A stretch of DNA of 64,000 nt from assembly GCA_963841305.1 (NCBI GenBank), contig CAWJBR010000001.1:7598-71597 (forward strand), in the 5' to 3' direction. The notes under the pieces were generated by a model. That model saw nothing but the letters and a program-made list of their open reading frames with translations. It did not search any database and was not told the DNA's origin. The position numbers were made by a program, and so were the translations under genes. Of the stretch, positions 1 through 64,000 are shown in pieces (position 1 is the first letter of the stretch; the number at the start of each line of letters is the position of its first letter). Source of the DNA: an uncultured Phycisphaerales bacterium (GTDB lineage Bacteria > Planctomycetota > Phycisphaerae > Tepidisphaerales > Tepidisphaeraceae).

Positions 1-1
1 A

Positions 2-2506
2 CTGCAGGTCCAAGGCGAAGACGGTGTCTTGCGGTCGGTTGCGCCCTTTGCGAGCCAGAAGAAGGGCGTGGTGGAGATGGCCTTCCCGGCCGTGAGCGGA
101 AAGACTTTCCGCCTGGTGTTCCACGAGGCCTTCGACCGCTGGCCGGATGCCGAGTCGGTGTCGGTGGGCGAGGTGGTGTTCCTGGACGCCGAGGGCAAGC
201 CGCTGGATTTCGGCAAGCCTCTGACCCCGGTGTACCTGCTGGAGAGCAAGGCGATGTACGAGGAGGCGGCCAACGCGACGGTGACCGACCCGCTGCCTTA
301 CAAGCCCGGCGACGAGGATGCCCGCCCGGAGGAGGTGATCGACCTGACGGCCAAGCTCGACAAGGACGGCACGCTGCGCTGGGACGTGCCGGAGGGGACG
401 TGGCAGGTCTTCCGCTTCGGCTGCACGGTCAACAGTGGGCGGGTTTCGTTCTCCTGCGCCGGGTGGACAGGATATGTGGTCAATTACCTGGACCCCGAGG
501 CCCTGCGGGCGTACTGGCGTCAGGTGGTCGATCCGCTCTTGGACGACATCCAACCGTATCTGGGCAAGGCCTTCAAAGGCTTCGAGACCGACAGTTGGGA
601 AGGCGGCGGGATCAACTGGACGGCCCGGCTGCCCGAGGAGTTCCGGCAACGCCGCGGCTACGATCCGCTGCCGTTCCTGCCGGTCTTCGCCGGGCGCATC
701 ATCCAAAGCCGCGAGGCCTCCAACCGCTTCCTGTACGACTGGCGCAAGACGGTGGGCGATTTGATGGCCGAGAACCACTACGGCGTGATGGCGAACCTGG
801 CGGCCGAGCGCGGGTTGATGATCCACTGCGAGGCCGGCGGCCCCCATGCCGGCCCCTTCGACGCCATCAAGAACTGGGGCCGCTGCACCTGGCCGATGGG
901 CGAGTTCTGGGTGCAATCCCCGCACCGGTCGGCCGAGGACGCCCGCTTCTTCATGAAAGGCCCGGCCAGCGCCGCCCACCTCTACGGCAAGCCCGTCGCC
1001 TGCGGTGAAGGCTTCACCTCCGTCGGGCCGCACTGGGACGACACGCTCTGGAGTTCGCAGAAACCCACCTTCGACCATGAGGCCTGCGCGGGACTGAATC
1101 TGACCTACTGGCACGCTTTCACCTGTTCGCCAGCCTCGATGGGCGTGCCGGGTCAGGAATATTTTGCCGGGACGCACTTCAATCCCCAGATCACCTGGGC
1201 CAATCAGGCCCACGGCTTCATCGGCTACCTGGATCGCTGCCAGTTCCTCTTGCAGCAGGGCCAGTTCGTGGCCGACGTCTGCTACTACTACGGCGATCAC
1301 GTGCCCAACGTGCCCGGCCGCAAGCAGACCGACCCGGCCAAGGTGCTGCCGACTTATGACTACGACTACCTCAACGAGGAGATGCTCTTGCAGATGCAGG
1401 TCCGGGCTGGGCGGCTGGTCGTGCCCTGCGGGATGAGCTACCGCCTGCTGGCGCTGCCGGACCTGAAGGTGCTGTCGCTGCCGGCGCTGAGGAAGGTCCG
1501 GGAACTGGCGCGGGCCGGGGCGGCGGTGGTCGGTCCCCGCCCCCAGTGCAATCCCTCGCTCTCGGGCGGAGCAGCCGCCGACCAGGAATTCGCCGCACTG
1601 TGCGAGGAGCTGTGGGGCCAAGGCCAGGTGCTCACCAAGCCGGCCAAGGACGTGTTGGCCAAGCTGGGCGTGCCGCCCGACTTTGAGGCGCGGGAGGTCC
1701 AGAGCGTGGACAAACTGGACTACCTGCACCGCCGCGACGGGCAGGCGGAGATTTACTTCCTGAGCAACCAGGCCGCCGAAGCGGTGAAGTTCACCGGCGT
1801 CTTCCGGGTTTCAGGCAAGCAGCCGGAGCTGTGGGACGCCGTCACCGGCCAGACCCGCCCGGCCGGCCAGTTCCAGCCGGTGGCGGGCCGCACCGCCGTG
1901 CCGCTGGAGTTGGCTCCGTACGGCTCGCTGTTCGTGGTCTTCCGCCACCCGGCCACGCAAGCCCCCGCGGCGACGGCCGGCAACTTCCCGGCCCTGTCCC
2001 CGGTGCAAACCCTGGAGGGGGATTGGACGGTGCGCTTCGACCCCAAGTGGGGCGGGCCGGAGAAGCCGGTGACGTTCGCGAAGCTGGAGGACTGGACGGC
2101 TCGGCCGGAAGAAGGAATCAAGTACTACTCCGGCACGGCGACGTACCGCAAGAGCTTCGATCTGCCATCCCCAATCCGCAATCCAAAATCCAAAATCTTC
2201 CTGGACCTGGGCGCGGTGAAGGAGATGGCCGAGGTGCGATTGAATGGAAAGAGCCTGGGCGTGGTCTGGTGTCCGCCGTGGCGGGTGGAGATCACGGAGG
2301 CGGTGAAGTCGGCGGGCAATGAGTTGGAGATCGACGTGGTGAACAACTGGCCCAACCGGCTGATCGGCGACGGCAAGCTGCCGCCGGAGAAGCGGATCGC
2401 CAAGACCCATTACACCGGCTGGTACAACCCGGGAAAAGACGGGAAGGAACAGACTTTGTTCCCCTCCGGTTTGCTGGGTCCGGTGCGGGTGATGAGTCAA
2501 GAATAA
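2..2506 (+). CDS. GH106-like / GH2-sugar-binding-domain glycoside hydrolase (candidate alpha-L-rhamnosidase), 5'-truncated by the window edge
   Basis: The frame is open from nt 2, with no stop before the listed TTG at 29. It is collinear with full-length paralog 39793..42747 from EVIDLT.KL..DG.L.WDVPEGTW onward. Shared C-terminal motifs are VVN.WPNRLIGD and L(F/L)PSGLLGPVRVM. The GH106 label comes from remembered family signatures, not from a search. Confidence 0.6.
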   Translation: MQVQGEDGVLRSVAPFASQKKGVVEMAFPAVSGKTFRLVFHEAFDRWPDAESVSVGEVVFLDAEGKPLDFGKPLTPVYLLESKAMYEEAANATVTDPLPYKPGDEDARPEEVIDLTAKLDKDGTLRWDVPEGTWQVFRFGCTVNSGRVSFSCAGWTGYVVNYLDPEALRAYWRQVVDPLLDDIQPYLGKAFKGFETDSWEGGGINWTARLPEEFRQRRGYDPLPFLPVFAGRIIQSREASNRFLYDWRKTVGDLMAENHYGVMANLAAERGLMIHCEAGGPHAGPFDAIKNWGRCTWPMGEFWVQSPHRSAEDARFFMKGPASAAHLYGKPVACGEGFTSVGPHWDDTLWSSQKPTFDHEACAGLNLTYWHAFTCSPASMGVPGQEYFAGTHFNPQITWANQAHGFIGYLDRCQFLLQQGQFVADVCYYYGDHVPNVPGRKQTDPAKVLPTYDYDYLNEEMLLQMQVRAGRLVVPCGMSYRLLALPDLKVLSLPALRKVRELARAGAAVVGPRPQCNPSLSGGAAADQEFAALCEELWGQGQVLTKPAKDVLAKLGVPPDFEAREVQSVDKLDYLHRRDGQAEIYFLSNQAAEAVKFTGVFRVSGKQPELWDAVTGQTRPAGQFQPVAGRTAVPLELAPYGSLFVVFRHPATQAPAATAGNFPALSPVQTLEGDWTVRFDPKWGGPEKPVTFAKLEDWTARPEEGIKYYSGTATYRKSFDLPSPIRNPKSKIFLDLGAVKEMAEVRLNGKSLGVVWCPPWRVEITEAVKSAGNELEIDVVNNWPNRLIGDGKLPPEKRIAKTHYTGWYNPGKDGKEQTLFPSGLLGPVRVMSQE
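2165..2199. repeat. Five tandem heptanucleotide units (CCATCCC CAATCCG CAATCCA AAATCCA AAATCTT) inside the CDS
   Basis: Read directly from the sequence. It encodes LPSPIRNPKSKIF. The paralog has unrelated residues (AAAGGPRLY) at the aligned position. Confidence 0.85.
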
Positions 2507-2572
2507 CAAGGAACCTATGAAGGCAATCCGCAGACAGCAACATACTCGGCATTGGAGAATGACAACCAGGCT

Positions 2573-2668
2573 AATCAGCCTTGCGCACGTTTTAGGAACT
2601 TTCGCAAAACCGCTTCAAACAATGGAAAGGCGTCAGAATGAAACTGAACGCATACTTCGCAAACTTGC
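2573..2668 (+). promoter_or_regulatory. Copy A of a duplicated promoter/5'UTR/first-11-codon cassette
   Basis: The core 2594..2668 matches 6982..7056 at 73 of 75 nt (counted). An upstream AATCAGCCTT block is also shared (2573 vs 6960). The cassette contains SD GGAAAGG 7 nt before ATG 2638. That ATG lies in the loop of an imperfect hairpin, GCGTCAG-AATGAAA-CTGAACGC (2630..2651). Confidence 0.6.
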
Positions 2669-4476
2669 TGGCAATGGGTCTAGTGAGTGCGGCTATGGCG
2701 GCGGAACCAGTGTCGCCAGCAGGAAGTCCACCGCCAAGGGGCACCCCGGCGGTGAAGTCAGTCCGGTTGATTCTGCCGGCGCAGTCCGGTCTGGCAGTGG
2801 ATGGTGACACCGGGCTGGTGGACGTCTACGGTATGACTGTCGTGGATAAAAGCAACGATTCCGCGGTCGTGCTGAAGAATATTGCCGGGATTTTCACGCG
2901 GCAAGTTCAGCAGCGGTGCGAGGGCAAGGTGGTCACGGAGGGAGATGCCCCGCTGACGGTGGAATTGGCGGTTGCCGAAGGGATCGGCAAGGAAGGCTTC
3001 CGCATTGAGGACCGGCAGGGTGGCGGAGTGCGGATCGTCGGCAATGACGTGCGCGGTGTGCTCTACGGTGTGGGCAAGTTCCTGCGCACCTCACGTTATG
3101 ACCAGGGCGGGTTCACTCCTGGAAACTGGCGCGGCACGTCGGTTCCACAGAAGCCGGTGCGCGGCATTTATTTATGCACCCACTTCCACAACTTCTATCA
3201 CGACGCACCGGTCGAAGAGGTGGAGCGGTATGTGGAGGACCTCGGACTGTGGGGATTCAATGCGGTCGCGTTCTGGTATGACATGCATCACCTCGACGGG
3301 TTTGACGACCCCGAAGCCAAGGCCGTCCGTCAGCGGTTGGGCGCCATCTGCGCTACAGCCAGGCGAATCGGTCTGGATGTGGGGCTGACTGTGATCGCCA
3401 ATGAGGGCTACAACAATTCGCCGGCCAAGATGCGGGCGCAACGCGCCGGTGGACAACGCGGGGGGTGGTATGATTGTCAAATCTGCCCGAGTAAACCCGG
3501 AGGGATGGAGTATCTTCTGCAGGTCATCGGGCAGGAGCTTGACTGGATCGCAAGTTACAATCCTCGTTACATGTGGCTATGGCCATATGATCAGGGCGGC
3601 TGCGGGTGCGCCAACTGCCGGCCTTGGGCCACCAACGGGTTTCTGACAACGGCGGAGTCGCTGGCTGCGTTGGTCCGTCAAAAGCTGCCGGATGCGAAGA
3701 TAGTCCTCTCCACATGGTTTTTTGACAGAGCCGATTGGCATGGCTTGGAAACCGAATTTGCGGGGAAGAAGCCTTTCTTTGATTATGTTATGGCCGAACC
3801 GGTTAGAGGCCCGATTCCCGGCGGACTGCCGCTGGTCGGCTTCCCCGAGATCAGCATGTACAACACCTTCCCGTGGGGCGGCTTTGGCGCCACGCCGCTG
3901 ACCGGCCTGGTGCAGGGACAGTGGAACCGCATCAAGAAGGTATCCAGCGGTGGGTTTCCCTATTCGGAAGGGAAATTCGAAGACCTCACCAAGGTGGCCA
4001 TCAGCCAATTCTATTTCAGCGACCGGCCGGCGGCCGAGACCGTGCGTGAGTACATTGCCTTCGAGTTCTCGCCGGAGGCGGTGGACGACATCGCGAAGGT
4101 TGTCGCTACTCTGGAGAAGAATCACCACTGTCGCTGGTGGCCTGGGGAGTTGGAAGGGGTGAAACTCGATCTAAACTGGTTCCCGTCGAAGAATGCCAAA
4201 CCCCAAGCCGATCCGGGGGCGGAAGAGGCGTATGCGATCGTTCAGAGGATCGATGCCAAGCTCACACCCCAGGCTCGCTGCTCATGGCGCTGGCGTCAGC
4301 TATATCTGCGGGCGTTGCTTGATTCCGAATTGAAGACCAACGGCGGCAAGCCCAATGATCGTTGTTACGAGGCGTTTTCCGAATTAATCAGGATCTACCA
4401 TGCGGAGAACGCCAACCCAGCCGTGCGGCCGCCGTTGCCGGCGGATTACAAACCCCACAACACAACCCAGAGGTGA
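2638..4476 (+). CDS. Secreted putative glycoside hydrolase (GH20/GH67-like N-terminal alpha/beta domain plus TIM-barrel-like core; possibly DUF4838-type)
   Basis: Signal peptide MKLNAYFANLLAMGLVSAAMA. N-domain motif EGFRIEDRQGGGVRIVGNDVRGVLYGVGKFLR, followed by RGIYLCTHFHNFY...GFNAVAFWYD. Cys cluster CQIC...PYDQGGCGCANC. The exact family is unresolved. Confidence 0.45.
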   Translation: MKLNAYFANLLAMGLVSAAMAAEPVSPAGSPPPRGTPAVKSVRLILPAQSGLAVDGDTGLVDVYGMTVVDKSNDSAVVLKNIAGIFTRQVQQRCEGKVVTEGDAPLTVELAVAEGIGKEGFRIEDRQGGGVRIVGNDVRGVLYGVGKFLRTSRYDQGGFTPGNWRGTSVPQKPVRGIYLCTHFHNFYHDAPVEEVERYVEDLGLWGFNAVAFWYDMHHLDGFDDPEAKAVRQRLGAICATARRIGLDVGLTVIANEGYNNSPAKMRAQRAGGQRGGWYDCQICPSKPGGMEYLLQVIGQELDWIASYNPRYMWLWPYDQGGCGCANCRPWATNGFLTTAESLAALVRQKLPDAKIVLSTWFFDRADWHGLETEFAGKKPFFDYVMAEPVRGPIPGGLPLVGFPEISMYNTFPWGGFGATPLTGLVQGQWNRIKKVSSGGFPYSEGKFEDLTKVAISQFYFSDRPAAETVREYIAFEFSPEAVDDIAKVVATLEKNHHCRWWPGELEGVKLDLNWFPSKNAKPQADPGAEEAYAIVQRIDAKLTPQARCSWRWRQLYLRALLDSELKTNGGKPNDRCYEAFSELIRIYHAENANPAVRPPLPADYKPHNTTQR

Positions 4477-4514
4477 AAAACGTGGGTAAGCTAAAACAGA
4501 AACCGGGGTCGGCG

Positions 4515-6827
4515 ATGAAGTCCATGTGGTGGTATATGGCCGTATTGGTTATCGGTGCATGGGGCAACCCTTGGGATGCCATGGCCAGGGAACGGACCAC
4601 GATCTCCCTCAACGGCACGTGGCAGATCGAAGAAAGCGTCGGGGCGACCGAGATGCCCACGGCGTTCACCCACACGGTGGTGGTGCCGGGGCTGGTGAAC
4701 CTGTCCCAGCCGGCCTTTCCGCAGGTGGATTGGTTCGCCAGCCGCGAGTACCTGGAGCGCTGGGGCCGGCGGTATCCGTGGGGCGGGCCGGAAATCCTGG
4801 CCAAGGATGCCCCGCTACCGGTGATCGGCATTCCCGTGCAGAAGCGCAACTACTTTTGGTACCGGAAAACCTTCACGCCGCCGGCCAGGCGGGAAGTGGC
4901 GCTGCTGCGGATCGGCAAGGCGCAGTTCGGGACCAAGGTCTGGCTCAACGGCAAGGACGTGGGCGAACACCTGGGCTGCTGGACCTCGAGCGCCTACAAC
5001 CTGACCGACGCGATCAACTGGTCGGGCGAGAACACGTTGTTGGTGCGCATCGGCGCGCACCCGGCCGTGCTGCCGGAGAACATTCCGGGGGCCGGCATGT
5101 ACAGCTCCAAACACAAGTGGGCGCCGGGCATCTACGACGACGTGCGCCTGATCCTCTGCGACAACCCGGTGATTGAGAGCATTCAGGTCGCCCCGCGCAT
5201 AACCACGTCCGAGGTCGTGGTCCAGACGAAAGTCAAAAACTACGGCCCGGCCCGCAGCTTCGAGTTGATTCAAACGATCCACGCCTGCAAAGAGAAAAAA
5301 GAGGTCGCCAGCTTGCACCCCCAGGCTGAGCAGATCGGGGCCGGGGAGGAGAAGACCTATACCCAGACCCTCGCGCTCCCGGATGCCCATCTCTGGTCGC
5401 CGGAGGACCCGTTCCTTTACGCACTCGAGAGCCGCAGCGGCGGGGACAGCGTGCAAACGCGGTTTGGGATGCGCGAGTACCGCTTCGACAACGCCAAGGG
5501 CATCGGCTACCTCAACGGCAAGCCGTATTACCTGCGCGGCGGCAACATCGAGTTGCACCTGCATTTTGAGGATCCCCTTTGCGGTGACACGCCCTGGAAC
5601 CGCGAATGGGTGCGCAAAGCGCTGATTGCGATCCCCAAGAAGCTAAACTGGAACGCTTTCCGTTTCAGCATGAGCCCGGTACCGGACTTCTGGTTGGAGA
5701 TGGCGGACGAAGAGGGCATGCTTATCCAGTACGAGCCGCCGTTGTGGGCGATCGGCGGAGTCAACACCATGAAGATCTGGAATGTACATTCGCAGTGGGA
5801 TCCCCAGGAGTTTATTCGAGAATATGGACTTTGGATGGGCGACAACTGGAACCATCCCTGCATCTTCATGTGGGACTCGAATAACGAAAGCCGCTGGCCG
5901 GAACTGGTCAAGATCGTCAATGCGGTGCGTCCGCTGGATCTATCGAGCCGGGCGTGGGACAACAGTTGGAGTCCGGCCGCATCGCCCAACGATCCGGTTG
6001 AGGAACATCCGTACCTGAATGCAAGCGTCAAAGATTTCCGTGCCTTCAATACCTTCGACGGTCGCAAACGCCTTCCTGGCACCCGTTGTCGAATCATCAA
6101 TGAGTACGCATGGCTCTGGCTCTATCCCGACAACGAGCCGATTGACATCGCCGCCGGCATTTACAGAAGTATCCCCGCTGCCGAGCGGCAGGAGTACCGC
6201 TATTACCTCACCGCCGCCCTGACTGAAATGTGGCGGGCGCAACGTTGTGCCGTCGCCGTGCTGGATTACGAGTATTGCGGCTCCTACCTGCCGCGCAAAA
6301 ACGGTCCCTATCATTTCGGCGACTTTGCCGATGTGGCGAGCTTGCGACTGCATCCGGAGTTCGAGAAGTACATGACCGAGGCGTTCAAGCCGCTGGGCGT
6401 GTATCTGGCGTTCTGGGGCGACGGCGAACCGGGTAAGGCCGCAAACAAGGGTTCCTGGTTTCCGATCCGCGGCGGGACGGACCATGCCTTCACCGTCATG
6501 ATGGTCAACGACGATCAGGAACCCGTCGCCGGCAAACTGGTGCTTTCCGTCGAGACGCTGGAGGGCAAGGCGCTGGCGTCGGCTGAAAAACCGTTCCGAT
6601 TGGAAGGCATCGGCAAGAGCGCATACGAACTGTCGCTACCGATCCCGAAAGACGGCCGGTGCATTTTGAAAGCCGTGGCCTATCCCGACGGTTCGCGGCA
6701 CAAAAGCCCCACGGTCAGCCGCCGGAAGATCGAGGTGGGATCTGCTTCCACGGCTGTCAAGCCGATGAATACGACCGCACCGAACCCCAATATTCAGAAC
6801 TTGTTGGGATCGGGCGGGACACAGTGA
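4515..6827 (+). CDS. GH2-family glycoside hydrolase (beta-mannosidase/beta-galactosidase-like)
   Basis: Start chosen at ATG 4515 (MKSMWWYMAVLVIGAWG signal); GTG 4482 is an alternative. Motifs: NGTWQIEES, TKVWLNGKDVGEHLGCWTSSAYNLTD, RFGMREYRF, YLNGKPYYLRGGN, FMWDSNNES. Confidence 0.75.
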   Translation: MKSMWWYMAVLVIGAWGNPWDAMARERTTISLNGTWQIEESVGATEMPTAFTHTVVVPGLVNLSQPAFPQVDWFASREYLERWGRRYPWGGPEILAKDAPLPVIGIPVQKRNYFWYRKTFTPPARREVALLRIGKAQFGTKVWLNGKDVGEHLGCWTSSAYNLTDAINWSGENTLLVRIGAHPAVLPENIPGAGMYSSKHKWAPGIYDDVRLILCDNPVIESIQVAPRITTSEVVVQTKVKNYGPARSFELIQTIHACKEKKEVASLHPQAEQIGAGEEKTYTQTLALPDAHLWSPEDPFLYALESRSGGDSVQTRFGMREYRFDNAKGIGYLNGKPYYLRGGNIELHLHFEDPLCGDTPWNREWVRKALIAIPKKLNWNAFRFSMSPVPDFWLEMADEEGMLIQYEPPLWAIGGVNTMKIWNVHSQWDPQEFIREYGLWMGDNWNHPCIFMWDSNNESRWPELVKIVNAVRPLDLSSRAWDNSWSPAASPNDPVEEHPYLNASVKDFRAFNTFDGRKRLPGTRCRIINEYAWLWLYPDNEPIDIAAGIYRSIPAAERQEYRYYLTAALTEMWRAQRCAVAVLDYEYCGSYLPRKNGPYHFGDFADVASLRLHPEFEKYMTEAFKPLGVYLAFWGDGEPGKAANKGSWFPIRGGTDHAFTVMMVNDDQEPVAGKLVLSVETLEGKALASAEKPFRLEGIGKSAYELSLPIPKDGRCILKAVAYPDGSRHKSPTVSRRKIEVGSASTAVKPMNTTAPNPNIQNLLGSGGTQ

Positions 6828-6959
6828 ACACTGCTGCGCCTTGCGGGAAAACGTGAAAGACCACAAAAATGATGAATTAAGGCGAAGATTAGCGCAATGG
6901 TCGCGTGTTCGATGGCGCTCGGCAGCAAACGGCTATTTGAACGAGGTCGAAGTGAAACA

Positions 6960-7056
6960 AATCAGCCTTACCCGCTAGTTGAGGAACTTTGGCAAAACCC
7001 CTTCAAACAATGGAAAGGCGTCAGAATGAAACTGAACGCATACTTCGCAAACTTGC
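6960..7056 (+). promoter_or_regulatory. Copy B of the duplicated promoter/5'UTR/first-11-codon cassette
   Basis: See copy A. It has the same SD, the same ATG (7026) and the same first 11 codons (MKLNAYFANL.), after which the coding sequence diverges completely. Confidence 0.6.
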
Positions 7057-9389
7057 ATGCGATGGATCTGTTGAATTTGGTCCGGCAATGGAGAATGACC
7101 GCTAGGCGAACCCGTCTCGCATGCCTGGCAGGCTGGCTGAGTTCAATCGCCAGCGTGTTGTTCGCATCCGATGTTCCTGTGATCGAGCGAGCCATGCAGG
7201 TGGAACTGCCCAACCAGGAAGAGAACGCCGTCAAGACCTCCTGGCCGGCCATCGGTTGCTGGTTCTGGCAGAAGGACGAGTTTCAGCCGGACGGCTACAA
7301 GCATTTCATTGACCTGTATGCCAGGCATTCGCCATTCAAACTATTTACAACCTCGTTTCGCTGGCAAGGCGAGTTGACAGATCCTAAGGTGCATGACCAT
7401 GTTAAAGCGGCGGCCGAATACGCCCGACAGAAAGGGATGGCGCTGGTCTTGGATCTCGATGTCCGGATGGCGCGTAAGCCCTTTCTGGATAAGTATCCCG
7501 ACGAGATGCAGGAGATCGTCCGGTTGCGGGAGCTTGCGTTGAGCGATGCGGGAGAATCCAGCATCACCATCGAGCCTTTTCAGGCGGGCGACCACTACTG
7601 TTATGGCCGTTACAATTACAAGTGCATTGCGGGCCGGTTGTTGCGGGTCTATTCGTATGTGACCGGCGCCGATGGCATCGAACCTGATTCGGTGCGCGAC
7701 ATCACCGCGCAGGCCACGGTGGTCTGTGCCGACAACCAAAAGGGGGTGATGCTGTCGATTCCCGGGACAAACGAAAGCAAGGGACGCACGGCTTGCGTGA
7801 TGGCGGCGTTCACGCTGTTGACTCCGGATGTGTTTTCGCCGCACCTGGCGGAGTTCCAGCGCGACATCCTCAAGCAGTATGCGGACGTGCCGCTGGCCGG
7901 CGCCTGCAAGGACGAGTGGGGTTTTCCCGGGCGGGCCCACTACAAAAACTTCTATGACGACATCTATTTTTCGAAATCCATGGCCGGGGCGTACGCCAAA
8001 CGACGGGCGGGCCATGATCTGATCCGTGATCTGCTGCTGATGGTCAAGGGCGAGAAAGGCCGGGGCGGCGAGCGCGCGGCGGCGATCAATCATTGGATGG
8101 AGATGATCTGGCAGCAAAATGCACAGGTGGAATTAGAATACTACCACGCGATCAAGGAGGTGTTCGGCCCCCAAGCCATGTCGGCCACGCATCCGACCTG
8201 GGTATCGATGCCGTCTATGGCCGAAGTGTTCAAGAACGGCCTGGACTGGTGGGCGGTCACGCGCGACCTGGCGCAGACCGATGAGCAGGCGCCGTACTGC
8301 GTGCGCACCGCACTGGCCAAGAAATGGCATAGTCCCCTGTGGTACAACATGTACTATGGCAAGTCATTGAAGCCTTACGAGGAGGAGCTTTGGCGCAACG
8401 CCTTGAGCGGCGGGCGAATCAACTACCATCCCCCGTATCCGGCCACGAAGGAAATGCCCCTGCCACTTCAAAAAATGCCCCTTTCGCTCAGACTGTTGTC
8501 TATCGGCGATAAGCTCCTGCGTGCCGATTGCCGCGTGCGATTGTTGAACTTCATCTCGACGCGCCCGGTGGATTGTCCGGTGGCCGTCGTCTTCAGCCAT
8601 CCCCGCGTGTGCAACTGGGCCGACGAGGGACGGGGCGATGCGGGGGTGCGGCTATGTGACGCCCTTTGGAAACAGGGGTACTACACCGATCTGATCCCCA
8701 GCAGCGAAATCGTCTCCGGGGCGCTGAAATTATCGCAAGACGGTTACGTGCAATATGGCCCGCAGAAATACGCCGCGGTGGTGTTTTACCAGCCGCAATA
8801 CGAGCGGCCGTTGGCGGGGCAGTTCTTTCGCCAGGCGGCCGCCGCCGGCAAGACGACACTCTATCGGGTTGGGGATTGGACGCTGGACTTCGACGGCAAC
8901 GCGATCGATGGCAAGACGGCGCTGCCTGCGGCAATGAAGCCGGTGAAAGCCGACGCGTGCGCCAGGGACGTGATCGCGCAGCTGAAAGAGATGGGGGTCG
9001 AATCGTATCAATTCGGTCTGAGCGGTTGGTGCCGATTGCTCGACGGGACGGTGATTCTGGCCTCGGGTGAAAAGGATGCGCTGGGCGATCCGATCCGGAA
9101 GACCGTCAAGGTTGGTGGCCAAGAGGTGAGCTTCGATGCCGTGGGCGTGGCGGCGGCGCGATTGGACAAAGACGGCCGGCTCGAATCGCTGGCCGGCGGC
9201 GCGCTGAAGAGTTTCCGTGGCGGCGGCGTGACGATCAAGCTGCCGGAGCGGATCGACCTGGCGCTGTGGCGCGACGCTAAGGGCCGATGGCATGGCGTGC
9301 TTCAGGATTATGCCGGGCCGGTGCCCAAGGATCTGGCCGCGCTGACCGACGACTGGAAACGATTGACGGTGCCGATTCCGTACCCATAA
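7026..9389 (+). CDS. Hypothetical secreted protein of ~788 aa with no family I recognise (candidate novel CAZyme)
   Basis: Long ORF with coding-like composition, sitting in an operon-like + strand run of glycosidases. Start set at ATG 7026 because of the conserved SD shared with copy A. A canonical signal peptide (MTARRTRLACLAGWLSSIASVLFA) begins 24 codons later, so the true start could be there. Confidence 0.55.
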   Translation: MKLNAYFANLHAMDLLNLVRQWRMTARRTRLACLAGWLSSIASVLFASDVPVIERAMQVELPNQEENAVKTSWPAIGCWFWQKDEFQPDGYKHFIDLYARHSPFKLFTTSFRWQGELTDPKVHDHVKAAAEYARQKGMALVLDLDVRMARKPFLDKYPDEMQEIVRLRELALSDAGESSITIEPFQAGDHYCYGRYNYKCIAGRLLRVYSYVTGADGIEPDSVRDITAQATVVCADNQKGVMLSIPGTNESKGRTACVMAAFTLLTPDVFSPHLAEFQRDILKQYADVPLAGACKDEWGFPGRAHYKNFYDDIYFSKSMAGAYAKRRAGHDLIRDLLLMVKGEKGRGGERAAAINHWMEMIWQQNAQVELEYYHAIKEVFGPQAMSATHPTWVSMPSMAEVFKNGLDWWAVTRDLAQTDEQAPYCVRTALAKKWHSPLWYNMYYGKSLKPYEEELWRNALSGGRINYHPPYPATKEMPLPLQKMPLSLRLLSIGDKLLRADCRVRLLNFISTRPVDCPVAVVFSHPRVCNWADEGRGDAGVRLCDALWKQGYYTDLIPSSEIVSGALKLSQDGYVQYGPQKYAAVVFYQPQYERPLAGQFFRQAAAAGKTTLYRVGDWTLDFDGNAIDGKTALPAAMKPVKADACARDVIAQLKEMGVESYQFGLSGWCRLLDGTVILASGEKDALGDPIRKTVKVGGQEVSFDAVGVAAARLDKDGRLESLAGGALKSFRGGGVTIKLPERIDLALWRDAKGRWHGVLQDYAGPVPKDLAALTDDWKRLTVPIPYP

Positions 9390-9665
9390 TAAAGCGGCAG
9401 AGCGAAGGCAAGAAATTCACGCCATGAACAAGTGTGTACTGGCGATTTGTGGCTGGGTGTCCCCTGTCCCTCCCGAAAACTCCCTCCGAGTCAGAACACG
9501 ATGACCGGCGCCCCCATACAAGTCATCACATCTGAGGATTTGAGCTATCGGCGAGTGAGGCGATATCCACTCGCGATGTGCAACACGCCGAGGCTTACCA
9601 CTGCTCAGGCGGCTCCTGATTGGTGGTGCAAGTCGCCATAATCGTGTAAGTCAGCCGGGTACGGT

Positions 9666-12530
9666 TCACTCACCGCTTCGGTTGTTGATCGCCCAGCGCA
9701 CCGTGTAGTTCGCGAGGCTGGCATTGGGGACCAGATGTACGCGGACGCCGGCGGGGGCTTGGACGCGGAGGGTCAGCTGCCGGCCGGTCTTGCGCCAGGA
9801 GCAGAAGACCGGACCACGGGCGCTGCCGACGGCGCCGCGGGCGTGGGTCAGGCCGTGGACCCAGGGGCTGACTCCGAAGGCCCGGCCGCCGGGCTCGCAC
9901 TGGCGGAGGCCCAGGATCAGGCGGTTGAGAAAATACAGCGGACCGGCCGACCAGGCATGGCAGTGGCTGCGGGTGGGGAAGGGCTTGGGGACGAAAGGGC
10001 TGCTGGGCAGGTGTTCCCAGACCGTGGTGGCGCCCTGCCGGAGCATGGGCGCGTAGTGCTGGCGAATGGCCTGCAGAATGGCATCCGGCTGGCCGGCCTG
10101 CTCGAGGGCTTCGAAGAGGAACTGCATGGCAAACGGCGAGCCGATGCGGGTCATGCCGGCGGGGGGATTCAACAGGTGGCTCAGCAGGGTCGGGCGATGT
10201 TCCGGGGGGGCGACGTCGTACAGCAAGGCCAGCAGGCTGGTGTGCTGGCAGCGTTTGGGGCTGGGCTTCCCATCAACATGGATACTGTCGGGATAAGCTC
10301 CGGTTGCCGGATCCCACTGACGATTGATTGAACCTTTAAGCTTTGTAATACAATCAGCAATCCAGCGGCCGTCGGCCTCGTGACCGAGCATCTCAGCCGC
10401 TTTCTGCGCCGCCTGCAAGGCCCCGACGAAAAACAGGCTGTTGTGCAGCACGGTGGGCGGTTCCTGATCGATGTCGGCCCAGTCAAACAAATTCCACTCC
10501 GCGGCGCTGAACAGGCCGTCCGGGTTGACGTAGCGCCAGGCGCCTTTGAGGTTTTTCAGCAGGGCCGGCCAGAGGGATTTCAGCAGCGGCTTGTCGCCGG
10601 TGTAGAAGTAGTATTCCCACGCCTGGATGCCCCACAGGAAGCTCCAGGCCGGCAGCAGGCAATTCCAGGCCGAGGGCACCTGGCAGCCGACCATGGGGAA
10701 GTGGTCCAGGGACTGGGCGCCCAGTTCCAGCGAGCGGCGGGAGACGTCGGTGTTGCCGAAGGTGTCGTAGGCGTAGAGGGCGGCGTTGCGGGCGTCGCCG
10801 ATCCACAGCGTCTGCTCGTACAGGGGACAATCGGTGAAGACGTCCTCCATACACAGTTGCAGCGTGCGGGCGGAGATTTGCCAGACCCTGGACAGAGTGG
10901 CATCGCTGCAGGTCAGCGGGCGGATCGCCTTCACCGGCGCGGTGGATTCGATCAGTCGCAGTTGGTGCAACTCCACCGCTTCCCTTGGGCCGCGGAGCGT
11001 GAGGAACAGATACCGCCCGGAGCGGCGTTTCAGGGAGGTGAAACGCTGGCGGCCCTGGCGGGTGATGTAGCGCAGGCCGTTGCGGTTGTCGGGATAGGAG
11101 TGCTGGACTTGGCCGTCGGGATTGATGTGCTCCACCAGGTGCAGATCCACGGTGACGCCGGCGGGGGCGGTGAGGGCGAATTCAAGGTAGCCCACGCGCT
11201 GCTGTCCGAGGTCGTAGCAGAGTTCGACGTCGCCGTCGGGAGCCGGATGCACCTTCACCGGTTTGTCGTTGCCTTGGCACGGGCCGGCAGCGTTGCGGAC
11301 CAGCCGGGCTGCGATTGCCCGCGGTTGGCGCTGGGCAAAATCGGCCGAGAAGTCCGGCAAAAACACCTGCTCGTCGGGCCGGTTCAACGCCAGCGGTTGC
11401 AGTGTGCGGCGGGCTTTCGCGGGATCCTGGCAGGTGCGGGCCAATTCCTGGATGGCCTGACGATACTCGGCCTCCACTTTCTTGGGCTGCGGGTTGTCCT
11501 GGCTGATCCACGGGCGGTCGATGCGGCTCAGCAGATAAGGGCGCAGGACAAAGACGACCCACGCGGAGTCGGCCTGTGGATCGTAGGGATGCATCCACCG
11601 GGCGTTGGGCAGGTGCAGGAAGGGGAAGGGCAGTTCCTTGCGATGGCCGTAAAATTCGTTGCAGAAGAACAGGGCCCGGTGTTGGCCGGGCTTCAGGCGA
11701 AAGCGCCCGTCGGGTTTGGTTTGACCATCGACGCTGGCGATCCAGTGCGGGGAATTGAAATCGAGAGTCTGTGCCCGGTTCAGTTGCAGGACCGAGGCCA
11801 GCCCCACGGGGCGGCTGGTGAAATAATTGGCCTCCATCAGACCGGGATGGGCCAGACGCGCGACCGGGACACATACCCGCGCCGGTTCCCGCCGGACGAT
11901 CGCTGCGCCGCGAAAGGCTGCGGGGGAGCAGGGGGTTTTCGCCAAAGGGGCCACGGGGCGTGGGGTCAGATTTTTCCAGGGGCCTCGATTGGCGGGAAAC
12001 AGTTCGACAGCCGGTTGAAAGTCTTGCGTGGATTCAAGTCGGGCGTCGTACAGTTCCGCCGGTTCCATCTGAATGCTGACCTTGGGAACCCACTGTTGCC
12101 AGGCGGGGGCGGGGGCGGCTTGCCAAGCCTTGTCGGTGCTGATGGACACCCAGCGTGAGTGGGTCTGCACGTCCAGTTGCGCCAGTAAACCGGCATGCTG
12201 GGGGATCTGGTGAAACGTGCCCACGCCGTAGTAGCGGGCGATGATGCGAAGGGTGTTTGAGCCGCGCTTCAGATGGGGCGTCAGGTCGTACTCGTCAAAG
12301 AGCCAGTGTTCGGGATACGCGCGGGCCGGCCCATCATTGATCCACCGGCCGTTGACCAGCAGGCGATAGCCGCTGTCGGCGGTGATGCGCAGGCGGGCCT
12401 GGCGAATGGCCGGCAGGGTGAACTGTCGCTGAAACAGCGCCGTCAGGTTGTAGTCGTGCGGATCCTGTCCGGCACACCATATCCACTGTGCGGTCAGACG
12501 GGGGGGGCGGGATGTTTTTCGGGTGGGCAT
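9666..12530 (-). CDS. GH78-like alpha-L-rhamnosidase
   Basis: 954 aa. The N-terminal WIWCAGQDPHDYN...FTLP region is typical of rhamnosidase N-domains. Six-hairpin motif FTDCPLYEQTLWIGDARNAALYAYDTFGN resembles the DCP.RE..GW.GD signature. The start lies 6 nt after the stop of the upstream GH5 gene. Confidence 0.7.
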   Translation of the reverse strand: MPTRKTSRPPRLTAQWIWCAGQDPHDYNLTALFQRQFTLPAIRQARLRITADSGYRLLVNGRWINDGPARAYPEHWLFDEYDLTPHLKRGSNTLRIIARYYGVGTFHQIPQHAGLLAQLDVQTHSRWVSISTDKAWQAAPAPAWQQWVPKVSIQMEPAELYDARLESTQDFQPAVELFPANRGPWKNLTPRPVAPLAKTPCSPAAFRGAAIVRREPARVCVPVARLAHPGLMEANYFTSRPVGLASVLQLNRAQTLDFNSPHWIASVDGQTKPDGRFRLKPGQHRALFFCNEFYGHRKELPFPFLHLPNARWMHPYDPQADSAWVVFVLRPYLLSRIDRPWISQDNPQPKKVEAEYRQAIQELARTCQDPAKARRTLQPLALNRPDEQVFLPDFSADFAQRQPRAIAARLVRNAAGPCQGNDKPVKVHPAPDGDVELCYDLGQQRVGYLEFALTAPAGVTVDLHLVEHINPDGQVQHSYPDNRNGLRYITRQGRQRFTSLKRRSGRYLFLTLRGPREAVELHQLRLIESTAPVKAIRPLTCSDATLSRVWQISARTLQLCMEDVFTDCPLYEQTLWIGDARNAALYAYDTFGNTDVSRRSLELGAQSLDHFPMVGCQVPSAWNCLLPAWSFLWGIQAWEYYFYTGDKPLLKSLWPALLKNLKGAWRYVNPDGLFSAAEWNLFDWADIDQEPPTVLHNSLFFVGALQAAQKAAEMLGHEADGRWIADCITKLKGSINRQWDPATGAYPDSIHVDGKPSPKRCQHTSLLALLYDVAPPEHRPTLLSHLLNPPAGMTRIGSPFAMQFLFEALEQAGQPDAILQAIRQHYAPMLRQGATTVWEHLPSSPFVPKPFPTRSHCHAWSAGPLYFLNRLILGLRQCEPGGRAFGVSPWVHGLTHARGAVGSARGPVFCSWRKTGRQLTLRVQAPAGVRVHLVPNASLANYTVRWAINNRSGE

Positions 12531-12536
12531 GTTGAC

Positions 12537-13736
12537 CTACTGTTTGTTCCAGCGCTGATGGGCCTCTGCGGACAGTTGCAGCATGTAGGCCCGACCGTTG
12601 GTGAAGGTCACGCTCCAGGTTTTGGCTTGTCCGGGCAGGTCAAAGACCCAGAATGCGGCCAGATCCACTTGTTCTGATTCCATGGCCGCGAGGATCTGCT
12701 CGAAAGTGGTCCGCACCGATTCGGGCTTGCCGTTTTCCGCCAGACCGAATTCCCCGACAAAAACAGGCCGCCCGACCTGCCGTGCGGCGGCCTTGAGCGT
12801 ACGCAGGTAATGCGGCCAGTCCGTCGCCCAGGCCGCCACCTGCTTGACCGGCGTATCGCCATAAATGTGGATGCCGATGGTGTCCAGCGGAGCGGGATTG
12901 TCGCGGAAAAGCGTGAAAAGCGTCTGTTCCTGGGTGTCGCTTTTCCAACTGCGCTCCTGGGTATTGTGCCAGGCGGAGGCGCGGGGGTGGCTGTTGCCGG
13001 AGATGATGGCGCGGGATGGGTCGTGGCGGCGGATTTCCTTGGCGAACTCCGTCAAGGCGACGACCAGATGGGGGGATTTCAGGTCGTCGCGTTCCGAGCC
13101 GCCCTTGGGGCGGAAGTTCGCCGCGTTAGGCAGATCGGCCTGCAGGTTCAGCTCATTGCCGAACTCCCAGGCCCAGATGGCCGGGGAGTTCTTGTAGCGG
13201 CAGACCACCTCGGCGACGTACTGACGCATCAGTTGGATAGTTTTGCTGTCGGGATTGCCCCACTGGTCGCGGGGTTCACCGGCCGCCTCGGAGAGCGCCA
13301 GCGTCCAGAACAGCGAAGGGATCAGCCCGATTTGTTCCCGCTCCGCGGTTTGCACCACCTGGTCCATGCGGCGGAAGTATTCTTCCTTGTTTTTCAGGTA
13401 GAACTGCCACTCCTTTGCGCCAAAGCCGCAGGCGGCAAACCGCACGAACGGGACTTTCGCCGCGGCCAGTTGCTTAAGCCCTTCCAACCCGGACGTGTCA
13501 TTGGGCTTGCGCAGCAGGCGCAAGAACGGATCGAAGTAGTTGGCTCCGACCCCGCGGTAAGGCCGGCCGTCTTTGAAGAACCGGCCATCCCGCACCGTCA
13601 GCCCCAGCTGGGATGGGGCGGCATTTTCCGCCCGCAGGCACTGGGGGGCCAGGCAGCCGAGCAGCACGGCCGTCACCAGGTTTTTCAAAAGTTGACCCGA
13701 TAACAGATTCAATCCATCCATCGTCGAATCTCCCAA
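12537..13736 (-). CDS. Secreted GH5-family glycoside hydrolase (mannanase/cellulase-type)
   Basis: Has a signal peptide. Acid/base motif WAWEFGNELN and nucleophile motif PVFVGEFG. The start codon abuts the GH130 stop (13737..13739). Confidence 0.75.
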   Translation of the reverse strand: MGDSTMDGLNLLSGQLLKNLVTAVLLGCLAPQCLRAENAAPSQLGLTVRDGRFFKDGRPYRGVGANYFDPFLRLLRKPNDTSGLEGLKQLAAAKVPFVRFAACGFGAKEWQFYLKNKEEYFRRMDQVVQTAEREQIGLIPSLFWTLALSEAAGEPRDQWGNPDSKTIQLMRQYVAEVVCRYKNSPAIWAWEFGNELNLQADLPNAANFRPKGGSERDDLKSPHLVVALTEFAKEIRRHDPSRAIISGNSHPRASAWHNTQERSWKSDTQEQTLFTLFRDNPAPLDTIGIHIYGDTPVKQVAAWATDWPHYLRTLKAAARQVGRPVFVGEFGLAENGKPESVRTTFEQILAAMESEQVDLAAFWVFDLPGQAKTWSVTFTNGRAYMLQLSAEAHQRWNKQ

Positions 13737-14702
13737 TCAATACGGTTTCCACGGCGAACGCAGGCACTCGTCCACCAGTCGGGAAATGCTGGCCGTCGCC
13801 AGCCCCATGCAGGTGTCGGCGCAGCCGTAGTAAATCTTCAACTCGTCCGGATTATCTCCGAACTGGATTGCTCCCGTGGGGAAGACGACGTTGGCGGTGA
13901 TGCCCACCCGCTCGTAGAGTTCCCGCGGCGAGAGGAGCACCTTGTTCATCTTGCCGATGATCCGGCTGGGGTCTTTCAGGTCCAGCAGGAAACAACCGGC
14001 CTGGTAGGTAAAGCCGTTCATTCCCTGACGTACGCCGTGGTAGATGCACAGCCAGCCCTGGGGGGTTTTGATCGGCGGGCAGCCGGGGCCGATCTTGGCG
14101 TGCTCCCAGTAGCGGGTGAAGCGGGCCAGCAGCAGCTTGGTGCGTCCCCAGTGGATCAGGTCCGGGGAATAGCTGATGTAGATGTCGCCGCAGTCGTTGA
14201 TGTTGGGCCGCTCCAGGCGGACGTACGCCCCGTCGATCTTCTCGGAAAACAGGACGCAGTTGCGGTGGTCCGGCTGGGTGATGAAGCCCATGTCCTCCAG
14301 CGATTCGAAGTCGTGCGTGCGGGCCAGGCGGATGCGCCCGCCGAGGTGGTTGGAGGTGTTGTAGGTGATGTAATACCAGCCGTCGATTTGGGTGATGCGG
14401 GTGTCGAAGATGCCGTCGGTCTGGCGGTAGAGCGGCTCGTTGAGCGGGCCGATCCACTTGCGGGGGGAGACGGTGAAGCGGACGCCGTCGTCGCTGCGGG
14501 CGACGTAGAAGCCGGGAACCCATTCGCTGTCCCAGGCGTTGACCAGCATGACGACCTGGTTGTTGTGCACGGTCACGCCGCAGTTGAAGACGCATTCGGC
14601 GTCAAAGGGCATGTCGGCCGCCGTGAGGATGGGGTTGGCCGGGTGACGCACGATCAGCGGTGCGGTGGGCGGGACGCGGTCGGGATTCGATCTTGGGGCC
14701 AT
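13737..14702 (-). CDS. GH130 family beta-mannoside phosphorylase/hydrolase (phosphorylase-type residues apparently present), cytoplasmic
   Basis: Motifs GIFDTRITQIDGWYYITYN and KIYYGCADTCMGLATA. DHRNCVLF, RLERP and IYHGV resemble the phosphate-binding positions of characterised GH130 phosphorylases. No signal peptide. Confidence 0.75.
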   Translation of the reverse strand: MAPRSNPDRVPPTAPLIVRHPANPILTAADMPFDAECVFNCGVTVHNNQVVMLVNAWDSEWVPGFYVARSDDGVRFTVSPRKWIGPLNEPLYRQTDGIFDTRITQIDGWYYITYNTSNHLGGRIRLARTHDFESLEDMGFITQPDHRNCVLFSEKIDGAYVRLERPNINDCGDIYISYSPDLIHWGRTKLLLARFTRYWEHAKIGPGCPPIKTPQGWLCIYHGVRQGMNGFTYQAGCFLLDLKDPSRIIGKMNKVLLSPRELYERVGITANVVFPTGAIQFGDNPDELKIYYGCADTCMGLATASISRLVDECLRSPWKPY

Positions 14703-14822
14703 ATTGATTGCTCCGGGTAATGTGGCATGCCGGGAGACTCACCCGGCGTTTAAGGTACGAACATAGGCAAATACGCCGGGCGATCAAGATGATTTTTTAT
14801 CAACGGAGCCGAAGAGTGGGCG

Positions 14823-14855
14823 TGACGCAAAAATATACTCGATTGACGCATAATG
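14823..14855 (+). promoter_or_regulatory. Candidate operator: direct repeat TGACGCAAAAAT-N9-TGACGCATAATG
   Basis: Located in the 372-nt divergent region between the GH130 operon and the GH5 gene. The same architecture, with half-sites 21 nt apart, recurs at 17539..17571. Confidence 0.5.
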
Positions 14856-15074
14856 ACCTATTCGGCATCGCTGTTCTGTTGGATAATTGTTTGGTTCGGC
14901 GGGACGACGATTTTCCCGCAGTGGGCAAGGTAACCGCGGAGCCAAGGGTGGAAACGCCCGGCGGGATCGAAATTAAAATTCTTCTTCAACAAATAATCCC
15001 CTTGTCTGTATGGATAATGTCGGCTAATTCTCTGGCCAGGGGTCCGGCAACGAAACGCTTTGGATGGATGTGCG

Positions 15075-16340
15075 ATGATGTCTATACGGTTCGCATTTTG
15101 TTTGCTGATGGCGGTGCTGATCGGGGGAGGGGCCTGGCGTGCGGCGGCGGATGACAGTGTCGTGCGCCGACAGGGCAACCGCTTGATGCTCAATGGCCGG
15201 GAATACCGCGCCATGGGCGTGAACATGCCGCATCTGCTGTGGGTCTGGCAGGGCACATGGATCCACATTGCCGGAAATGATTGCGGATCGGTTTATCCCT
15301 CGCAACCGGCGGCCCGGGCGGCTATCGAAACCGCGGTGGCCGAGGCGGCCGAATCGGGGGCGGCGTTCATTCGCTTCTTCGCCAATCCGGGCGTTCCTCG
15401 CGAAATCGCCGCGTTGTACGACAAGGATCCCCAGCGGTACTGGCGGCAGACCGACCAGTTGATGGACCTGTGCCGCAAGCATCATCTGCGCGTCGTGCCC
15501 TGTCTCTACCCGCCGTATTTCTCATGGCATCTGCTCTACGGGGAAACGGCCGACGCCCTGGCCGATCCGTCCTCCCAAACCCACGCCGCCGTCATGCAGT
15601 ACATCCGGCAGTTCGTGGCCCGCTACAAAGACGACCCGGTCGTGCTGGCGTGGGAACTGTCCAACGAGCCCATGCTGGAAGCGGACGTGGACTGGTCGAA
15701 GGAGGGCGGGGACGAGAGAATACTTTACAAGGAAATTTTCCCACCAGGATCGCCGTTCTACCGCGATCGCAAATGCCGCAAGGACGGCCTCTCCTGGGCC
15801 GCGGTCCTGCGGATCGTTCAGCAGCAGGCGGCTTTGGTCAAATCGCTGGATCCGCAGCGGCCGCTGTCCAGCGGCGAAGGCTATGTGCGCCCCGAATGCA
15901 CCAGCCGCCGGGAAACGTTCCCGAATTTCAAATTCCGCAACGACACCTTCTCCGAATGGCTGGCCAACAACCTGCTGGCCCAGCCCCAGCCGCTGGATTT
16001 TTACAGCTTCCACATCTACGGCTATCCCGGCGACCCGGAGCCGAACAGCCCTTGGCCTCTGGCCGCTATCGAAAAATGGCGGTCCGTGGTGCGGGCGGCC
16101 CACGCGACCGGCCGGCCGGTCTTCGTCGGCGAACTGGGGCAGGAGAAACCGTCTTTCCGGGAGGATCCGGAAGCGAAGTGGACGCTCCAAGCCATTGACA
16201 TGCTGGAGAGTGAAAACGTGTCCTTGATCGCCCTGTGGGTGTGGCATTTCCCCTGGCAGCCGGACCGCACGCTTTCCCTCGCCACACACCCCAGGCTGGT
16301 GGAGCGGATGGCGGCCTTCAACCGGCGGTACGCTCAATAA
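15075..16340 (+). CDS. Secreted GH5-family glycoside hydrolase
   Basis: Start at ATG 15075 (MMSIRFAFCLLMAVLIGGGAWRAAA signal). Motifs LAWELSNEPM and PVFVGELGQ. Confidence 0.7.
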   Translation: MMSIRFAFCLLMAVLIGGGAWRAAADDSVVRRQGNRLMLNGREYRAMGVNMPHLLWVWQGTWIHIAGNDCGSVYPSQPAARAAIETAVAEAAESGAAFIRFFANPGVPREIAALYDKDPQRYWRQTDQLMDLCRKHHLRVVPCLYPPYFSWHLLYGETADALADPSSQTHAAVMQYIRQFVARYKDDPVVLAWELSNEPMLEADVDWSKEGGDERILYKEIFPPGSPFYRDRKCRKDGLSWAAVLRIVQQQAALVKSLDPQRPLSSGEGYVRPECTSRRETFPNFKFRNDTFSEWLANNLLAQPQPLDFYSFHIYGYPGDPEPNSPWPLAAIEKWRSVVRAAHATGRPVFVGELGQEKPSFREDPEAKWTLQAIDMLESENVSLIALWVWHFPWQPDRTLSLATHPRLVERMAAFNRRYAQ

Positions 16341-16352
16341 TCCACGCCGGGC

Positions 16353-17498
16353 TTATCGGTCGCGGAACTGTCGGCGGTAGGCACTGGGAGACATCCGAAC
16401 GTCGCGGCGGAAGACCACGTCCATCCCCCGGGCATCGAGGAACCCGGCTTGGGCGGCCACCTGCCGTATGGACAAGCTGGAGGTCCGCAGCAGGTGCATC
16501 GCCCGTTCCAGGCGGATGCGGCGGATTTCCTCGGCGGGTTTTCGGCCCAAGGCGGCCTGGAACCGCCGTTCCAGCGTTCGGCGGGACATCGGCATTTTGG
16601 CCAGCAGTTGCTTGACGTTCAGGGATTGGCCGACGTGGGCGTGGATCAACTGCAGGGCGGCGGCGACCTCCCGGTCCTCGATGGCCAGCACGTCCGTGGA
16701 TCGGCGGGTGACGATGCTCAGCGGGGGAATTTTCAGATGCCGGACCTGGCGGACCTTGCCCGCCATCATCTGATCGAGCAGGGCCGCGGCTTCGAAGCCG
16801 ATCCGGTCGCAGTCCTGCACGATGCTGGACAGCGGCGGATCGGCCAACTCGCACATCAGATCGTCATTGTCCACCCCCAGCACGGCCACGTCGGCCGGGA
16901 CCGAGAAGTTCAACTCGCCGCAGGCCGCCAGCACATGCCGGCCCATCAGATCGTCGCACGCCATCACCGCCAGAGGGCGGGGCAGTTTGCCGAGCCATCG
17001 GCTCAGTCCCGGTTGCTCCTTGTCCAGAGTTCGCTCGTGGGGCACCCGGCGTACCGCTACGGGGAGACCCGCTTGCCCCACGGCATCACAGAAGGCCCGT
17101 TCGCGATCCAAGGACCAGGAGAATCGCTGCGAGCCGTAGAAGGCGAAATGGCGAAACCCGCGATCCAGAAAGTGCCGGGCCCCGGTTCGGCCGATGGCGG
17201 CATCGTCGCTGGTGACGCAGGGGATGCCCTTAGCGTGCAGGCCCTGCGTGACGGCGACAACCGGGACGGTTCGGGTTCTTACGCCCCGCAGATCGGCTCG
17301 TTCGTTCAGGGACGTGATCAGCCCGTCGTACCGGCAGCGGGTCAGACGGCGGGGGTGGACCATGGGTTGGCCCTTATCCTCGATAAAATGCCACATGGTG
17401 TGCGTCTGGCAATAGCGGATGATCCCCCGGATGATGCCCCGCTGAGCGCCGCCCTCGATAGACAGGTTGATGGCCGCCGTGAATCGTTTTTTTTGCAT
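16353..17498 (-). CDS. XylR-like transcriptional regulator (periplasmic-binding-protein-like sugar sensor domain plus AraC-type HTH)
   Basis: The architecture parallels E. coli XylR. Motifs: FRHFAFYGS, AVLGVDNDDLMCEL..PPLSSI, PPLSIVTRRSTD. C-terminal AraC HTH: RIRLERAMHLLRTSSLSIRQVAAQAGF...SPSAYRRQF. Confidence 0.8.
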   Translation of the reverse strand: MQKKRFTAAINLSIEGGAQRGIIRGIIRYCQTHTMWHFIEDKGQPMVHPRRLTRCRYDGLITSLNERADLRGVRTRTVPVVAVTQGLHAKGIPCVTSDDAAIGRTGARHFLDRGFRHFAFYGSQRFSWSLDRERAFCDAVGQAGLPVAVRRVPHERTLDKEQPGLSRWLGKLPRPLAVMACDDLMGRHVLAACGELNFSVPADVAVLGVDNDDLMCELADPPLSSIVQDCDRIGFEAAALLDQMMAGKVRQVRHLKIPPLSIVTRRSTDVLAIEDREVAAALQLIHAHVGQSLNVKQLLAKMPMSRRTLERRFQAALGRKPAEEIRRIRLERAMHLLRTSSLSIRQVAAQAGFLDARGMDVVFRRDVRMSPSAYRRQFRDR

Positions 17499-17538
17499 GG
17501 TTCATCCGCCGCAACGGCCGGTGATGATACCGGCCGCA

Positions 17539-17571
17539 TGACGCAAAAATCAACTTCGATGACGCAACAAT
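17539..17571 (+). promoter_or_regulatory. Candidate operator: direct repeat TGACGCAAAAAT-N9-TGACGCAACAAT
   Basis: Begins 41 nt from the regulator start (17498, minus strand) and ends 78 nt upstream of the transporter ATG (17649). Same half-sites, spacing and orientation as 14823..14855. Confidence 0.5.
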
Positions 17572-17648
17572 GGGTATGCGGATCGGATCGGATCGGGGTA
17601 TCATACCCGTTCCGAGGTTCGGGGGTGGATTTTCAGCCGGGAGTGACG

Positions 17649-19091
17649 ATGACGGATGACGGGAATGGCGCTGCCGTGGAACAAGGTCTTTCGATCCAGG
17701 CGCAAACCGCGGCCGATTCGCTTCCCCCTTTGTCCGCCGCCCGCAAAATTGGCTGGGGTGTCGGGGCTCTCACCGACGTGATCGTCAGCAACGCCTACGG
17801 CTATCTGGCCCTGCGGTTGTACACTGACGGCTTGCACATGCCCCTGAAGGTGCTGACGGCGGTGGCGATGCTGATGTGCATCCTCGACATGGTCGTCAGC
17901 ATGTCCGTGGCCAGCATCTCCGACAACCTCCGCACCCGCTGGGGCCGGCGAATGCCTTTCATCTTCGTCGGAACGGTTTTGTGCAGCGTGCTGTTCGTCT
18001 TCCTGTGGGGACCGCCCCGCGGCCTGTCGCCCTTCTGGGTTTGTGCCTATTTCATCGCCTTGTACATTCCCTACCAGATTGCCTACGCCGTCTTTACCGT
18101 TCCCTGGGGGGCGATGGGGCTGGAGCTCAGCCCCGACCTCCGCGATCGCAGCAGCGTCCAGACGTACAAGACGGTGATCCAGACCGTCGGCGGCATCGCC
18201 ATCGGCGGACTGTGGTGGATGGCGTTCTGGCTCGGTAGCGGCGATCGGGTGGCCGGGATGCGGTGGGTCAGCCTGCTGGTCGGTGCGTTCATCTGCATCG
18301 CCGGGCTGATTTCCGCTCTCAGCAGCCGGGAAAGGGCGCAAACCCGGACCTACCAGAAGGTCCCGTTCCTCCAGGCCATCTCCAGCACCTTCCGCAATGG
18401 CCAGTACCTGCTGGTGATCGGGTTCGTGTTCCTGGTGCTCGTCGGCCTGTTCCTGATCCAGCCGATGGCCTTTTTGATCAACGTCCACTACGTCTTCCAC
18501 GGCGACCGCAAACTTGAGGCGGAATTGGGCTTCTACATGAACCTGGTTTTCCAACTGGTCGGCGCCGCCCTGGCCCCGGGAGCGAACTGGCTGTGCCACC
18601 GGATCGGGAAGAAAAAGACGCTGTACGTGGGGCTGTCGCTGGTGGCCACGGGTTACGTCCTGAGCTGGTGGACGTACACGCCGGCCATGCCGTATTTGCA
18701 GATGGTGACGCTGGGGCTGTGTTCCCCCGGCTTGTCCTGCATGTGGATCGTGGCCCCGGCCATGATCGCCGACTTGTGCGAGCTGGACGAGAGGCGAACC
18801 GGAGCGCGCAAGGAAGGGATGTACTACGCGGTGTACTCCTGGGCGATCAAGATCGCCATCGTCGGTTCCTCCTGGCTCAGCGCCTTCATGGCCACCGGGG
18901 CGGGGTATCGCGAGGAGGTTCAACTGCTGAGTTCCGATGTGGTGGGCCGTCTCCGCCTGATGTACATGATCGTGCCGGCGACCTTTGCCGTGCTGGCGAT
19001 GCTCGTGGTGGCCGCCTACCCGCTGACGGAAAAACGCATGCGGCAGTTGCGGGAACAATGGGCGGTGCAAGGGCAGGAGGCTGGAGCATAG
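17649..19091 (+). CDS. GPH-family (MelB/XynP-like) glycoside-pentoside-hexuronide:cation symporter
   Basis: Only the 3' part of the 880-aa track ORF is real. Start at ATG 17649 (MTDDGNG...). About 12 hydrophobic segments. RWGRRMPFIFVG resembles the GPH signature. Confidence 0.75.
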   Translation: MTDDGNGAAVEQGLSIQAQTAADSLPPLSAARKIGWGVGALTDVIVSNAYGYLALRLYTDGLHMPLKVLTAVAMLMCILDMVVSMSVASISDNLRTRWGRRMPFIFVGTVLCSVLFVFLWGPPRGLSPFWVCAYFIALYIPYQIAYAVFTVPWGAMGLELSPDLRDRSSVQTYKTVIQTVGGIAIGGLWWMAFWLGSGDRVAGMRWVSLLVGAFICIAGLISALSSRERAQTRTYQKVPFLQAISSTFRNGQYLLVIGFVFLVLVGLFLIQPMAFLINVHYVFHGDRKLEAELGFYMNLVFQLVGAALAPGANWLCHRIGKKKTLYVGLSLVATGYVLSWWTYTPAMPYLQMVTLGLCSPGLSCMWIVAPAMIADLCELDERRTGARKEGMYYAVYSWAIKIAIVGSSWLSAFMATGAGYREEVQLLSSDVVGRLRLMYMIVPATFAVLAMLVVAAYPLTEKRMRQLREQWAVQGQEAGA

Positions 19092-19168
19092 ACCGGTTGA
19101 GGACATTTGTGCGGCATGCAGAGATAGTTGCCTGACATGGACTTTCAACTTACTTCAAGGAGACTGCT

Positions 19169-20314
19169 ATGAATAACGGTTCGGTGCGATGGGTCGGCGT
19201 GGGGTTGGCGATGGTGTCGCTGGTCGGGTTGGCGCAAATGAGCGTTGCCGCCACGGCCGGCGTGGACAAAATGGCCCGCCCCTTTGGCGTCACCAGCGGC
19301 GGCCAGCAAGTCCAGCAATACATGCTGACCAACGCCAACGGCGCGAGCCTGAGGGTCATCACCTACGGGGCGACGATCACCAGCCTGTGTGTGCCCGACC
19401 GGAGCGGGAAAACCAGCGACGTCGTGCTGGGCTTTGACAACCTCAAGCAATACGAGCAGCAAAGCCCGTATTTCGGGTGCGTGGTGGGGCGGGTGGCCAA
19501 TCGCATCGCCAAGGGACGCTTCACCGTGGACGGCGTGAAGTACGCCGTGCCGGTGAACAACGGGCCGAACCACCTGCACGGCGGCCTGCAGGGCCTGGAC
19601 AAGCGGGTGTGGGCGGCGGAAGGCTTCATGGCCGCCGACGGCCCCAGCGTCCGCTTCACGATCCTGGACCCCGACGGGGCCGAGGGCTATCCGGGGAACC
19701 TGAAGATCACCCTGATCTACACCCTGACCGGCGGCAACGCGCTGAAGATCCAGTATTACGCCACGACCGACAAGGCCACGCCCATCAACCTGTCGCACCA
19801 CAGCTATTTCAACCTCAAGGACGCCGGCCAGAGCGACGTCCTGGAGCACGTGCTGACGGTGAACGCGGACTATTACACGCCGGTGGATGAGACGCTGATC
19901 CCCACCGGGGAGATTGCGCCGGTGAAGGCCACGCCCATTGATTTCACGACCCCTACGCCCATCGGGGCGCGGATCCGGCAGATGGGCGGCAACCCGGCGG
20001 GCTACGACCACAACCTGGTGCTGCGAAACCAGAGCGGCGAGCTGGCCAAGGCGGCCGAGGTGTACGAGCCGAACAGCGGGCGGGTGATGGAAGTCTGGAC
20101 CACCGAGCCGGGCGTGCAGTTTTACTCCGGCAACTTCCTGGACGGGAGCATCGAAGGCAAGGCGGGGGCGGTCTACAGGCAGTACCACGGGTTGTGCCTG
20201 GAGACGCAGCACTATCCGGATTCGGTGAACCAGCCGAAGTTCCCCAGGACGATCCTGCATCCGAGCGAGGTCTACCGGCAGGTCACCGAATACCGCTTCT
20301 CGGTGAGAAAATGA
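19169..20314 (+). CDS. galM: Aldose 1-epimerase (galactose mutarotase) with N-terminal signal peptide
   Basis: Motifs NNGPNHLHGG, EGYPGNL, NLSHHSYFNL, CLETQHYPDSVNQPKFP. Confidence 0.85.
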   Translation: MNNGSVRWVGVGLAMVSLVGLAQMSVAATAGVDKMARPFGVTSGGQQVQQYMLTNANGASLRVITYGATITSLCVPDRSGKTSDVVLGFDNLKQYEQQSPYFGCVVGRVANRIAKGRFTVDGVKYAVPVNNGPNHLHGGLQGLDKRVWAAEGFMAADGPSVRFTILDPDGAEGYPGNLKITLIYTLTGGNALKIQYYATTDKATPINLSHHSYFNLKDAGQSDVLEHVLTVNADYYTPVDETLIPTGEIAPVKATPIDFTTPTPIGARIRQMGGNPAGYDHNLVLRNQSGELAKAAEVYEPNSGRVMEVWTTEPGVQFYSGNFLDGSIEGKAGAVYRQYHGLCLETQHYPDSVNQPKFPRTILHPSEVYRQVTEYRFSVRK

Positions 20315-20459
20315 CCCGAGGCGGGTCATCCTTCCGGCCCTGCCGTTGCTCCCGAAAACTCCGTCCGGGCCGACATACCGGAGCGGATGACCCTTCGTAC
20401 GTTTGCCCGATCGGCGAATGGAACAGCCGGCGGGCTTGATCGTGAAGCTCGAATCCGAA

Positions 20460-21410
20460 CTAGGAACCGAGCGGCAAACGCGCGGATTTTCGGAACGCCG
20501 CCGGCGACAGGCCCATCTTCTTCTTGAAAAACTGCGAAAAGTAATACACCGACTCAAAGCCCGACTCAGCGGCAATCTGCCCGACGGGCATCTGCGTATT
20601 GGCCAAAGCCAGCGAGGCCTTGCGGAGACGATGATGCAGTTGAAACTGCCGCGGCGAAAACCCGGTATAGTCCCGAAACATTCGGCGGAGCCACGTGTAG
20701 CTGACACTCAAGTCGCTCGCCAGGGCCGGCAGATCCACGTTGCACGTCACATCCTTAAGCAATTGCTCCTTGGCCCGGTTGATGATTCGTTCCGTGTCGT
20801 TGCCTTGATACTTCCGGCCACCACACGCCGCCAGCACCAGTGCGAGGATTCGCATGGCCGCGGCGCTCAGCAGATACTCCAGCCCGTATTGCTCCTGGAA
20901 TGCCATCTCGACCATCTCGGAAAAGAGTTGCACCACGGCGTCGTCCACCCCGACGTTTAGAACCGGACTGCCCGGGGTGAACTCTTTGCGTTTCAAAAAC
21001 CGCCGGGCGCAGACGCCGTCGAATTCGATCCAGTATTCATCCCATCCCGTCGCCGGGTCGGGCCGGTAGCGGTGCCATTCCCCCGGGAACAGCGTCATCA
21101 AGTCGCCGGCCCGAACCTCGATCCGCCCACACGAACGCGACTCAAACACGCCGCCGCCTCGGGTAATGTAAACCAGGGCCGGCGAATGCAGCGTCCGGCC
21201 GTGTTGCCAGGAGAGGCGGTGGTCCTGGGGATGCGCCGCCGGCGGATAAACGCAACCCGGCGGAATGCGCGAATAGCCCACGTTGAACACGTAAAAGCCC
21301 CAACGCTGCATGGAAACGTTAACAGGCAGGTAGCGAAACCGGGTCTGCGGGGTTGGGTGAAGAGGGTTGGCCATAAAACACAAATTTATGGTCAAAAACT
21401 GCATCGTCAA
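20460..21410 (-). CDS. AraC-family transcriptional regulator (cupin sensor plus HTH)
   Basis: C-terminal SVYYFSQFFKKKMGLSPAAFRK. N-terminal cupin-like region GDLMTLFPGEWHRY. Start is uncertain (TTG 21410, ATG 21404 or ATG 21374). Divergent from the URO-D-like gene at 21463. Confidence 0.8.
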   Translation of the reverse strand: MTMQFLTINLCFMANPLHPTPQTRFRYLPVNVSMQRWGFYVFNVGYSRIPPGCVYPPAAHPQDHRLSWQHGRTLHSPALVYITRGGGVFESRSCGRIEVRAGDLMTLFPGEWHRYRPDPATGWDEYWIEFDGVCARRFLKRKEFTPGSPVLNVGVDDAVVQLFSEMVEMAFQEQYGLEYLLSAAAMRILALVLAACGGRKYQGNDTERIINRAKEQLLKDVTCNVDLPALASDLSVSYTWLRRMFRDYTGFSPRQFQLHHRLRKASLALANTQMPVGQIAAESGFESVYYFSQFFKKKMGLSPAAFRKSARLPLGS

Positions 21411-21462
21411 GCTGTAAATCGGACGTTATTGTCCGAAGCAGAAAATACAACAGGAGCCTGCC

Positions 21463-22449
21463 ATGAATCACGTCGAACGCTTTCGCGCGGTCATGAACTT
21501 CCAGCCGGTGGATCGCCTGCCCATGTGGGAATGGGCCATGTGGTGGGACAAGACCATCGAACGGTGGAAAGGCGAGGGGCTGCCTGCCGAGCTGAACACG
21601 GTTTTCGACATCGCCCAGTACTTCGGGCTGGACCCTTACCAGCAGTTCTGGTTCAGCACCACCGAAGACACCATCGAAGCCGTCCAGCACCACGTCGAGG
21701 GCGTGGTGGCCAACATGGACGATTATCTGGCGTTGCGGCCGAAGATCTTCCCCCGGCACACCAAGGCCATCGAATCCATGGCCCCCTGGGCCGAGCGGCA
21801 GAAGCGGGGCGAGGCGGTGGTCTGGATCACCTTCGAAGGCTTCTTCTGGTTCCCGCGCACGCTGATGAACATCGAGCGGCAGATGCTGGCCTTCTACGAC
21901 GACCCGGAACTGATCCACCAGATCAACCAGGACCTTTGCGATTACCACGTCCGCATGTTGCAGAAGATCGCCAAGGTCTGCGTGCCCACGTTCATGACCT
22001 TCGCCGAAGACATGAGCTATAACCACGGACCGATGCTCTCCAAAGAATCGTTCGAAACGTTCCTGTTGCCGTACTATCGCAAGTTCCTGCCGCTGGTTCA
22101 GGAACTGGGCATTATCCCCATTGTGGATACGGACGGGGACGTAACCCAGATGGTGCCGTGGCTGCTGGATGCCGGAATCAAGGGCGTCCTGCCCTTGGAA
22201 CGTCAGGCAAACGTTGACGGCATGACCTTACGCAAGGCCTTCCCCAAGCTGGCGATGGTCGGCCACTATAACAAGCTGGTCATGAACCAGGGCGAACAGG
22301 CCATCCGCGAGGAGTTTGAACGGCTGGTGCCGCTGCAGAAGACCGGCGGCTTTATCCCCAGCGTGGATCATCAGACTCCGCCGGGCGTCTCCCTCGAGCA
22401 ATACCGCGGCTATCTCCGTTTGCTGCGGGAATACGTTCATCAGGTGTGA
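21463..22449 (+). CDS. URO-D superfamily (uroporphyrinogen decarboxylase / MtaA-like TIM barrel) protein, subtype lacking the H-x-C motif
   Basis: Motifs MNHVERFRAVMNFQPVDRLPMWEW, YDDPELIHQIN, DMSYNHGPMLSKESFETFLLPYYRKF. It has IVDTDGDV where MtaA-like enzymes carry H-x-C-G. Confidence 0.6.
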   Translation: MNHVERFRAVMNFQPVDRLPMWEWAMWWDKTIERWKGEGLPAELNTVFDIAQYFGLDPYQQFWFSTTEDTIEAVQHHVEGVVANMDDYLALRPKIFPRHTKAIESMAPWAERQKRGEAVVWITFEGFFWFPRTLMNIERQMLAFYDDPELIHQINQDLCDYHVRMLQKIAKVCVPTFMTFAEDMSYNHGPMLSKESFETFLLPYYRKFLPLVQELGIIPIVDTDGDVTQMVPWLLDAGIKGVLPLERQANVDGMTLRKAFPKLAMVGHYNKLVMNQGEQAIREEFERLVPLQKTGGFIPSVDHQTPPGVSLEQYRGYLRLLREYVHQV

Positions 22450-22578
22450 TAAACGGCATTTCCCGGAGATGTTGCCGAGGGATATTCTGCAGTCGGATGT
22501 TTCCTTGGGGGCGACCCTTGTGTTTTGGCCGGATCGGCTCAGAGCCGGCCGGATTGTTTTCGGCAGGCTTGGGGAGTC

Positions 22579-22960
22579 AGGCCGGTTGGACTGGCTGTCC
22601 ACTACGGCTTTGTCCCAGCCGATCCCCTTTTCCCGTCCCACTCGCTGGAGTAGTTCGCTCAGCAGTTTTTTCCAGATGCCACGGCGCTGCCAGTATCGCA
22701 GCCGTCGCCAACAGGTGACGCCCGATCCGCACCCCATTTCCGTCGGCAACATCCACCAAGGGATGCCTCCTTGCCGCGCGTCATGCCCAAGACAGTATAG
22801 GAGGCTATTTTTGAAACAGTTTCTAAGTCGCCGACTAAGTCGGGCGACCCGGTCGAGCGTCTTTTGCAGGCCCTGGCATCCGGGGAGAATTGCCCGGCTG
22901 GAGCCGTCGGCCCACCGCCCCACGACTCTCTCGCATCTGTTCCACTGGGAACTGGGCAAG
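22579..22960 (-). mobile_element. Decayed N-terminal fragment of an IS5-group transposase (DUF4096-type); no DDE domain
   Basis: The minus-strand translation reads ...GGIPWWMLPTEMGCGSGVTCWRRLRYWQRRGIWKKLLSELLQRVGREKGIGWDKAVVDSQSNRP. This matches the remembered I/VPWR.LP.E.G.GSG.TCWRRLR.W...GVW..L......IDWS.AVVDS pattern. It is embedded in a longer spurious ORF, and I found no inverted repeats. Confidence 0.55.
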
Positions 22961-23153
22961 AGTTTCCATACCGTGTAGATCGAACTGGCGATGGAGAAAG
23001 CCGGCGAATTCTTTCGCACCGTTCCCGGCATCCGTGTCAAAGTGCAAGAGAACAGTCAAATCGTCCATTTTCTTTTACCGAAAACAGACTACAACCACAA
23101 AAGCGTGGGAACGTTGTCGCTAATTTCCATGTAACCTGCACTATGGATGCCTT

Positions 23154-24251
23154 ATGGAACTGAAATCCAAACCCGATTTTGCCCAAGCCATGGGCCGAAT
23201 TGACGCCTGGTTCGCTCATGAATTGTTGGACCGGCCGCCAGTCCGGTTCTCGGAGCACAACGCGGAGTATTCCGGGGGGCCGGCGCTGGCCGGCCGAAGC
23301 TGGCCGGACCTGAAATCGCGCTGGTTCGACGCGGAATTTCAGGTGGACCAGTTCATCCAGTCCCTCCGCCACCGCACCTTTCACGGCGAGACCTTCCCGG
23401 TGTTCTGGCCCAACCTCGGCCCCAACGTCTACGCCGCCTTCCACGGTGCCGAACTGGACTACGGGGAAGTCACCTCCTGGGTTCGCCACTGCGTGGAGGA
23501 GTGGAGCGATATCCCGAAACTCCAATTCAGCCGGGACAACAGCTACTTCCGAAAGATCGAGGGGATGACCCGCCTGGCGCTGGAGAAGTGCGCCGGCCGC
23601 TACCTGGTCGGCTACACTGACCTGCACGGCAGCCTGGACTGCGCCGCCGACTGGCGCAACCCGCAGCAGTTGTGCCTCGATCTGGCGGACTGCCCGGAGA
23701 AGGTCCACGAGCTGGTCCGCCTGGCCGACGAAAGCTTCCTGCCGGTCTACGACCACTACGACGCCCTGCTCAAGGCCCACGGGCACTTGTCCGTCACGTG
23801 GATGGCCATCCCGTCCACGGGCAAGATGCACATCCCCAGTTGCGACTTCACCAACATGGTTTCCGAGCAGGTGTTCGACGAGTTCTACCTGCCTTCGCTG
23901 CTGCGGGAGGTGAAGCACATGACGCACAACGTCTTTCACCTGGACGGCAAGGGGATGCTGCGGCACCTCAACCGCCTTCTGGAGATTCCCGAAATCCAGG
24001 CCATCCAGTGGGTGCAGGGCGTGGGCGACGACGCGCCGATCCTGCAGTGGCTGCCGGTCATCAAGCGGATTCAGTCGGTCGGCAAGGGGGTGATCGTGGA
24101 TTTGCAGCTTGCCGAATTGGAGCCGTTCATGGAGGCGATGAACCCACGGGGACTGTACCTTTGCATCCCGGCGGCCGAGGATGTCCAGCCGGAGATCCTC
24201 AAGCGGCTGGAGGCGTGGTCCCGGCGGGCTACGGTCGGGTTCACCAAATAA
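23154..24251 (+). CDS. Divergent URO-D superfamily protein, subtype lacking the H-x-C motif
   Basis: Shares block order with the other three paralogs: LADCPEKVHELV (cf. DDPEL...), SCDFTNMVSEQVFDEFYLPSLLREV, NVFHLDGKGMLRHLNRLLE. An 11-nt gap to the downstream GH36-like gene suggests co-transcription. Confidence 0.45.
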   Translation: MELKSKPDFAQAMGRIDAWFAHELLDRPPVRFSEHNAEYSGGPALAGRSWPDLKSRWFDAEFQVDQFIQSLRHRTFHGETFPVFWPNLGPNVYAAFHGAELDYGEVTSWVRHCVEEWSDIPKLQFSRDNSYFRKIEGMTRLALEKCAGRYLVGYTDLHGSLDCAADWRNPQQLCLDLADCPEKVHELVRLADESFLPVYDHYDALLKAHGHLSVTWMAIPSTGKMHIPSCDFTNMVSEQVFDEFYLPSLLREVKHMTHNVFHLDGKGMLRHLNRLLEIPEIQAIQWVQGVGDDAPILQWLPVIKRIQSVGKGVIVDLQLAELEPFMEAMNPRGLYLCIPAAEDVQPEILKRLEAWSRRATVGFTK

Positions 24252-24261
24252 AAAGTGAGGA

Positions 24262-26346
24262 ATGAAGCAAGCGCGAGGCTATCTACTCTGGATAATCATG
24301 ATGAATTCAACTGTTACCTCTTGTGCGCAATCGGCAACTCAGACTCCGCCATCCCTGGTCAACCTCAACGCCAGTCTGGGCGGCGCGACGGTTCGAGGCG
24401 AGAAGAATGGGATTGTTGTTTCCACCGGCCGCTTCGAGCGGACCTGGCGCTGGACCGGCAAAGGGCTGGTGACGGTGTCCCTGCGCGACTTGTCCAGCGG
24501 AACCAACTGGATCACTCATCAGCCGACGAGGCAGTGCGATTGGGATTTGCCGGGAGCCATCGACGATAACAGTGATGCGGAACTGGTTTCCACGGCGGTG
24601 ACGGTGGATGATGACGAGGGGTTCACCGGCAAACACCTCCAGGTCATTTCCTCGATCCGCTATCCGGCGGCGAAACTGGAGGTGCGGCACGTGGTATGGG
24701 TCTTCCCCGGTGCCCCCGGTGTGCGGACGCAGCTCCGGGTCAAAGCCATTCCCGGATTCGACCCGAAGGGGCTGCCGGAAGGCGAATCGACCCACGGCGA
24801 GTATGGTGCGACGTTTCTCAAGTCCAGCGCGCGTTCGGAATACCTGCCGCTGAACTTCGCGGTAGCCAACGAGCGGCTTTACTGGGGCTACTACAATGAT
24901 CCGGGCAACCGGCATGACCAGAGCCAGGACATGCTCCGGGAGCAGACGGTGAAAGGCTGGCCGATTTTCCTGCGGGAGGACATCGACTGGGCCAACGGCG
25001 TGGCGGTCAAGTACGGCCAGGCCGGCGTGATCGTGGTCAAGGAGTCCCCCAAGTGCGTCAATCAGAAGGGGCACAACACCGGCGCGTTTTACGCCAATCC
25101 CGCGGGGCTGGCGGCGACCGGCTGGGGGCTGACGCCGGCGGAAATCCTCCCTGATCGCTTCCGGGAATGCTGGGCGAACTGGACCATCGTGTTTCAAGGC
25201 GGCGACGACGGCGTGCAACTGGCGTTGAAGCAGTTTGAAGCCATCCGCTATCCCGTCTTCCCCGACCGCGACATGTTCATCCTGTCCAACACGTGGGGGC
25301 CGGCCGATCCCTATGGCAATCAATTCACCAGTGAGGAATTTGTGCTGAAGGAGATTCCGGCGCTGGCGGAGTTGGGCGTCGATGTGCTGCAGATTGACGA
25401 CGGCTGGCAGAAGAGCGGTCTCGGACCCGACGCTCAGGGCTTTTTGCCCAAGTATTCCGACGGCTGGTCAGCCATCAAGGCCGCCGCCGAAAAGGCGGGG
25501 GTGCGGCTGGGGCTGTGGGTTGCCATCCGCAACGCCAACATCGACGATCTGCGATACGACCTGGACCAGTTGGGATTTGTCACCTGGAAGGCCGATTTTG
25601 AGCGTCTGGCTAATCGGACCGATTACGAGCAGCGCATCGCCAGCTTCCGGCAAGTGATGAAGCATGCGTGGATGAAAACGCAATTCACGCTTTGCCCCGA
25701 ATACGACGACCCCCGCTACGGCTGGTATTTCGCCAAGGAATACGGCAGCATCTATTTCCAGAACATCCAGGAGGGGCTTCCACCGCACCTGACGATGGTG
25801 CCTTTTCAGGTGCTGCGCCAGCACTGGCTGATGGCCAAATACTTCCCGGCCAACAAGCTGCAGGTGTTGTTGCAGAATCCCAAACGCGTGCGGACGGACA
25901 TCAGCGATGCCCATCGGCACGGCCACGGCTACTGCTTCGCCATGGGCTTGCCGTTTGTGCCCTGTTTCTTCCAAAGCGCGCAGTTCCTGGACGAGGCGGG
26001 CCGAAGGGAAATCAAAAGCCTGATCCGGCTGTTTAAGGCGCATCGGGAAAAGATCTTCACCAGTTGCACCTTCCCCATCGGCGATCTGCCCGACAATGCC
26101 AGTTGGAGTGGATTCCAAATGCTCAGCCCGGATGGCCGGCAGGGGCATCTGCTGATCTTCCGGGAACTGCACAACCGGCAGCCGCGGCGCACAATCGGCT
26201 TGAAATTCCTGGCCGGAAAGACGATCCTGTTGGAGGATTTGCAAAGCGGTGAAAAATGGCAGACGCAGGTGTCGGAAAACGGCCTGATTGAGTTGGAAAT
26301 CCCGGATGCGCCGGGGTACCGATTCCTGAGCTATGCAATGCCGTGA
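24262..26346 (+). CDS. GH36/GH27-clan alpha-galactosidase-like glycoside hydrolase
   Basis: Motifs FILSNTWGP, VDVLQIDDGWQKSG, VRLGLWVA, VTWKADFE (candidate K-x-D nucleophile motif). Confidence 0.6.
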   Translation: MKQARGYLLWIIMMNSTVTSCAQSATQTPPSLVNLNASLGGATVRGEKNGIVVSTGRFERTWRWTGKGLVTVSLRDLSSGTNWITHQPTRQCDWDLPGAIDDNSDAELVSTAVTVDDDEGFTGKHLQVISSIRYPAAKLEVRHVVWVFPGAPGVRTQLRVKAIPGFDPKGLPEGESTHGEYGATFLKSSARSEYLPLNFAVANERLYWGYYNDPGNRHDQSQDMLREQTVKGWPIFLREDIDWANGVAVKYGQAGVIVVKESPKCVNQKGHNTGAFYANPAGLAATGWGLTPAEILPDRFRECWANWTIVFQGGDDGVQLALKQFEAIRYPVFPDRDMFILSNTWGPADPYGNQFTSEEFVLKEIPALAELGVDVLQIDDGWQKSGLGPDAQGFLPKYSDGWSAIKAAAEKAGVRLGLWVAIRNANIDDLRYDLDQLGFVTWKADFERLANRTDYEQRIASFRQVMKHAWMKTQFTLCPEYDDPRYGWYFAKEYGSIYFQNIQEGLPPHLTMVPFQVLRQHWLMAKYFPANKLQVLLQNPKRVRTDISDAHRHGHGYCFAMGLPFVPCFFQSAQFLDEAGRREIKSLIRLFKAHREKIFTSCTFPIGDLPDNASWSGFQMLSPDGRQGHLLIFRELHNRQPRRTIGLKFLAGKTILLEDLQSGEKWQTQVSENGLIELEIPDAPGYRFLSYAMP

Positions 26347-26387
26347 ACGATGTAAGTAACCGTCAGGGTGGGAATAGCGAGAAACCT

Positions 26388-26726
26388 ATGAAACGCTACA
26401 GCATGGTCATTGAGATCAGGGCCGAGAAAGTTGAAGAGTGCAAAAAGCTGCATGCGACGGCTTGGCCGGCGGTGCGGAAGACGATCACCGCCTGCCACAT
26501 CCGCAACTACTCCATCTATCTGTGTAAGCTGCCTGACGGGAGACATTATCTATTCGGCTACCTGGAGTACACCGGCAATGATTTCGCCGCGGACATAGCC
26601 AGAATGTCGGCCGATCCGATCACCCAGGAGTGGTGGGACGTCTGCGAACAGTGCCAGGTGCCGCACCCCAACCGCCCTAAAAGCGCATGGTGGGCCGAGA
26701 CGCAGGAAATATTTCATCAGGATTAG
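26388..26726 (+). CDS. rhaM: L-rhamnose mutarotase
   Basis: 112 aa from ATG 26388. MKRYSMVIEIRAEKVEECKKLHATAWPAV...IRNYSIYL...WWDVC...EIFH is collinear with the RhaM/YiiL family. Confidence 0.8.
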   Translation: MKRYSMVIEIRAEKVEECKKLHATAWPAVRKTITACHIRNYSIYLCKLPDGRHYLFGYLEYTGNDFAADIARMSADPITQEWWDVCEQCQVPHPNRPKSAWWAETQEIFHQD

Positions 26727-26737
26727 GCTCTGATCGC

Positions 26738-27730
26738 TCAACGTTTGCGAAATTGCAGGGGGGACATTCCTAAATACCGTTTGAATGTCCTGGAAAAATA
26801 ATATTGGTCCTCATACCCCACCTCCCGGGCGATGTCCTGCACCCGGCGGTCATTTTTGGTCAACAATTGGCAGGCTTTTTGGATCCGCATGCGGTTGAAG
26901 TAGTCCACGGGCGGACAACCAAAGTTGTCGCGGAAGGCATCGCCGAATCGGTTGGGGGACATGCAGGCCAATTGCGCCAGCTCCTCCAGGCGGATGGGAT
27001 TGCCAAGGTTCTGCCTCATGAACTCAATCACTCGTTCCAACCTCTCCCGGACCTGATGGGCCTGGGCACTGATGGACTGGGCGCCTTTCGCCAGCCCATA
27101 CAGCAAACCGATGCAGGACATGGAAGCGGTGATCAGATTTTCGCTGGTATGGCCGACCTGCATGGATGAATAAATCCGCTCGAATGCCGCCAGAACATCC
27201 ACCGCGTCGGGCAGGTGGATCAGCGGGGCATTGGGCTTGACGTTCAGGAAATCAAAGTAGTGGCCGGCCTGCGCCCCGGTGAAGTGGATCCAGTAGACGG
27301 ACCAGGGATCTTCGGCATCGGCGCCGTAGGCATGGGGCTGGCCGCGGGGGATCAGCAAAGCCGTTCCCGTCGGAACCACCCATCGGGTGTCCCTGATTTG
27401 CAGCCAACCCTTGCCCTCGGCGCAATAGTGAATGATGTGGTCCTGGCTTCCCTCGGGTTGGGGGAGGTAATGCCCGGCGGCTTTGTGATAATAGCCGATG
27501 CGGGTCACCAGCAGGTCGCGCAACAATGGCTGTTGCAAAGACTTGTGAACAACATCCGGGGGCAGAACGATCGACCGCGTTTCCGCGGAGCCGCCGCGGC
27601 TCATGGCGTTGCGGATGTCGCGGACATCGCCTGGGCTGAGGGCCTGGTAATCGTACCCGGCCGACTGCAGGACGTCCCGGATGGTTCTGCCCGATGGCGT
27701 GCGGATCAGATCAAAGGGTTCGGTGGCCAT
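26738..27730 (-). CDS. AraC-family transcriptional regulator (cupin plus HTH)
   Basis: C-terminal GYEDQYYFSRTFKRYLGMSPLQFRKR. Cupin-like region ALLIPRGQPHAYGA. Convergent with rhaM and divergent from the PEP-CTERM gene. Confidence 0.8.
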   Translation of the reverse strand: MATEPFDLIRTPSGRTIRDVLQSAGYDYQALSPGDVRDIRNAMSRGGSAETRSIVLPPDVVHKSLQQPLLRDLLVTRIGYYHKAAGHYLPQPEGSQDHIIHYCAEGKGWLQIRDTRWVVPTGTALLIPRGQPHAYGADAEDPWSVYWIHFTGAQAGHYFDFLNVKPNAPLIHLPDAVDVLAAFERIYSSMQVGHTSENLITASMSCIGLLYGLAKGAQSISAQAHQVRERLERVIEFMRQNLGNPIRLEELAQLACMSPNRFGDAFRDNFGCPPVDYFNRMRIQKACQLLTKNDRRVQDIAREVGYEDQYYFSRTFKRYLGMSPLQFRKR

Positions 27731-28043
27731 TCTACCTCTAGTGCCAAAGCCGACTTGCTTCCGGGAAACGATGGGGATATATTACAAATCCAATCGTTTC
27801 CTCTGCGGGAAAAGCCGAAAAGACCGGTGATGAATATACCGTCTGTGTCGGCTGGGGCAAGTTTGATGGCGGTGAGAAAGTCCATCAAAAAAAAATTATA
27901 GTCTATGGTCTCCCGCCTGAATCGGAATTACATTTCAACGTGAAAATGGCTTGGGTTTAGCCATAGGGTGTTTTTGGGCCTCAAGCCGGTTTTTGGGTCT
28001 ATCGGTCGGGAGTTCGTCAAACATTTCACTTTTCGGAGGAGCT

Positions 28044-31000
28044 ATGGTTCGCAAGTCAAGCAATCGGAAGAGCAACAAGCGGGGTCAACTGCTGCTGGCG
28101 ACGGCGGCGGCGGGCGTGGGGATTCTGGGCCTGTTCCAGTCGGTCCAGGCGGCATCCTCAACCTATACTTGGAGCAACAGCGGGACTGGGACATGGGACA
28201 CGACCGCCACCAACTGGCCCGGCGGCACTAACCCGTGGACCAGCGCCAACGGCTCATCCAGCATCGCTGACTTCAACACCGCCAGCGCTACCGCCACCGT
28301 CAGCGCAAACGTGTACACCAACGGTATTATCCTTGACAATACCGCCACCATCTCCGGCGGGACGATCAACTTCGTCGGCTCTGCGGCCACTATCGACGTC
28401 AAGAATGCCGCCAGTGGCAGCACGATCAGCAGTGACATAACAAACAGCTTAGTGAACTTGAAGATCACCAACTCAAGCAGCACGCCCAATTCGACGATCA
28501 ACATGGGCAACTTCGTCAATCCGACGACGGCGGGGGTTACCACCACGATTGACAGCGGCGTAACGGTTAAGATGGTATCGGGGAAAACATTCTCTAACGC
28601 GAGAGGGGGGCTCGTTCTCAACGGAACTCTGAACTTGAATTCATCCGCAGCTAACTCAATCGTATTCAATAGTGGGATACTTGCTGGCGGAACGGGTTCC
28701 ATCATTAACAGCGGTACCGCGCCTAGTAACGGCGCTTACAATGTTAAATTGGGTGGTTCAAGTACTTTTGGTGGTACCATTGGAGAAAATGTCACGCTCA
28801 ATTTAAATAGCTGTTATTTTGATTTTTCAGGGGACAATCAGTCCACCAAAATGTGGCAGTTGCTTGGAACCTTTCGTATTTCCAATGCCAACGCATGGAA
28901 GACGACGTCAAAAGGCACATTTCGGGGGGCGGGAGGCACGCTTGAGTTGGCTTCCGCTGATTTGCGAATAAACAGTACTAATTTCGCGTTATCGGACGGA
29001 GGGACTTCAGTTACTAGTGTCGGTTTTGCCGCCCTTAATGGGGATCGTACAGTAACGTGGACGGGGACCAGTACGGCCTCTGACGCGCCGGCGGCTACAT
29101 TCACTTGGGGGAATGGAATTTCCGTTACTTTATTCGACAAACTGGTTTTGGGGAATGCCAACGCCACTAACAAGATCATCTGGGCCAGCCCTATTGATTT
29201 GGGAGGAACGACTAACACTACCCGCCAGATATCTGTTGTTGATAACGCTAACGGGGCGGGCGGGGAAATCAGCGGTGCCATCAGCGATAGCAATGCTACC
29301 AAGCGAACGTTGGAAAAGGTAGGTACGGGAACGCTGATCCTCAGCGGAAACAACACTTATCAGGGCCCGACTAAGATCACCACCGGCACGCTGGTGGCCG
29401 ACCATGCCAACGCATTAGGCAATGGAGGAACCATCACCTTCAGCGGCGGTACGCTTCAGTACACCGCCAACAGCGCCGGGCAGGACTGGGCCAGCCGTAT
29501 CAAGAACAGCGGCTCGGCCATCGTCCTCGACACCCAGGCCAATGCCGTCACCCTCGGCGCCTTGGATAGCACCAACACCGCCGGCCTGACCAAGCTGGGC
29601 ACCGGCCGCTTGAACTTGACCGGAACCAACGGGTATACCGGCACAACCACCGTCTCCGCCGGCACCCTCAGCGTCAACGGCTCCCTGGCCAGCGCCAACG
29701 TCTACGTCAACAACTCCGGCACCCTCGGCGGCACCGGCACCCTCAGCGGCGCCGTCAGCGTCGCCTCCGGCGGTCACCTCGCCCCCGGCAACTCCATCGG
29801 CACCCAAACCCAGGCCAGCCTCACCCTCGCCAGCGGCTCGATCCTCGACTTCCAGTTCGGCACCGCCGGCACCCTGGCCAGCCCCGGCAACAGCGACCGC
29901 ATCGCCGTCACCGGCGCCCTGACGTTGCCCACCAACGCCAGCGGCATCACCCTCAATGTCATCGACAACCTCAACGACGCCGGCAAAGGCAACATCGACA
30001 AGGGCGTCTACAGCCTCTTCACCTACGGCAGCCTCGTCGGCGGCAACAGTGACTTCAACAAAACCTTCGCCATCGGCACCACCCCCACCAACTTCGGCAC
30101 CACCGCCGAAACCGGCAACAAGAAGTACGTCTTCACCAACACCGGCTTGAACGGCGGCACGATCTTCCTGACCATCAGCGACAACTCCTCCCTCGCCGCC
30201 ACCACCTACACCCTGGCCGCCAGCGCCGACAAGAGCCGCATCCTCACCGGCCAGACCGCCACCGTCACCGCCGCCATCAACAACACCGGCACCTTGGGCA
30301 CCAACGACGCCCTGAACTACTCCGGCCTGAACCTCAGCGGCGGCGGCGGCTCCTTCAGCGGCGCCGGCCTGCCCAAGTCCAACGGCTCCCTGGGCGGCGG
30401 CTCCAACGACTCCGGCTCCCTGACCTTCACCGGCGGCTCCATCGGTCTGCAAACCATCAACGCCACCGTCGCCTCGGCTACCAACGCCACCCTGGGCGGC
30501 AACGCCACCAAGACCGGCGACACCGCCGTGCAGATTGCCGTGCTGGACAAGCGGCAGATCAGCGCCCAGGACGTGGTTCTGGGTCGGGTGATGGCCGGAC
30601 GCAACCTCAACACCCTGGCGGCCCAGAGCGTGACGCTGAACAGCCAGGCCGGCGACCACAACAGCCTGACGGACGTACAGGTGAACAACGGCCACGGCGG
30701 GTCGGTGACCTTCACCGATGCCACCGCCAGCAAGAGCCTCTCGGGCGTCACCGGCCAGAACGCCACCGTCGCCACCAGCGGCACCTTCGCCAGCCTGAAC
30801 GTGAACACTCTGGAAAGCGGCCTGGGCGACACCTACAACAACGTCGCCGTCGGCTATACCGCCTCGGTCTTCAACCCCATCGAGATGATCGCCAACAACA
30901 GCACCGGCGGGTACAACGCCTTCAACAGCGGCAGCAACACGGTGCAGGTCAGCGGCTCCAACGGCAACTACGTTTTCGCCACCGCCACCCACACCGGCGG

Positions 31001-31439
31001 AACCAACCAGGCGTACGTCAACGTGCAGACGCCAAGCGACTTTACCGCCCCCGAATATGTGCTGCTGGCCTTGAACGGGGTGTCGGGCCTGAGCCAGACC
31101 CTCGCGGTGGATGTGGCCAACGCCATCAACGCCGCGGGCCTCAGCGGCGTCCACGCCACCTACAACGGCGAAGACCTGGCGACCAACAAGATGCTGGCCG
31201 ACTGGTCCGGCTACAGCGCCTACAAAGGCACGGACATCGGCGACTTCGACGTGCTGGTGAAGTTCGACAGCTACAGCGCCGCCAACGGCGTCCTGGCCTT
31301 CGACTTCAGCCAGATCGACGGCGGAGCCGCCTCCGTCTCGGCCATCGGCGTGGTGCCGGAACCCACGAGCCTGGGCCTGATGGCCCTGCCGGCCCTGGGC
31401 CTGCTGGCCCGCCGCCGCCGGGCGATGAAGAAAGCCTGA
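28044..31439 (+). CDS. Large secreted surface protein with autotransporter-associated beta-strand (PATR) repeats and a C-terminal PEP-CTERM sorting signal
   Basis: Start at ATG 28044 with SD GGAGGA. Signal peptide MVRKSSNRKSNKRGQLLLATAAAGVGILGLFQSVQA. PATR-like units: KVGTGTLILSGNNTYQGPTKITTGTL and TKLGTGRLNLTGTNGYTGTTTVSAGTL. C-terminus VVPEPTSLGLMALPALGLLARRRR. Confidence 0.85.
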   Translation: MVRKSSNRKSNKRGQLLLATAAAGVGILGLFQSVQAASSTYTWSNSGTGTWDTTATNWPGGTNPWTSANGSSSIADFNTASATATVSANVYTNGIILDNTATISGGTINFVGSAATIDVKNAASGSTISSDITNSLVNLKITNSSSTPNSTINMGNFVNPTTAGVTTTIDSGVTVKMVSGKTFSNARGGLVLNGTLNLNSSAANSIVFNSGILAGGTGSIINSGTAPSNGAYNVKLGGSSTFGGTIGENVTLNLNSCYFDFSGDNQSTKMWQLLGTFRISNANAWKTTSKGTFRGAGGTLELASADLRINSTNFALSDGGTSVTSVGFAALNGDRTVTWTGTSTASDAPAATFTWGNGISVTLFDKLVLGNANATNKIIWASPIDLGGTTNTTRQISVVDNANGAGGEISGAISDSNATKRTLEKVGTGTLILSGNNTYQGPTKITTGTLVADHANALGNGGTITFSGGTLQYTANSAGQDWASRIKNSGSAIVLDTQANAVTLGALDSTNTAGLTKLGTGRLNLTGTNGYTGTTTVSAGTLSVNGSLASANVYVNNSGTLGGTGTLSGAVSVASGGHLAPGNSIGTQTQASLTLASGSILDFQFGTAGTLASPGNSDRIAVTGALTLPTNASGITLNVIDNLNDAGKGNIDKGVYSLFTYGSLVGGNSDFNKTFAIGTTPTNFGTTAETGNKKYVFTNTGLNGGTIFLTISDNSSLAATTYTLAASADKSRILTGQTATVTAAINNTGTLGTNDALNYSGLNLSGGGGSFSGAGLPKSNGSLGGGSNDSGSLTFTGGSIGLQTINATVASATNATLGGNATKTGDTAVQIAVLDKRQISAQDVVLGRVMAGRNLNTLAAQSVTLNSQAGDHNSLTDVQVNNGHGGSVTFTDATASKSLSGVTGQNATVATSGTFASLNVNTLESGLGDTYNNVAVGYTASVFNPIEMIANNSTGGYNAFNSGSNTVQVSGSNGNYVFATATHTGGTNQAYVNVQTPSDFTAPEYVLLALNGVSGLSQTLAVDVANAINAAGLSGVHATYNGEDLATNKMLADWSGYSAYKGTDIGDFDVLVKFDSYSAANGVLAFDFSQIDGGAASVSAIGVVPEPTSLGLMALPALGLLARRRRAMKKA

Positions 31440-31448
31440 TGAGATTGG

Positions 31449-31476
31449 CAATTTGCAATTGCCGATTTGCAATTGA
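31449..31476. repeat. Degenerate heptamer array (CAATTTG CAATTGC CGATTTG CAATTGA)
   Basis: Read directly. It overlaps a small hairpin, GGCAAT-TTGCA-ATTGCC (31446..31462), just after the PEP-CTERM stop. Confidence 0.7.
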
Positions 31477-31503
31477 AAACCAGGAACGTCTCCTGTCTTC
31501 CAA

Positions 31504-31524
31504 TTGCAAATTGCAAATTGCAAA
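31504..31524. repeat. Three perfect TTGCAAA heptamers
   Basis: Read directly. With its flanks (CTTCCAA...TC(T)CCC) it is a near-copy of 31898..31937, which carries four units. Confidence 0.9.
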
Positions 31525-31776
31525 TCTCCCCCGATTCCATAGCGGTCCGTCGGGACGCCCTCCCCCGGCGGACAAGCCTCCGACCCCCGGTCAGGATGCC
31601 CTCCCCTGGCCGGGGGTTTATCGCCGCAGGAGCGGCGATAGAGCGGTAGAGCAGGAGAACAGCAGAGCAGGAGAGGCGGGGAAACTCACCTGACCATTGG
31701 ACGCTCCACCGCGGTCTACTGCTCTCCTGATCTCCTGTTCTTCTTGGCGACGGGCGGAAAGACGGAAAGGGGAGGG

Positions 31777-31813
31777 AACATCGAACATTCAACATCGAAC
31801 ATTGAACATCGAA
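31777..31813. repeat. About five AACATYS heptamers (AACATCG AACATTC AACATCG AACATTG AACATCG AA)
   Basis: Read directly. Confidence 0.9.
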
Positions 31814-31826
31814 GGGAAAGCCACGA

Positions 31827-31889
31827 ACCACTGACCACTGACCACTGCCAACTAATGACCAATGACTAATGACCAATGACCAAGGACCA
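31827..31889. repeat. Nine-unit heptamer array (three ACCACTG, CCAACTA, ATGACCA, ATGACTA, two ATGACCA, AGGACCA)
   Basis: Read directly. It ends 5 nt before ATG 31895. The last variant unit, AGGACCA, provides the AAGGA Shine-Dalgarno. Confidence 0.9.
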
Positions 31890-31894
31890 ATCCC

Positions 31895-32638
31895 ATGCCT
31901 TCCAATTGCAAATCGCAAATTGCAAATTGCAAATCCCCAGCCGGTTTCACCCTCTCCGAGCTGCTGGTGGTGATCGCCATCATCGCGGTGCTGATGTCGC
32001 TGCTGCTGCCGGCGGTGAACAATGTCCGGCAGGCGGCTTGGAGCGTAACCTGCATGAGCAACTTGAGGCAGATTGGCCTCGCTGCCACGAGCTATAGTAC
32101 CAACTCGAAAGGGATTATTTTACCCTGTTATGTGATGAGGGTGATAAACGGTAATAATACCATATTTGATTGGTTTGGATTATTGGCGGAAACTGGTTTT
32201 TTGGGTCCAACTCAGAGTTCTAATAAATCGCCGATTGCCCGTTGTCCTGCGTTGCGCGACGATACGTTCTTCCCTTACGGGATCAACGGGGCGACAACCA
32301 ACAGCAAGGCATATGTTAGCGTCCCCGTACAAACTGGATTTCGGCAACCATATAGGATATTGCAATGCCGTCAACCGGCAGACACGGTACTTGTCTGTGA
32401 CATCCAAGGGACGACCTCGACCGGGCTGATGACAAGCGGCTATATGCCCAATATTCTCGGACGGCACGGGAATTCGGGTTCCAATCAACTCACAACCGGG
32501 TCGGTGAATGTGCTGTTTCTGGATGGGCATGTGGAAACCGTGTTCCGGCAAATGATTCCTCCTTCAGGTTATATTACGGATCCTTTGAATATGAATAAGG
32601 CAATGTATCCCTGGCCGATTTGGACCTTTAATCCGTGA
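31895..32638 (+). CDS. Prepilin-type N-terminal cleavage/methylation domain protein, DUF1559 family (type II pseudopilin-like)
   Basis: Leader [17 protein letters not shown] followed by [25 protein letters not shown]-terminal [12 protein letters not shown] (DUF1559 H-X9-DG region). Confidence 0.85.
31906..31933. repeat. Four-unit heptamer array (TTGCAAA TCGCAAA TTGCAAA TTGCAAA) within codons 4-13 of the pseudopilin leader peptide
   Basis: Read directly. Confidence 0.9.
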
Positions 32639-32709
32639 GGAATGCTCGACGGGGGAAAGCATTGGCGACGCATGGCTTGGGATGTTGAAGAAGGGAAGAA
32701 AGAAGGAAC

Positions 32710-35700
32710 GTGATGCGCGGAATCCTGTTTTTAGTTGTGCTTTTTGGCCCAGGCGGGGTATGGGGGCTGGCCAGCCACGCAGCGGAAAGTAACAAACCAT
32801 TGGTATTGAGCACCGCTGCGACCGAGGCGCCGGAGCGGCTGACGGGGGCGATTGAGGATTCGAATTCCGCGCAAGGGAAAGGTTCCAAGACCAATCCGGG
32901 TTCCGCCACCGTCCCGGCAGACGTGCCGGACGGTAAGCTGTTTTCGCGTCCGGTGATCGTGCCGCTGCCGGCGGCGACGGCGGGGGTGGTCAGTCCGGTC
33001 ATCAGCCTCGACGGCACTTGGAAGTTCACGCTCAAGCCGCCGGCGGAGTTCTGGTCCAACGGCGTCGATCCGGCCAAGTGGTCCGACATCGCCGTGCCGG
33101 GGGAGGCGGTCATGCAGGGCTTTGATGTGCAGGGCTACGACCAGGAGTATTCCTACAAGCGCACCGTCGCCATCCCGGCCGACTTCAGCGGCAAGCGGGT
33201 CTTCCTGCGCTTCGACGGTGTGTACACCTACGCTCGGGTCTGGGTCAACGGCCAGTTCGTCCGCGACCACCACGGCGGCTTCACGTCCTGGAACTGCGAG
33301 ATCACCGATCGGGTGACGCCGGGGCAGACTGCCTGGCTGACTGTGGGGGTGAGTGACGCGAAGCTGGATGAGTACATCCAGAACATGAGCAGCTATGCGC
33401 GGCATTCTCTGCTTGGGATCACCCGGAGTGTGAGGCTCTTCGCCGCGCCGGCGGATCACGCCACACGCTTCCATGTGGAGGCCGACTTCGATGCCTCTTA
33501 CGTCAACGCGACGCTGAAGGCCACCTGTGCCATGGCCTTCCACAAGGCCGGCAGCGCCACGGTCCTGTTGACGCTGAAAGATCCGCGGGGGGGTGTTGTG
33601 GCGTTGAATCCCGCATCCCTGACTCTTTCGCAGGAGAAGCCTGAGGCAACATTGTGTGCGCCGGTGGCATCCCCGCTGAAATGGGACGCCGAGCACCCCA
33701 ACCTCTACACGCTGGAGGCCAGCGTGATCGTCGATGGCGCGGTGGTGCAGGCGCTTTCCAAAAAAGTGGGCTTCCGCAAGGTGGAATTGAAGGATTGCAA
33801 GCTCCTGGTCAACGGCGTCAACACCAAGCTCCGCGGCGTGGCCATGCATGATGCCCATGCCCTGGCCGGGCGGGCGGTTTCGCCGGAGATGACGGCCAGT
33901 GCGATTCGGATGTTCAAGCAGGCGAACGTGAATTACCTGAGGATGTCGCACTACCCCCGGGCCGATGAATTTTATGACCTGTGCGACGAAATCGGCATGT
34001 ACGTGGAGGACGACGCGGCGCTGGTGCATGACGGCTTTGATCTTCGCTCCAAGTCGCCGGATTCCATCGCCCTGGGCACGTGGGCCGAACAGGTCGAGTC
34101 GCACCGGAGCCATCCGTCCATCATCCTCTGGGCCTTGGGCAACGAAACCCCGGTCGGCACCAGGATTCCCAAGATGCGCGATTACCTGGCGCGGGAGGAT
34201 TCCAGCCGGATATTGGTATGGCCGTCCTACAACAAATCCCCCAACCCGACCATCATCCACGACCAGCATTATCCGGGGGCGACGGGCAACTTCGGCGGCC
34301 GGTCTTTCGCCACCATCTACAACGAGTTTGCCCATGTGACGGACTACTGCGTCTTCACGATCAAACGCGACCCCAACATCCGCAACTACTGGGGTGTGGG
34401 CATGAAGATGTTCTGGGAAGGAATGTATCCGGCGGAGGGCTGTCTGGGGGGGGCCATCTGGAGCGCGATCGACGACGTCTTTTACTATCCGCCTCCCCGG
34501 TCGCTGCAGGAAATGACGGCCAAGCAGAGCCAAGGCGGGGAGTGGGGGATCATCGACGGCTGGCGTCGGGCCAAGCCCGAATACTGGTTGGTCAAGAAGG
34601 CTTTTTCTCCCGTGCGGATCAAGGACGAGCCTTTGGCGCGTCCGGCCGACGGCCGCCCCTTATCTGTTGCGGTGAGCAACTGGTTCAATCACGCCAACTT
34701 GAACGAGGTGAGCATCCGCTGGGCCGTGGGCCAGGAGTCCGGGACGCTCCCGGGGCCGGATGTCGCCCCCGGCGGCAGCGGAACTTTCATGATCCCGGCG
34801 CGTGCGTGGCGGGCTGGGGAGATACTTAACCTGAAATTCGACTGGCCGGGGATGATGATTGACGAATACAACCTGCCCGTCGGCGGCAGCATCAAGAAGG
34901 TGTTCCCCGCCGCCTCCGGGCCGGCCCCCAAGGTCACGGAAGATACTGCTTCGATCACCGTCACCGGCAAGGGCTTCGCGGTAGTCTTCAACAAGGCCAC
35001 AGGCACGATCACCAAAGCCACCTACGGCGGGACAAACCTGATCGAAGGCGGACCGGAACTGAACCTGGCTCCCGTGGTGCTCTCCGGCTGGTCCTTGTCG
35101 AGCCTCAGCCATGCCACGACCCCAACCCAGGCGGTGATCACTCTCGCCGGGCGCTATGAAAAGGTGGAGATCGAAGGCTGGAAGGACAAAATCCCCATCC
35201 CCGGTCAAAAAAGCGTCTATTACCAGAAGCCGAGCGGGCCGGTGGGGGTGGTCTTCGTGGTGAAGATTGACGGCCAAGGGCTGATCACGACGGAGTTCAC
35301 CGTGACCAATCCGCCATTGCCCAACGCCAGCCAGTACGGCAACACGGGGTATGACGAGGTGGGGGTGACGTACCTGCTGCCGTCCGGGATCGACCGGATC
35401 CACTGGGAACGTAAGGGGCTGTGGTCGGCGTATCCGGCCGATCACATCGGCCGCAACCGGGGCACGGCCACGCGATCCGGGCAGGTGCCGGTGTATCGGC
35501 AGGAGCCGAGTTGGCCGTGGTCGCAGGACGAGAAGACCTTCTACTACTTCGGGGCCGAGGATAAAGGCGGGCGGGGCAGCAACGATTTCCGCAGCACCAA
35601 GGAGAACGTCTGGTTCTACTCGGCGCAACTGGCTGGATCAAACAAGCGGGTGCGGGTGGAATCGGACGCCACGGCGGCGGTGCGTTCGCAGGTGGCGGCC

Positions 35701-35883
35701 GACGGGAGGATCGAGCTGCGGATCAACACGGTCCTGGGCTATCCGTCGCTGCAATGGGGCAACTACTGCCCGATAGTGAAGATTCCTTCGGGGTATGCCG
35801 CCGGCGCCAACCTGCGGCTGACGGACAACGACGCGTGCGATTCCGTTGTGGAAGCGGTGTGTGAAAAAGGGAACGGACGATGA
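32710..35883 (+). CDS. GH2-family glycoside hydrolase (beta-galactosidase-like) with extended C-terminal domains
   Basis: GTG 32710 / ATG 32713 and a signal peptide. Motifs LDGTWKF, ARVWVNGQFVRDHHGGFTSWNCEITD, NYLRMSHYPRADEFYDLCDEIGMYVEDD, SIILWALGNE. Confidence 0.8.
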   Translation: MMRGILFLVVLFGPGGVWGLASHAAESNKPLVLSTAATEAPERLTGAIEDSNSAQGKGSKTNPGSATVPADVPDGKLFSRPVIVPLPAATAGVVSPVISLDGTWKFTLKPPAEFWSNGVDPAKWSDIAVPGEAVMQGFDVQGYDQEYSYKRTVAIPADFSGKRVFLRFDGVYTYARVWVNGQFVRDHHGGFTSWNCEITDRVTPGQTAWLTVGVSDAKLDEYIQNMSSYARHSLLGITRSVRLFAAPADHATRFHVEADFDASYVNATLKATCAMAFHKAGSATVLLTLKDPRGGVVALNPASLTLSQEKPEATLCAPVASPLKWDAEHPNLYTLEASVIVDGAVVQALSKKVGFRKVELKDCKLLVNGVNTKLRGVAMHDAHALAGRAVSPEMTASAIRMFKQANVNYLRMSHYPRADEFYDLCDEIGMYVEDDAALVHDGFDLRSKSPDSIALGTWAEQVESHRSHPSIILWALGNETPVGTRIPKMRDYLAREDSSRILVWPSYNKSPNPTIIHDQHYPGATGNFGGRSFATIYNEFAHVTDYCVFTIKRDPNIRNYWGVGMKMFWEGMYPAEGCLGGAIWSAIDDVFYYPPPRSLQEMTAKQSQGGEWGIIDGWRRAKPEYWLVKKAFSPVRIKDEPLARPADGRPLSVAVSNWFNHANLNEVSIRWAVGQESGTLPGPDVAPGGSGTFMIPARAWRAGEILNLKFDWPGMMIDEYNLPVGGSIKKVFPAASGPAPKVTEDTASITVTGKGFAVVFNKATGTITKATYGGTNLIEGGPELNLAPVVLSGWSLSSLSHATTPTQAVITLAGRYEKVEIEGWKDKIPIPGQKSVYYQKPSGPVGVVFVVKIDGQGLITTEFTVTNPPLPNASQYGNTGYDEVGVTYLLPSGIDRIHWERKGLWSAYPADHIGRNRGTATRSGQVPVYRQEPSWPWSQDEKTFYYFGAEDKGGRGSNDFRSTKENVWFYSAQLAGSNKRVRVESDATAAVRSQVAADGRIELRINTVLGYPSLQWGNYCPIVKIPSGYAAGANLRLTDNDACDSVVEAVCEKGNGR

Positions 35884-36050
35884 ATGCCAAAGTGTTGGAC
35901 ATTCTGGAGAAGAACATCTTTGGAATGTGCGACATTCTCAAGCTTTCCCGTTCCTGTCCAAAATTTCAGGACAACAAGACGCGGCGGAAATTCCCGCTGC
36001 GGATTCAGGTGTGATTCGTGAGACCTCAATTGTGTAAGGAGTAAAGGACG

Positions 36051-38283
36051 ATGGAAAAATTCACCATGCGATTTTTCGTGATGGTTTTGCTGCCGCTGCT
36101 GTCGGTTCCGCTGTTGGCCAAAGACATCGTGGTGTCGCCGGGCGATTCACTGGAGAAGGCCCGCGATCAGGCCCAGGCGGGAGATCGCATCCTGCTCAAG
36201 GGCGGGATGTACTATCGTACGGAATCGCTGCTGATCGAGCCGAAGCATTCGGGCGTGACCTGGATGGCCGTGCCGGGGGAAAAGCCGATCATTTGCGGCG
36301 GGATTCCGGTGACCGGCTGGCAGCAGCACGAAGGGAGCATCTACAAGGCCAGGCTGGAGCGATCCGAGAAGCTGCGCAGCCTCTACGTCAACGGCCAGCG
36401 CGCCGCCATGACGTCACGCCCGTTTGGCGATGCCAAGGGCAAACGCATCCCTGGGCGCCCCCAACGGTCGGCGGCCTGGGCGGGTACGGCACGCATAAGA
36501 TTCAGAAGGGCGAAGCGCCTTGGGCTTGGGAGAGCGGGGAGAAATTTGATGGCGTGAGTTTTGTGCTAGCTGATCTGCCGGGCCTGCTGCGCAACCCGGA
36601 GGACATTGAATTGGAAAGCCGCAACGTCTGGAACACGCACATCGTCTGCATTCGCGAGATGGTGAAAACCGAGGATAAATGGGTCATGCTGCTGCAGCAG
36701 CCCGGCGGCTGCATCGCCCAGAGCGGCATCTACGGCGTCCAGTTCAATCCCAAGTGGGGCCTGATGCGTAACGTCTATGAATTTCTGGACAAGCCGGGTC
36801 AGTTCTACTTTGACCGAAAAGCCCAGATGCTCTACTACTTCAAGAAAGCCACCGAGGACATGGCCGTCGCCCAGGTGGTGGCCCCCGTCGGGTTGGAGAC
36901 GCTGGTGAAGATCGCCGGCGTCTCACCGACCAACCGGGTGAAGAACGTGCGTTTCGAGGGCATCACGTTTGAGTACTCAGACTGGAATCTGACCAAGGTG
37001 GGCAATTCACGGTTCAAATCGGCAATGCAGGGCGCCTGCTCGTTCATCGCCTTCACTGACGGCAATCCGCATCGAATCATAGACCGGTCCATCGATCTGA
37101 ATCCGGCCATGATCCAGGTGGATGCCGCGGAAGGCGTGGTCTTTGAACGCAACACCTTCCGTCACACCGGTGCGGAGGGTGTGTGCCTGGCCAACGATGT
37201 GGTCAACACGAAGCTGGTTGGCAATGTCTTCAGCGACATCGCCGGCTCGGCGCTGGTTGTCGGACATCCACAGCACGTCTATCTGGGCGATGGCGGCGAG
37301 CATGAAAAGTACGCGCCCGGCATCGAGGGCATCTGCACGAACAACACCGTCGTCAACAACGTCATTTCAGATGTCGGGGTGCTCTTCCCGGGACATCCGG
37401 CAGTACACGCCTATTATGTGGACCGGCTGATCTTCCAGCATAACCTGATCAAAGGCGCGACCTACAGCGGTGTCAGCCTCGGGTGGGGCTGGGAACTCTA
37501 TGACGGCTTCAACGGCAAACGCTCCTTCTTCCCCGGCAAGCCGAGCACGACCTGCCGGGCCAACGACGTCAGCTTCAACATCATCGTCGATTGCATGACG
37601 AAGATGGAGGATGGCGGGCCGGTCTACACGCTGGGCGCGCAGCCCGGCACGGTCATCCGCGGCAACGTCCTGGCATGCGCCGGGCGGGCCTGTGCTACGG
37701 GATTCAAAGCGATGCCGGGTCGGCCTACATCACCATGCGGGACAATCTCCTCAACGTCAGCCAACGGACCAAAGCCGCCATTGCCCCGAATACGGGCGGT
37801 CGGCTCCACGATCTGACCTGGGAGAATAACTTTGCCACCATTAGCCGTTATTACGTTGGCCCAAAGGATCCGCTCATCCTTAACGGCAAGTCGGAGCCGC
37901 TGAAGGTCTACGCGGATGCCGTCTGGCCCGTGGAGGCATACAAAATCGCCCTCCAGGCCGGCCTTGAACCCGCGTACCGGGACATCATTCCCGCCGAAGT
38001 ATATTCACTGGCCGACCAGGCGTTTCCGGCCGGCGTGTTCCTCAACCCGCAAACGGAAAAGAGCCTGCCGGTGAAGGGGTTGAATGACAAGGGTAGGCGG
38101 TTGTGGCTGGCGCCGGCCGGGACGGCGAAGTTCGCGGAAGGGCCGAAGATGACGACGGCGGACGGGACGGCATCGAGCATTCCGTTGCCGTCGGCGGCTG
38201 GGAATTACAAGCTGTTTGTGGTGGATGAAGCCGGGAAAAAGATCGCGGAGTCCGCCGCCGTTTGCCGCTTGGCGACCAATTAG
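36051..38283 (+). pseudogene. Right-handed beta-helix glycosidase/lyase-like protein, interrupted by two -1 frame changes (pseudogene or assembly error)
   Basis: Three overlapping track ORFs (36051.., 36293.., 37591..) read as one protein if one nt is added near 36449..36462 and one near 37679..37690. There is an N-terminal signal peptide and KDIVVSPGDSLEKARDQAQAGDRILLKGGMYY. Repeated N..V.N/G..I.G beta-helix-like turns follow. Confidence 0.6.
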
Positions 38284-38335
38284 TAGCTTTACGTTGACGT
38301 GGAGTGCTGACTATCGCAGTGGAGTCTTGTCGAAC

Positions 38336-39727
38336 ATGAAAACACCTTTCTCTGTCCAATACGTCCCTTTTCTCGGACGACTGAGCTACGCTTCGACCGC
38401 CGCGGCTGATCAGTTGATTTTCTGTGTTATTTCCTTTTATCTGCTGAAGTTCTACACCGACGTCGTCGGGCTTTCCGCCTCGGTCGCCGGCACCATTCTG
38501 CTCATCGCCCGCATGGTGGACGCGGTGGATGCGCCGGTCTGGGGCATCATCTTCGACAAGACCCACAGCCGCTGGGGCAAGAGTCGGCCCTGGTTCCTCT
38601 GGCTTTGCTTCCCCTTCGCCATCTTTGGGGTTCTCACCTTTCTGACCCCAAACCTTTCGCCGATCGCCAAGGCATTCTACGCCGGGAGCACTTATGTGAT
38701 TTGCAGCATCCTCTATACTGGCATTGATACGCCGATCACCTCGATTCTTTCGGCCCTCACCCCCGATCCCCAGGAGCGGGTCACCCTGACCTGCTACCGC
38801 TTCTTCGGTTCCAAGGCGGGGGTGCTGCTGGTCAACGCCACCGCCTGGCCGCTAGTGGCTTGGCTGGGCCAAGGCAACGACAAGCGGGGCTTCATGCTCG
38901 TGATGCCCCTATTTGCCATCGGTGCGGTGATTCTCTTTTTGTTCGCCTTCCGCAATCTCAGGGAAACCGTCCCGGAACAGAAGCGGGCCTTACCCATCCG
39001 GGAGGGTTTTGCGGCCCTGAAGGGCAACTGGCCCTGGATCATCATCTTCTCCAGCAGCCTTTGGTTTTGGGTGGCGTTCATCGCCCGCATTTCAATCGTG
39101 CCGTACTACTTCGAGTACACTTGGCACCGCAAAGATATGGTGCCTCTGGTCAACAGTTTGGATTTTATCTCACTGGCCGGGATTTTTTTGTTGCCTTGGC
39201 TGTGCCGGCGGACAAGCAAGACGACGGTGTGGATCGGGGGTTTGATCGGCTCGGTGCTGTGCCAGTTCCTCATTTACGCCGGTGGGGCCACGCATTCGCT
39301 GCCGCTGCTGATGGCTGGATGGACGGCAGGGATCATCACCAGCGGCATTGCCATGGCCATGCCGTTTTCGCTGTTGTCGGACAGCGTGGACTATGGGGAA
39401 TGGAAAACCGGGATCCGGGCGGTGGGGTTGCTCAGTGCCGTGGGAGTGGCCTTCTGCGTGAAAGCGGGCAGCGGTCTGGGCGGAGCGTTGCCGGCGTGGA
39501 TCATGGGCGCTTACGGCTATGTGCCCAACGTGGAGCAATCGGCGAGGGCACTGACGGGAATCGACATTGGTTTCATCTGGCTCCCAGCCATCGCCTATGC
39601 CCTGGCGGTTATTCCGGTTTTCTTCTATCGCCGATTCGAGGCGATGGAAGGGCATATTCACACTGAGTTGACCGAGCGTCGAGCACGGTTGGCTGACGCT
39701 GGATCCCCGGAGGCGGTCACTGCGTGA
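38336..39727 (+). CDS. GPH-family glycoside/pentoside/hexuronide:cation symporter
   Basis: Start at ATG 38336 (MKTPFSVQYVPFLGRLSYAS...). Motifs ARMVDAVDAPVWGIIFDKTHSRWGKSRPWFLW. Multiple transmembrane segments. Confidence 0.8.
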   Translation: MKTPFSVQYVPFLGRLSYASTAAADQLIFCVISFYLLKFYTDVVGLSASVAGTILLIARMVDAVDAPVWGIIFDKTHSRWGKSRPWFLWLCFPFAIFGVLTFLTPNLSPIAKAFYAGSTYVICSILYTGIDTPITSILSALTPDPQERVTLTCYRFFGSKAGVLLVNATAWPLVAWLGQGNDKRGFMLVMPLFAIGAVILFLFAFRNLRETVPEQKRALPIREGFAALKGNWPWIIIFSSSLWFWVAFIARISIVPYYFEYTWHRKDMVPLVNSLDFISLAGIFLLPWLCRRTSKTTVWIGGLIGSVLCQFLIYAGGATHSLPLLMAGWTAGIITSGIAMAMPFSLLSDSVDYGEWKTGIRAVGLLSAVGVAFCVKAGSGLGGALPAWIMGAYGYVPNVEQSARALTGIDIGFIWLPAIAYALAVIPVFFYRRFEAMEGHIHTELTERRARLADAGSPEAVTA

Positions 39728-39792
39728 TTGGCGAAGACGGGGGAAACGGATATTCCGGTGTGAAATCGGTGACAGATGAGAAAGGCTATCGG

Positions 39793-42747
39793 ATGCTCGG
39801 AAAATGGGCTTTAGCGGCAATGTTATGTCTGGCATGGAGCGGGTTGGCGGTGGGAAGTGAGCTTGAAAGGAATTTTGCTCATCCCCCGGACTCGGCCAAG
39901 TCGTTTGGTTACTGGTGGTGGCTGAACAGCGATGTGGACAAGGAATGTATCACACGCGATCTGGAGGAGTTTAAGGCCAAGGGGCTGGGTGGCGTGCTGA
40001 TGGTCGTGTCCACTTGGGGCGGTCGCCAAAGGGGACCGGATTACCTCTCCCCCCAGTGGCGCGAATATTACAAATTCGCCTTGGCCGAGGCTGATCGTCT
40101 GGGCTTGGAAGTGGGGGTCAACCTTTGCGGCGGGTGGTGCATGGGTGGGCCGTGGATCACGCCCGAACATGCCGGCCGGTGGTATCTCCAGTCCGCAACG
40201 ACCATCGTCGGTCCCCGGAAATTCTCCGGCATCTTACCACTTCCGGGGGCGACGGATGGATACTCTGTGCCTGGAACGATGCGCGTACGGGAGGGCCTTA
40301 AGTTGCCCTTCGAGAAGATTGATTACCGCGACAGTGTAGTCATTGCCTTTCGTGAACCCGCCGGCGGCGCCAAATTGGATGACAAACGGAAGAAGCACCT
40401 GCCCGCCAAAAGCAACCGCCTGGATGGAGGTTGCTTCAGCCGGCCGCAAGACATCATGGCGCAGACGCTGGTCCCTTGGCAAAATCAAGCTTCAGATCAT
40501 CCGATTCTCCCCGGCGAGGTGATTGATCTGACGAGCAAACTCGGCCCGGACGGCAAACTCGAATGGGACGTGCCGGAAGGAACTTGGACGGTCCTCCGCA
40601 CCGGACATCGCATGCTTGGTGTTACCGTCGCGCTGGGGGTGAAAGGCGGCGAGGGGCTGGAGGTGGATTGGCTGAGCAAAGCGGCGGTCGATCTGCACTG
40701 GGAACACCTGGTCAAGGTGCTGTTGGCGGATGCCGGGCCACGGGTGGGCAAAACCCTCAAGTATTTTACTACCGACAGCTTCGAGGACGGCTACCCGAAT
40801 TGGACGCCCAAACTGCTGGAGGAATTCAAGCGTTACCGTGGGTATGATATGACCCCGTACCTGCCCGTGCTCTCCGGGCGGATTGTCGGTAGCGCCGAGA
40901 TGTCCGAACGCTTTTTGCACGACTATCGCAAGACCGTCGCTGACTGCATGGCTGACAACAACTACGGCTATTTGGCCCAGCGGACCCACGCGCAAGGGCT
41001 GGAGTTGCAATGCGAGGCGGCGGGGCCGAGTTGGTCGGGTACCGTGTGCATGGACGGGCTGAAAAACCTGGGACGCACCGACCGTCCGATGGGCGAGTTC
41101 TGGACGGATCTTTTCACCCAAAACGTGGGGACTCAGGCGACTCCGATCAAGCAAAACCAAGTTGGCAAGCAGACTGCCACGGCGGCGCACATCTACGGGC
41201 GCAAGCTCGTTTCTGCCGAGGCGTTCACCTCGTTCCTGCCGCACTGGAGCGAATCGCCGTCGCTTCTCAAGCCGATTGCCGATCGCGCCTTCTGCGAGGG
41301 GATTAATCGTGTTTTCTTCCATACCTTGTCAGCGTTGCGCCCGAAAGATGGGGTGCCCGGGTATGAGTATGGCGCCGGGACCCACTTCAACCCCAACGTC
41401 ACCTGGTGGAACCAGGCGGCCGGGCCGTGGATCGGCTACATCAACCGCTGCCAGGCGCTGCTCCAGTCGGGCCTGTTCGTGGCTGACGTGCTCTACTACA
41501 ACGGGGACTGGGCGCCGAACCTGGTGGAGCCGAGGCATGTGGACCCCTCATTGGGCCGAGGCTATGACTATGACGTGTGCAATGCCGAGGTGCTGCTAAC
41601 CCGGCTCTCGGTCAAGGACGGAAAAATCGTCCTGCCCGATGGGATGAGCTACCGCCTGCTGGTCCTGCCCAATACCAAACGCATGCCGATAGAGGTAATC
41701 CAAAAGATCAAACAACTGGTGCAGGCCGGGGCCACGGTGGTAGGGCCTAAGCCGGAGTCCGATCCGGGGCTGAGGGATTATCCCAACTGCGATGCGGCGG
41801 TGAAAGCCATCGCCGCCGAGCTTTGGGGCGACTTGGACGGCAAACAGAAAACCGAGCGGACGTGTGGCCAGGGCCGGGTGGTCTGGGGCAAGTCGATGCG
41901 CGATGTGCTGACGGCGGACGGCGTTTCGCCGGACTTCACGCATACGGGGGAAGACGCGTTCATTGATTTCATTCACCGCACGGACGATGGGGTGGAGGTT
42001 TACTTCCTGGCCAACCGCAACGACCGTGCAGAGTCGGTGGATTGCCGCTTCCGCGTCAGCGGCAGGCAGCCGGAGTGGTGGAACCCGATCACGGGCGAGA
42101 GACGCGACCTGCCCGTGTTTGAGCAGAAAGAGGGCTGCACGCGCGTGCCGCTGCAGTTTGAACCGCATGGGTCAGCTTTCCTCGTCTTCCGCAAGCCCGC
42201 CGCTCCATCCACAGGCGGGAAGAACTTTGCCGAGCTGAAGCCGCTGGTGGAGGTGACGGGGGCTTGGACGGTGCAGTTCGACCCCCGGTGGTTCTATCCC
42301 ACTGCCGGGCTTCAAGGTGATGCCGTCAAAGGACTGGTCGCCTTCGCCAAGCTGGAGGACTGGAGCCAGCGGCCGGAGCCTGCGGTGAAGTACTTCAGCG
42401 GCACGGCGGTGTACCGGAATGCGTTTACCTTGGCGGCCGCCGGTGGCCCGCGGCTGTATCTCGATCTGGGCGGTGTGGCCAATGGGACCGCTCGCGTCCG
42501 CCTCAACGGCCAGGATGTGGGGGTGGCCTGGTCTGCTCCGTGGCGGGTGGAGATCACCAGCCAAGCCAAGGCGGGAGCGAATCAACTGGAGGTGGAAGTG
42601 GTCAACCTCTGGCCTAACCGGCTCATCGGCGACGCCAACTTGCCCAAGGCGGAGCAGCGGACGCGATCCAACATCCGCTATAAGAAGGATGCGGCGCTGC
42701 TGCCTTCGGGGCTGCTCGGGCCGGTGCGGGTGATGACAGAAAATTGA
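39793..42747 (+). CDS. GH106-like / GH2-sugar-binding-domain glycoside hydrolase (candidate alpha-L-rhamnosidase), full length
   Basis: Start at ATG 39793 (signal MLGKWALAAMLCLAWSGLAVGSE). Paralog of 2..2506. C-terminal VVNLWPNRLIGDANLP...LLPSGLLGPVRVM. Confidence 0.6.
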   Translation: MLGKWALAAMLCLAWSGLAVGSELERNFAHPPDSAKSFGYWWWLNSDVDKECITRDLEEFKAKGLGGVLMVVSTWGGRQRGPDYLSPQWREYYKFALAEADRLGLEVGVNLCGGWCMGGPWITPEHAGRWYLQSATTIVGPRKFSGILPLPGATDGYSVPGTMRVREGLKLPFEKIDYRDSVVIAFREPAGGAKLDDKRKKHLPAKSNRLDGGCFSRPQDIMAQTLVPWQNQASDHPILPGEVIDLTSKLGPDGKLEWDVPEGTWTVLRTGHRMLGVTVALGVKGGEGLEVDWLSKAAVDLHWEHLVKVLLADAGPRVGKTLKYFTTDSFEDGYPNWTPKLLEEFKRYRGYDMTPYLPVLSGRIVGSAEMSERFLHDYRKTVADCMADNNYGYLAQRTHAQGLELQCEAAGPSWSGTVCMDGLKNLGRTDRPMGEFWTDLFTQNVGTQATPIKQNQVGKQTATAAHIYGRKLVSAEAFTSFLPHWSESPSLLKPIADRAFCEGINRVFFHTLSALRPKDGVPGYEYGAGTHFNPNVTWWNQAAGPWIGYINRCQALLQSGLFVADVLYYNGDWAPNLVEPRHVDPSLGRGYDYDVCNAEVLLTRLSVKDGKIVLPDGMSYRLLVLPNTKRMPIEVIQKIKQLVQAGATVVGPKPESDPGLRDYPNCDAAVKAIAAELWGDLDGKQKTERTCGQGRVVWGKSMRDVLTADGVSPDFTHTGEDAFIDFIHRTDDGVEVYFLANRNDRAESVDCRFRVSGRQPEWWNPITGERRDLPVFEQKEGCTRVPLQFEPHGSAFLVFRKPAAPSTGGKNFAELKPLVEVTGAWTVQFDPRWFYPTAGLQGDAVKGLVAFAKLEDWSQRPEPAVKYFSGTAVYRNAFTLAAAGGPRLYLDLGGVANGTARVRLNGQDVGVAWSAPWRVEITSQAKAGANQLEVEVVNLWPNRLIGDANLPKAEQRTRSNIRYKKDAALLPSGLLGPVRVMTEN

Positions 42748-42768
42748 GTTCGACGAAAGGATTGGAGC

Positions 42769-45174
42769 ATGAAATATTTCAAACCATTGATTAGATGTTT
42801 TGCTTTCACCACGTTTCTCGTTGCTGCTTTGTCGTGGATGCCGGACCGGGCCACATGTGCGGCGGAACAAGGTCTGTCACCGGCGGGCCGTTATCCTGGC
42901 TGGAATGCGGCTTTTGCCGGGCCGGTGTTTCAGCGTTTTGGGATTGATGAGAACGGGAAGTCCAAGGCCAGCCAATCGTGGTTCCAAGTCAAACCCGAAG
43001 GGAACACATGGTTGAGTTTCGACCTGACCAATAACGGTCTGCGTGCGTCGCTCGATCCAAACGGGACCATCCGCAACGCAAAGGCACTGGAAAAAATCGA
43101 ACGCAAAAATGCGCTTCCTGGTATGCACGCCCTGTTGCATCTCTTGAATGCCGGCCCATGGGGGATTACGGTCAAGGCCGCCGGCTTCCCGGCTGTCAGT
43201 GCGACCGGAAAAACATCGGTCGATCTTCTGGACGGGCTGATTCCAGTTTTTAGACGGGCGGAGGGGCCGATTCGAGCCGAATGGCTGATCTTTGCGCCGG
43301 AAGCTCCCGGCGAGCTGCGTTCGCCTCTGCGGGCCTTGATCCTGGTCGTGCGCCTAACCAATTCCGCGACAAACTCGACTGAGGCTGTGATTAAAACCGG
43401 CGATCTTCCGGAGATCAACGATCCCGCTCTGCCGGCGGATTCCTATCAGGCGATTGTCGGCCTTGACGGGTTGCAATGGACTCAGCCCGGACGAACGGTG
43501 GCGGTTATGCTTCCGCCGGGCGGCAGCGCCGTCCGTTCCTTTGCATTCATATTGGGCAACAACAGCGATGAAATAAAGGCGACGGCCAGGCGATTGACCG
43601 AGGTCAATCCGCTTGTCTGGTTGAACCGAACCCTATGGAGAGTCGGTCGGTTGGGTCGCCTGACGATCCCCGAAGCTCCGTATCTGCCGGAGATGCTCGT
43701 CCGCTATGCGGAGTTATGCCGAAGCGACATGCTCTATAAGCCGGATGGCTATTTGGCCACAGCGGATATGATCACGTTCAATGACGGCCCGGCGAAAGGG
43801 CCTCATATCACGACACGCTGGAGTTGGCCGTCCCTCGTCTTTTACAACATGCTGCCGATGTGCATGTCCCAGCCCAACCTGTGTCTGGATGCCATTCCCT
43901 TTTACCTTGAATATGGTCAGCCCGCGGGCGCATACGGCCGCGGCAAGAGCCGTTTCAAGAACGCCCCGCCCATCACGCATTCGATCCAAAACGCCATGGG
44001 GCCCTTCATACTTGCCGGAACGTATTATCAGATGACGGGCGACGCCGCCGGATTGAAAATGCATCCCGAGTTGCTGGCGGCGGCGAAAACGCGTTTCGAG
44101 CAACTGATCGGGAGCCGGACCCATGCGAACGTCTGGCTGTTTCCGTCAATGTACATCTCCGACGGCGATGCGCGCGGCGATTACCATACCGGTTCAAATG
44201 TGCTGGCGTGGAAAGCGCTGCTGGCGATGGCGCGGTTGGCCCGGGAGGTTTACGGCGACGAGGCGTCGGCGACGGCCTGGTCCGATCTTGCCGGCAAGGT
44301 CAAATCCGACATTCTATCGCACTGTGTCGGCGATTCGCCCGACGGCCGACGGTTCTTTGAAGGCGCCAATGAAGACGGCACGTTCATTCCGGGGCACGAT
44401 GGAGAAGAGAGTGACGTGGGGCTAATGCCGTTCTACGAGTTCACGGAAGCAGACGATTCGCTGCTGTTGACCCATTCGCGGTTGGCGCTCTCTGAACGCA
44501 ATCCGTTGTATGTGAAAGAGGCGGATGGGATCGCATGGGTTGATTACGGATTGACGCCGCTGGGAAACAATCCCGGCGTGACGTTTCCCGGTTGGACCAC
44601 AGCCTTGGCCGGGGCGCACGACGAAGCGGAATTGGCGGTGGCGCTGGACAAGATTGTGAATCGCACCGACGTCGATGGGTCGCCGTGGTGGTGGCCTCAA
44701 ACGAAGCTGGGGGGCGTTCAGAGGGTTGGGCGGCGGGGGGGTGGCGCCGGCAAATGTGGTTGGGCTGCGGGGGTGTATCTGTGTCGTTTTATTCACGACA
44801 TTATTGGGGTTCAGGTCGATGTCCCGGCTCGGCAGGTGGCGTTACGTCCGTTCTGCCCGTGGAACTCGTTTGAATGGAAGGACGGCCCCTTCGGCAATGC
44901 CGGCTTTGACGTGCGGTACGAGAAGGCCGACGGCAGGCTCACTGCCATGGTCGTCAACCGCAATGCCGAGCCGTACAGGGGCGTTATCGAACTGACTCTG
45001 CCGCCGGGGGCGAGAGCGATGGAATGCCGTGTGGACGGGCGCAAAACGATAGAATGCCTGGCGACAACTCGCTACGGGCGTCCCGCCGTGCGTGTGGCGC
45101 ATCCGATTCCATCCGGTCAGGCGTTGCGATTGGAGGTGGACTACGACCTGAATTCCGGAAAAACGGGAAAGTAG
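42769..45174 (+). CDS. Secreted 801-aa protein with a distantly GH125-like (alpha/alpha)6 region (candidate exo-alpha-mannosidase-like or novel family)
   Basis: Has a signal peptide. GDYHTGSNVLAWKALLAMARLA, HDGEESDVGLMPFYEF and THSRLALSERNPLY resemble remembered GH125/DUF1237 blocks (DDAN.PSLLS.PYLG; TR..VLS..NPY). The long N-terminal extension is unassigned. Confidence 0.4.
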   Translation: MKYFKPLIRCFAFTTFLVAALSWMPDRATCAAEQGLSPAGRYPGWNAAFAGPVFQRFGIDENGKSKASQSWFQVKPEGNTWLSFDLTNNGLRASLDPNGTIRNAKALEKIERKNALPGMHALLHLLNAGPWGITVKAAGFPAVSATGKTSVDLLDGLIPVFRRAEGPIRAEWLIFAPEAPGELRSPLRALILVVRLTNSATNSTEAVIKTGDLPEINDPALPADSYQAIVGLDGLQWTQPGRTVAVMLPPGGSAVRSFAFILGNNSDEIKATARRLTEVNPLVWLNRTLWRVGRLGRLTIPEAPYLPEMLVRYAELCRSDMLYKPDGYLATADMITFNDGPAKGPHITTRWSWPSLVFYNMLPMCMSQPNLCLDAIPFYLEYGQPAGAYGRGKSRFKNAPPITHSIQNAMGPFILAGTYYQMTGDAAGLKMHPELLAAAKTRFEQLIGSRTHANVWLFPSMYISDGDARGDYHTGSNVLAWKALLAMARLAREVYGDEASATAWSDLAGKVKSDILSHCVGDSPDGRRFFEGANEDGTFIPGHDGEESDVGLMPFYEFTEADDSLLLTHSRLALSERNPLYVKEADGIAWVDYGLTPLGNNPGVTFPGWTTALAGAHDEAELAVALDKIVNRTDVDGSPWWWPQTKLGGVQRVGRRGGGAGKCGWAAGVYLCRFIHDIIGVQVDVPARQVALRPFCPWNSFEWKDGPFGNAGFDVRYEKADGRLTAMVVNRNAEPYRGVIELTLPPGARAMECRVDGRKTIECLATTRYGRPAVRVAHPIPSGQALRLEVDYDLNSGKTGK

Positions 45175-45296
45175 TTCAGACGCGAATGTTGACAAGTGTT
45201 AAGCGGGAAAATCCGGTTCGTAGGCAACCAACGTGAATGTCCGGAGTAATAAAGCGTGGCGGGAGTTTCCATCATGCGTTCAGAGGGAGTGACAAA

Positions 45297-46308
45297 ATGA
45301 GAAAGATGCTGTTGGCGATGAGCGTGCCGGGAGTAATTATGGCGTTGGTGTCGCTGTCGCTGGACGCGGCGGAGCCGCCGCCGGGCGGGGCGCAAGAGGT
45401 GATCGAACGGGTCGTGTTCGTTGGCGACAGCATCACCTGTGGCCGCGGGGCGGGGAGTCCCGCGCAGCGCGTACTCGACCGTGGCCACGGCCCTGCTCAA
45501 GGAGCGGTTCCCGCGGATTACCGAGATCAACTGCGGGCGGAGCGGCTGTGCGCTCAGCCAGCAGCCGGCCTCCTATCCGGAAGAGATCCTCAAGCAGAAC
45601 CCTGACGCGGTGGTGGTCCAGTGGGGCGTCAATGATCAGTACTTTGGCTGTTCGGTGGCCCATTTCGCGGCCTGTTACGAGCGGTTGGTGGCCGGGTTGC
45701 GGCAGGCCAAGCCGCGGATGCCGATCGTGCTGTGCACACTGGTGGCCGACTTCCGCTGGCCGGAGCATTCCGATCTCTGGATCGGCGAGGCCAACGTCGC
45801 CATCCAGGAAATCGCCGCCCTCTACCGTTGCCGGGTGGCCGATCTGCACCGGGCGATCAACCACGACAAGCAGTTGTATGCCGATGTCATTCATCCCAAT
45901 GCGGCGGGCGCACGGGTGATGGCCCAAGCTGTCGCGGCCGCCTTTGACGGCCCTCTGGCATCCCGGCCACCGGTCCAAGTCCAGTTCGATCAAGGTGTCG
46001 AGGTTCGTTTCCTACAGTACGTTTTCACCCCCCGGCGACAGGGTACCGAACCGGTCTGGATTCGGGTTTCGGAGATTTCCAACGCCGGGATGGTGGTGGA
46101 GACGCCGGTGCCGTTGTCGGTGCGCACGGCGCCGGGCGTCCCCAGGCCCGCGCGGATTACGATTCAGGACAAATCCGGCGTGGCGATCGAGCCGAAGAAT
46201 GTCCGCGAGGACGTGCGCGGTTTTAATATCTTCACGCTGGATCCGTCCGGCCACAAAGGACCTTTTACGATCCGCTATGAACCGGTGCGGTCGGGCGCGG
46301 GTCAGTGA
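45297..46308 (+). pseudogene. SGNH/GDSL-family esterase interrupted by a frame change near 45445..45456 (pseudogene or assembly error)
   Basis: Block I VVFVGDSITCG is in frame 0. Blocks II-V (INCGRSGC, VQWGVNDQ, ADVIHPNAAG) are in frame +1. The junction is GCGGGGCGGGGAG. Confidence 0.6.
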
Positions 46309-46481
46309 GGATCCTTGGGTGATGAAGCTGTAAATATGACTAGCCGGATGACCCCTGTGATAGCAAATTCGTTACAGCAGGACAACATATCGTGTTCAGT
46401 CGAAAGAAGTCTGTGTTGGAAGATGAAATTCCGGAGAAATAAAGTGTGACGGGAATACTGTCGCGAATTAAGGAAAATCGT

Positions 46482-49400
46482 ATGTGTATGAAATCCAAAT
46501 GCGTTGGGATGCTGATTCTGTTGATCGGATTGTTGTCTCAAACTGCAGCCCGGGCTGAAGGCGTGAAGATTGATTTGTCGGGGGCGGGCTGGAAACTTTG
46601 GCGAGATGGGTCGGCAACCTGGCGGAAGGACCATCTGTACATTCGCCATGAGGCATCGGGGCTGTTCAAACGCGACGATGATCCGGCACTGTCGGACCCG
46701 GACAAGGCCGGGACCATCCCGCTGGAGCAGTTGCCCGTCAACCCGCCCACCGGCGGCTGGGAGGCTTTGGACCGCAACGCCGAGGCGGATGTCGCCGTGC
46801 CGGGGACGGTCGAGGAATATCTGTGGAACAAGGTTCCCCGCGAGCTTGCGTTCACAGGCAAAGCGTTTCCCGTGAGCTGGTGGTGGCGGGAATTTACTTT
46901 GCCGAACGAGGTGGCTGGCAAGCGGATTATCCTTAAGGTCGGGGCGTGCCGCCACCGCAGCGAGATCTACATCGACAGGAAGCTCTGCGGATACGACGCT
47001 GTGGGCAATACGCCCTATGAATTTGATGTGACGTCTTTTGTTCAGGGCGGCGGGAAATACCGAATTGCTTTCCGAATCACCAATCCTGGCGGCAACCTGT
47101 CCTGGACGGACAACCCGACGCTGCGCTGGGGCGACACTCAGACCCGAGTCGATTTGGGCCATGCCTTTGGCGGGATCACCGGGCCGGTCGTATTTTCGAT
47201 AGTGGACCCGGTCTTTATCGAGGATTTGTGGATTCGCAACACCCCGGCGATGCGTGACATCGTGGCCACGCTGACATTGAAGAACACCACGGACAAAGAA
47301 GTCCGCCGGGACGTGGAGGTGGTGATCCGCGAAAAAGAAAGCCGCGCAGTGGTGGCGAGGGTTCCCCAGAGCGTCACGCTGCCGCCGGGGCAGGCGATGG
47401 TGGCCGTGCCGGTCAGTGTGCCGGAGGGCAAGCTTTGGTCGCCGGAGACGCCGAACCTGTACATCTGCTCCGTACAGTTGAAGGAAAACAGAACCGTCGC
47501 CGATGCGGCGGAGAAGACGTTCGGGTTCCGTTGGTTCGATGTGCAGGGTGTCGGCAAGAATGCCTGCAACCTGCTGAACGGCAAGCGGGTGCGGGTATTG
47601 TCGGCGATCAGTTGGGGCTTTTGGCCGCAGTCGGGACTGATTGCCACGCCGGAACTGGCGGCCAAACAGGTGTCGATCGCCAAGAAGATCGGGCTGAACT
47701 GCCTGAATCATCACCGTTGCATCGGCGATCCCAAGACGCTGGATGAGGCGGATCGGCAGGGGCTGATGTACTATATTGAACCGGGCGGATGCGAAGGCTA
47801 CCAGGGCGATGCCTTCTTCTATGCAATGTCGCGCGAGAAGATTTTACGGATGGTCAAGCGGGACCGGAGTCATCCCTCGGTTATTCGCTACAACATGATT
47901 AACGAACCCATACACGCGCCGACGGAAGGGCAGATCCGCACTTTGCGCGACGCGCACACGCTGGATCCGAGCCGGATCATAACCTGGGCGTCCGGGCCGC
48001 AACGGCGAAGCACGCCTGAAAACCGGGTGGACGGACTTTGGCGTCGCCCGGAAAGCATGACGGATGAATACACGGGTTGGGTGGAACCTCACAATTCTTT
48101 CGGTACGGAAACATACGTGGACAGCAACTACAACGGGCCGAAATCGTTTCGCTGCAAAGCTTCCCGGGCAGACCAGATATTCTGGTGGGGCGAGGAAGGC
48201 GCCATCGGAACGCTCCCCCGCTTGCAACTGCTTAAGGAACGCTGTGCCCAGCCGGGCTACCTCCCAGGATGGGATGGTTCCGAATGGCTGTTGCGCTACG
48301 AGCAGTTGAATGACTGGCTGAAAGAGAGCGGATTGGGGCAATGGTTCAGCGTTGACTCCCTGACTCAAACGATCGGGGCCAAGCAGTATTATTATCAGGG
48401 CCGGATTATCGAAAACTTCATGATTGACGATATTGGCGATGGGTATGTTGTCAACGGCTGGGAAAATGACATCTGCACCAGCTTCAGCGGGCTGGTCGAT
48501 CTGGGGCGAAATCCCAAGACCGACAATCTAGACCTGATCCGCTACTACACGCGTCCGCTCTACGTTGCGGTCAAGCTGCGTCAGAAGATTGCCCATGTGG
48601 GCGAGGAACAGGTGGCGGACTTTTGGATTGTCAATGAAAAGGGCGTCAAGGGTGAGGCGGAGTTGCGGATTGAAGTGCTGTCGCCGTCGAAGCAGATAAT
48701 GGTGGCAGAAACCAAGCCGGTCAAAATCAGCGGCGGGAACTGCTACGGAGAACTGCTGCTGGAAGGCATCCACGTCCCGGTGAAAGGAGAGGCCGGTTAT
48801 TACACTGTGCAAGCCACCCTGGTACAAAATGGGGCCGGAGTTGTCACAGGACGGGATGACCTGCTGGCTGTGGATTGGAAATCGATTCCGCTGCCGACGC
48901 GGGGCGCGGTGCTGGAAGCCGACGGCGGAATTGCCAAGTTCCTCAAGACACAAAAAAGGATGGACTTGCCGGCGTATTCGGAGCAGTTGAGCAAGCTCGA
49001 CTATGTGCTGGTGGGGCGTATGGTCCAGGATGAAACCCAAACCACTCAGCCGGCATTGCGGGAAACGGGGCCATTGTCGCCTGAACTGTTGGATGGGCTG
49101 CTCAAGCGGGCAAAGGAGGATGGCACAACGCTGATTTTCTTCGAGCCTGTTCCAGGGCTGGATTCCAGCAAGGCTCATTGGGCCATGAGCAGGAACGACG
49201 GTTTGGTGCGGCAGTTGGCGCGGAGAGGCGTTTTCCCCGGCTATCGGAAATGGATGGTGTTGGCCGCCGATTGGCTGGTGGGAAGCTACATCGCCGGTTC
49301 CGGACCGCTTTTCGAGGGACTGCCCGACCGGCAGGCGTTCAGTTGGGAATACCAGTTGTTGGCCGAGAGCAAGCGGAACATCGCCTTGGACATTTCGGGA

Positions 49401-49634
49401 GTGCCGGTGCTGGTTGGCGCTGTGACCGACACCTCGGCCCGAAGTGGCAATAGCTATATTTCCTCGCAGGTCATGGGTGCGGGGGTGTGTGCTGCGGACT
49501 ACGGCAAGGGCCGGATCATCCTCTCCACGCTGCCGCTGATTCCGAATCTCCAATCCGAGCGGGGCGCCGGGCATGTGGTGAGAAAGCTCTTTTGCAACAT
49601 GATCCGAATGGCAAATGTCAGCCAAAGAAAATGA
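46482..49634 (+). CDS. GH2-like glycoside hydrolase, large multidomain
   Basis: Start at ATG 46482 with a signal peptide. Sugar-binding-domain pattern WWWREFTLP...GKRIILKVGACRHRSEIYIDRKLCGYD..GNTPYEFDVT. Also FGFRWFDV...NGKRVRVLSA...LNCLNHHRC and IRYNMINEP. Confidence 0.55.
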   Translation: MCMKSKCVGMLILLIGLLSQTAARAEGVKIDLSGAGWKLWRDGSATWRKDHLYIRHEASGLFKRDDDPALSDPDKAGTIPLEQLPVNPPTGGWEALDRNAEADVAVPGTVEEYLWNKVPRELAFTGKAFPVSWWWREFTLPNEVAGKRIILKVGACRHRSEIYIDRKLCGYDAVGNTPYEFDVTSFVQGGGKYRIAFRITNPGGNLSWTDNPTLRWGDTQTRVDLGHAFGGITGPVVFSIVDPVFIEDLWIRNTPAMRDIVATLTLKNTTDKEVRRDVEVVIREKESRAVVARVPQSVTLPPGQAMVAVPVSVPEGKLWSPETPNLYICSVQLKENRTVADAAEKTFGFRWFDVQGVGKNACNLLNGKRVRVLSAISWGFWPQSGLIATPELAAKQVSIAKKIGLNCLNHHRCIGDPKTLDEADRQGLMYYIEPGGCEGYQGDAFFYAMSREKILRMVKRDRSHPSVIRYNMINEPIHAPTEGQIRTLRDAHTLDPSRIITWASGPQRRSTPENRVDGLWRRPESMTDEYTGWVEPHNSFGTETYVDSNYNGPKSFRCKASRADQIFWWGEEGAIGTLPRLQLLKERCAQPGYLPGWDGSEWLLRYEQLNDWLKESGLGQWFSVDSLTQTIGAKQYYYQGRIIENFMIDDIGDGYVVNGWENDICTSFSGLVDLGRNPKTDNLDLIRYYTRPLYVAVKLRQKIAHVGEEQVADFWIVNEKGVKGEAELRIEVLSPSKQIMVAETKPVKISGGNCYGELLLEGIHVPVKGEAGYYTVQATLVQNGAGVVTGRDDLLAVDWKSIPLPTRGAVLEADGGIAKFLKTQKRMDLPAYSEQLSKLDYVLVGRMVQDETQTTQPALRETGPLSPELLDGLLKRAKEDGTTLIFFEPVPGLDSSKAHWAMSRNDGLVRQLARRGVFPGYRKWMVLAADWLVGSYIAGSGPLFEGLPDRQAFSWEYQLLAESKRNIALDISGVPVLVGAVTDTSARSGNSYISSQVMGAGVCAADYGKGRIILSTLPLIPNLQSERGAGHVVRKLFCNMIRMANVSQRK

Positions 49635-49767
49635 TGTTAAGTTGAATCAAGTACCAGTCGCAAAGCCGAATGGGGTGTGACCTGTGACTGCGGTGAGTCC
49701 GGTGAATATCCGGCGGTGGACTCGCCCAAATGAAATTATCCGGATAAGGAAGATCAAGAAAGGCCAA

Positions 49768-50538
49768 ATGAATATGTCATTCACTTCATGGAGCCGGTTT
49801 TGGAATGTTTGGGTCATCATCAGTTGCCTGATGCTGACCAGTTCGGTTTTTGCGAGGGTGCCGAGGGAAAGTATCGAATGGGTTAAGTCGTACGCCTACA
49901 ACGCCACCAGCCGTGAAAAACTTCCGCGGGTTTTGCTGGTAGGCGACTCGATTTGTGAAGGGTACAGCGGCGCGGTCTGTCAGGAGTTGGCCGGGACGGC
50001 ATACGTCACCTATTTTGCCACATCGAAGAGCGTCACGGACGAGACCTACCTCGATCTCCTGGCGTTTTTCCTGGGCGAATACGACTATGACGTGATCCAT
50101 TTCAATAATGGACTGCATTGTCCCCGCCGCGAACGGGATAAGTATGAAAGCACACTGACAGCGGCGATCAAGCTGATCAAGTCGCGAGCCCCCCACGCCA
50201 AGATTGTCTGGGCCAGTTCGACTCCTTTGAAAATCGCCGGCCCCGACGCCAACGCCGTCAAGGAACTCAACTCGATTGCGGCGAGGGTGATGGCCGCGGA
50301 GAACATTCCCGTCAACGACCTCTTTGCCCTGATGGACCCACTGGATCGCAACACGACCTGGAATGACATGTTCCACTTCAAACCGTCGGCAATTCGCCTG
50401 CAGGGCAAGGCCGTGGCCGATTGCATCCGTAAACTGTTGGGCGCCAACAAGGCGTCACCCGCCGAAGCGGAGCGGGCACTGAAGGAAAATGTCACCGACA
50501 AAGGGCCGGAGGGAAAGCTGGATACCACCAAACATTGA
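49768..50538 (+). CDS. Secreted SGNH/GDSL-family esterase (candidate carbohydrate deacetylase)
   Basis: Start at ATG 49768 with a signal peptide. Motifs VLLVGDSICEGY, IHFNNGLH, NDMFHF (D-x-x-H). Confidence 0.7.
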   Translation: MNMSFTSWSRFWNVWVIISCLMLTSSVFARVPRESIEWVKSYAYNATSREKLPRVLLVGDSICEGYSGAVCQELAGTAYVTYFATSKSVTDETYLDLLAFFLGEYDYDVIHFNNGLHCPRRERDKYESTLTAAIKLIKSRAPHAKIVWASSTPLKIAGPDANAVKELNSIAARVMAAENIPVNDLFALMDPLDRNTTWNDMFHFKPSAIRLQGKAVADCIRKLLGANKASPAEAERALKENVTDKGPEGKLDTTKH

Positions 50539-50551
50539 TTTAAAGGATAAC

Positions 50552-50920
50552 ATGAAAACGATAGGCTGCCCTTTATTCTCGTCCTCTGCTGATGGCCATG
50601 CCTTATTGCTGATTGCATTCCTGTTGCAGCGTTCATCCGGAGCATGGGCGCAGCACAATCAATTGCGGTTGCCCGGCTTCTTCTCGGATCACATGGTCCT
50701 GCAGCGGGATAAGCCGGTCACGATCTGGGGACGAGATAAGGTCGGGGCAGAAGTCAGTGCCGGTTTCGCCGGTCAAACCCGCACGGCGGTTTCGACCCCG
50801 AGGGATGCGACTTTACAATTGGTCGGGCCTGCCGGCATTTCCTTTCCGCGGCGATCATTGGCCCCTTTCACCGGAGCCGAAAACAGCAGCGAAGTAATTT
50901 GTGGAAATATGCAAAAATGA
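50552..50920 (+). pseudogene. Truncated remnant of a sialate-O-acetylesterase-like (DUF303-type) carbohydrate esterase; N-terminal ~90 aa only
   Basis: LRLPGFFSDHMVLQRDKPVTIWGRDKVGAEVSAGFAGQTRTAV matches the conserved N-terminus of that family (LP..FSDHMVLQR..P..IWG). The catalytic GQSNM region is absent in all frames, and only 175 nt remain (50921..51095) before the next gene. Confidence 0.5.
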
Positions 50921-51095
50921 TCCGTGCAAAAGATTATGCAAACGGTGATGTCGGTGGAAGGTAAACTCTTTGGCATTGAGGCGGGATTTATCTTGCCGCC
51001 GGTGTCCGCGACTGTGACTACAAGGGTTTAAAGTTGGGATACAGGTTTCATGACCGTTTTGCGATTTGAAGAAACATCTACGTAGGGATAGAAGC

Positions 51096-52893
51096 ATGAA
51101 AAACACGATTTGTTTTGCAATCGCGTTTGGTGTCCTGCTGTGTGTCGCCCGGGCGGGCGAGAAGCCGGAAGCGCGCAACCACACCGACAGCCGGCTGCTC
51201 AACAACATCGACACGCTCAAGCCGGTCGCCTCCCCGCCAAAGAACGCGGCCGGCCTCGGCAAGCTGGAGGCGGAACTGGCCACGCTGTGGGACTGGGAGC
51301 AGCAGGCCAAACGCCCGCTCAACCCGGAAATCGTTTACTCATCCGTCGCCAACGGCTATCGCACCGAGGGCATCTACATCAACGGCTACGGCGACGCCAC
51401 CGGCCAGGATCGCCTCTTCTTCTACTACTCCCGCCCGGAGCCAAGCGACAAAAAATGCCCGCTCTACATTGAACTGACCGGCGGCGGGGAGGCGGACAAA
51501 AGCCCGTGGATGGCGCGCACCTACCAGTGCGCGGTCATCGACATCGAATGGCGCGGGAGCAAAAACAAATTCCGCTCCAAATGGGCGGCCGGCGGCTTGG
51601 GCTCGATGAAGGATCTGGGTTCGCTCAAGGCCAACATGGTCTTCCGCCTGGTGAGCGGCATCCGCCGGGCCATCGATTTCGCCGCGCAACAGCCGGGCAC
51701 GGACCTGGATCGCCTCGGCTGCGGCGGCGGGTCCATGGGCGGCTATTACACGCTGCTGGCGGCGGGCGTGGATGCGCGCATCCGCTTCGGCATGGATGAA
51801 CTGGGGGCCGGCTACCAGGCCCAGACCGACAGCAGCCTCGGCCAATTCGAGCTGTCCCCGGCGGAGAAAGCCCTCTGGATCAAGGCCTTCGACCCCTATT
51901 CCCACGCCCCAAACACCCGCGCCAAAATGCTGATGAACCTGGCGGCCAACGACTATTTCTTCTGGCTGGGCGATGGGCTGAAGAATTACGAAGCCCTGGC
52001 CGGCGAAAAGACCCTGTGCCTCAGCGCCAACTTCAACCACACCGAGGGAAGCTACGGCGCCGCCAAGCACAACGCCATGGCCTGGCTGCCTTATGCCCTG
52101 GGGCGGGAGCCGAATTATCCGGCCATCGACTCGTTTGCCCAGGCCGGCGCCGTCTACCGCGTCCGCGCCAAGTCCGGGGCGAGCATCCAGAGCGCCTCGC
52201 TGTACTGGAGCCCGGGCGCAACCTCGTCTGGCCCGCCCGCTACTGGCTGGAAGTTCCCGCCACCTGCAAAGACGGCCTCTGGCAGGCGGAAATCCCCGCC
52301 CGCTACGCCGCCTTGGAGCGCTGTGCGTTCATGACCCTCCGCGGGGAGAAAGGGAAGGCGGCGTCCACGGTCCCCGTCTTCGCCGCCGGCGTCAATCCCC
52401 AGGAGACGGCGGGCAACTGGTGGCCGGGCGAACAGGCTTGGGACGTCGAAACCGGGCTGGGTTCGTGGCGACCGGTGGGGCCCAACAAGCATTCGGGCGT
52501 GGCAGCGGCGAAGGTGAGCCGGCACGAATCCGGCGGCATTTGCATTGTGCCCAATCCGGGCGCAACGCCTTTTCACTGGTCAACGGCAGCATCGTGCTCG
52601 CCGCGGCTTCCGCCAAGATGCACCAGGGATTGCGGATCGATCTGGACGCGGCCGGAGGGGGCGGGGAACTGACGGTGTCGCTGGTTCGGAACTTCACGGC
52701 CGTGCAGGCCCAGCGTGAGTTCTCCTTTGTGGCGAGCTATGGCCCGGGCAAGCAGCGGATCGAAATCCCCTGGTCGGAATTCAAGTGCAAGACCAGTCCG
52801 CAGGAGAGCTGCTTCCCTTTTGACAACTTGCGGATCGACGGCAAACAGGCCGATGGCCGGGAGCTGGTCATCCAGAGCGTCAGCCTGTATTAG
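51096..52893 (+). pseudogene. Alpha/beta-hydrolase esterase with a C-terminal beta-sandwich-like domain, interrupted by two -1 frame changes (pseudogene or assembly error)
   Basis: Nucleophile elbow GCGGGSMGGYYTLLAA. Three track ORFs (51066.., 52016.., 52093..) join smoothly if one nt is added at 52211..52222 and one at 52554..52565: ...SLYWSPG|RNLVWPARYW... and ...IVPNPG|RNAFSLVNG... Confidence 0.6.
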
Positions 52894-52962
52894 GCTCTGT
52901 CGTCATCCAGGCGATCAAGGCAGCCAGCGAAAACATGCGATTTTCGCGCAACAGGTGAATCA

Positions 52963-55283
52963 ATGGAAAGAGTTATCATGTCCGTTCAGTGGAAACTGAA
53001 AGCATGCGCGGCCGGGGCGGTGATGATGTCGGTTGCGCTGGCGATGGCGGCGGCCCAGGCCGCGACTGGGCGTCTGGCCGAGGTCCAGGCGATCCTCGAG
53101 CGGAACTTGGCCGTGCGCACGCAAATGGCCAAGGGACCGGGGATGAAGAACGGCGCCGACTACTTTGGCAGCGGGGCGATCCGGGCCAGCGCCTGGGGCA
53201 CGCCCGACGCCTACCGCATCCTGGCCGAGCGGGATGATTGCTTTTTTGACGTCGGGCGGGGCGGGAAAACCAAGGACGGCCGGAAGTACGGCCGGTACTG
53301 GAAGCTCAGCCCGCTTGTGGCCGGCGAATTGCAGTTTGACATGCCCGCCTTGAAGGGCGCTGCTTGCCGGCAGGAACAGGACCTGTACCGGGCCGAAGTG
53401 CGCATGGCAGCGGCCTCGGGCGACCGCGCCGTCCTGGTCAGCTCCAAGGCGCTGCGGACCAGCCCGGATCTGATTCTGACCGTCTTACGCAACACCGGTG
53501 CCAAGCCGCTGGCCGTCACGATCAACAGCTTTGCCTTGCCCAGTGACGAACCGCTCTCATTGGAAATCGATCGCTTCGCCGGAGTCAAAGGAGACATTTT
53601 CTGGTCGAGCCGCCGGAGTCAGGCGGGCGCGCACAAGTACCGGATGTGGATCGGTCTGGCGACGCGGGTGCTCGATGCCGAGGATTGCGCATACACCAAC
53701 AGCGCCGACGCGGCCGCGGTGTCATTTCGGATTCCACCGGGCCAGGCCGTGACCCTTGTCACGGCCGTGACCAGCACGGGCGTGCCGCGGACGGCCGATC
53801 CCGCCGATCCGATTCCTGCCGCTTTGGAGCTTGTCGCTAAGGCAACGCCGGCGTCGCTGGCGATGCAGGAAAAATCGCATCAGGCGTCATGGGATGACTA
53901 TTGGCTGCGGGCCTATATCGCGATCCCGTCGCAGCCGGAGTTCGAACGCTATTACTATGGGGCGCTCTACGGGCTTGGGGCCTCGCATCGCTTCGACAAC
54001 AGCGGCTGGTCGCCGGGCCTGAACGGCTGGTCTACCTACGACACCCAGTCTTCGGGATGGGCCGGCAACTACACGCTCAACTACAACCTGGAGGCGATCT
54101 ATTACGGTGTCTACTCATCCAACCGGGCCGATCTGGATGCGGCGTACTTCCGGGTCATCAAGCCCCTGGCCGACGGCTATGGCGTCAAAGAGGCCAAGAA
54201 GCTGGGCTATCCGGGCGTTGTCATGCCCGGCGGAACCGGCATCGACGGCGCGGTGGTCCATTCCGATCTGGGGATGAGGACCAACGGCACGGAAATCGCC
54301 CTGCCGCTGATCGATCACTGGTTCTACACCTACGACACCGAGTTCCTCCAGAAGGTGTATCCCTACCTGCGCCAGGTGGCCGACTTCTGGGACGCCTTCC
54401 TCATCAAGGAACCGTCGGGGCGGTATGTCATCAAGGGCACGTCCATCTGGGAAGGCCGGCCGCAGAATTACAACTGCGCCAGTGCCTTGGCCTTCGTGAG
54501 GCGGTTCTATATCGGCATCCTCGACGCTAGCGTCGCGCTGGAGGTGGATAGTGATCGCCGGGGCAAATGGCAGGAAATCTTGACGAATCTGGCCGATTTC
54601 CCCACGCGGACTCACGAAGGCAAAACCATGGCTTGTTATGCGGAGGATCAGGGGGAGAAAATTGATCCCACCCTCGGGGCCAGCATGACGATCCCATTGT
54701 ACCCGGTCTTTCCGACGCAACTGATCGGGCTGGGTTCCGATCCGGCGAAGCTAAAGATTTACCGCGACACGCTCCGCGAGTGCGGCCGGGTCTGGTGGTC
54801 CCAGCCCAACTCCTTCGTGCATACCCCCGTGCAGGCGGTGCGGATGGGCTACGACTTTGCCGAAATTCAGGTCAAGTTCAAGAGGTGGCTGTCCCAGATG
54901 ACCTCCAACAACTTCAAAATCCAAGCCGGCGGCTACTTCGAGTGCGTGGGGGCCATCGAGGCGGTCAACAGCATGCTGATGCAGTCGCAGGAGGGCGTCA
55001 TCCGGCTGTTCCCCAACTGGGACGGCTCCGACGCCCATTTCCACCGCTTGGCGCGGTGGGGGCGTTTTTGGTCTCCGCCTCGCTGAAAAATGGCACGGTG
55101 GCCGAGCTGACGATCACCAGCGAGAAGGGCCGGCCGTGCCGGGTCGTGAACCCCTGGCCGGGCCAGCCGGTGACGGTGCGGGCCAATGACGGCAAGTCGG
55201 TGCCGGTGGTGGAACGGGACGGGGTGTTGGAATTTTCAACAAATGAGACGGGATGTTACGTTCTGTTTCGTCACCGAGATTGA
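52963..55283 (+). pseudogene. GH95-like (alpha/alpha)6 glycoside hydrolase interrupted by one -1 frame change near 55051..55064 (pseudogene or assembly error)
   Basis: ECVGAIEAVNSMLMQSQEGVIRLFPNWD...FHRLAR|.GAFLVSASLKNGTV parallels the GH95 C-terminal pattern (EML.QS..G.I.LLPALP..W..G...GL.ARGGF.V). The downstream part lies in track ORF 54780..55283. Confidence 0.5.
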
Positions 55284-55296
55284 AAGGGACAAGACC

Positions 55297-58200
55297 ATGC
55301 GCCGAAAACAGGCCGTCGCGGCAATGCTGATCATCCTCAGTTGGATTTCGTCTGGGGCATCGGCGGTGGAGCCGCGGCCGGTGGCCGCCGGCAAGATTTA
55401 TGCGGTGGAGTACTCGCACGAGGATCTGGGCTACGCCAACTACCCGCACGTCTTGCGCACGGAAAACCGGCTGGAAAATCTTTTCCGCGCCATCCGCCAT
55501 TGCGACCAGACCGCCGATTGGCCGTTTGAATCGCAGTACCGCTACCAGCAGGAGACGGCCGAGCCGCTGCCCTGGTTCCTCAGCGTGGCCTCGCCCGACG
55601 ATCGCGCCAAGCTCGCCCAATACATCCGGGAAGGCCGCATCGCCATCGCCGCCACGCACACCACCGTGCTCACCGACCGCCTGAATGGCGAGTCCGCCGC
55701 CCGCCTTTTTTACGTCGCGGGCCGGCACCTGCCGGATCTGCTCGGCGTGGATTCTCCCAAGGTGGCGATGATCGACGACGTCACGGGCCTTTCCTGGAGC
55801 CTGCCGATCTATTGCGAGGCCGCCCGTGTGCCCTACCTCTTCCACGGCCACAACGCGTGCGGCCGCTGCCGGGAACTGGAAACCGCTCCCATCACCTGCT
55901 GGACCGGGCCGAAGGGCAGCGGTTCGGTGTTGGTTTATAGCAATGTCTACAACCAGGCGCTGCGAGGTGATCCGAAGAAAGTGCTCGGCGACTATGTCGC
56001 CAAAAATGCCGAGCGCGTGAAGCCGGATCGCTTTCCCATTCTCCTTCAAGCCAACGACTTTTCCCTCGCCAGCCTGGACCTGGCCAGGGCCGCCAAGGCG
56101 TGGAATGAAAACAACGTTCCCCATGTGCAAATCGCCACGCTGGAAATGGCCCTCGCGGAACTGGCCAGGCGGCAGACGGCGGAAAAGACGCCGACCGTCT
56201 CCAAGACCGGCCCGTGCCAGTGGATGGACCAGCCGATTACCGACGCCCTCAGTTTCGGCCGCGCCCGCCTGGCCGCCGAAACGCTTCCTGCCGCCGAAAA
56301 GCTTGGCTCGTTCGCACTGGCGGCCCAGCCCGCCAAAGGCGGAGGGTATGCCTATCCCTGGTTCGACCTCACCCTCGCCTGGCACAACCTTCTGTCCAAC
56401 TGCGAGCACACCGTCGGCGCCGCCTGCTGGCGGTGCAGGAACGCCGAAGGATGGCGCCACTATGAAACCGAGCAGGTCGAACACCGGGAGGAAAGCCGCA
56501 TCGCCTCGGCCAAAGCCAATGGCGCCCTGACCGATGCCCTTGGCCGCCTGGCGCAGCGCATCGACGCCAAAGACGGCGCCCTCGTCGTCTTCAATTCCCT
56601 CGGCCAAGCCCGAACCGATGTGGTGATCTTCGAGGCTCCCGCTCACGCCGGAAAAAACCTGGCGGCCATGGATGATGCCACCGGCGCCGTCACTCCCTGC
56701 CAGTGGGTCGGCAAGGATACGCTGGCCTTCGTCGCCGGCCACGTCCCCGCTCTGGGCTACCGCACGTTCCACTTGATCGAATCCGCCTTGCCGGCAGCGC
56801 CGCCGGCCGCCAGTGCCGTTGAAAACGCGTTTTATCGCATTGCACTCGATCCCGCGACCGGCGCCGTCGCCAGCCTCGTGGACAAGGAATTGGGCCGCGA
56901 CCTCGTGAAGAAAGCCGCCCCGCACGGCTTCAACCAGTACCTGCACCAGTGGTTCGACGCCGCCGCCAAGGCGAAAACCGATTGCCACTGGAGCGGGCCG
57001 CAGGCGGACGCCCAGATTGCCGTTGAACGCGGCCCGGTGGCGGATGTCCTTCGCGTCCGCGCCAAGGCCGAAGGCGTCGAATGGCTGGAGCAGACCATCA
57101 CCCTCTGGCACGCCGTCAAACGCATCGACTTTGCCCTGCGGCTGGACAAGAAACCCTCCGGGCGTTCGCTTCTGGACTACGCGGCCAACAACCTCAAGGG
57201 CAAGGAATCCGTCTTTGTTGCCCTCCCCTTTGACATCCCCGGCTTCAAGGCCGTGTACCAGACCGGCGGGGGCGGCGTGGCGGAGCCCGTGCGCGATCAG
57301 TTCCGGGACACCGGCACCGCCTTCCACGCCGTCCAGCATTTCGCCGATCTGTCCAACGAGCAATTCGGCGTCACGGTCAGCCCCGTGGACTGCGCCCTGG
57401 TCGAGTTCGGTTTTCCGCGTTCCGATGTTCTCTCCCGCGCCATGAAAGGTTCCGAATCCGTCTACGAAAAGGCCAGGGACTATCCCAAGGACTCCTCGCT
57501 CTATCTCTACCTCATGGACAACATGTTCACGACGAACGTTCGCGTTGACCAGCGCGGCGAGCACTCGTTCCATTGGGCCTTGCGCAGCCACGGCGGGGAT
57601 TGGCAGGGGGGCAAGGCCGCTCAGTTCGGCGAGAGCGTCCACCAGCCGCTGCGCGCCGGGTTCGTCAACCGCCCCGGCGGGTCATCGGATGCGGTGACTG
57701 GCCGGGGCCTTCCGGCCGGCACCCATTTCTTCGCCTCCGTGGATGCCGACAACGTGGCCGTTTCCACCCTCAAGCCCGCCGAGATCAACGGCGACGGCTT
57801 CATCGTCCGCCTCGTGGAGACCGAAGGCCGCGCCGCCACCGCCAGGGTAAAATTGCCTTTCCTGGGCGATGCGGTTTCCGCCAATGAAACCACGCTCACC
57901 GAAACCGACGTGGCCGACGCTCTCGCGCTGAAAGTCGCCGGTAACGCCGTCGAAGTCGCCCTTGTGCCTTTCGGCGTGAAAACGCTGCGCGTCCAATCCG
58001 CCGCCGCGCCGTGTGCCCGGGTGCGAAAGGTCGCCGCCCAAGGCATTTCCGACATGGAAATCGAGCTTGCGTGGGAGCCGGTGGAGGGGGCGACCTTTTA
58101 CCGCGTTTACCGCGGCGACCAGGCCGATTTTGCCCCCTCGGCCCTCACGCTCGTCGGCATCGCCGATGCACCCCGCCTGCGCGATCGCGTCCGGAACCAC

Positions 58201-58749
58201 GGCACAAGCTGGATTTCCAACCGCCTTGCGCCGGCGACCACGTACCACTACCGCGTCGAGGCTGTCAGCCGCCACAACCGTCGCGGCCCCGCCTCCGCCT
58301 CCGTGGCGGCATCGACGTTGCCGACTGCGCAAAAGCCCTGCCCGCCCGGCCCGGTGGAAGACCTTCACGCCATCCAAGTCAGCCCTCTGGCGCCAGTCAA
58401 TCAGATCAACCTGCTCTGGCGCAGCAATGTCGAGCCGAACCTTGCCGCCTATGAAATTCACCGCTCATCGAAGGCCGGTTTCACGCCTTCCCAAGCCACG
58501 CTGCTGACAAAACAGGCGGTCCAAACCTCCGCCAGGGCCACCGGCTACAAAGGCTTCGATCACCAGATGTTCCTGGACACCCAGGTCGCTCCCGCCACGA
58601 CTTACTACTACAAGGTTTGCGCCGTCACCCGGGCCGGCCGGCCCGGCGCGTTCTCCACCGAAGCCTCCGCCACGACCAAGGCGGATAACGGTCCGGATTC
58701 GCTTTCCATGCCCACGACATCGCCGCCTGTGGTAGGCCCAGAGAACTGA
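55297..58749 (+). CDS. GH38-like alpha-mannosidase with two C-terminal fibronectin type III-like domains
   Basis: Start at ATG 55297 with a signal peptide. Motifs YAVEYSHEDLGY (cf. H.H.D..W), REGRIAIAATHTTVLTDRLNGES, DDVTGLSWSLPIYCEAARVPYLF. FN3-like segments: ELAWEPVEGATFYRVYRG...TTYHYRVEAV and INLLWRSN...AAYEIHRS...TTYYYKVCAV. Confidence 0.6.
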   Translation: MRRKQAVAAMLIILSWISSGASAVEPRPVAAGKIYAVEYSHEDLGYANYPHVLRTENRLENLFRAIRHCDQTADWPFESQYRYQQETAEPLPWFLSVASPDDRAKLAQYIREGRIAIAATHTTVLTDRLNGESAARLFYVAGRHLPDLLGVDSPKVAMIDDVTGLSWSLPIYCEAARVPYLFHGHNACGRCRELETAPITCWTGPKGSGSVLVYSNVYNQALRGDPKKVLGDYVAKNAERVKPDRFPILLQANDFSLASLDLARAAKAWNENNVPHVQIATLEMALAELARRQTAEKTPTVSKTGPCQWMDQPITDALSFGRARLAAETLPAAEKLGSFALAAQPAKGGGYAYPWFDLTLAWHNLLSNCEHTVGAACWRCRNAEGWRHYETEQVEHREESRIASAKANGALTDALGRLAQRIDAKDGALVVFNSLGQARTDVVIFEAPAHAGKNLAAMDDATGAVTPCQWVGKDTLAFVAGHVPALGYRTFHLIESALPAAPPAASAVENAFYRIALDPATGAVASLVDKELGRDLVKKAAPHGFNQYLHQWFDAAAKAKTDCHWSGPQADAQIAVERGPVADVLRVRAKAEGVEWLEQTITLWHAVKRIDFALRLDKKPSGRSLLDYAANNLKGKESVFVALPFDIPGFKAVYQTGGGGVAEPVRDQFRDTGTAFHAVQHFADLSNEQFGVTVSPVDCALVEFGFPRSDVLSRAMKGSESVYEKARDYPKDSSLYLYLMDNMFTTNVRVDQRGEHSFHWALRSHGGDWQGGKAAQFGESVHQPLRAGFVNRPGGSSDAVTGRGLPAGTHFFASVDADNVAVSTLKPAEINGDGFIVRLVETEGRAATARVKLPFLGDAVSANETTLTETDVADALALKVAGNAVEVALVPFGVKTLRVQSAAAPCARVRKVAAQGISDMEIELAWEPVEGATFYRVYRGDQADFAPSALTLVGIADAPRLRDRVRNHGTSWISNRLAPATTYHYRVEAVSRHNRRGPASASVAASTLPTAQKPCPPGPVEDLHAIQVSPLAPVNQINLLWRSNVEPNLAAYEIHRSSKAGFTPSQATLLTKQAVQTSARATGYKGFDHQMFLDTQVAPATTYYYKVCAVTRAGRPGAFSTEASATTKADNGPDSLSMPTTSPPVVGPEN

Positions 58750-58775
58750 CGGGCTATGGTAGCCCCGAATCGGTT

Positions 58776-58812
58776 GCGGCGGAGCCGGAGTTAGCCAATT
58801 CGGCGCCGCCGC
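58776..58812 (+). terminator. Strong GC-rich hairpin after the GH38-like gene (possible terminator or attenuator; no U-tract)
   Basis: GCGGCGG-A-GCCGGA...loop...TTCGGC-G-CCGCCGC. Hand pairing gives 7 bp, one mismatch, then 6 bp (including one G-U), with a 9-nt loop. Confidence 0.3.
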
Positions 58813-58875
58813 TGCTCGCGGAGCAAGGTTGTAGAGTCAATCGAAACGGTTTGGTATCGAATACAGGATATCCCA

Positions 58876-59937
58876 ATGGATACATTTACACCCGATTATC
58901 GGAACGTCGAACTGGCCGCTCGCAATCGGAGGCCGCCGCGGCTTCCATTCTACGAGCACATCATCGGCACGGACACGATGGAGAAGATTCTCGACCGGCC
59001 CTTCGCCGGATTGATGCATGGCGACGAGGCCGACCGCCGCCGGTTCTTCGAGTTGTACAGCGGCTTTTTCCGCGACCATGGCTACGACACCGTCTCCTTC
59101 GAGGTTTGCGTCACCTCCATTCTTCCCGGCGGGGGGGCGTTGCTCAGCGGGCAGGCCGGGCCGATCCAGAGCCGGGCTGACTTTGAAAAATATCCTTGGG
59201 CGGACCTGCCCCGGATCTTCTGGCAACGCGCCGAGCCTTGCTTTGAGGCGCTAGCGGCGACCCTGCCGGCGGGCATGAAAGTCATTGGCGGCGTGGGCAA
59301 CGGCGTGTTCGAAATCAGCGAGGACCTGGTCGGCTACGAGGAGTTGTGCCTGCTGATGGCCGATGACCCAGAATTGTTCCGGGATCTGTACAATCGGATC
59401 GGCGATCTGCTGGTGAGGTTGTGGAGCCAACTGCTGGCCAGGTTCGGCGATGTGTTTGCGGTCTGCCGGATCGGCGATGACATGGGCTTCAAGACGGCGA
59501 CACTGCTGGCGCCGGACACGCTGCTGGAACACGTCGTGCCGCAATACCGGCGGATCATCCAGGTGGTGCATGATTCGGGCAAGCCGTTTCTGATGCATTC
59601 CTGCGGCAGGATTTTTCCGGTCATGGAGGGGCTGATCGAAGCGGGGATCAACGCCAAGCACTCCAACGAAGAGGCCATTGCGCCCTATGACGAGTGGATC
59701 GAGCGCTACGGCTCGCGGATCGGTCTGTTCGGCGGGATCGACACGGATCGGCTGTGCCGGATGAAGCCGGACGACATCTACCGATTTACGCTGGAGGAAG
59801 CAGGCCGCTTCCGCCGCACGGCCAACGGTTACGCCTTGGGCTCGGGCAACTCCATTCCCGGTTATGTGCCCCCGGAAGGGTATCTGGCGATGATTCGCGC
59901 CGGGCGGGAACTGCGCCAGCGGGAAGGCAGGGAATAA
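58876..59937 (+). CDS. URO-D superfamily protein, MtaA-like subtype with H-x-C motif
   Basis: Motifs MADDPELFRDLY, DDMGFKTATLLAPDTLLEHVVPQYRRI, FLMHSCGRIFPVMEGLIEAGI (H-S-C-G). Confidence 0.6.
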   Translation: MDTFTPDYRNVELAARNRRPPRLPFYEHIIGTDTMEKILDRPFAGLMHGDEADRRRFFELYSGFFRDHGYDTVSFEVCVTSILPGGGALLSGQAGPIQSRADFEKYPWADLPRIFWQRAEPCFEALAATLPAGMKVIGGVGNGVFEISEDLVGYEELCLLMADDPELFRDLYNRIGDLLVRLWSQLLARFGDVFAVCRIGDDMGFKTATLLAPDTLLEHVVPQYRRIIQVVHDSGKPFLMHSCGRIFPVMEGLIEAGINAKHSNEEAIAPYDEWIERYGSRIGLFGGIDTDRLCRMKPDDIYRFTLEEAGRFRRTANGYALGSGNSIPGYVPPEGYLAMIRAGRELRQREGRE

Positions 59938-59939
59938 AT

Positions 59940-60953
59940 ATGAAACGAGAAATGATCAAACGGATGATTGCCGGCGAACCGGTTGAACGTTGCGGCTTCT
60001 GGGTGGGCATGCCCCATGTAGAGGCTTGGCCGATCCTGCACCGGTACTTCGGCACTCGAACCGAACAGGAGTTCCGCCGTAAAATCGGCGATGAACTCGT
60101 GTGGCTCAGTCCCCAGTTCTATCCCGACGCCTACCGCGATCCCTCGGGCCGGCCGTTGTTTGATTCGGGTCTGGACCGGGAAAAGCACGCACGCCCGCCG
60201 CTGGCCCACTGCGAAACCGTCGCGGAGGTGGAGCAGTTTCCCTGGCCCAATCCCGACTATTTGAACTTCGATTCCTGCCTGAAAGATCTGCGGCAGGCGG
60301 GGGACGTGTACCGCATGAGCGGGTTCTGGACCTGCTTTTTCCACAACGTCTCGGACCTCTTGGGCATGGAAGAGTACCTGGTGAAGATGTACACCCATCC
60401 CGAGATCGTGGAGGCGGTCACGGATCGGGTTTGCCGGTTTTACTACGAGGCCAACGAGCGGTTTTTCCGCCTGGTCGGGGACATGGTGGACGGCTTCTTT
60501 TTCGGCAACGACTTCGGAACGCAATTGAGTCTGATCTGCGGTCCCGAGCAGTTCGATCAGTTCATGCTGCCCTGGTTCCGCCGCTTTGCCGAGCAGGCGC
60601 ACCGCCACGGCCATCAGGTGATCCTGCACTCCTGCGGCTCGATTCATGGGGTGATTCCCCGACTGATCGAGGCGGGGGCGGATTGTCTGCATCCGCTGCA
60701 AGCGTTGGCGGCCCACATGGACGCCGAAACCCTGGCGCGGGACTTCAAGGGCAAGGTTGCGTTCATGGGCGGGATCGATGCCCAGGAGCTGATGACCAAC
60801 GGCACGCCCCAGCAGATCAAGGCCGAGGTCCGTCGGGTCAAGCAAATCCTGGGACCGAACCTGATCATCAGCCCGAGTCACGAGGCGATTTTGCCCAACG
60901 TGCCCCCGGCCAACGTGGCGGCGCTGGCCGAGGCGGCCCGTGAAATCAACTGA
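59940..60953 (+). CDS. URO-D superfamily protein, MtaA-like subtype with H-x-C motif
   Basis: Start at ATG 59940, 2 nt after the upstream stop (MKREMIKRMIAGEPVERCGFW). Motifs MYTHPEIVEAVT, NDFGTQLSLICGPEQFDQFMLPWFRRF, VILHSCGSIHGVIPRLIEAGADCLHPLQ. Confidence 0.6.
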   Translation: MKREMIKRMIAGEPVERCGFWVGMPHVEAWPILHRYFGTRTEQEFRRKIGDELVWLSPQFYPDAYRDPSGRPLFDSGLDREKHARPPLAHCETVAEVEQFPWPNPDYLNFDSCLKDLRQAGDVYRMSGFWTCFFHNVSDLLGMEEYLVKMYTHPEIVEAVTDRVCRFYYEANERFFRLVGDMVDGFFFGNDFGTQLSLICGPEQFDQFMLPWFRRFAEQAHRHGHQVILHSCGSIHGVIPRLIEAGADCLHPLQALAAHMDAETLARDFKGKVAFMGGIDAQELMTNGTPQQIKAEVRRVKQILGPNLIISPSHEAILPNVPPANVAALAEAAREIN

Positions 60954-61012
60954 CGGCGGCGGCCTCGCGGGGAGCCGAGGATAGAAGAGCGCAACCAATA
61001 CAGGAGCAGACG

Positions 61013-62398
61013 ATGGCGATGATGAACGTGGACGTTGGGGATAAGCAACAGACGAGTTCGCAGAATACCAGCGCCATGCTGATCGTCAGTGTGACGGTGG
61101 CGGCTCTGGGTTCCCTTTTGTTCGGCTTTGACACGGCGGTGATCTCCGGGACCACCGAAGCCCTTAAGCAGGGCTTCGGGCTTTCGGACAATCTGTTGGG
61201 CTTTACCGTCTCCAGTGCCCTGATCGGCACCATGGCCGGCTCGCTGCTGGTGGGCCGTCCTGCCGACTGGGGGGGCCGGCGGCCGGTGCTGGCCGTGCTG
61301 GCGGTCCTGTTCGTGTTCTCGGCCTTCGGCTGTGCCTGGGCCTGGAACTGGTACGCCCTGCTGGCCTTCCGCTTTCTGGGCGGCGTGGCGGTGGGCGGAG
61401 CCTCGGTGGTCTCTCCCATGTACATCACCGAGATCGCCCCGGCCAGGCGGCGGGGCATCTTGGTGGCCATTGCGCAGTTGAACATCGTGGTCGGCATTCT
61501 GCTGGCCTACTGCTCCAACTATGCCGTGGCCGCTGTTTTCGGCGCGGAACACGCGGCCAACTGGCGCTGGATGTTCGGGGTGATGGCCGTCCCCTCGCTG
61601 GCCTTCCTGGTGACGGCGTTGATCATTCCCGAAAGCCCGCGCTGGCTGGTCAAGCGCAACCATTGCTCTGAAGCCGAGCGGGTGCTAAGCCGCTTTGGAC
61701 ATGAGGATCCGGCCACCGAGGTCAGGGAAATCGCCCAGTCGCTGACGGGGGAGATGAGCGGCACGCGCCAGTGGTTGCTGCAGCGCAAATACTTCAAACC
61801 GCTGCTGCTGGCGATCATGATCGCGACCTTCAACCAACTGGACGGAATCAACGCCATCATTTACTATACGGCCGACATCTTCCGCATGGCCGGGGCCGAC
61901 AAGGCCAGCGCCTTGCAGCAGTCGATGATCGTGGGGCTGACGAACCTGGTGCTGACGCTGGTGGCCATGGCCTTGATCGACCGCCTGGGCCGCAAGGCCC
62001 TGTTGCTGGTCGGGTCGGTGACGTTCGTCCTCTCCCACGGCTTGGCGGCCTGGGTGTTCCTGACCCACGCCCAAGGGTGGGTGGTGATCGCGGCGATGAT
62101 GGGGATCGTCGGTTCGCACTCCTACTCGCAGGGGGCGGTGGTGTGGGTGATCATCAATGAACTGTTGCCCAACGCGATTCGGGCGTCGGGCGGGGCGGCG
62201 GTCTGCTTTCTGATGTGGCTGCTGTGCGCGGGAGTGAGTTGGTCGTTCCCGGTGATCGCCAGCAAGTCGGGTGCCGGCGTCTTCGGGTTCTTCGCGGTGA
62301 TGATGGTGCTGCAATTCTTCCTGGTGTGGAAGTATCTGCCGGAGACCAAGGGCGTGTCGCTCGAAGAACTGCAAAAACAACTGAGCGGGCGGGAGTAA
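61013..62398 (+). CDS. MFS sugar-porter family sugar:H+ symporter (XylE/GalP/AraE-like)
   Basis: Motifs LFGFDTAVISG, GRPADWGGRR, IIPESPRWLV, LIDRLGRKALLL, LPETKGVSLEEL. Confidence 0.85.
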   Translation: MAMMNVDVGDKQQTSSQNTSAMLIVSVTVAALGSLLFGFDTAVISGTTEALKQGFGLSDNLLGFTVSSALIGTMAGSLLVGRPADWGGRRPVLAVLAVLFVFSAFGCAWAWNWYALLAFRFLGGVAVGGASVVSPMYITEIAPARRRGILVAIAQLNIVVGILLAYCSNYAVAAVFGAEHAANWRWMFGVMAVPSLAFLVTALIIPESPRWLVKRNHCSEAERVLSRFGHEDPATEVREIAQSLTGEMSGTRQWLLQRKYFKPLLLAIMIATFNQLDGINAIIYYTADIFRMAGADKASALQQSMIVGLTNLVLTLVAMALIDRLGRKALLLVGSVTFVLSHGLAAWVFLTHAQGWVVIAAMMGIVGSHSYSQGAVVWVIINELLPNAIRASGGAAVCFLMWLLCAGVSWSFPVIASKSGAGVFGFFAVMMVLQFFLVWKYLPETKGVSLEELQKQLSGRE

Positions 62399-62426
62399 CG
62401 GGATCTACATTCATAGGAAATCGTTT

Positions 62427-64000
62427 ATGCAAAACAATAGACTGTGCAAAAGAAGAAAGAGGTGGCGAAAGGTGCCGTTGGCGGCAGTCCTGCTGTGTTG
62501 TTGGGTTGGGTGTACGATGGCGTTGGCGGAACGCTCTTCAGCAGGGAAGGATCTGGCTGCGGAGACAAGCCGCTGGAGTATCGAGCCGCCGGGCACGCTT
62601 AAGTCCGAAGCTGGCTCGCTGCTGGTGAAGGACCGTCCGGCGGTGCTTAAGGGCGATGTTCCCGAGAGCTTCCGCCTCAGCTTCAAGGCCCGCTGCCGGG
62701 GCGAGGGGAAGCTCGGGCAGATCTGGGTCTCCTTCCGTTACCAAGGGGAGTTCACCCGCTACGCCTTGGCCCTGCGCCACGGGCTGCTCAATGACCTGTT
62801 CCTGCTGCGCTACCGCGAGCGGGATTTTCCCCAAAGCACCGTGGGCATCGCCAATTGCTACCCGCTGGGCTTTGAGCCGGACACGGAAAACTGGATCCCC
62901 TTCCGCATCGAGGTCCGCGGCCCGCGGATTCTGGCGTGGGTGGGCGACGCCAAGCACCCCCAGCTGGACTACGCCGATCCGACGCCCCTGAGCGGCGGGA
63001 GCATCGCCCTGGGCGGCAGTTGGCACGCCTGCGAGTTCGCCGACGTGACGCTGGAAAAACTGGACGGCGGCGAGCCGCTGGACCTGTACGGCCCCCACGC
63101 CCTGAAGATTCACTTCGGCAAGCGGTCCGAGCCGTCGCTGGGCCGCTGGCAACGCTCCGAAGGCGAGCCGTTCGACGCCGCCCGCGGCTTCGGCTGGGAC
63201 CGGGACCTGCGTCCGCGGGTGATCCAGCGCGGCCAGGTGCCCAGTGCTTTGCAGGACGGGCTGCTGCGCCTGGTCCAGAGCGACGGCGACGCGGTCTTCT
63301 CGGCGGCGGTGCCCGACGGGGAGTACTTGGTGACCGTGCTGGCGGGGGACCCCGACGGCTACAACTACTTCCACGCCAGCGTGCAGGATCGGCCGCTGAT
63401 GGACGTGCGGCTCAGGCCCCTGCAGTACGACACCGAAACCGCCCGCGTGCGGGTGACCGGCGGCCTGCTGAAACTCAAGCTGTTCAATGTGCAAAACGAG
63501 CCGCCCGGCGTGGGCAATGCGATCAACGCCCTGGTGATCGAACCGTGGGCCGAGGCGGCTGAGCGCGTGGGGGACAAGGAATTGCAGCGTCAGCGGGAGC
63601 GAAAGGCTTACCAGCCCCAGGTCGTGACGCTCTCCGACGCCGGTCCCGCCCGCCTGCCCTTGGACGGCCGCTGGCTGTTCATGCCGCTTCAGGACCTGCC
63701 GGCCGGCGCTCAGCCCCAATCGCCGGAGATGAAAGACAACGACTGGCACGTGGTCAGCGTCCCCTCCTTCTGGAATCCCAACGGCTGGTGGATCTACACC
63801 GGGGGTCGGCGGGCGGGGGAAAGCTACCAGCACCGCGACTACGCCCGCGTGGCTTCTCAGACCTTCGATTTCCGCGTCACCCGCGAGGCCTGGTACCGCC
63901 AGTGGCTGCGCTTTGGCCAACCGCAGAAGAGCCGTCGCTACACGATCCGCTTTGACGCCGCCGCCTCCGTCGCCGAGGTCTACTTCAACGGCAAGCACGT
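62427..64000 (+). CDS. Glycoside hydrolase with an N-terminal LamG/DUF1080-like jelly-roll followed by a GH2-type sugar-binding domain; 3'-truncated by the window edge (absent from the ORF track)
   Basis: I hand-checked the codon phase at the 5' end (62427..62582) and at 63600..63692; in between I read it as stop-free by eye only: MQNNRLCKRRKRWRKVPLAAVLLCCWVGCTMA... The reading includes ENWIPFRIEVRGPRILAWVGD...SGGSIALGG and then LDGRWLFMPL, WHVVSVPSFWN, AWYRQWLRF, YTIRFDAAASVAEVYFNGKHV, a classic GH2 N-domain pattern. Confidence 0.65.
   Translation, partial: MQNNRLCKRRKRWRKVPLAAVLLCCWVGCTMALAERSSAGKDLAAETSRWSIEPPGTLKSEAGSLLVKDRPAVLKGDVPESFRLSFKARCRGEGKLGQIWVSFRYQGEFTRYALALRHGLLNDLFLLRYRERDFPQSTVGIANCYPLGFEPDTENWIPFRIEVRGPRILAWVGDAKHPQLDYADPTPLSGGSIALGGSWHACEFADVTLEKLDGGEPLDLYGPHALKIHFGKRSEPSLGRWQRSEGEPFDAARGFGWDRDLRPRVIQRGQVPSALQDGLLRLVQSDGDAVFSAAVPDGEYLVTVLAGDPDGYNYFHASVQDRPLMDVRLRPLQYDTETARVRVTGGLLKLKLFNVQNEPPGVGNAINALVIEPWAEAAERVGDKELQRQRERKAYQPQVVTLSDAGPARLPLDGRWLFMPLQDLPAGAQPQSPEMKDNDWHVVSVPSFWNPNGWWIYTGGRRAGESYQHRDYARVASQTFDFRVTREAWYRQWLRFGQPQKSRRYTIRFDAAASVAEVYFNGKH

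Follow-up and report, generated by a model that had tools for sequence, protein, structure and literature searches.

Two URO-D-fold proteins of sugar loci as candidate corrinoid-dependent methyltransferases for O-methylated sugars

Introduction

Proteins with the fold of uroporphyrinogen decarboxylase (URO-D) occur among sugar genes in the locus described here, and the question is what two of them, P1 and P2, could do there. A preliminary description had taken them for a co-transcribed superfamily pair and had derived a different, possibly metal-independent chemistry from the lack of a corrinoid gene in the window (the whole 64-kb stretch of DNA that was analyzed) and of the zinc-binding H-x-C-G motif. 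Our analysis makes P1 a candidate corrinoid-dependent methyltransferase for O-methyl sugars from a rhamnose-linked family, and P2 a candidate of the same kind from a galactose-linked family.

Organization of the locus

The locus (20460-27730) and its upstream context are composed as follows:

17601..19091, plus strand: GPH/MFS_2 glycoside transporter, upstream context (PF13347, 190.9 bits)
19169..20314, plus strand: aldose 1-epimerase (galactose mutarotase type), upstream context (PF01263, 323 bits)
20460..21410, minus strand: AraC-family regulator, divergent from P1 (Pfam AraC_binding and HTH_18)
21463..22449, plus strand: P1, URO-D-fold protein with D-T-D-G, 328 aa (PF01208)
22450..23153, minus strand: degraded transposase remnant of IS4/IS5 type in the P1-P2 gap (DUF4096 match)
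22506..22552, plus strand: two terminator-like hairpins directly 3' of P1 (consensus scan)
23154..24251, plus strand: P2, URO-D-fold protein with H-L-D-G, 365 aa (predicted fold, no Pfam match)
24262..26346, plus strand: P3, remote GH36-like glycosidase (family-profile matches in the PDB)
26388..26726, plus strand: RhaM-family mutarotase (PF05336; longest ORF from GTG 26343)
26738..27730, minus strand: a further AraC-family regulator that converges on the end of the operon (Pfam)

The reading frames, spacings and motifs agreed with those reported before: the ATG of P3 lies 11 nt downstream of the P2 stop codon and the rhaM ATG at 26388 follows 42 nt past the stop codon of P3. The latter ATG, and not the GTG at 26343, is likely the start of rhaM, since the Pfam match starts at residue 18. 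The AraC regulator noted at P1 was recovered as well, as the divergent minus-strand gene. The gap of ~700 nt between P1 and P2 contains the IS4/5 relic, recognized by a DUF4096 match (E 8e-7; query, minus-strand ORF 22228..23040) that is under the Pfam cut-off. Terminator-like hairpins were overall fewer in the consensus scan than expected by chance, and the pair at 22506-22552 is suggestive by position only. Because relic and hairpins part P1 from P2, the sequence makes co-transcription plausible for P2-P3-rhaM only.

RhaM matches its family model PF05336 (88.6 bits, cut-off 23.4) and stays below the cut-off of the equivalog model TIGR02625 (39.9 versus 99.6). P3 carries a probable N-terminal signal peptide and itself has no Pfam match. 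From the PDB, the profile of its family retrieved GH36/GH27 alpha-galactosidases and nothing else, weakly (E ~1e-3) and over the DDGW region; within the family the motifs IDDGWQ and WKAD, of the DDGW and K-x-D type, are invariant, and some homologs carry PF02065 or an NPCBM module.

Fold and putative active site of P1 and P2

The proposed superfamily membership was recovered with Foldseek on predicted models, which assigned a URO-D-type TIM barrel to both proteins; P1 also matches Pfam, and P2 is recognized by predicted fold only. P1, which lacks a signal peptide, scored 56.7 bits against PF01208, over its C-terminal half only. Its AlphaFold (AF2) model (pLDDT 88) found HemE and MtaA as best matches (TM ~0.7, E 1.5e-12), followed at lower rank by generic TIM barrels with a TM of <=0.45, including uronate isomerase and tagatose epimerase. 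Homologs of P1 number more than 6000, with 70-81% identity across phyla. P2 had no match in the Pfam or NCBIfam family models, TIGR01464 (HemE) and TIGR01463 (MtaA/CmuA) included. The best Foldseek match of its AlphaFold model (pLDDT 75) had an E-value of 6.7e-9, and all 24 matches with E<=3.5e-5 were HemE or MtaA, the next one following at 2e-3; more than 2300 homologs were found.

A role as uroporphyrinogen decarboxylase, or as another enzyme of the tetrapyrrole pathway, would follow from the Pfam name of PF01208 only and is extremely improbable. P1 scored 18.7 bits on the HemE model, which has a cut-off of 302.95, and P2 did not match it. HemE has an N-terminal substrate-binding motif of the R-Q-A-G-R type, and direct reading of the N-termini of P1 (DRLPMWEWAMWWD) and P2 (DRPPVRFSEHN) showed no such motif. 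Furthermore, none of the 23 PF01208 paralogs that this genome has in sugar loci is a HemE or reaches the hemE cut-off, the best one being MtaA-like with 81 bits against 303. On TIGR01463, P1 obtained 21.7 bits, against a subfamily cut-off of 235.4. NCBIfam scores for the P1/P2 proteins were 18-22 bits in all, with cut-offs of 235-600; this agrees with the earlier view that they belong neither with HemE nor with the classical MtaA enzymes of the His-Cys-Cys type.

When MtaA-type paralogs from their own genome were aligned with them by MAFFT, P1 had D-T-D-G and P2 had H-L-D-G in the columns of H-S-C-G and H-C-C-G, which confirmed the earlier reading of this position. Neither protein has the His-x-Cys and distal Cys zinc ligands of MtaA/CmuA; the alignment is in line with carboxylates or non-ligands in place of the Cys ligands, or with a zinc-free site. 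Candidate site residues are D222-x-D224, E246 and the distal D302/H303 in P1, and H262-x-D264 with the invariant distal C337 in P2. In O-directed UroD-superfamily methyltransferases one or both Cys ligands are replaced by Asp/Glu or by non-coordinating residues (PMC10418091), and zinc-free methyltransferase I (MT1) enzymes of the superfamily are known, namely CdmB and MtvB (PMC13222342). The all-carboxylate Asp-x-Asp site of P1 exceeds what these two papers describe, which counts against a function as O-demethylase.

The two proteins thus share the URO-D/MtaA fold, and to that extent the superfamily pair of the preliminary description stands, but they do not form a conserved pair: hhalign saw no similarity between their profiles (probability 2.3%) and their orthologs were never neighbors of each other in 160 loci elsewhere. 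Their pairing is an accident of this genome.

Sugar-gene neighborhoods in other genomes

Neighborhoods were counted in 80 P1 loci and 80 P2 loci. The commonest neighbor of P1 is a GH106 alpha-L-rhamnosidase, which adjoins P1 in 20/80 loci and in both closest relatives, in some loci with overlapping stop and start codons; a divergent AraC gene lies upstream of the P1 ortholog in five of the 80. Around P2 (n=80 loci) we found GH36/27-like genes (27), a sugar porter (18), galactokinase (6) and MtaB/corrinoid protein (2-3), where 0.24 would have been expected for galactokinase (p=2e-7). The closest P2 relative retains the P2-P3 order; the places with this order are L022 and the P0124 contig. The association with glycosidases is therefore conserved beyond this genome, by GH106 at P1 (20/80) and GH36/27-like genes near P2 (27/80).

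Both families are found in glycan degraders of the PVC group, the Acidobacteriota and the Bacteroidota. No paper was found that describes them, which agrees with the earlier statement that their function in glycan loci is undescribed. Most members sit beside glycosidases or alone, as in Anammoximicrobium, an observation that speaks against O-demethylation.

Corrinoid genes in the genome and near relatives

The reported lack of corrinoid context in the window proved right: the genome has six B12-binding matches and none lies within the 64 kb. Elsewhere, a corrinoid gene occurs within 10 kb in just 3/80 P2 loci and 1/80 P1 loci. Both the absence here and the rarity elsewhere weigh against an O-demethylase. 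The genome-wide search suggested earlier yielded one MtaC-like small corrinoid protein (C2:213382-214011), located beside MtaB and an H-C-C-G URO-D, and two RACo genes, all in trans to the window, together with CFeSP/ACS-like genes. This single small corrinoid protein stands against 25 URO-D-fold genes, and a stand-alone pterin-binding methyltransferase is absent from the genome; these observations, too, are adverse to O-demethylation.

One could imagine that P1 and P2 are corrinoid-independent metalloenzymes, with a hard divalent metal at the carboxylate/His site, that act on the sugar freed by the partner glycosidase in a step such as isomerization, epimerization, uronic acid decarboxylation or direct cleavage of an ether or glycoside. 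Around 95% of the loci lack a nearby corrinoid gene, yet the link to GH106, GH36/27, porter and galactokinase genes is tight; Asp-x-Asp...Glu...Asp/His at strand ends would be typical of metal-dependent TIM-barrel sugar enzymes, two of the lower-ranked Foldseek matches are a uronate isomerase and a tagatose epimerase, and the families are present in lineages usually deemed aerobic, e.g. Acidobacteriaceae and Cyclobacteriaceae. We nevertheless consider such a role somewhat unlikely, as those lower-ranked matches are generic barrels, a canonical rhaA is present and makes a new rhamnose isomerase unneeded, relatives with identical motifs lie between a corrinoid protein and RACo, and, among the matches listed, small corrinoid proteins are strongly associated with the families at genome level.

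Relatives near corrinoid genes were found in several loci. The L168 cluster runs from a corrinoid protein through a P1-family gene, RACo and MTHFR to Pterin_bind, and the P1-family protein (45% identity to P1, D-S-D-G) retains every key residue. L169/L170 hold a P1-family gene, a P2-like gene, Pterin_bind, MTHFR, corrinoid protein and RACo within ~35 kb, and in L104 a P1 ortholog (72% identity) is the last gene of an operon with RACo, corrinoid protein, MTHFR, Pterin_bind, FTHFS and homocysteine methyltransferase. For P2, L029 shows the series AraC, corrinoid protein, MtaB, P2, PhyH, URO-D, galactokinase, mutarotase, and L072 the series P2, MtaB, corrinoid protein, RACo. The set of corrinoid protein, activator and MT2 genes that is absent beside P1 and P2 here is thus present for their relatives in these loci. 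Among the matches listed for 201 genomes of the phylum, a small corrinoid ORF was found in 12/15 genomes with a P1 ortholog versus 17/186 others (p=3e-9), and in 15/28 genomes with a P2-like gene versus 14/173 others (p=7e-8); a small B12-binding_2 ORF was present in ~42 of 49 P2-holding genomes. This association could mirror a shared anaerobic glycan-degrading lifestyle or ancestry instead of function.

Considering the clusters of the relatives, the co-occurrence, the corrinoid protein and RACo genes of the genome itself and the published sites (PMC10418091, PMC13222342), the conclusion that the chemistry is different and possibly metal-independent, drawn from a window devoid of corrinoid genes and from the lack of H-x-C, is unsupported. 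It fails at the family level, where relatives with the same motifs reside inside corrinoid methyltransferase clusters.

In L029 and L072, P2 holds the place expected for MtaA, by MtaB and a corrinoid protein, and MtaB occurs in 15/49 P2-holding genomes versus 1/14 control genomes. P2, and perhaps P1, could accordingly serve as second methyltransferase in a system of the MtaB/MtaC type and move the methyl from the methyl-corrinoid protein onto a non-thiol acceptor, unless the system ran backwards; it would then not be a sugar-specific demethylase. This appears quite improbable, considering that 34 of the 49 genomes show no MtaB, that in our genome an H-C-C-G URO-D already partners the MtaB cluster, and that glycosidases, porter and galactokinase, the usual neighbors of P2, are genes of the substrate side, which is what one would expect for a substrate-specific MT1.

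A putative route for sugar O-demethylation

On the basis of fold and site, the canonical clusters of relatives, the co-occurrence, the genome's own corrinoid genes and the link to sugar genes, we put the probability at roughly one half that P1 and P2 are the substrate-specific MT1 of a corrinoid-dependent O-demethylase for O-methylated sugars, of rhamnose type for P1 and galactose type for P2. While fold, motifs, gene neighborhoods and co-occurrence were observed, we infer that a methyl group is transferred, which corrinoid protein takes part and what the sugars are. A glycosidase (GH106 alpha-L-rhamnosidase for the P1 family, the GH36-like P3 for P2) would free a methylated sugar or glycoside, which would then be imported and bound by the cytoplasmic URO-D-fold enzyme, with a carboxylate-rich site in place of the His-Cys-Cys zinc site of MtaA. 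The methoxy group would be presented to the Co(I) form of the corrinoid protein encoded at C2:213382-214011, kept active by RACo-type reductive activators. The methyl group could then enter C1 metabolism, and the demethylated rhamnose- or galactose-type sugar ordinary catabolism via mutarotase and kinase/isomerase. Corrinoid-dependent demethylation of sugars is a reaction that is so far undescribed.

Alternatively, the URO-D barrel may have been rebuilt around a carboxylate-ligated metal, without a corrinoid, for a new reaction on rhamnose- or galactose-type sugars, e.g. direct methyl ether cleavage. We regard this as unlikely; if true, it would imply that enzymes of new classes work alongside GH106 and GH36 glycosidases in many phyla. 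In a milder variant, likewise undescribed, P2, a corrinoid protein and an MtaB homolog would make up a 'methyl-ether hydrolase' complete in itself, from which the methyl group of the sugar would leave as methanol.

Comparison with known systems

HemE has the fold in common with P1 and P2, and Pfam PF01208 with P1, but its motifs are missing from both and, in their sugar context, cofactor-free tetrapyrrole decarboxylation is implausible. In marine Bacteroidota, a cytochrome P450 6-O-methyl-D-galactose demethylase encoded in glycan loci strips the methyl ether from a glycan-derived sugar; it is oxidative and O2-dependent, and unrelated to P1 and P2 in fold and cofactor. The methylcobamide:coenzyme M methyltransferases MtaA, MtbA and MtsA (TIGR01463; PDB 4ay7/4ay8) share the fold (Foldseek TM 0.6-0.7) and have their metal-site motif in the equivalent position, behind the same strand. 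However, they have His-Cys-Cys where P1 has Asp-x-Asp...Asp/His and P2 His-x-Asp...Cys, the HMM scores of P1 and P2 are far under the cut-offs, and P1 and P2 lack a thiol acceptor logic.

The MT1 components of O-demethylases (MtvB, OdmB, VdmB, MtoB and CdmB, PDB 9rui) differ in that they are known to act on methoxylated aromatics or halomethanes, not on sugars, and their hosts are acetogens and methanogens instead of PVC, Acidobacteriota and Bacteroidota glycan degraders. In sequence they resemble P1 and P2 marginally or not detectably (CdmB, E 0.11, the sole and weak PDB match of the P2 profile), and in the window as at most loci P1 and P2 have glycosidases and transporters as partner genes, with the corrinoid genes elsewhere. 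Yet these enzymes resemble P1 and P2 in the URO-D-type TIM barrel, in a zinc site that is altered or absent and in the many substrate-specific paralogs per genome, and their gene order of corrinoid protein, MT1, RACo activator and pterin-binding MT2 is the order seen around relatives.

Organization of the locus

P1 and P2, the two proteins with a uroporphyrinogen decarboxylase (URO-D) fold, are followed by P3 (a GH36-like gene) and rhaM, which encodes a RhaM-family mutarotase. Reading of the ORFs placed these four genes at the same positions as in the preliminary description, within the following arrangement:

Features around P1, P2 and P3, and the second URO-D pair
20460..21410, minus strand, AraC-type regulator, divergent from P1
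21463..22449, plus strand, P1, ORF of 328 aa
57-100 nt 3' of the P1 stop, plus strand, two terminator-like hairpins (hairpin scan)
22228-23153, minus strand, relic of an IS4/IS5 (DUF4096) transposase in the 700-nt spacer between P1 and P2 (Pfam search)
23154..24251, plus strand, P2, ORF of 365 aa
24262..26346, plus strand, P3, ORF of 694 aa, ATG 11 nt past the P2 stop
26388 (likely start ATG) to 26726, plus strand, RhaM-family gene, 42 nt past the P3 stop; longest ORF from GTG 26343
26738..27730, minus strand, second AraC-type regulator (Pfam)
58876-59937 and 59940-60953, second URO-D pair in the window, both with H-S-C-G (alignment)

Upstream of the P1 locus, the Pfam search identified a GPH/MFS_2 transporter and an aldose 1-epimerase. 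The second URO-D pair has GH95-like (52963-55083) and GH38 (55186-58746) genes on one side; on the other come a Sugar_tr porter (61013-62395) and then a GH2-like gene. The window also encodes a repeat-rich protein of 1162 aa (27951-31439), the translation of which shows a signal peptide and, at the C terminus, what resembles a PEP-CTERM sorting signal (VPEPTSLGL...RRRR).

Fold and putative metal site

The URO-D model PF01208 matched only the C-terminal half of P1 (56.7 bits), and neither P2 nor P3 matched any of the Pfam or NCBIfam models. The AlphaFold models, which were made with 21-sequence alignments as input, reached a pLDDT of 88 for P1 and 75 for P2, and in both cases the top Foldseek matches in the PDB were HemE and MtaA structures. 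For P2 these were the only matches at E<=3.5e-5, the next one following at 2e-3, and the predicted structure thus identifies P2 as a URO-D-fold protein overlooked by the sequence models. Comparison of the P1 and P2 family profiles with hhalign gave a probability of 2.3%, i.e. no detectable similarity, so that it is only the modeled fold that points to a common ancestry of the two families. Searching the PDB by sequence and by profile returned nothing for P1 and for P2 only a marginal match to CdmB.

In a MAFFT alignment of P1 and P2 with four MtaA-type paralogs from the own genome and one from another genome (locus L043), the D-T-D-G of P1 and the H-L-D-G of P2 share columns with H-S-C-G and H-C-C-G, the Gly being the sole invariant residue there. 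The reported replacement of the MtaA-type H-x-C-G was thus borne out. Given the alignment and the strand ends in the models, the metal site would involve D222, D224, E246 and D302/H303 in P1 and H262, D264 and C337 in P2.

In the O-methyltransferases of the UroD superfamily, one or both Cys have given way to Glu/Asp or to residues that do not coordinate the metal (PMC10418091). The superfamily takes in the O-demethylase MT1 (substrate-side methyltransferase) proteins MtvB, OdmB, VdmB and MtoB as well as the zinc-free halomethane enzyme CdmB, and the closest structural neighbor of the enzyme described in the latter study is human UroD (PMC13222342). Considering these Cys replacements and zinc-free sites, the non-H-x-C subtype appears to be a known signature of corrinoid methyltransferases directed at O and no sign of corrinoid-independent chemistry. 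The missing H-x-C had been taken to suggest a different chemistry, a reading that, at the family level, is not supported in view of the published Cys-substituted sites of corrinoid O-methyltransferases and the motif-matching relatives in corrinoid operons.

By the membership criteria for HemE and MtaA/CmuA, both proteins fall outside these groups. None of the 23 PF01208 genes in the own assembly (4 contigs, 3.98 Mb, 95% complete) reached the hemE cut-off of 303 bits. The top match (C2:99348-100394; 223.6 bits) was rejected as a HemE candidate on account of its H-I-C-G and of NCBIfam scores nearer to MtaA/CmuA (178 bits) than to hemE (81); it is MtaA-like, and the genome is therefore without a recognizable HemE. 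A tetrapyrrole role for P1 and P2, both of which fall outside the HemE group, is considered highly improbable.

Two separate families and their neighbors

Both families are of very large size and conserved to an unusual degree. More than 6000 homologs were counted for P1, and the best 120 of them, at 70-81% identity, derive from Planctomycetota, Sumerlaeota, Hydrogenedentota and others. The count for P2 exceeds 2300 (69-80% identity), with members in Verrucomicrobiota, Terriglobia and others. We compared 80 genome loci around P2 and 80 metagenome loci around P1. An ortholog of the other family was found in none of these 160 loci, and the same holds for RhaM. Together with the dissimilar profiles and the IS relic and hairpins in between, this contradicts the initial view of P1 and P2 as a URO-D pair.

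The link to glycosidases, on the other hand, is kept in other genomes, gene by gene. A GH106 alpha-L-rhamnosidase (PF17132, 610 bits) adjoins P1 on the same strand in 20 of the 80 loci, in some of them with overlapping stop and start codons, and GH106 likewise adjoins P1 in both closest relatives (80-81% identity). Since GH106 usually comes after P1 in relatives, the IS4/IS5 relic may be the trace of a rearrangement that deleted a GH106 gene once located 3' of P1. Around P2, a GH36/GH27-like enzyme was present in 27/80 loci, often at 22-165 nt, a Sugar_tr porter in 18, an H-S-C-G-type URO-D paralog in 14 and a galactokinase in 6 (0.24 expected, p=2e-7); LacI regulators also recurred. The closest P2 relative shows the order regulator, P2, P3 ortholog, NPCBM protein. 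The P3 family profile matched only GH36/GH27 alpha-galactosidases in the PDB (E about 1e-3); a Melibiase match or an NPCBM module was seen in some P3 homologs. A PhyH-family Fe(II)/2-oxoglutarate dioxygenase lies near P2 in 4/80 loci (L029:11547-12404, L072:7653-8486, L035 and L041) and on one metagenome contig (that of P0124), and could represent an oxygen-dependent alternative or companion step.

Corrinoid genes near relatives

In a genome of the same phylum (L168), a corrinoid protein (8664-9293) is followed by a P1-family gene (9359-10393; 45% identity, D-S-D-G, every invariant P1 residue present) and then by a RACo (corrinoid activator), a 225-aa ORF, MTHFR, a Pterin_bind methyltransferase and an amidohydrolase, all Pfam-verified. 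This order corresponds to the standard layout of a corrinoid-dependent demethylase operon, with the P1-family gene in the presumed MT1 slot. A second genome (L169/L170) encodes, in a stretch of around 35 kb, both a P1-family member (51% identity) and a P2-like one, together with Pterin_bind, MTHFR, a corrinoid protein and RACo. In L104, a P1 ortholog (72% identity) begins 4 nt past a homocysteine S-methyltransferase gene, as the last gene of an operon that also encodes RACo, a corrinoid protein, MTHFR, Pterin_bind and FTHFS.

As to P2, a corrinoid protein and MtaB lie directly 5' of it in an Acidobacteriota locus (L029), which continues with PhyH, URO-D, galactokinase and mutarotase, and in a Cyclobacteriaceae locus (L072) P2 is followed by MtaB, a corrinoid protein, RACo and CobW. 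Among the 80 P2 loci, 3 encode a corrinoid protein at a distance of up to 10 kb (0.36 expected, p=0.006) and MtaB near P2 in 2/80 (0.08 expected, p=0.003); the single case among the 80 P1 loci is by itself not significant. The proximity to MtaB would also fit an MT2-like role (second methyltransferase) for P2 and perhaps P1, which we regard as improbable. The fact that about 95% of the loci are without corrinoid genes favors yet another reading, in which P1 and P2 are corrinoid-independent metal enzymes that carry out some other sugar conversion; with the motif-matching relatives in corrinoid operons on the other side, this seems unlikely, though far from negligible.

Co-occurrence was assessed in 201 genomes of the phylum, the own genome included, with small corrinoid ORFs defined as frames of at most 300 aa with a B12-binding_2 match and their counts being lower bounds. 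P1 orthologs occurred in 15 genomes from 10 families, own genome counted. Phylogeny being ignored in all three tests, a small corrinoid ORF was present in at least 12 of these 15 versus at least 17 of the 186 others (p=3e-9) and in at least 15 of 28 genomes with a P2-like gene versus at least 14 of 173 without (p=7e-8), and P2-like genes occurred in 14 of the 15 genomes with a P1 ortholog (p=4e-13). The wider P2-like family was used because none of the 200 genomes sampled from the phylum had a true P2 ortholog (>700 bits).

Corrinoid- and rhamnose-related genes in the own genome

The window holds no B12-binding genes, in agreement with the lack of corrinoid context reported for it, and the search of the remaining genome did recover one small corrinoid protein (C2:213382-214011; B12-binding_2 and B12-binding), with MtaB (552 bits) on one side and an H-C-C-G URO-D protein on the other. 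The genome further encodes two RACo-type activators, a DUF1638-like gene and a CFeSP/ACS-like cluster (assigned from N-terminal sequences).

The region C2:212235-216698 (AraC, MtaB, MtaC-like corrinoid protein, H-C-C-G URO-D) looks canonical, yet belongs to a non-methanogen; nearby, at C2:205163-207879, lies another URO-D (H-S-C-G) together with a sugar porter. At C2:234491-242827, a homocysteine-methyltransferase-like gene, RACo, an AcsC-like corrinoid Fe-S protein and an ACS/CODH-like ORF of 1160 aa look, by their N-terminal sequences, like parts of a Wood-Ljungdahl-type methyl branch.

Besides the 23 PF01208 matches there are two P2-family copies. The second (C2:2329134-2330198; 74% identical) is a solitary copy in a housekeeping neighborhood, and a gene resembling S-adenosylhomocysteine hydrolase is convergent with it.

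Around 20 GH106 genes (35 PF17132 matches) were counted, two of them inside the window (1-2506 and about 39880-42108), which for a 4-Mb genome is a striking specialization on rhamnose-containing glycans. All four RhaM-family genes (C2:27281-27637, C2:30950-31279, C2:450350-450700 and window 26388-26726) have a URO-D-fold gene no more than 4 kb away, a proximity with a chance of about 5e-6, or about 1e-4 when only three independent islands are counted. A canonical but interrupted rhaA (C2:192860-194106; two frames or an in-frame TGA) directly adjoins a URO-D paralog (C2:191660-192271). With rhaA already there, a role of P1 as a novel rhamnose isomerase was given less weight.

Proposed function and comparison with known systems

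Glycans of plants, mosses, algae and bacteria commonly contain methylated sugars, such as 2-O-/3-O-methyl-rhamnose, 3-O-/6-O-methyl-galactose, 2-O-methyl-fucose and 2-O-methyl-xylose, and these sugars block the ordinary catabolic routes. To our knowledge, the sole known sugar demethylase is an oxygen-dependent P450. We propose, with a probability of around 0.5, that P1 and P2 are corrinoid-dependent O-demethylases of methylated sugars; corrinoid-dependent methyl transfer as such is rather likely. Both proteins lack a signal peptide by direct reading and would reside in the cytoplasm. There, as substrate-specific MT1, they would bind the O-methylated sugar and pass its methyl group to a Co(I) corrinoid protein encoded in trans, which RACo enzymes would re-reduce. 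The methyl group would enter C1 metabolism via H-x-C URO-D proteins, MetH or CFeSP/ACS (the least clear step), and the demethylated sugar would proceed via the mutarotase to standard catabolism. Given the ties to GH106 and, in the own genome, to RhaM and rhaA, the P1 substrate could be methyl-rhamnose; the ties of P2 to GH36/27, galactokinase and galactose mutarotase suggest methyl-galactose or methylated alpha-galactosides. These particular sugars are a tentative choice, possible rather than probable. The defined glycosidase partner of each family gives a basis for selecting candidate substrates for direct testing.

If true, B12-dependent sugar O-demethylation would explain how anaerobic glycan degraders handle methyl ethers, link polysaccharide breakdown with C1 metabolism and B12 demand, and provide a function for thousands of proteins mis-named 'uroporphyrinogen decarboxylase family' or hypothetical, in two families that retain about 70-80% identity across phyla. 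Our literature search found no description of a tie between sugars, GH106, rhamnose or polysaccharide loci and either URO-D enzymes or corrinoid O-demethylases, and a corrinoid-dependent sugar demethylase is, as far as could be found, undescribed to date. In their mode of working, P1 and P2 would resemble the MT1 proteins of anaerobic O-demethylases, and their placement in the characterized MT1 clades is a candidate one.

Follow-up and report, generated by a model that had tools for sequence, protein, structure and literature searches.

Heptanucleotide tandem repeats pack the spacer between two surface-protein genes and run into a prepilin leader

The spacer between two surface-protein genes, one encoding a PEP-CTERM/PATR-repeat protein and the other a pseudopilin, is packed with genuine 7-base tandem repeats. 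We analysed it within a 64-kb stretch of DNA (hereafter the window), and on balance it is probably best understood as a local accumulation of the known STRR-like or "long SSR" heptamers, made up of a 3'-hairpin half and a 5'-leader half. Its repeats, structures and reading frames are directly observable, as is the wide occurrence of its units elsewhere.

In the spacer (31440-31940), the fraction of lag-7 matches was 0.433, compared with 0.257 ± 0.019 (maximum 0.318) in 1000 dinucleotide-preserving shuffles, and four arrays reached a score of at least 10, a value attained by none in any of the 1000 shuffles. A lag-p scan of the window returned five period-7 segments but 0-1 segments at each other period in the range 4-12, period 7 being the sole enriched period, and the heptamer arrays of the spacer were also reported by TRF. 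Head-to-tail 7-nt units are thus present beyond chance by TRF, lag scan and shuffles alike, and the class proposed in an earlier sequence-only reading of this DNA, STRR-like heptanucleotide tandem repeats, was borne out by the same three analyses. The coordinates and unit sequences given there proved exact to the base when checked against the sequence, and the perfect 8-bp hairpin that it described at 31620-31639 is indeed present (Table 1). That reading had also proposed four different arrays in one intergenic region; the repeats are real, but their layout is another one, namely one inverted-array hairpin and one continuous 23-unit tract. With 68% matches by TRF, the array at 31449-31476 makes a weak period-7 repeat and is better seen as an inverted arm pairing with 31504-31524. 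The arrays are mostly non-coding and close to ORF ends, lying between the PEP-CTERM stop and the pseudopilin start, with one running 39 nt into the ORF. That low-complexity sequence misled the assembly and the arrays are an artefact is a worry with any repeat; nothing specific points to it here, and we give it virtually no credence: each array spans at most 38 nt, well below read length, and has unique flanks on a 908-kb contig; the ORF is intact across the array; a pseudopilin homologue on an independent contig (P0002) encodes an equal array-derived leader; and hundreds of equivalent arrays occur in independent assemblies.

Table 1. Features of the spacer, its flanking genes and the further period-7 array of the window.
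Feature	Position	Strand	Basis
Other clear period-7 array (CCCAATC/CGCAATC/CAAAATC/CAAAATC), in frame in GH106 rhamnosidase gene	2167..2197	+	sequence in frame in GH106 gene
TGA stop of PEP-CTERM / PATR-repeat surface protein gene (ORF 27951/28044..31439)	31437..31439	+	ORF list
Long hairpin, arms formed by inverted heptamer arrays	31441..31528	+	RNA fold, inverted repeats, partner test
CAATTTG/CAATTGC/CGATTTG/CAATTGA array	31449-31476	+	sequence
(TTGCAAA)3 array, perfect	31504-31524	+	sequence
Two GC-rich hairpins, tandem duplicates of each other (GTCGGGACGCCCTCCCCCGGC, GTCAGGATGCCCTCCCCTGGC)	31545..31617	+	direct repeat D7, inverted repeat I16
Perfect 8-bp hairpin ATCGCCGC-AGGA-GCGGCGAT, extendable to about 10 bp	31620..31639	+	sequence, fold
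Second inverted-array hairpin, 8-nt period	31640..31744	+	TRF, D3, I5-I7, fold
Single heptamer-periodic tract, 23 units in one 7-nt register	31776..31936	+	register table
AACATCG/AACATTC/AACATCG/AACATTG/AACATCG array	31777-31811 (+ partial extension)	+	sequence
(ACCACTG)3-CCAACTA-ATGACCA-ATGACTA-ATGACCA-ATGACCA-AGGACCA array	31827-31889	+	sequence
(ATGACYA)4-AGGACCA sub-array	31855..31889	+	sequence, frame simulation
Pseudopilin start codon and 17-residue prepilin leader, cleavage before F at 31946	31895..31945	+	Pfam, gene call
Pseudopilin gene: prepilin-type N-terminal methylation domain + DUF1559/H-X9-DG	31895..32638	+	ORF list, Pfam
TTGCAAA-TCGCAAA-TTGCAAA-TTGCAAA array	31906-31933	+	sequence

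The upstream gene, whose translation shows PATR repeats (Pfam) and, at its C terminus, a VPEPTSLGLMALPALGLLARRRR sorting tail, is followed 2 nt past its stop by the long hairpin. The left arm (31444-31476) consists of TTTGCAA-like units and the right arm (31501-31528) of CAA(TTGCAAA)3TCTC, and the loop holds a small inner hairpin (CAGGA-ACGTC-TCCTG). The RNA fold reached -38 kcal/mol (z = -6.4; equal stability in 0/200 shuffles), the inverted repeats concerned (I2, I3 and I9) are 83-94% complementary, and the pairing of the two arms was upheld by the inverted-partner test on other loci described below. Four further hairpins lie downstream, and the region 31530-31775 folds with z = -5.0. The second of the GC-rich hairpins (31583-31617) has a 13-bp stem followed by TTTAT and is therefore terminator-like with a weak U-tract; a consensus terminator scan of the + strand did not call the hairpins of the spacer, this one included. 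In the second inverted-array hairpin, (AGAGCRGN)x4-5 at 31640-31679 pairs with (TCTCCTGN)x3.4 at 31715-31741, where TRF detected period 8, and the repeats D3 and I5-I7 are 85-87% complementary. A promoter scan of the spacer gave no promoter-like site, and Rfam gave no match at gathering score for the spacer; the best sub-threshold match, ar14, scored 33 bits against the 58.8 needed and the others were miRNA hairpin models, all of them generic hairpin matches. The hairpin stack (31441-31744) would most likely represent a 3'-end structure of the upstream transcript, contributing to termination and/or acting as an exonuclease barrier.

The duplicated module CTTCCAA(TTGCAAA)nTC(T)CCC pointed out in the sequence-only reading was recovered as a 37-nt direct repeat (D6) with 89% identity, whose copies, 402 nt apart, bracket the GC-rich spacer. 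This arrangement raises the question of whether the spacer is the relic of a mobile or duplicated element, either MITE-/REPIN-like or a tandem duplication of a gene 5' end, with the two modules as its terminal direct repeats. The D6 similarity reaches 14 nt upstream of the arrays, CTG replacing ATG, the inverted arms make REPIN-like hairpins, and a Lentisphaerae MAG carries a near-identical CCAA(TTGCAAA)4TCCCC module within an unrelated gene. However, similarity outside the arrays is short, and a search of the window and of about 130 fetched loci found the spacer (31533-31775) nowhere else; the many near-identical dispersed copies typical of REP, REPIN or MITE elements were likewise missing from both. 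Loops and flanks of the inverted-array hairpins are unconserved between copies, even in one genome, and no transposase or RAYT-like gene lies nearby, all of which makes such a relic very unlikely.

On the other side of the spacer, the tract reads in a single register as (GAACATY)5, two degenerate units, GAACCAC, (TGACCAC)2, TGCCAAC and (YAATGAC)4, followed by CAAGGAC, CAATCCC, ATGCCTT, CCAATTG, (CAAATYG)3 and CAAATCC, with "AA" in columns 2-3 in 18-20 of the 23 units. Its relative entropy was 0.42 bit per column at period 7 and at most 0.15 at the other periods in 4-11, and its lag-7 match was 0.68. The + strand is A/C-rich and G-poor (A62 C45 T28 G24), and the tract is predicted to be unstructured, the fold of 31770-31960 giving z = +0.9. 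ATG codons at 31855, 31862, 31869 and 31876 in the (ATGACYA)4-AGGACCA sub-array cover all three frames, and its degenerate last unit gives an SD-like AAGGA (31882-31886) 8 nt upstream of the ATG at 31895. According to the ORF list, the public gene call and the frame simulation, this ATG is the sole in-frame start of the native pseudopilin ORF; the database gene call (P0001) has the identical start, and Pfam matches N_methyl and DUF1559. The leader ends in a prepilin-like manner, in G followed by FTLSE, the FTLSELL motif beginning at 31946. Leader codons 4-13 come from the TTGCAAA/TCGCAAA array (31906-31933), which encodes both leader lysines, and P0002, although only 42% identical overall, has an identical 14-residue leader stretch. 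Since the tract contains the pseudopilin ATG and its last array codes for the cleaved leader, that array is not intergenic, as had been assumed, but part of the pseudopilin ORF. The tract would form the 5' leader of the pseudopilin mRNA, with the degenerate unit supplying the SD-like AAGGA, the tract itself supplying the ATG and the last four units encoding the leader peptide that would be cleaved off; it may thus serve as a translation-friendly leader. As a natural example the locus is compact, with 5' leader, start codon and disposable leader peptide all coming from one tract.

Tandem repeats in and just upstream of the 5' end of a surface/secretion-related gene, in units of 7 nt whose gain or loss shifts the frame since 7 is not a multiple of 3, recall contingency loci. 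The precedent is the heptanucleotide modulation of adhesin expression in Haemophilus influenzae, where the hmw1A/hmw2A promoters carry 13-38 units and copy-number polymorphism grades expression (Dawid 1999; PMC2651432); slipped-strand changes in unit number would here switch or grade pseudopilin expression as hmw (TGAAAGA)n does. We regard this as quite improbable. In the frame simulation, all copy numbers from 0 to 8 units kept an in-frame ATG (31869, 31876 or 31895) that reads into GFTLSELL and yields the same mature protein, so that ON/OFF switching by frameshift is excluded: gain or loss of TTGCAAA units would alter only the length of the discarded leader and leave the gene on, because the ATGACCA sub-array covers the other two frames with ATGs of its own. 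Sub-arrays here run to 3-5 units, compared with the long tracts of 13-38 at hmw, and in P0002, the only close homologue, the leader is exactly alike. Related loci hold their unit number at 4-10% divergence: two of them (L121 and L130) are 96% identical and share the same array without a gap, and in another pair (L030/L058) the unit number of one array is conserved, so arrays elsewhere look stable rather than hypervariable. All 10 loci retrieved by a metagenome scan with the module pattern were unrelated, none being an orthologue. Moreover, the host is an environmental polysaccharide degrader, not a host-adapted pathogen. The unit-number heterogeneity implied by the sequence-only reading is therefore unsupported, given short arrays, a leader kept in the only close homologue and a frameshift that cannot silence the gene.

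The units of this locus recur far beyond it. Exact (TTGCAAA)3 was found at no fewer than 120 loci (at least 120, with about 0.3 expected by chance) in genomes of other GTDB species, 83 of them Planctomycetota, and the 863 kb of fetched (TTGCAAA)3 loci contained 268 period-7 arrays compared with 1-13 for other periods. Crude gene calls placed some 80% of the arrays in fetched loci outside gene bodies; for random sites the share was 29% (approximate figures). An inverted partner lay within 250 nt of 68/159 TTGCAAA-type arrays (43%; control 2/310), at a median gap of 50 nt, a pattern into which the hairpin pair of the window (31444-31476 / 31501-31528) fits. The phenomenon reaches well into the Planctomycetota and the PVC group at large, with inverted heptamer arrays forming long hairpins at gene ends as a recurrent architecture. 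A protein search with (LQIANCK)6 matched nine tiny hypothetical ORFs and nothing else, indicating that long TTGCAAA arrays do not normally lie within real proteins. In viral contigs, the four window units occurred at 12-58 loci and letter-permuted controls at 2-7, each unit being 2-10 times commoner there as a 3-unit array than its controls. Across phyla and viruses, ACTGNNN, GACYAAT and TTGCAAA recur 2-10 times above composition-matched controls, and pure slippage from random seeds does not explain this recurrence of particular units.

Such recurrence is what would be expected if the tract were a cis-regulatory module read in a 7-nt register by a sequence-specific RNA- or DNA-binding factor that tunes the pseudopilin, the unit vocabulary common to phyla and viruses reflecting that factor; ribosomal protein S1, a cold-shock-domain protein, a CsrA-like protein or a dedicated regulator would be candidates. 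To our knowledge, no binding factor for the tract has been described. In favour of this idea, which we hold to be possible although rather unlikely, are the excess of each of the four window units in viral contigs, the richness in heptamer arrays of loci picked by window units but not of those picked by control units, and the position of the tract, which adjoins and includes the start codon. The ACTGNNN family joins the ACCACTG of the window and viral units with the published TAACTGA, for which S1, Csp or CsrA binding upstream of start codons has been proposed (PMC4679880), and deletion of GAC(C/T)AAT at Nostoc recO has been reported to alter regulation (bioRxiv 10.1101/2022.06.06.494920). Against it, the composition of the units shifts along the tract, and a single specific binder would not readily account for that; enrichment of window units among non-selected arrays was not significant (up to one mismatch, permutation null); and a TTGCAAA module lies inside the IleRS coding region at one locus (L117), where a regulatory role is unlikely. 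Orientation to the neighbouring genes is not conserved either: at one locus (L111) the unit families of the window are turned the other way and lie 3' of a gene, and upstream of starts there was no A>T bias across loci (27 vs 31) and only a weak C>G bias (33 vs 16), both counts being approximate and based on crude gene calls. These three observations leave a general "translation leader" function of such arrays unsupported. Letter-shuffled comparison of the preferred units showed no enrichment for stop codons or palindromes. Gene context was scored with a codon-log-odds caller trained on Pfam-validated window genes; this caller overlooks the pseudopilin and makes an error with one AraC-family regulator, so the outside-gene and orientation figures are approximate. 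GC3-based gene callers were dropped after mis-calling strands, for example the antisense of the PEP-CTERM gene, as was a stop-to-stop open-frame classifier that labelled the intergenic arrays of the window "internal".

A broader version of this idea, which we consider improbable, would see in heptamer arrays the trace left by a sequence-specific system that several phyla share and that viruses carry in part; a dedicated factor would write or read 7-nt registers, and such tracts could be functional 5'-leader and 3'-hairpin modules. The vocabulary concerned (ACTGNNN including ACCACTG/TAACTGA, GACYAAT, AACATCG and TTGCAAA) lies far above composition-matched heptamers, and its hosts include Planctomycetota, Lentisphaerae, Acidobacteriota, Chloroflexota, cyanobacteria, Beggiatoaceae and viral contigs. 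Were a factor to read the arrays, they would amount to a widespread, so far unrecognised regulatory layer; should they be neutral, the locus would simply exemplify the kind of site that tolerates repeats of this sort.

Outside the spacer, the other 63.5 kb of the window gave a single further clear period-7 array (2167-2197) in the lag scan, which encodes SPIRNPKSKI in a loop that is variable in an alignment of 30 GH106 homologues; an 80%-identical homologue (P0136) has SKICNPKSKI at unchanged array length. The best named match of this GH106 protein is a Phycisphaerae MAG (70% identity), and the window proteins (GH106 and the DUF1559-type pseudopilin) place the host in the PVC group.

Coming back to the accumulation of known heptamers that we favour, the repeats would have been produced by replication slippage followed by unit mutation and re-expansion, which is the most likely origin, and would persist where the sequence is weakly constrained. 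Why heptamers dominate long tandem repeats has been an open question since 1990 and 2007, and the preference of a given genome for certain heptamers is also unexplained.

Mazel and colleagues are said to have described, in 1990, the STRR repeats of Calothrix and heterocystous cyanobacteria, with units STRR1-3. The locus resembles cyanobacterial STRRs in having 7-nt tandem units in a few to about 10 copies, several units per genome, and positions near promoters or start codons, sometimes overlapping the start codon. Unlike them, it belongs to a PVC-group host, has one array translated as a prepilin leader and has another forming an inverted-array hairpin; STRRs in the strict sense have a heterocystous cyanobacterial host, whereas the window proteins point to the PVC group. 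In Nostoc PCC 7120, which also has TTCAAAA repeats, eight GAC(C/T)AAT units overlap the recO start codon, and the unit is found at other genes too (bioRxiv 10.1101/2022.06.06.494920). The likeness to cyanobacteria drawn by the sequence-only reading holds at the level of the unit itself: ATGACCA/ATGACTA of the window is a rotation of this GAC(C/T)AAT, including the variable C/T position, and window units thus recur in other period-7-rich genomes, in Nostoc as well as in the GTDB and viral loci. For Planctomycetes/Verrucomicrobia, the CC-licensed and bioRxiv literature searched yielded no description, in agreement with that reading, which knew of none for the PVC group.

Other heptamers resemble the locus in part. 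The TAACTGA repeats of marine Beggiatoaceae, cyanobacteria and Bacteroidetes stand in 2-6 copies directly upstream of start codons (MacGregor 2015, PMC4679880). They share with it short arrays by a start codon and a cross-phylum distribution; TAACTGA is ACTGATA by rotation, and its ACTGA core is common to the ACCACTG-A array of the window. In BOGUAY, however, TAACTGA is dominant (169 sets) and just one inverted pair occurs among about 170 (PMC4679880), while the single tract of the window holds five unit types and the locus has one array inside an ORF and one inverted pair. The G-quadruplex-forming GGGAATC / GGGGAYT heptamers of Xanthomonas and Nostoc (Rehm et al. 2015, PMC4692102), which cluster at ORF starts (antisense strand) or stops, no more than about 50 bp away, are likewise placed between co-oriented ORFs, and the C-rich sense strand upstream of ORFs that goes with them is weakly present in the fetched loci. 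The window units cannot form G-quadruplexes, which take four or more runs of at least three G at 7-nt spacing: they have a single G (or C) per unit, with no unit carrying more than one G on the + strand and no CCC run. Similarly to hmw1A/hmw2A, 7-nt repeats lie upstream of a surface-protein gene, but in 3-5 units per sub-array instead of 13-38 and in a frame-proof arrangement.

The widest frame is the long-SSR survey of Mrazek, Guo and Shah (2007), as cited in PMC4679880 and PMC4692102, in which heptamers are the most abundant class of long SSR in most prokaryotic genomes; heptamer repeats are therefore not the cyanobacterial trait that the first comparison might suggest. From what these two papers relate of it, the survey proposed an origin by polymerase slippage and an intergenic bias near ORF ends, and the locus shares its specific over-representation of period 7 and its intergenic bias; its long SSRs are typical of large, GC-rich genomes of non-pathogens, which we count as a further likeness. 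As far as it is cited there, the 2007 work is a statistical survey without locus anatomy, unlike the account of a single locus given here. The over-representation of heptamers in prokaryotes is already published, and this locus extends a known phenomenon.

The spacer at 31440-31940 had a lag-7 match fraction of 0.433, compared with 0.257 ± 0.019 (maximum 0.318) in 1000 dinucleotide-preserving shuffles, and held four arrays of a strength seen in none of the shuffles. Across the 64-kb window, a lag-p self-match scan found five strong segments of period 7 and none or one for each other period from 4 to 12. The heptamer units and coordinates listed by the sequence-only reading were all present in the sequence, as were its 8-bp hairpin (31620-31639) and, by sequence and repeat comparison, its duplicated CTTCCAA(TTGCAAA)nTC(T)CCC module; the heptamer observation is accurate and clearly non-random, and its kind is already known. 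That reading had described four stacked intergenic arrays: the arrays stood, but the layout did not, since the spacer falls into two halves and its final array is translated in the pseudopilin. An assembly artefact is practically negligible as an explanation, given that the arrays span at most 38 nt on a 908-kb contig and that the coding sequence of an independent contig specifies an identical array-derived peptide.

Tandem arrays and hairpins in the window and in one locus from another genome
Feature	Position	Strand	Details
Period-7 array	31444-31475		Tandem Repeats Finder
Period-7 array	31502-31525		Tandem Repeats Finder
Two GC-rich hairpins, mutual tandem duplicates	31549-31569 and 31590-31610		21 nt, 86% identical, 41 nt apart
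Second inverted tandem-array hairpin	31640-31744		8-nt period, not 7
Period-7 array	31776-31813		Tandem Repeats Finder
Period-14 row	31821-31847		Tandem Repeats Finder
Period-7 array	31854-31891		Tandem Repeats Finder
Period-7 array	31904-31934		Tandem Repeats Finder
Period-7 array CCCAATC/CGCAATC/CAAAATC/CAAAATC	2167-2197		In frame in GH106 alpha-L-rhamnosidase gene
Heptamer tract, ~14 units	L117 6390-6520	-	Lentisphaerae bacterium GWF2_57_35

The 5' half follows an ORF ending at 31439, whose large product carries PATR repeats and a PEP-CTERM-type tail. Here the weak CAATTKS array proved to pair with (TTGCAAA)3 as its inverted arm, and 31441-31528 is predicted to form one long hairpin (-38 kcal/mol, z = -6.4), starting 2 nt past the stop codon and followed by four further predicted stem-loops: the two GC-rich hairpins, the 8-bp hairpin and the second inverted-array hairpin. 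The second GC-rich hairpin has TTTAT directly after it, and in the second inverted-array hairpin (AGAGCRGN)x4-5 pairs with (TCTCCTGN)x3.4 around a loop of ~40 nt, the arms being 85-87% complementary. The fold of 31530-31775 gave z = -5.0. The Rfam alphaproteobacterial sRNA ar14 matched 31506-31621 at 33.3 bits (E = 2e-4), below its gathering score of 58.8, most likely as a generic match to consecutive hairpins.

For the 3' half, folding predicts no more structure than in shuffles (z = +0.9), and 31776-31936 forms one unbroken tract of 23 units in a single 7-nt register, with a relative entropy of 0.42 bit/column at period 7 and at most 0.15 at other periods. Columns 2-3 read AA in 18-20 of the 23 units, the tract has one G per unit overall (composition A62 C45 T28 G24), and the seeming spacers GAAGGGA and AAGCCAC are degenerate units. 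The pseudopilin ORF (31895-32638; prepilin N-terminal methylation motif and DUF1559) starts on the first base of unit 18, at the same ATG as in the public gene call, and the degenerate unit AGGACCA (versus ATGACCA) yields AAGGA 8 nt upstream. Since the cleavage-site motif G|FTLSELL begins at 31946, the leader peptide comprises 17 residues; its codons 4-13 are the TTGCAAA/TCGCAAA array, which is thus translated and supplies both of its lysines. Leaders of 120 homologues were basic, with 3-76 residues. In P0007 and its cluster, prepilin/DUF1559 proteins from JGI metagenomes, the called N-terminal extension holds SQIRNPKSE, apparently a heptamer array of AATCCGA type in translation; member lengths range widely (261-402 aa), probably from differing start calls across such arrays.

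The ATGACCA sub-array places ATGs at 7-nt steps, hence in all three frames, and its degenerate last unit deletes a TGA that would close two of them. When the leader array was simulated with 0-8 copies, an in-frame ATG (31869, 31876 or 31895) always read into GFTLSELL, with leaders of 13-37 residues. An ON/OFF frameshift switch was thereby ruled out, a rejection that leaves graded expression effects aside. In type IV pilin-like proteins the leader is cut off by prepilin peptidase, which would leave the mature pseudopilin unchanged at each of these copy numbers. That the spacer is a contingency locus is improbable on two further counts: its sub-arrays hold only 3-5 units, compared with 13-38 in the functional repeats of the H. 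influenzae hmw adhesin genes (PMC2651432), and the sole close homologue of the pseudopilin among 5.8 billion proteins (P0002), although 42% identical overall, keeps the 14-residue array-derived leader stretch exactly.

We moderately favour a reading in which the arrays are ordinary heptanucleotide simple-sequence repeats: slippage would generate them, unit mutation and re-expansion would diversify them, and a spacer and a disposable leader peptide would tolerate them. The upstream transcript would most likely end at the hairpin half, and the unstructured half would serve as the pseudopilin 5' leader. Being palindromic, TTGCAA should promote fold-back and slippage.

With one genome per species scanned, exact (TTGCAAA)3 occurred at at least 120 loci (~0.3 expected by chance); among the matches listed, 83 were from Planctomycetota and the remainder from Acidobacteriota, Chloroflexota, Gemmatimonadota, Bacteroidota, one Lentisphaerae and others. 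The 863 kb of these loci contained 268 period-7 arrays of many different units, versus 1-13 for other periods, and ~80% of arrays lay outside gene bodies, compared with 29% of random positions by a crude codon-score gene caller. An inverted partner lay within 250 nt of 90/310 arrays (control 2/310; median gap 50 nt) and of 68/159 TTGCAAA-type arrays, which makes the first pair in the window a typical instance of a recurring hairpin built from inverted heptamer arrays. Unit preferences across phyla would suit a specific factor reading the tract, but array orientation is inconsistent (in L111, a Pirellulaceae locus, and across loci) and some arrays lie inside coding regions, which makes this reading unlikely. 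Still more doubtful is that the spacer is left over from a mobile element or a duplication, as no other copy of it was found in the window or the fetched loci.

Two of the fetched loci (L121 and L130) were 96% identical across one array, gap-free. In two Thermoguttaceae MAGs with ~90% identical flanking genes, two array sites were compared (L030 2998-3034 with L058 ~3150, and L030 ~640 with L058 1191-1230): one TTGCAAA array kept its unit number with point changes, and another occurs in just one of the two genomes. The L111 stack (mag.21, 4809-4912), (TTGCAAA)6-TTGGCGG-(CTCACCA)3-CTCACTA-(ATGACCA)2-ATGACTA-ATGACAA, shares unit families with window 31827-31933; an opposite-strand alcohol-dehydrogenase-like gene has this stack on its 3' side. 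Several Pirellulales and Thermoguttaceae MAGs carry an array with conserved variant end units, ATTGCAAATTG(T/G)(A/T)AA-(TTGCAAA)3-(T/A)TGAACAA, in AT-rich surroundings (L006, L026, L036, L039, L050, L065, L080, L105 at two sites, L116 and L001); L065 and L080 also share GTCATTTTACTCCGTACKCCGTACT downstream. It resembles a conserved, possibly promoter-like element more than a free-running repeat.

Within genes, the GH106 array encodes SPIRNPKSKI in a variable loop; it is kept as SKICNPKSKI in P0136, a homologue of 80% identity, and another homologue (P0159) has an insertion containing EVRNQKS. The L117 tract, (GAAGACG)n followed by CCAA(TTGCAAA)4TCCCC, encodes 33 residues in frame within an isoleucyl-tRNA synthetase ORF, ~55 residues past KMSKR, and over 37 nt its TTGCAAA module matches window 31902-31938 at 97% identity; a protein search otherwise found no long TTGCAAA arrays in real proteins. 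The best named relative of a window protein is from a Phycisphaerae MAG (70% identity), which bears out the PVC-type host proposed earlier and makes a planctomycete probable. The window (1-64000) is a dense, glycoside-hydrolase-rich polysaccharide-utilisation region with GH106 x2, GH78, GH2-like x4, GH5, GH130, GH95, GH38, a GDSL esterase, two sugar transporters and two AraC-family regulators, nearly all genes from 21 kb onward lying on the + strand.

Exact 3-unit arrays of window units were also found in viral contigs (ACCACTG at 58 loci, GACCAAT and AACATCG at 30 each, TTGCAAA at 12), compared with 5, 5, 7 and 2 loci for four letter-permuted controls; the former loci were very rich in period-7 arrays, unlike the control-unit loci. 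Their commonest companions belong to an ACTGNNN family that takes in the window's ACCACTG (ACTGACC rotated) and the published TAACTGA (ACTGATA rotated), and that seems, from these units, to span viruses, PVC bacteria, Beggiatoaceae and cyanobacteria. In some IMG/VR contigs among L173-L230 (e.g. L176, L191, L215), exact (ACCACTG)3 arrays occur at 3-4 separate sites within 10 kb, alongside many ACTGATT, ACTGATC and ACTGGCC arrays; period-7 arrays there are spaced about 1.8 kb apart on average.

In the CC-licensed and bioRxiv literature searched, we found no description of heptamer repeats in Planctomycetes or Verrucomicrobia. New here are the lineage, the single-register tract that offers ATGs in every frame and takes in a start codon and leader peptide, the hairpins built from inverted arrays, and the recurrence of the window's units across phyla and in viruses. 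As summarised in PMC4679880 and PMC4692102, Mrazek et al. (2007) found that, among long SSRs, those with heptanucleotide units are the most abundant class in the majority of prokaryotic genomes, and put forward polymerase-contact-dependent slippage as their origin. Rehm et al. (2015) reported that repeats of GGGAATC and GGGGAYT lie close to ORF ends in Xanthomonas and Nostoc (PMC4692102), and MacGregor (2015) reported TAACTGA repeats directly ahead of start codons, proposing S1, Csp or CsrA binding (PMC4679880). In Nostoc 7120, GAC(C/T)AAT x8 overlaps the recO start codon (2022 preprint, bioRxiv 10.1101/2022.06.06.494920), the same unit as in the window's ATGACYA array.

Follow-up and report, generated by a model that had tools for sequence, protein, structure and literature searches.

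The locus raises the question of what two adjacent genes of the URO-D/MtaA fold do among secreted glycosidases and a sugar porter in the genome of a Tepidisphaerales-like planctomycete. The window, i.e. the whole stretch of DNA analyzed, comprises 64,000 nucleotides, and all genes of the locus lie on its forward strand.

Gene order, fold, and candidate metal ligands

Gene A (58876..59937, 353 aa) and gene B (59940..60953, 337 aa) are intact open reading frames. The TAA stop codon of A is followed 2 nt downstream by the ATG start codon of B, and a Shine-Dalgarno-like GGAAGG/AGGGA stretch for B is located inside the 3′ end of A. After a gap of 59 nt, the gene for an MFS sugar:H+ symporter follows (61013..62398) and, after a further 28 nt, the gene for a secreted GH2-like protein (62427..64000), which runs off the window. 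A secreted GH38-like glycosidase is encoded upstream (55297..58749). The gene coordinates, the 2-nt spacing, and both gaps given in the initial annotation were all reproduced. A scan of positions 58600-62600 for promoters and terminators yielded nothing exceeding shuffled expectation.

Two of the neighbors could be assigned as originally described. The porter belongs to the Sugar_tr family (Pfam, 345 bits; XylE model, 326 bits) and to the NCBIfam sugar porter subfamily (318 bits, cut-off 238). The GH38-like gene contains the Pfam domains Glyco_hydro_38N, 38C, and 38C2 and two C-terminal FN3 modules (fn3). Its open reading frame opens at 55186, the likely start being at 55297, ahead of the signal peptide (N terminus MRRKQAVAAMLIILSWISSGASA); paralogs are present at C2:101171 (87% identical) and C3:58325. 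The third assignment was confirmed only as a weak match, with 23 bits for Glyco_hydro_2_N, below the cut-off of 28. The N terminus of this GH2-like protein is signal-like, and its reading frame continues to L088:3136, ending ∼2.5 kb past the window.

Both A and B are members of the Pfam family URO-D (PF01208), with scores of 63.3 and 85.1 bits, respectively, at a gathering cut-off of 23.9 bits. The MtaA/CmuA models TIGR01463, NF004889, NF040654, and NF041608 gave 27-40 bits for A (cut-offs 235-400) and 30-53 bits for B (cut-offs 235-600). The hemE model TIGR01464 (cut-off 303 bits) gave 18.9 bits for B and no match for A. Judged by these scores, which are far under the curated cut-offs, neither protein is an MtaA or a HemE. 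The pair also did not group with characterized methylotrophy methyltransferases; such a grouping had been named as evidence against the initial proposal. The AF2 model of A (pLDDT 93) had its best Foldseek matches in UROD and MtaA (TM 0.75-0.78) and that of B (pLDDT 87) in MtaA 4ay7/4ay8 (TM 0.66). Searching the PDB by sequence, whether with single queries or with profiles, returned only 4ay7 for B (E ∼0.01) and no significant match for A. By sequence, each protein is part of a large uncharacterized family spanning many phyla. Members of family A share 60-75% identity across phyla; for B, 3711 relatives were found, and the 80 loci examined came from >12 phyla (58-83% identical).

The sequences LMHSCG in A (residues 239-244) and ILHSCG in B (residues 228-233) contain the motifs H241-S-C243-G (59596..59607) and H230-S-C232-G (60627..60638). 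In HMMER alignments, HSCG of both proteins was paired with LHICG of Methanosarcina mazei MtaA (PDB 4ay7), placing it at the His-x-Cys zinc ligands of that enzyme. The His and Cys residues were invariant in 20 A orthologs and 16 B orthologs; the motif, claimed for both genes from the outset, is therefore conserved and not a chance match. No Cys is found where MtaA has its third ligand (G-C-G). B has His/Glu at this position, in the invariant stretch S-P-S-H314-E315 (60870..60884), and A has Asn, in the invariant stretch G-S-G-N325-S (59839..59853), which leaves A with neither His nor Cys. The initial annotation had correctly described both stretches as lacking an obvious third Cys. A further invariant His is positioned 21 residues past the H-x-C His in both proteins, within K-H262-S-N-E265 of A (59656..59670), where it is a candidate alternative metal ligand, and within C-L-H251-P-L-Q of B (60684..60701). 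The candidate ligands derived from the alignments are thus H241/C243/H262/E265 for A and H230/C232/H251/H314/E315 for B, and both enzymes are probably zinc-dependent. The earlier description of a cytoplasmic pair with URO-D/MtaA fold and retained H-x-C motif is supported.

Corrinoid machinery and sugar porters in the genome and in related loci

The window encodes neither a corrinoid protein nor an activator nor an MT2-type enzyme, and the nearest corrinoid protein is encoded on another contig. The earlier statement that corrinoid protein and activating enzyme are missing therefore holds for the window and fails for the genome, which encodes both. A genome-wide search for B12-binding proteins, RamA-like activators, and cobalamin genes, as the initial annotation had recommended, found all of them. 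An operon contains genes for AraC, MtaB (552 bits), an MtaC-like corrinoid protein (C2:213385-214011), and an MtaA-like protein; two more corrinoid-type proteins (B12-binding_2 plus B12-binding) and two RamA/RACo activators are present, and cobamide supply is indicated by three cobalamin riboswitches and CobS. A stand-alone pterin-binding methyltransferase was not found in the genome. The methyl acceptor had been called unknown, whereas the MtaC-like protein, both RACo proteins, the MtaA-like enzymes, and the cobamide supply provide a candidate route. Classical MT1 genes are usually adjacent to their own corrinoid protein, and aerobes or facultative aerobes are among the relatives of the host; these points and the missing pterin-binding methyltransferase weigh against the reading proposed below.

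About 23 URO-D-fold genes are distributed across the genome, with no true hemE among them; the best URO-D match was considered as HemE and ruled out, being MtaA/CmuA-like. In the tree, the paralogs formed two clades (split support 95/96). The first comprises MtaA-like genes located downstream of corrinoid proteins, and only this clade retains the third-ligand Cys. The second comprises A, B, and types located upstream of corrinoid proteins, with His at the third-ligand position (Asn in A itself). All seven Sugar_tr porters of the genome, at six loci, abut a URO-D paralog, for which the chance estimate is ∼2e-11. Elsewhere, a sugar porter was found beside B in 3 of 80 loci. The proposed coupling to sugar import thus stands within this genome, but porter linkage was dropped as a conserved trait of B.

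In a reverse test, metagenome loci containing this corrinoid-protein clade were analyzed (80 fetched, 43 of at least 6 kb). A URO-D paralog was present within 10 kb in 27 of the 43 loci and RACo in 17, and a MetH-activation-domain protein was found in 12 of the 80 fetched. A cassette consisting of a C2_206599-type URO-D gene, corrinoid protein, MtaA-like gene, and RACo was complete in L143 and L147 and partial in L125, L127, and L153; in L125, RACo is encoded on the opposite strand. In L171 and L183, family-A members with 46-49% identity to A, in which all A-specific motifs are retained, are located directly upstream of the corrinoid protein. The gene order in L183 is SusC, SusD, GxGYxYP, GH92, GxGYxYP, A-type, corrinoid protein, an unassigned gene, and MtaA-like. 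In L171 it is GH127, GH, an unassigned gene, DUF4432, URO-D, A-type, corrinoid protein, Met_synt_B12-like, MtaA-like, CobW, and MFS. The family-A members of these two loci and the sister types of L125, L127, L143, L147, and L153 are found in an MT1 setting, encoded with partners from the set of corrinoid protein, MT2, and activator; A and B themselves have such partners only in trans.

For B, support is weaker than for A. A B ortholog and a corrinoid protein shared a same-strand cluster in 3 of the 80 B loci, which is modestly over a rough chance estimate (P ∼0.04). These clusters read GH38, MtaA-like, corrinoid protein, URO-D, B, and GH38 (L041); B, GH29, GH38, AraC, corrinoid protein, MFS, Pterin_bind, and FTHFS (L050); and corrinoid protein, PfkB, URO-D, Lyx-isomerase, URO-D, PhyH, and B (L080). 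A corrinoid protein was absent within 10 kb from the other 77 loci, and none of the 43 corrinoid-protein loci contained a B-type gene. In the phylum sample, RACo was present in 12 of 14 B-positive genomes compared with 35% of the remaining genomes (Fisher P = 2e-4); in other phyla, 48 of 50 genomes with B also had it. Among the best RACo copies, about half are located inside Wood-Ljungdahl clusters, and some are beside MetH. The co-occurrence was therefore rejected as specific proof of corrinoid dependence and shows only that corrinoid C1 chemistry occurs in these organisms. Methanol use was ruled out as the explanation for RACo, because MtaB was found in just 3 of the 50 B-bearing genomes.

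Candidate function and competing explanations

Of 50 long B loci, 15 had a GH38 gene within 10 kb, against an expectation of about one. A orthologs are located beside GH38 in L196 and L198, and A-type members also beside GH92 genes (L183). The linkage to glycosidases, on which the initial proposal depended, thus recurs in many genomes. Because the recurrent glycosidases belong to α-mannosidase families (GH38, GH92), methylated mannosides are indicated as substrates instead of the rhamnose- and fucose-rich pectin suggested at first. Since family A, and B in three loci, are clustered with corrinoid and sugar-catabolic genes, removal of a sugar O-methyl group, as originally proposed, is the most coherent reading, with the chemistry itself predicted from sequence.

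We propose, giving the assignment an even chance, that A and B are substrate-side methyltransferases (substrate:corrinoid, MT1-type) in a corrinoid-dependent O-demethylase that acts on sugars, methylated mannosides being the probable substrates. A sugar would be freed outside the cell by the two secreted enzymes (GH38-like and GH2-like) and imported by the adjacent sugar:H+ porter. In the cytoplasm, A and B would strip the O-methyl group from a methylated monosaccharide of the methyl-mannose type; the two enzymes may cover two methyl positions or two sugars. The recipient of the methyl group would be Co(I) in a small corrinoid protein that is encoded at another site in the genome and used in trans; the MtaC-like protein is a candidate. 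An MtaA-like paralog from the first clade of the tree would take the methyl group off the corrinoid and pass it to an acceptor, probably tetrahydrofolate, and RACo-type activators would re-reduce oxidized cobalt. We know of no corrinoid enzyme that cleaves an aliphatic sugar methyl ether, and a literature search for links of URO-D, MtaA, or corrinoid enzymes to glycoside hydrolases, polysaccharide utilization, or methylated sugars returned nothing relevant.

The alternative that survives best, which we nevertheless regard as unlikely, is that A and B are URO-D-fold enzymes performing another reaction on a sugar or sugar acid, such as cofactor-free decarboxylation, isomerization, or hydrolysis, with H-x-C as a structural or general metal site. 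It would account for the equally good matches to UROD and MtaA structures, the missing third ligand of A, the absence of corrinoid genes from most loci, and the TIM-barrel sugar epimerases in the Foldseek tail. However, no URO-D catalytic pattern emerged (hemE model 19 bits for B, none for A), the invariant H-x-C is characteristic of the alkyl-transfer branch, and family-A members occupy the MT1 position in corrinoid cassettes.

We consider it distinctly improbable that A, B, or both function without a corrinoid as zinc methyltransferases of the MetE/BHMT type, transferring methyl groups from a small donor to a thiol such as homocysteine. Both MetE and BHMT were among the fold matches, but with low TM-scores of 0.4-0.6. 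The invariant His 21 residues past the H-x-C His is consistent with such an activity, and we take it to lie near the position of the extra ligand of MetE. In L005, B follows cystathionine-β-synthase-like and Cys_Met_Meta_PP genes, a SAM synthetase is 1 of 86 neighbors, and the lack of a corrinoid protein at most B loci would fit as well. These sulfur-metabolism neighbors are isolated, however, compared with the recurrent corrinoid cassettes of related paralogs. A sugar alkoxide is, moreover, a poor leaving group in the absence of a supernucleophile, which argues against this chemistry.

The MtaB-MtaC-MtaA-like system and the glycan-degrading island that the window represents would also be compatible with A and B as extra MT2 isozymes (methyl-corrinoid:acceptor) for methanol from methyl-esterified pectin. 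This is very unlikely given the rarity of MtaB in B-bearing genomes, the position of A and B in the clade upstream of corrinoid proteins, apart from the MtaA-like clade, and the fact that methanol requires no sugar porter. Methyl transfers by the MtaA-type family are reversible in vitro, but a biosynthetic role of A and B in methylating a sugar or glycan from methyl-corrinoid is the least probable reading of all in view of the catabolic setting throughout, with secreted glycosidases, importers, sugar kinases/isomerases, and SusC/D loci.

Relation to known systems and significance

The proposed O-demethylase role can be set against known enzymes. MtaA/MtbA of Methanosarcina (PDB 4ay7/4ay8; TIGR01463, NF040654) shares the TIM-barrel fold and the H-x-C position with A and B at 15-17% identity; where MtaA has its third Cys, B has His/Glu and A has Asn. 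MtaA works with a small corrinoid protein, whereas A and B have none adjacent, and it has an MT2 role, whereas gene position in the relatives of A and B suggests the MT1 side. Coenzyme M is unexpected in a bacterial host. HemE (TIGR01464) has PF01208 and the overall fold in common with A and B, but there is no heme context at their locus.

Anaerobic corrinoid-dependent O-demethylases consist of a substrate:corrinoid methyltransferase, a corrinoid protein, a methyl-corrinoid:tetrahydrofolate methyltransferase, and a reductive activator. The systems of Moorella (MtvABC), Acetobacterium dehalogenans (Odm/Vdm), and Desulfitobacterium resemble the proposed one in this four-part gene-set logic, and cassettes of this shape were found for paralogs related to A and B. 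Characterized corrinoid O-demethylases act on aryl methyl ethers, whereas A and B are encoded in sugar loci. In this genome, the parts of the system are scattered, and many paralogs would share few corrinoid proteins.

Methyl ethers block the degradation of many sugars from plants, algae, and microbes. The only enzymatic removal of a sugar methyl ether that we found described is the O2-dependent cytochrome P450 route (PMC6292453), in which 6-O-methyl-D-galactose is demethylated in marine Bacteroidota with formation of formaldehyde. The P450 enzyme would share its task with A and B, i.e. removing a methyl ether to let an algal sugar enter central metabolism, and is likewise encoded in glycan-utilization loci. 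Its fold and chemistry are unrelated, and the system proposed for A and B would be O2-independent and conserve the methyl group.

We suggest, more tentatively than for the pair itself and at somewhat less than an even chance, that A, B, and their expanded sister families are substrate-specific arms of an O2-independent corrinoid pathway, widespread among many phyla, that removes sugar methyl ethers and shares a few corrinoid proteins in trans. In this organism, the substrate would probably be methylated mannose of algal/microbial mannans and N-glycans. The locus and its relatives supply candidates in the form of two highly conserved families that comprise thousands of members, a defined set of putative partners (a corrinoid protein, an MtaA-like enzyme, and an activator), and natural operons that could be cloned whole (L171, L183, L041, and L080). 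If the proposal is true, the pathway would mirror the P450 sugar demethylases in anaerobic metabolism and would extend the substrates of corrinoid methyltransferases by a new class. A sugar-derived methyl source would join anaerobic C1 metabolism, and many annotations as “uroporphyrinogen decarboxylase family” within polysaccharide-utilization loci would be explained.

Layout and family of the gene pair

The two genes of the URO-D/MtaA fold, A (58876-59937, 353 residues) and B (59940-60953, 337 residues), are open reading frames on the plus strand and share only 25% identity. At their junction, TAA is followed by 2 bases and ATG, with a Shine-Dalgarno-like GGAAGG/AGGGA within the 3' end of A. 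A Sugar_tr porter (61013-62398, plus strand) follows B after 59 nt, and a GH2-like gene starts on the same strand 28 nt further on, at 62427, extending ~2.5 kb beyond the window end. These reading frames match the coordinates and gaps of the initial annotation. The gene 5' of A encodes a GH38-like protein with two FN3 modules (Pfam profile match). In the translations, signal-peptide-like N-termini were present in the GH38-like and GH2-like proteins and absent in A and B, and the layout is therefore read as secreted glycosidases, an importer and two cytoplasmic enzymes.

Pfam URO-D matched A with 63 bits and B with 85 bits. The NCBIfam models of MtaA, CmuA and MtbA gave only 27-53 bits for both proteins, below the cut-offs of 235-600, and the hemE model (cut-off 303) gave 19 bits for B and no match for A. 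On these scores A and B are assigned to the URO-D superfamily, outside both characterized families. The sole solved structure within sequence reach was MtaA of M. mazei (4ay7; E = 0.007-0.14). AlphaFold models were confident (pLDDT 93.1 for A, 86.8 for B), and in a Foldseek search of the PDB MtaA and URODs ranked first (TM 0.75-0.78 for A, 0.66 for B), with MetE and BHMT as lower-scoring matches.

In HMMER alignments the HSCG of A and B aligned with LHICG of MtaA, its His-x-Cys zinc ligands, and this His and Cys were invariant in 20 A and 16 B orthologs. Unlike MtaA, neither protein has the third Cys. At that position S-P-S-H314-E315 is invariant in B and G-S-G-N325-S in A, and in both proteins an invariant second His lies exactly 21 residues past the first (C-L-H251-P-L-Q in B, K-H262-S-N-E in A). 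Thus an H-x-C pair of URO-D type beside a porter and glycosidases, as proposed initially, was borne out by the reading frames, the URO-D matches and the invariant HSCG.

The 4-Mb assembly contains 23 genes of the URO-D fold. All were aligned and placed in a tree, which, with its long branches and the genome's own sequences only, is a guide and not a proof. Two clades were obtained (support 95/96). In the MtaA-like clade most genes have Cys at the third-ligand position; in the other, of 16 genes including A and B, the residue is His, except for Asn in A. The missing third Cys pointed out at the outset is hence a replacement by His throughout the clade, with A as the outlier. Another URO-D-like pair within the window (21463-24251) is without H-x-C. 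Its first gene has D-T-D-G in that place and His at the third-ligand position, and groups with A's side of the tree.

Porters and corrinoid genes of the genome

RpoB of the organism shared ~90% identity with sequences from Tepidisphaeraceae and Fontivita (Phycisphaerae, Planctomycetota). Its frame, at C1:165258-168266 (C1 to C4 denote contigs of this genome), has 1002 residues compared with 1257 in close relatives, with the N-terminal ~250 residues outside it; the short frame may reflect a frameshift or an assembly error.

Each of the seven Sugar_tr porters of the genome, which occupy six loci, is the immediate neighbor of a URO-D paralog (C1:68610; C1:882536; C2:97548; C2:202366 and C2:205166 at one locus; C3:33742; C4:63460), for which a rough chance estimate is ~2e-11. 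The porter at C4:63460 gave two separate matches and may be frameshifted. Two of the porters are headed by a paralog of the C2_206599 type (paralog types are named by their position in this genome). A second module of A, B and porter lies at C3:31595-35121 on the 119.6-kb contig C3, with identities of 96, 90 and 85%; the gene of a Reg_prop/Y_Y_Y sensor kinase comes next. A third, lone copy of B (C1:79516-80523, 96% identical) is found 8 kb beyond the window end, flanked by an AraC-type regulator and an NPCBM/F5_F8/FN3 protein.

The top-scoring URO-D gene, C2:99348-100394, has a complete H-I-C...G-C motif and is flanked by a sugar porter and an 87% paralog of the window's GH38-like gene. It was ruled out as hemE, since it scored 81 bits against the cut-off of 303 and 178 bits on the MtaA/CmuA models. 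A true hemE was not found anywhere in the assembly.

A corrinoid protein and an activating enzyme, which the initial annotation stated to be missing from the window, are encoded elsewhere in the genome. An operon on the minus strand at C2:212235-216698 (12235-16698 of locus L087) encodes an AraC regulator, MtaB (552 bits), an MtaC-like corrinoid protein of 209 residues with a DxHxxG motif, and an MtaA-like protein, and represents a methanol:corrinoid methyltransferase system in a planctomycete of the Phycisphaerae. The genome has two further small B12-binding proteins and two reductive activators of the RACo/RamA type; a stand-alone pterin-binding methyltransferase was not found in it. With three cobalamin riboswitches and a CobS gene (C2:623285-626771 and C2:2449446-2449583), the organism senses cobamides and at least finishes or salvages them.

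Neighborhoods of families A and B

Relatives of B numbered 3711 in the protein collection and at least 572 in genomes taken one per species; of the latter, the best 80 were 58-83% identical. They occurred in Verrucomicrobiota, Lentisphaerae, Planctomycetota, Armatimonadota, Chloroflexota, Acidobacteriota, Bacteroidota, KSB1, Latescibacterota and other phyla, with a patchy distribution within Planctomycetota (14 of 301 genomes). The commonest same-strand neighbor of B was another URO-D paralog (16 of 86 neighbors); by type, paralogs near B were of the C1_883976 type at 15 loci, the A type at 8 and the MtaA-like type at 8. A GH38 gene lay ≤10 kb from B in 15 of 50 long loci, compared with ~1 expected, and the remaining neighbors were mainly carbohydrate genes (GH29, GH130, GH35, mannitol dehydrogenase family). 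The conserved linkage to sugar transporters that had been anticipated was not kept for B elsewhere: only 3 of 80 loci had a Sugar_tr-family porter nearby. On a Planctomycetales contig (L005:2869-4781), DUF1638 and an extra URO-D gene are followed by cystathionine-beta-synthase-like, Cys_Met_Meta_PP, B, URO-D and GH38 genes.

A corrinoid protein was likewise near B at only 3 of 80 loci, a modest excess over chance (P ~0.04, under rough assumptions). The gene orders are GH38-like, MtaA-like, corrinoid protein, URO-D, B, GH38-like (L041); B, GH29, GH38, AraC, corrinoid protein, MFS, Pterin_bind, formate-THF ligase (L050); and corrinoid protein, PfkB kinase, URO-D, lyxose-isomerase-like, URO-D, PhyH, B (L080).

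Of 50 B-bearing genomes, 48 have RACo; in the phylum sample it was found in 12 of 14 B-positive genomes compared with 35% of the others. However, about half of the best copies in B-bearing genomes lie in Wood-Ljungdahl clusters (CdhD, ACS, Pterin_bind, CooC-like), and some of the type closest to the genome's own copy adjoin full-length MetH; the co-occurrence was therefore dropped as specific support. MtaB, found in 3 of 50 B-bearing genomes, explains little of the presence of RACo.

Among Phycisphaerae, Lentisphaeria and Victivallales, members of family A share 60-75% identity. Orthologs neighbor GH38 genes: one stands between an ABC importer and URO-D and GH38 genes (L196), and another directly follows AraC, with GH38 further upstream (L198). 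In a reverse test, metagenome contigs were searched with the corrinoid-protein clade; 80 loci were fetched, 43 of them of ≥6 kb. Among these 43, a URO-D paralog lay within 10 kb of the corrinoid protein in 27 and RACo was found in 17, while none contained a B-type gene. A MetH-activation-domain protein occurred in 12 of the 80. The classical cassette of URO-D (C2_206599 type), corrinoid protein, MtaA-like protein and RACo was full in L143 and L147; L127, L153 and L125, the last with its RACo on the other strand, have it in part.

On two contigs, genuine family-A members, 46-49% identical to A and with all A-specific motifs kept, lie immediately 5' of a corrinoid protein. L183 (7-12400) reads SusC, SusD, GxGYxYP, GH92, GxGYxYP, A-type, corrinoid protein, small ORF, MtaA-like. 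L171 (111-14867) reads GH127, GH, a gene without assignment, DUF4432, URO-D, A-type, corrinoid protein, Met_synt_B12-like, MtaA-like, CobW, MFS; its extras are a MetH-activation-domain protein and a CobW-type metallochaperone. L171 and L183 are complete natural operons in which glycosidases are joined to a set of URO-D, corrinoid protein and MtaA-like genes.

A candidate sugar demethylation system

Taking these loci together with the 23-gene tree, the paralog types 5' of corrinoid proteins fall in the A/B clade and those 3' in the MtaA-like clade, which fits the usual order of substrate-side methyltransferase (MT1), corrinoid protein and methyl-corrinoid:acceptor methyltransferase (MT2). Read by clade and position, A and B would both be MT1-type enzymes, and the frequent pairs of B with C1_883976-type or MtaA-like genes would be MT1 and MT2 pairs served by a corrinoid protein in trans. 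That most B loci are without a corrinoid gene counts against this mechanism. For A and B, zinc binding is putative, and the substrate and the direction of transfer are predictions. The recurrent GH38 and GH92 alpha-mannosidase neighbors point, by inference only, to a methylated mannoside and not to pectin sugars.

In the literature on URO-D, MtaA and corrinoid proteins and glycan degradation no precedent was found for a corrinoid enzyme that cleaves an aliphatic ether of a sugar, and we know of none. The carbohydrate demethylase known so far is a P450 that requires O2 (PMC6292453), whereas A and B would act through a corrinoid. We consider this corrinoid-dependent mechanism evenly poised between right and wrong. 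Methyl removal from an imported sugar, as first interpreted, is partly supported, with good evidence in the case of family A and less for B. A corrinoid methyltransferase system has apparently been recruited to sugar catabolism.
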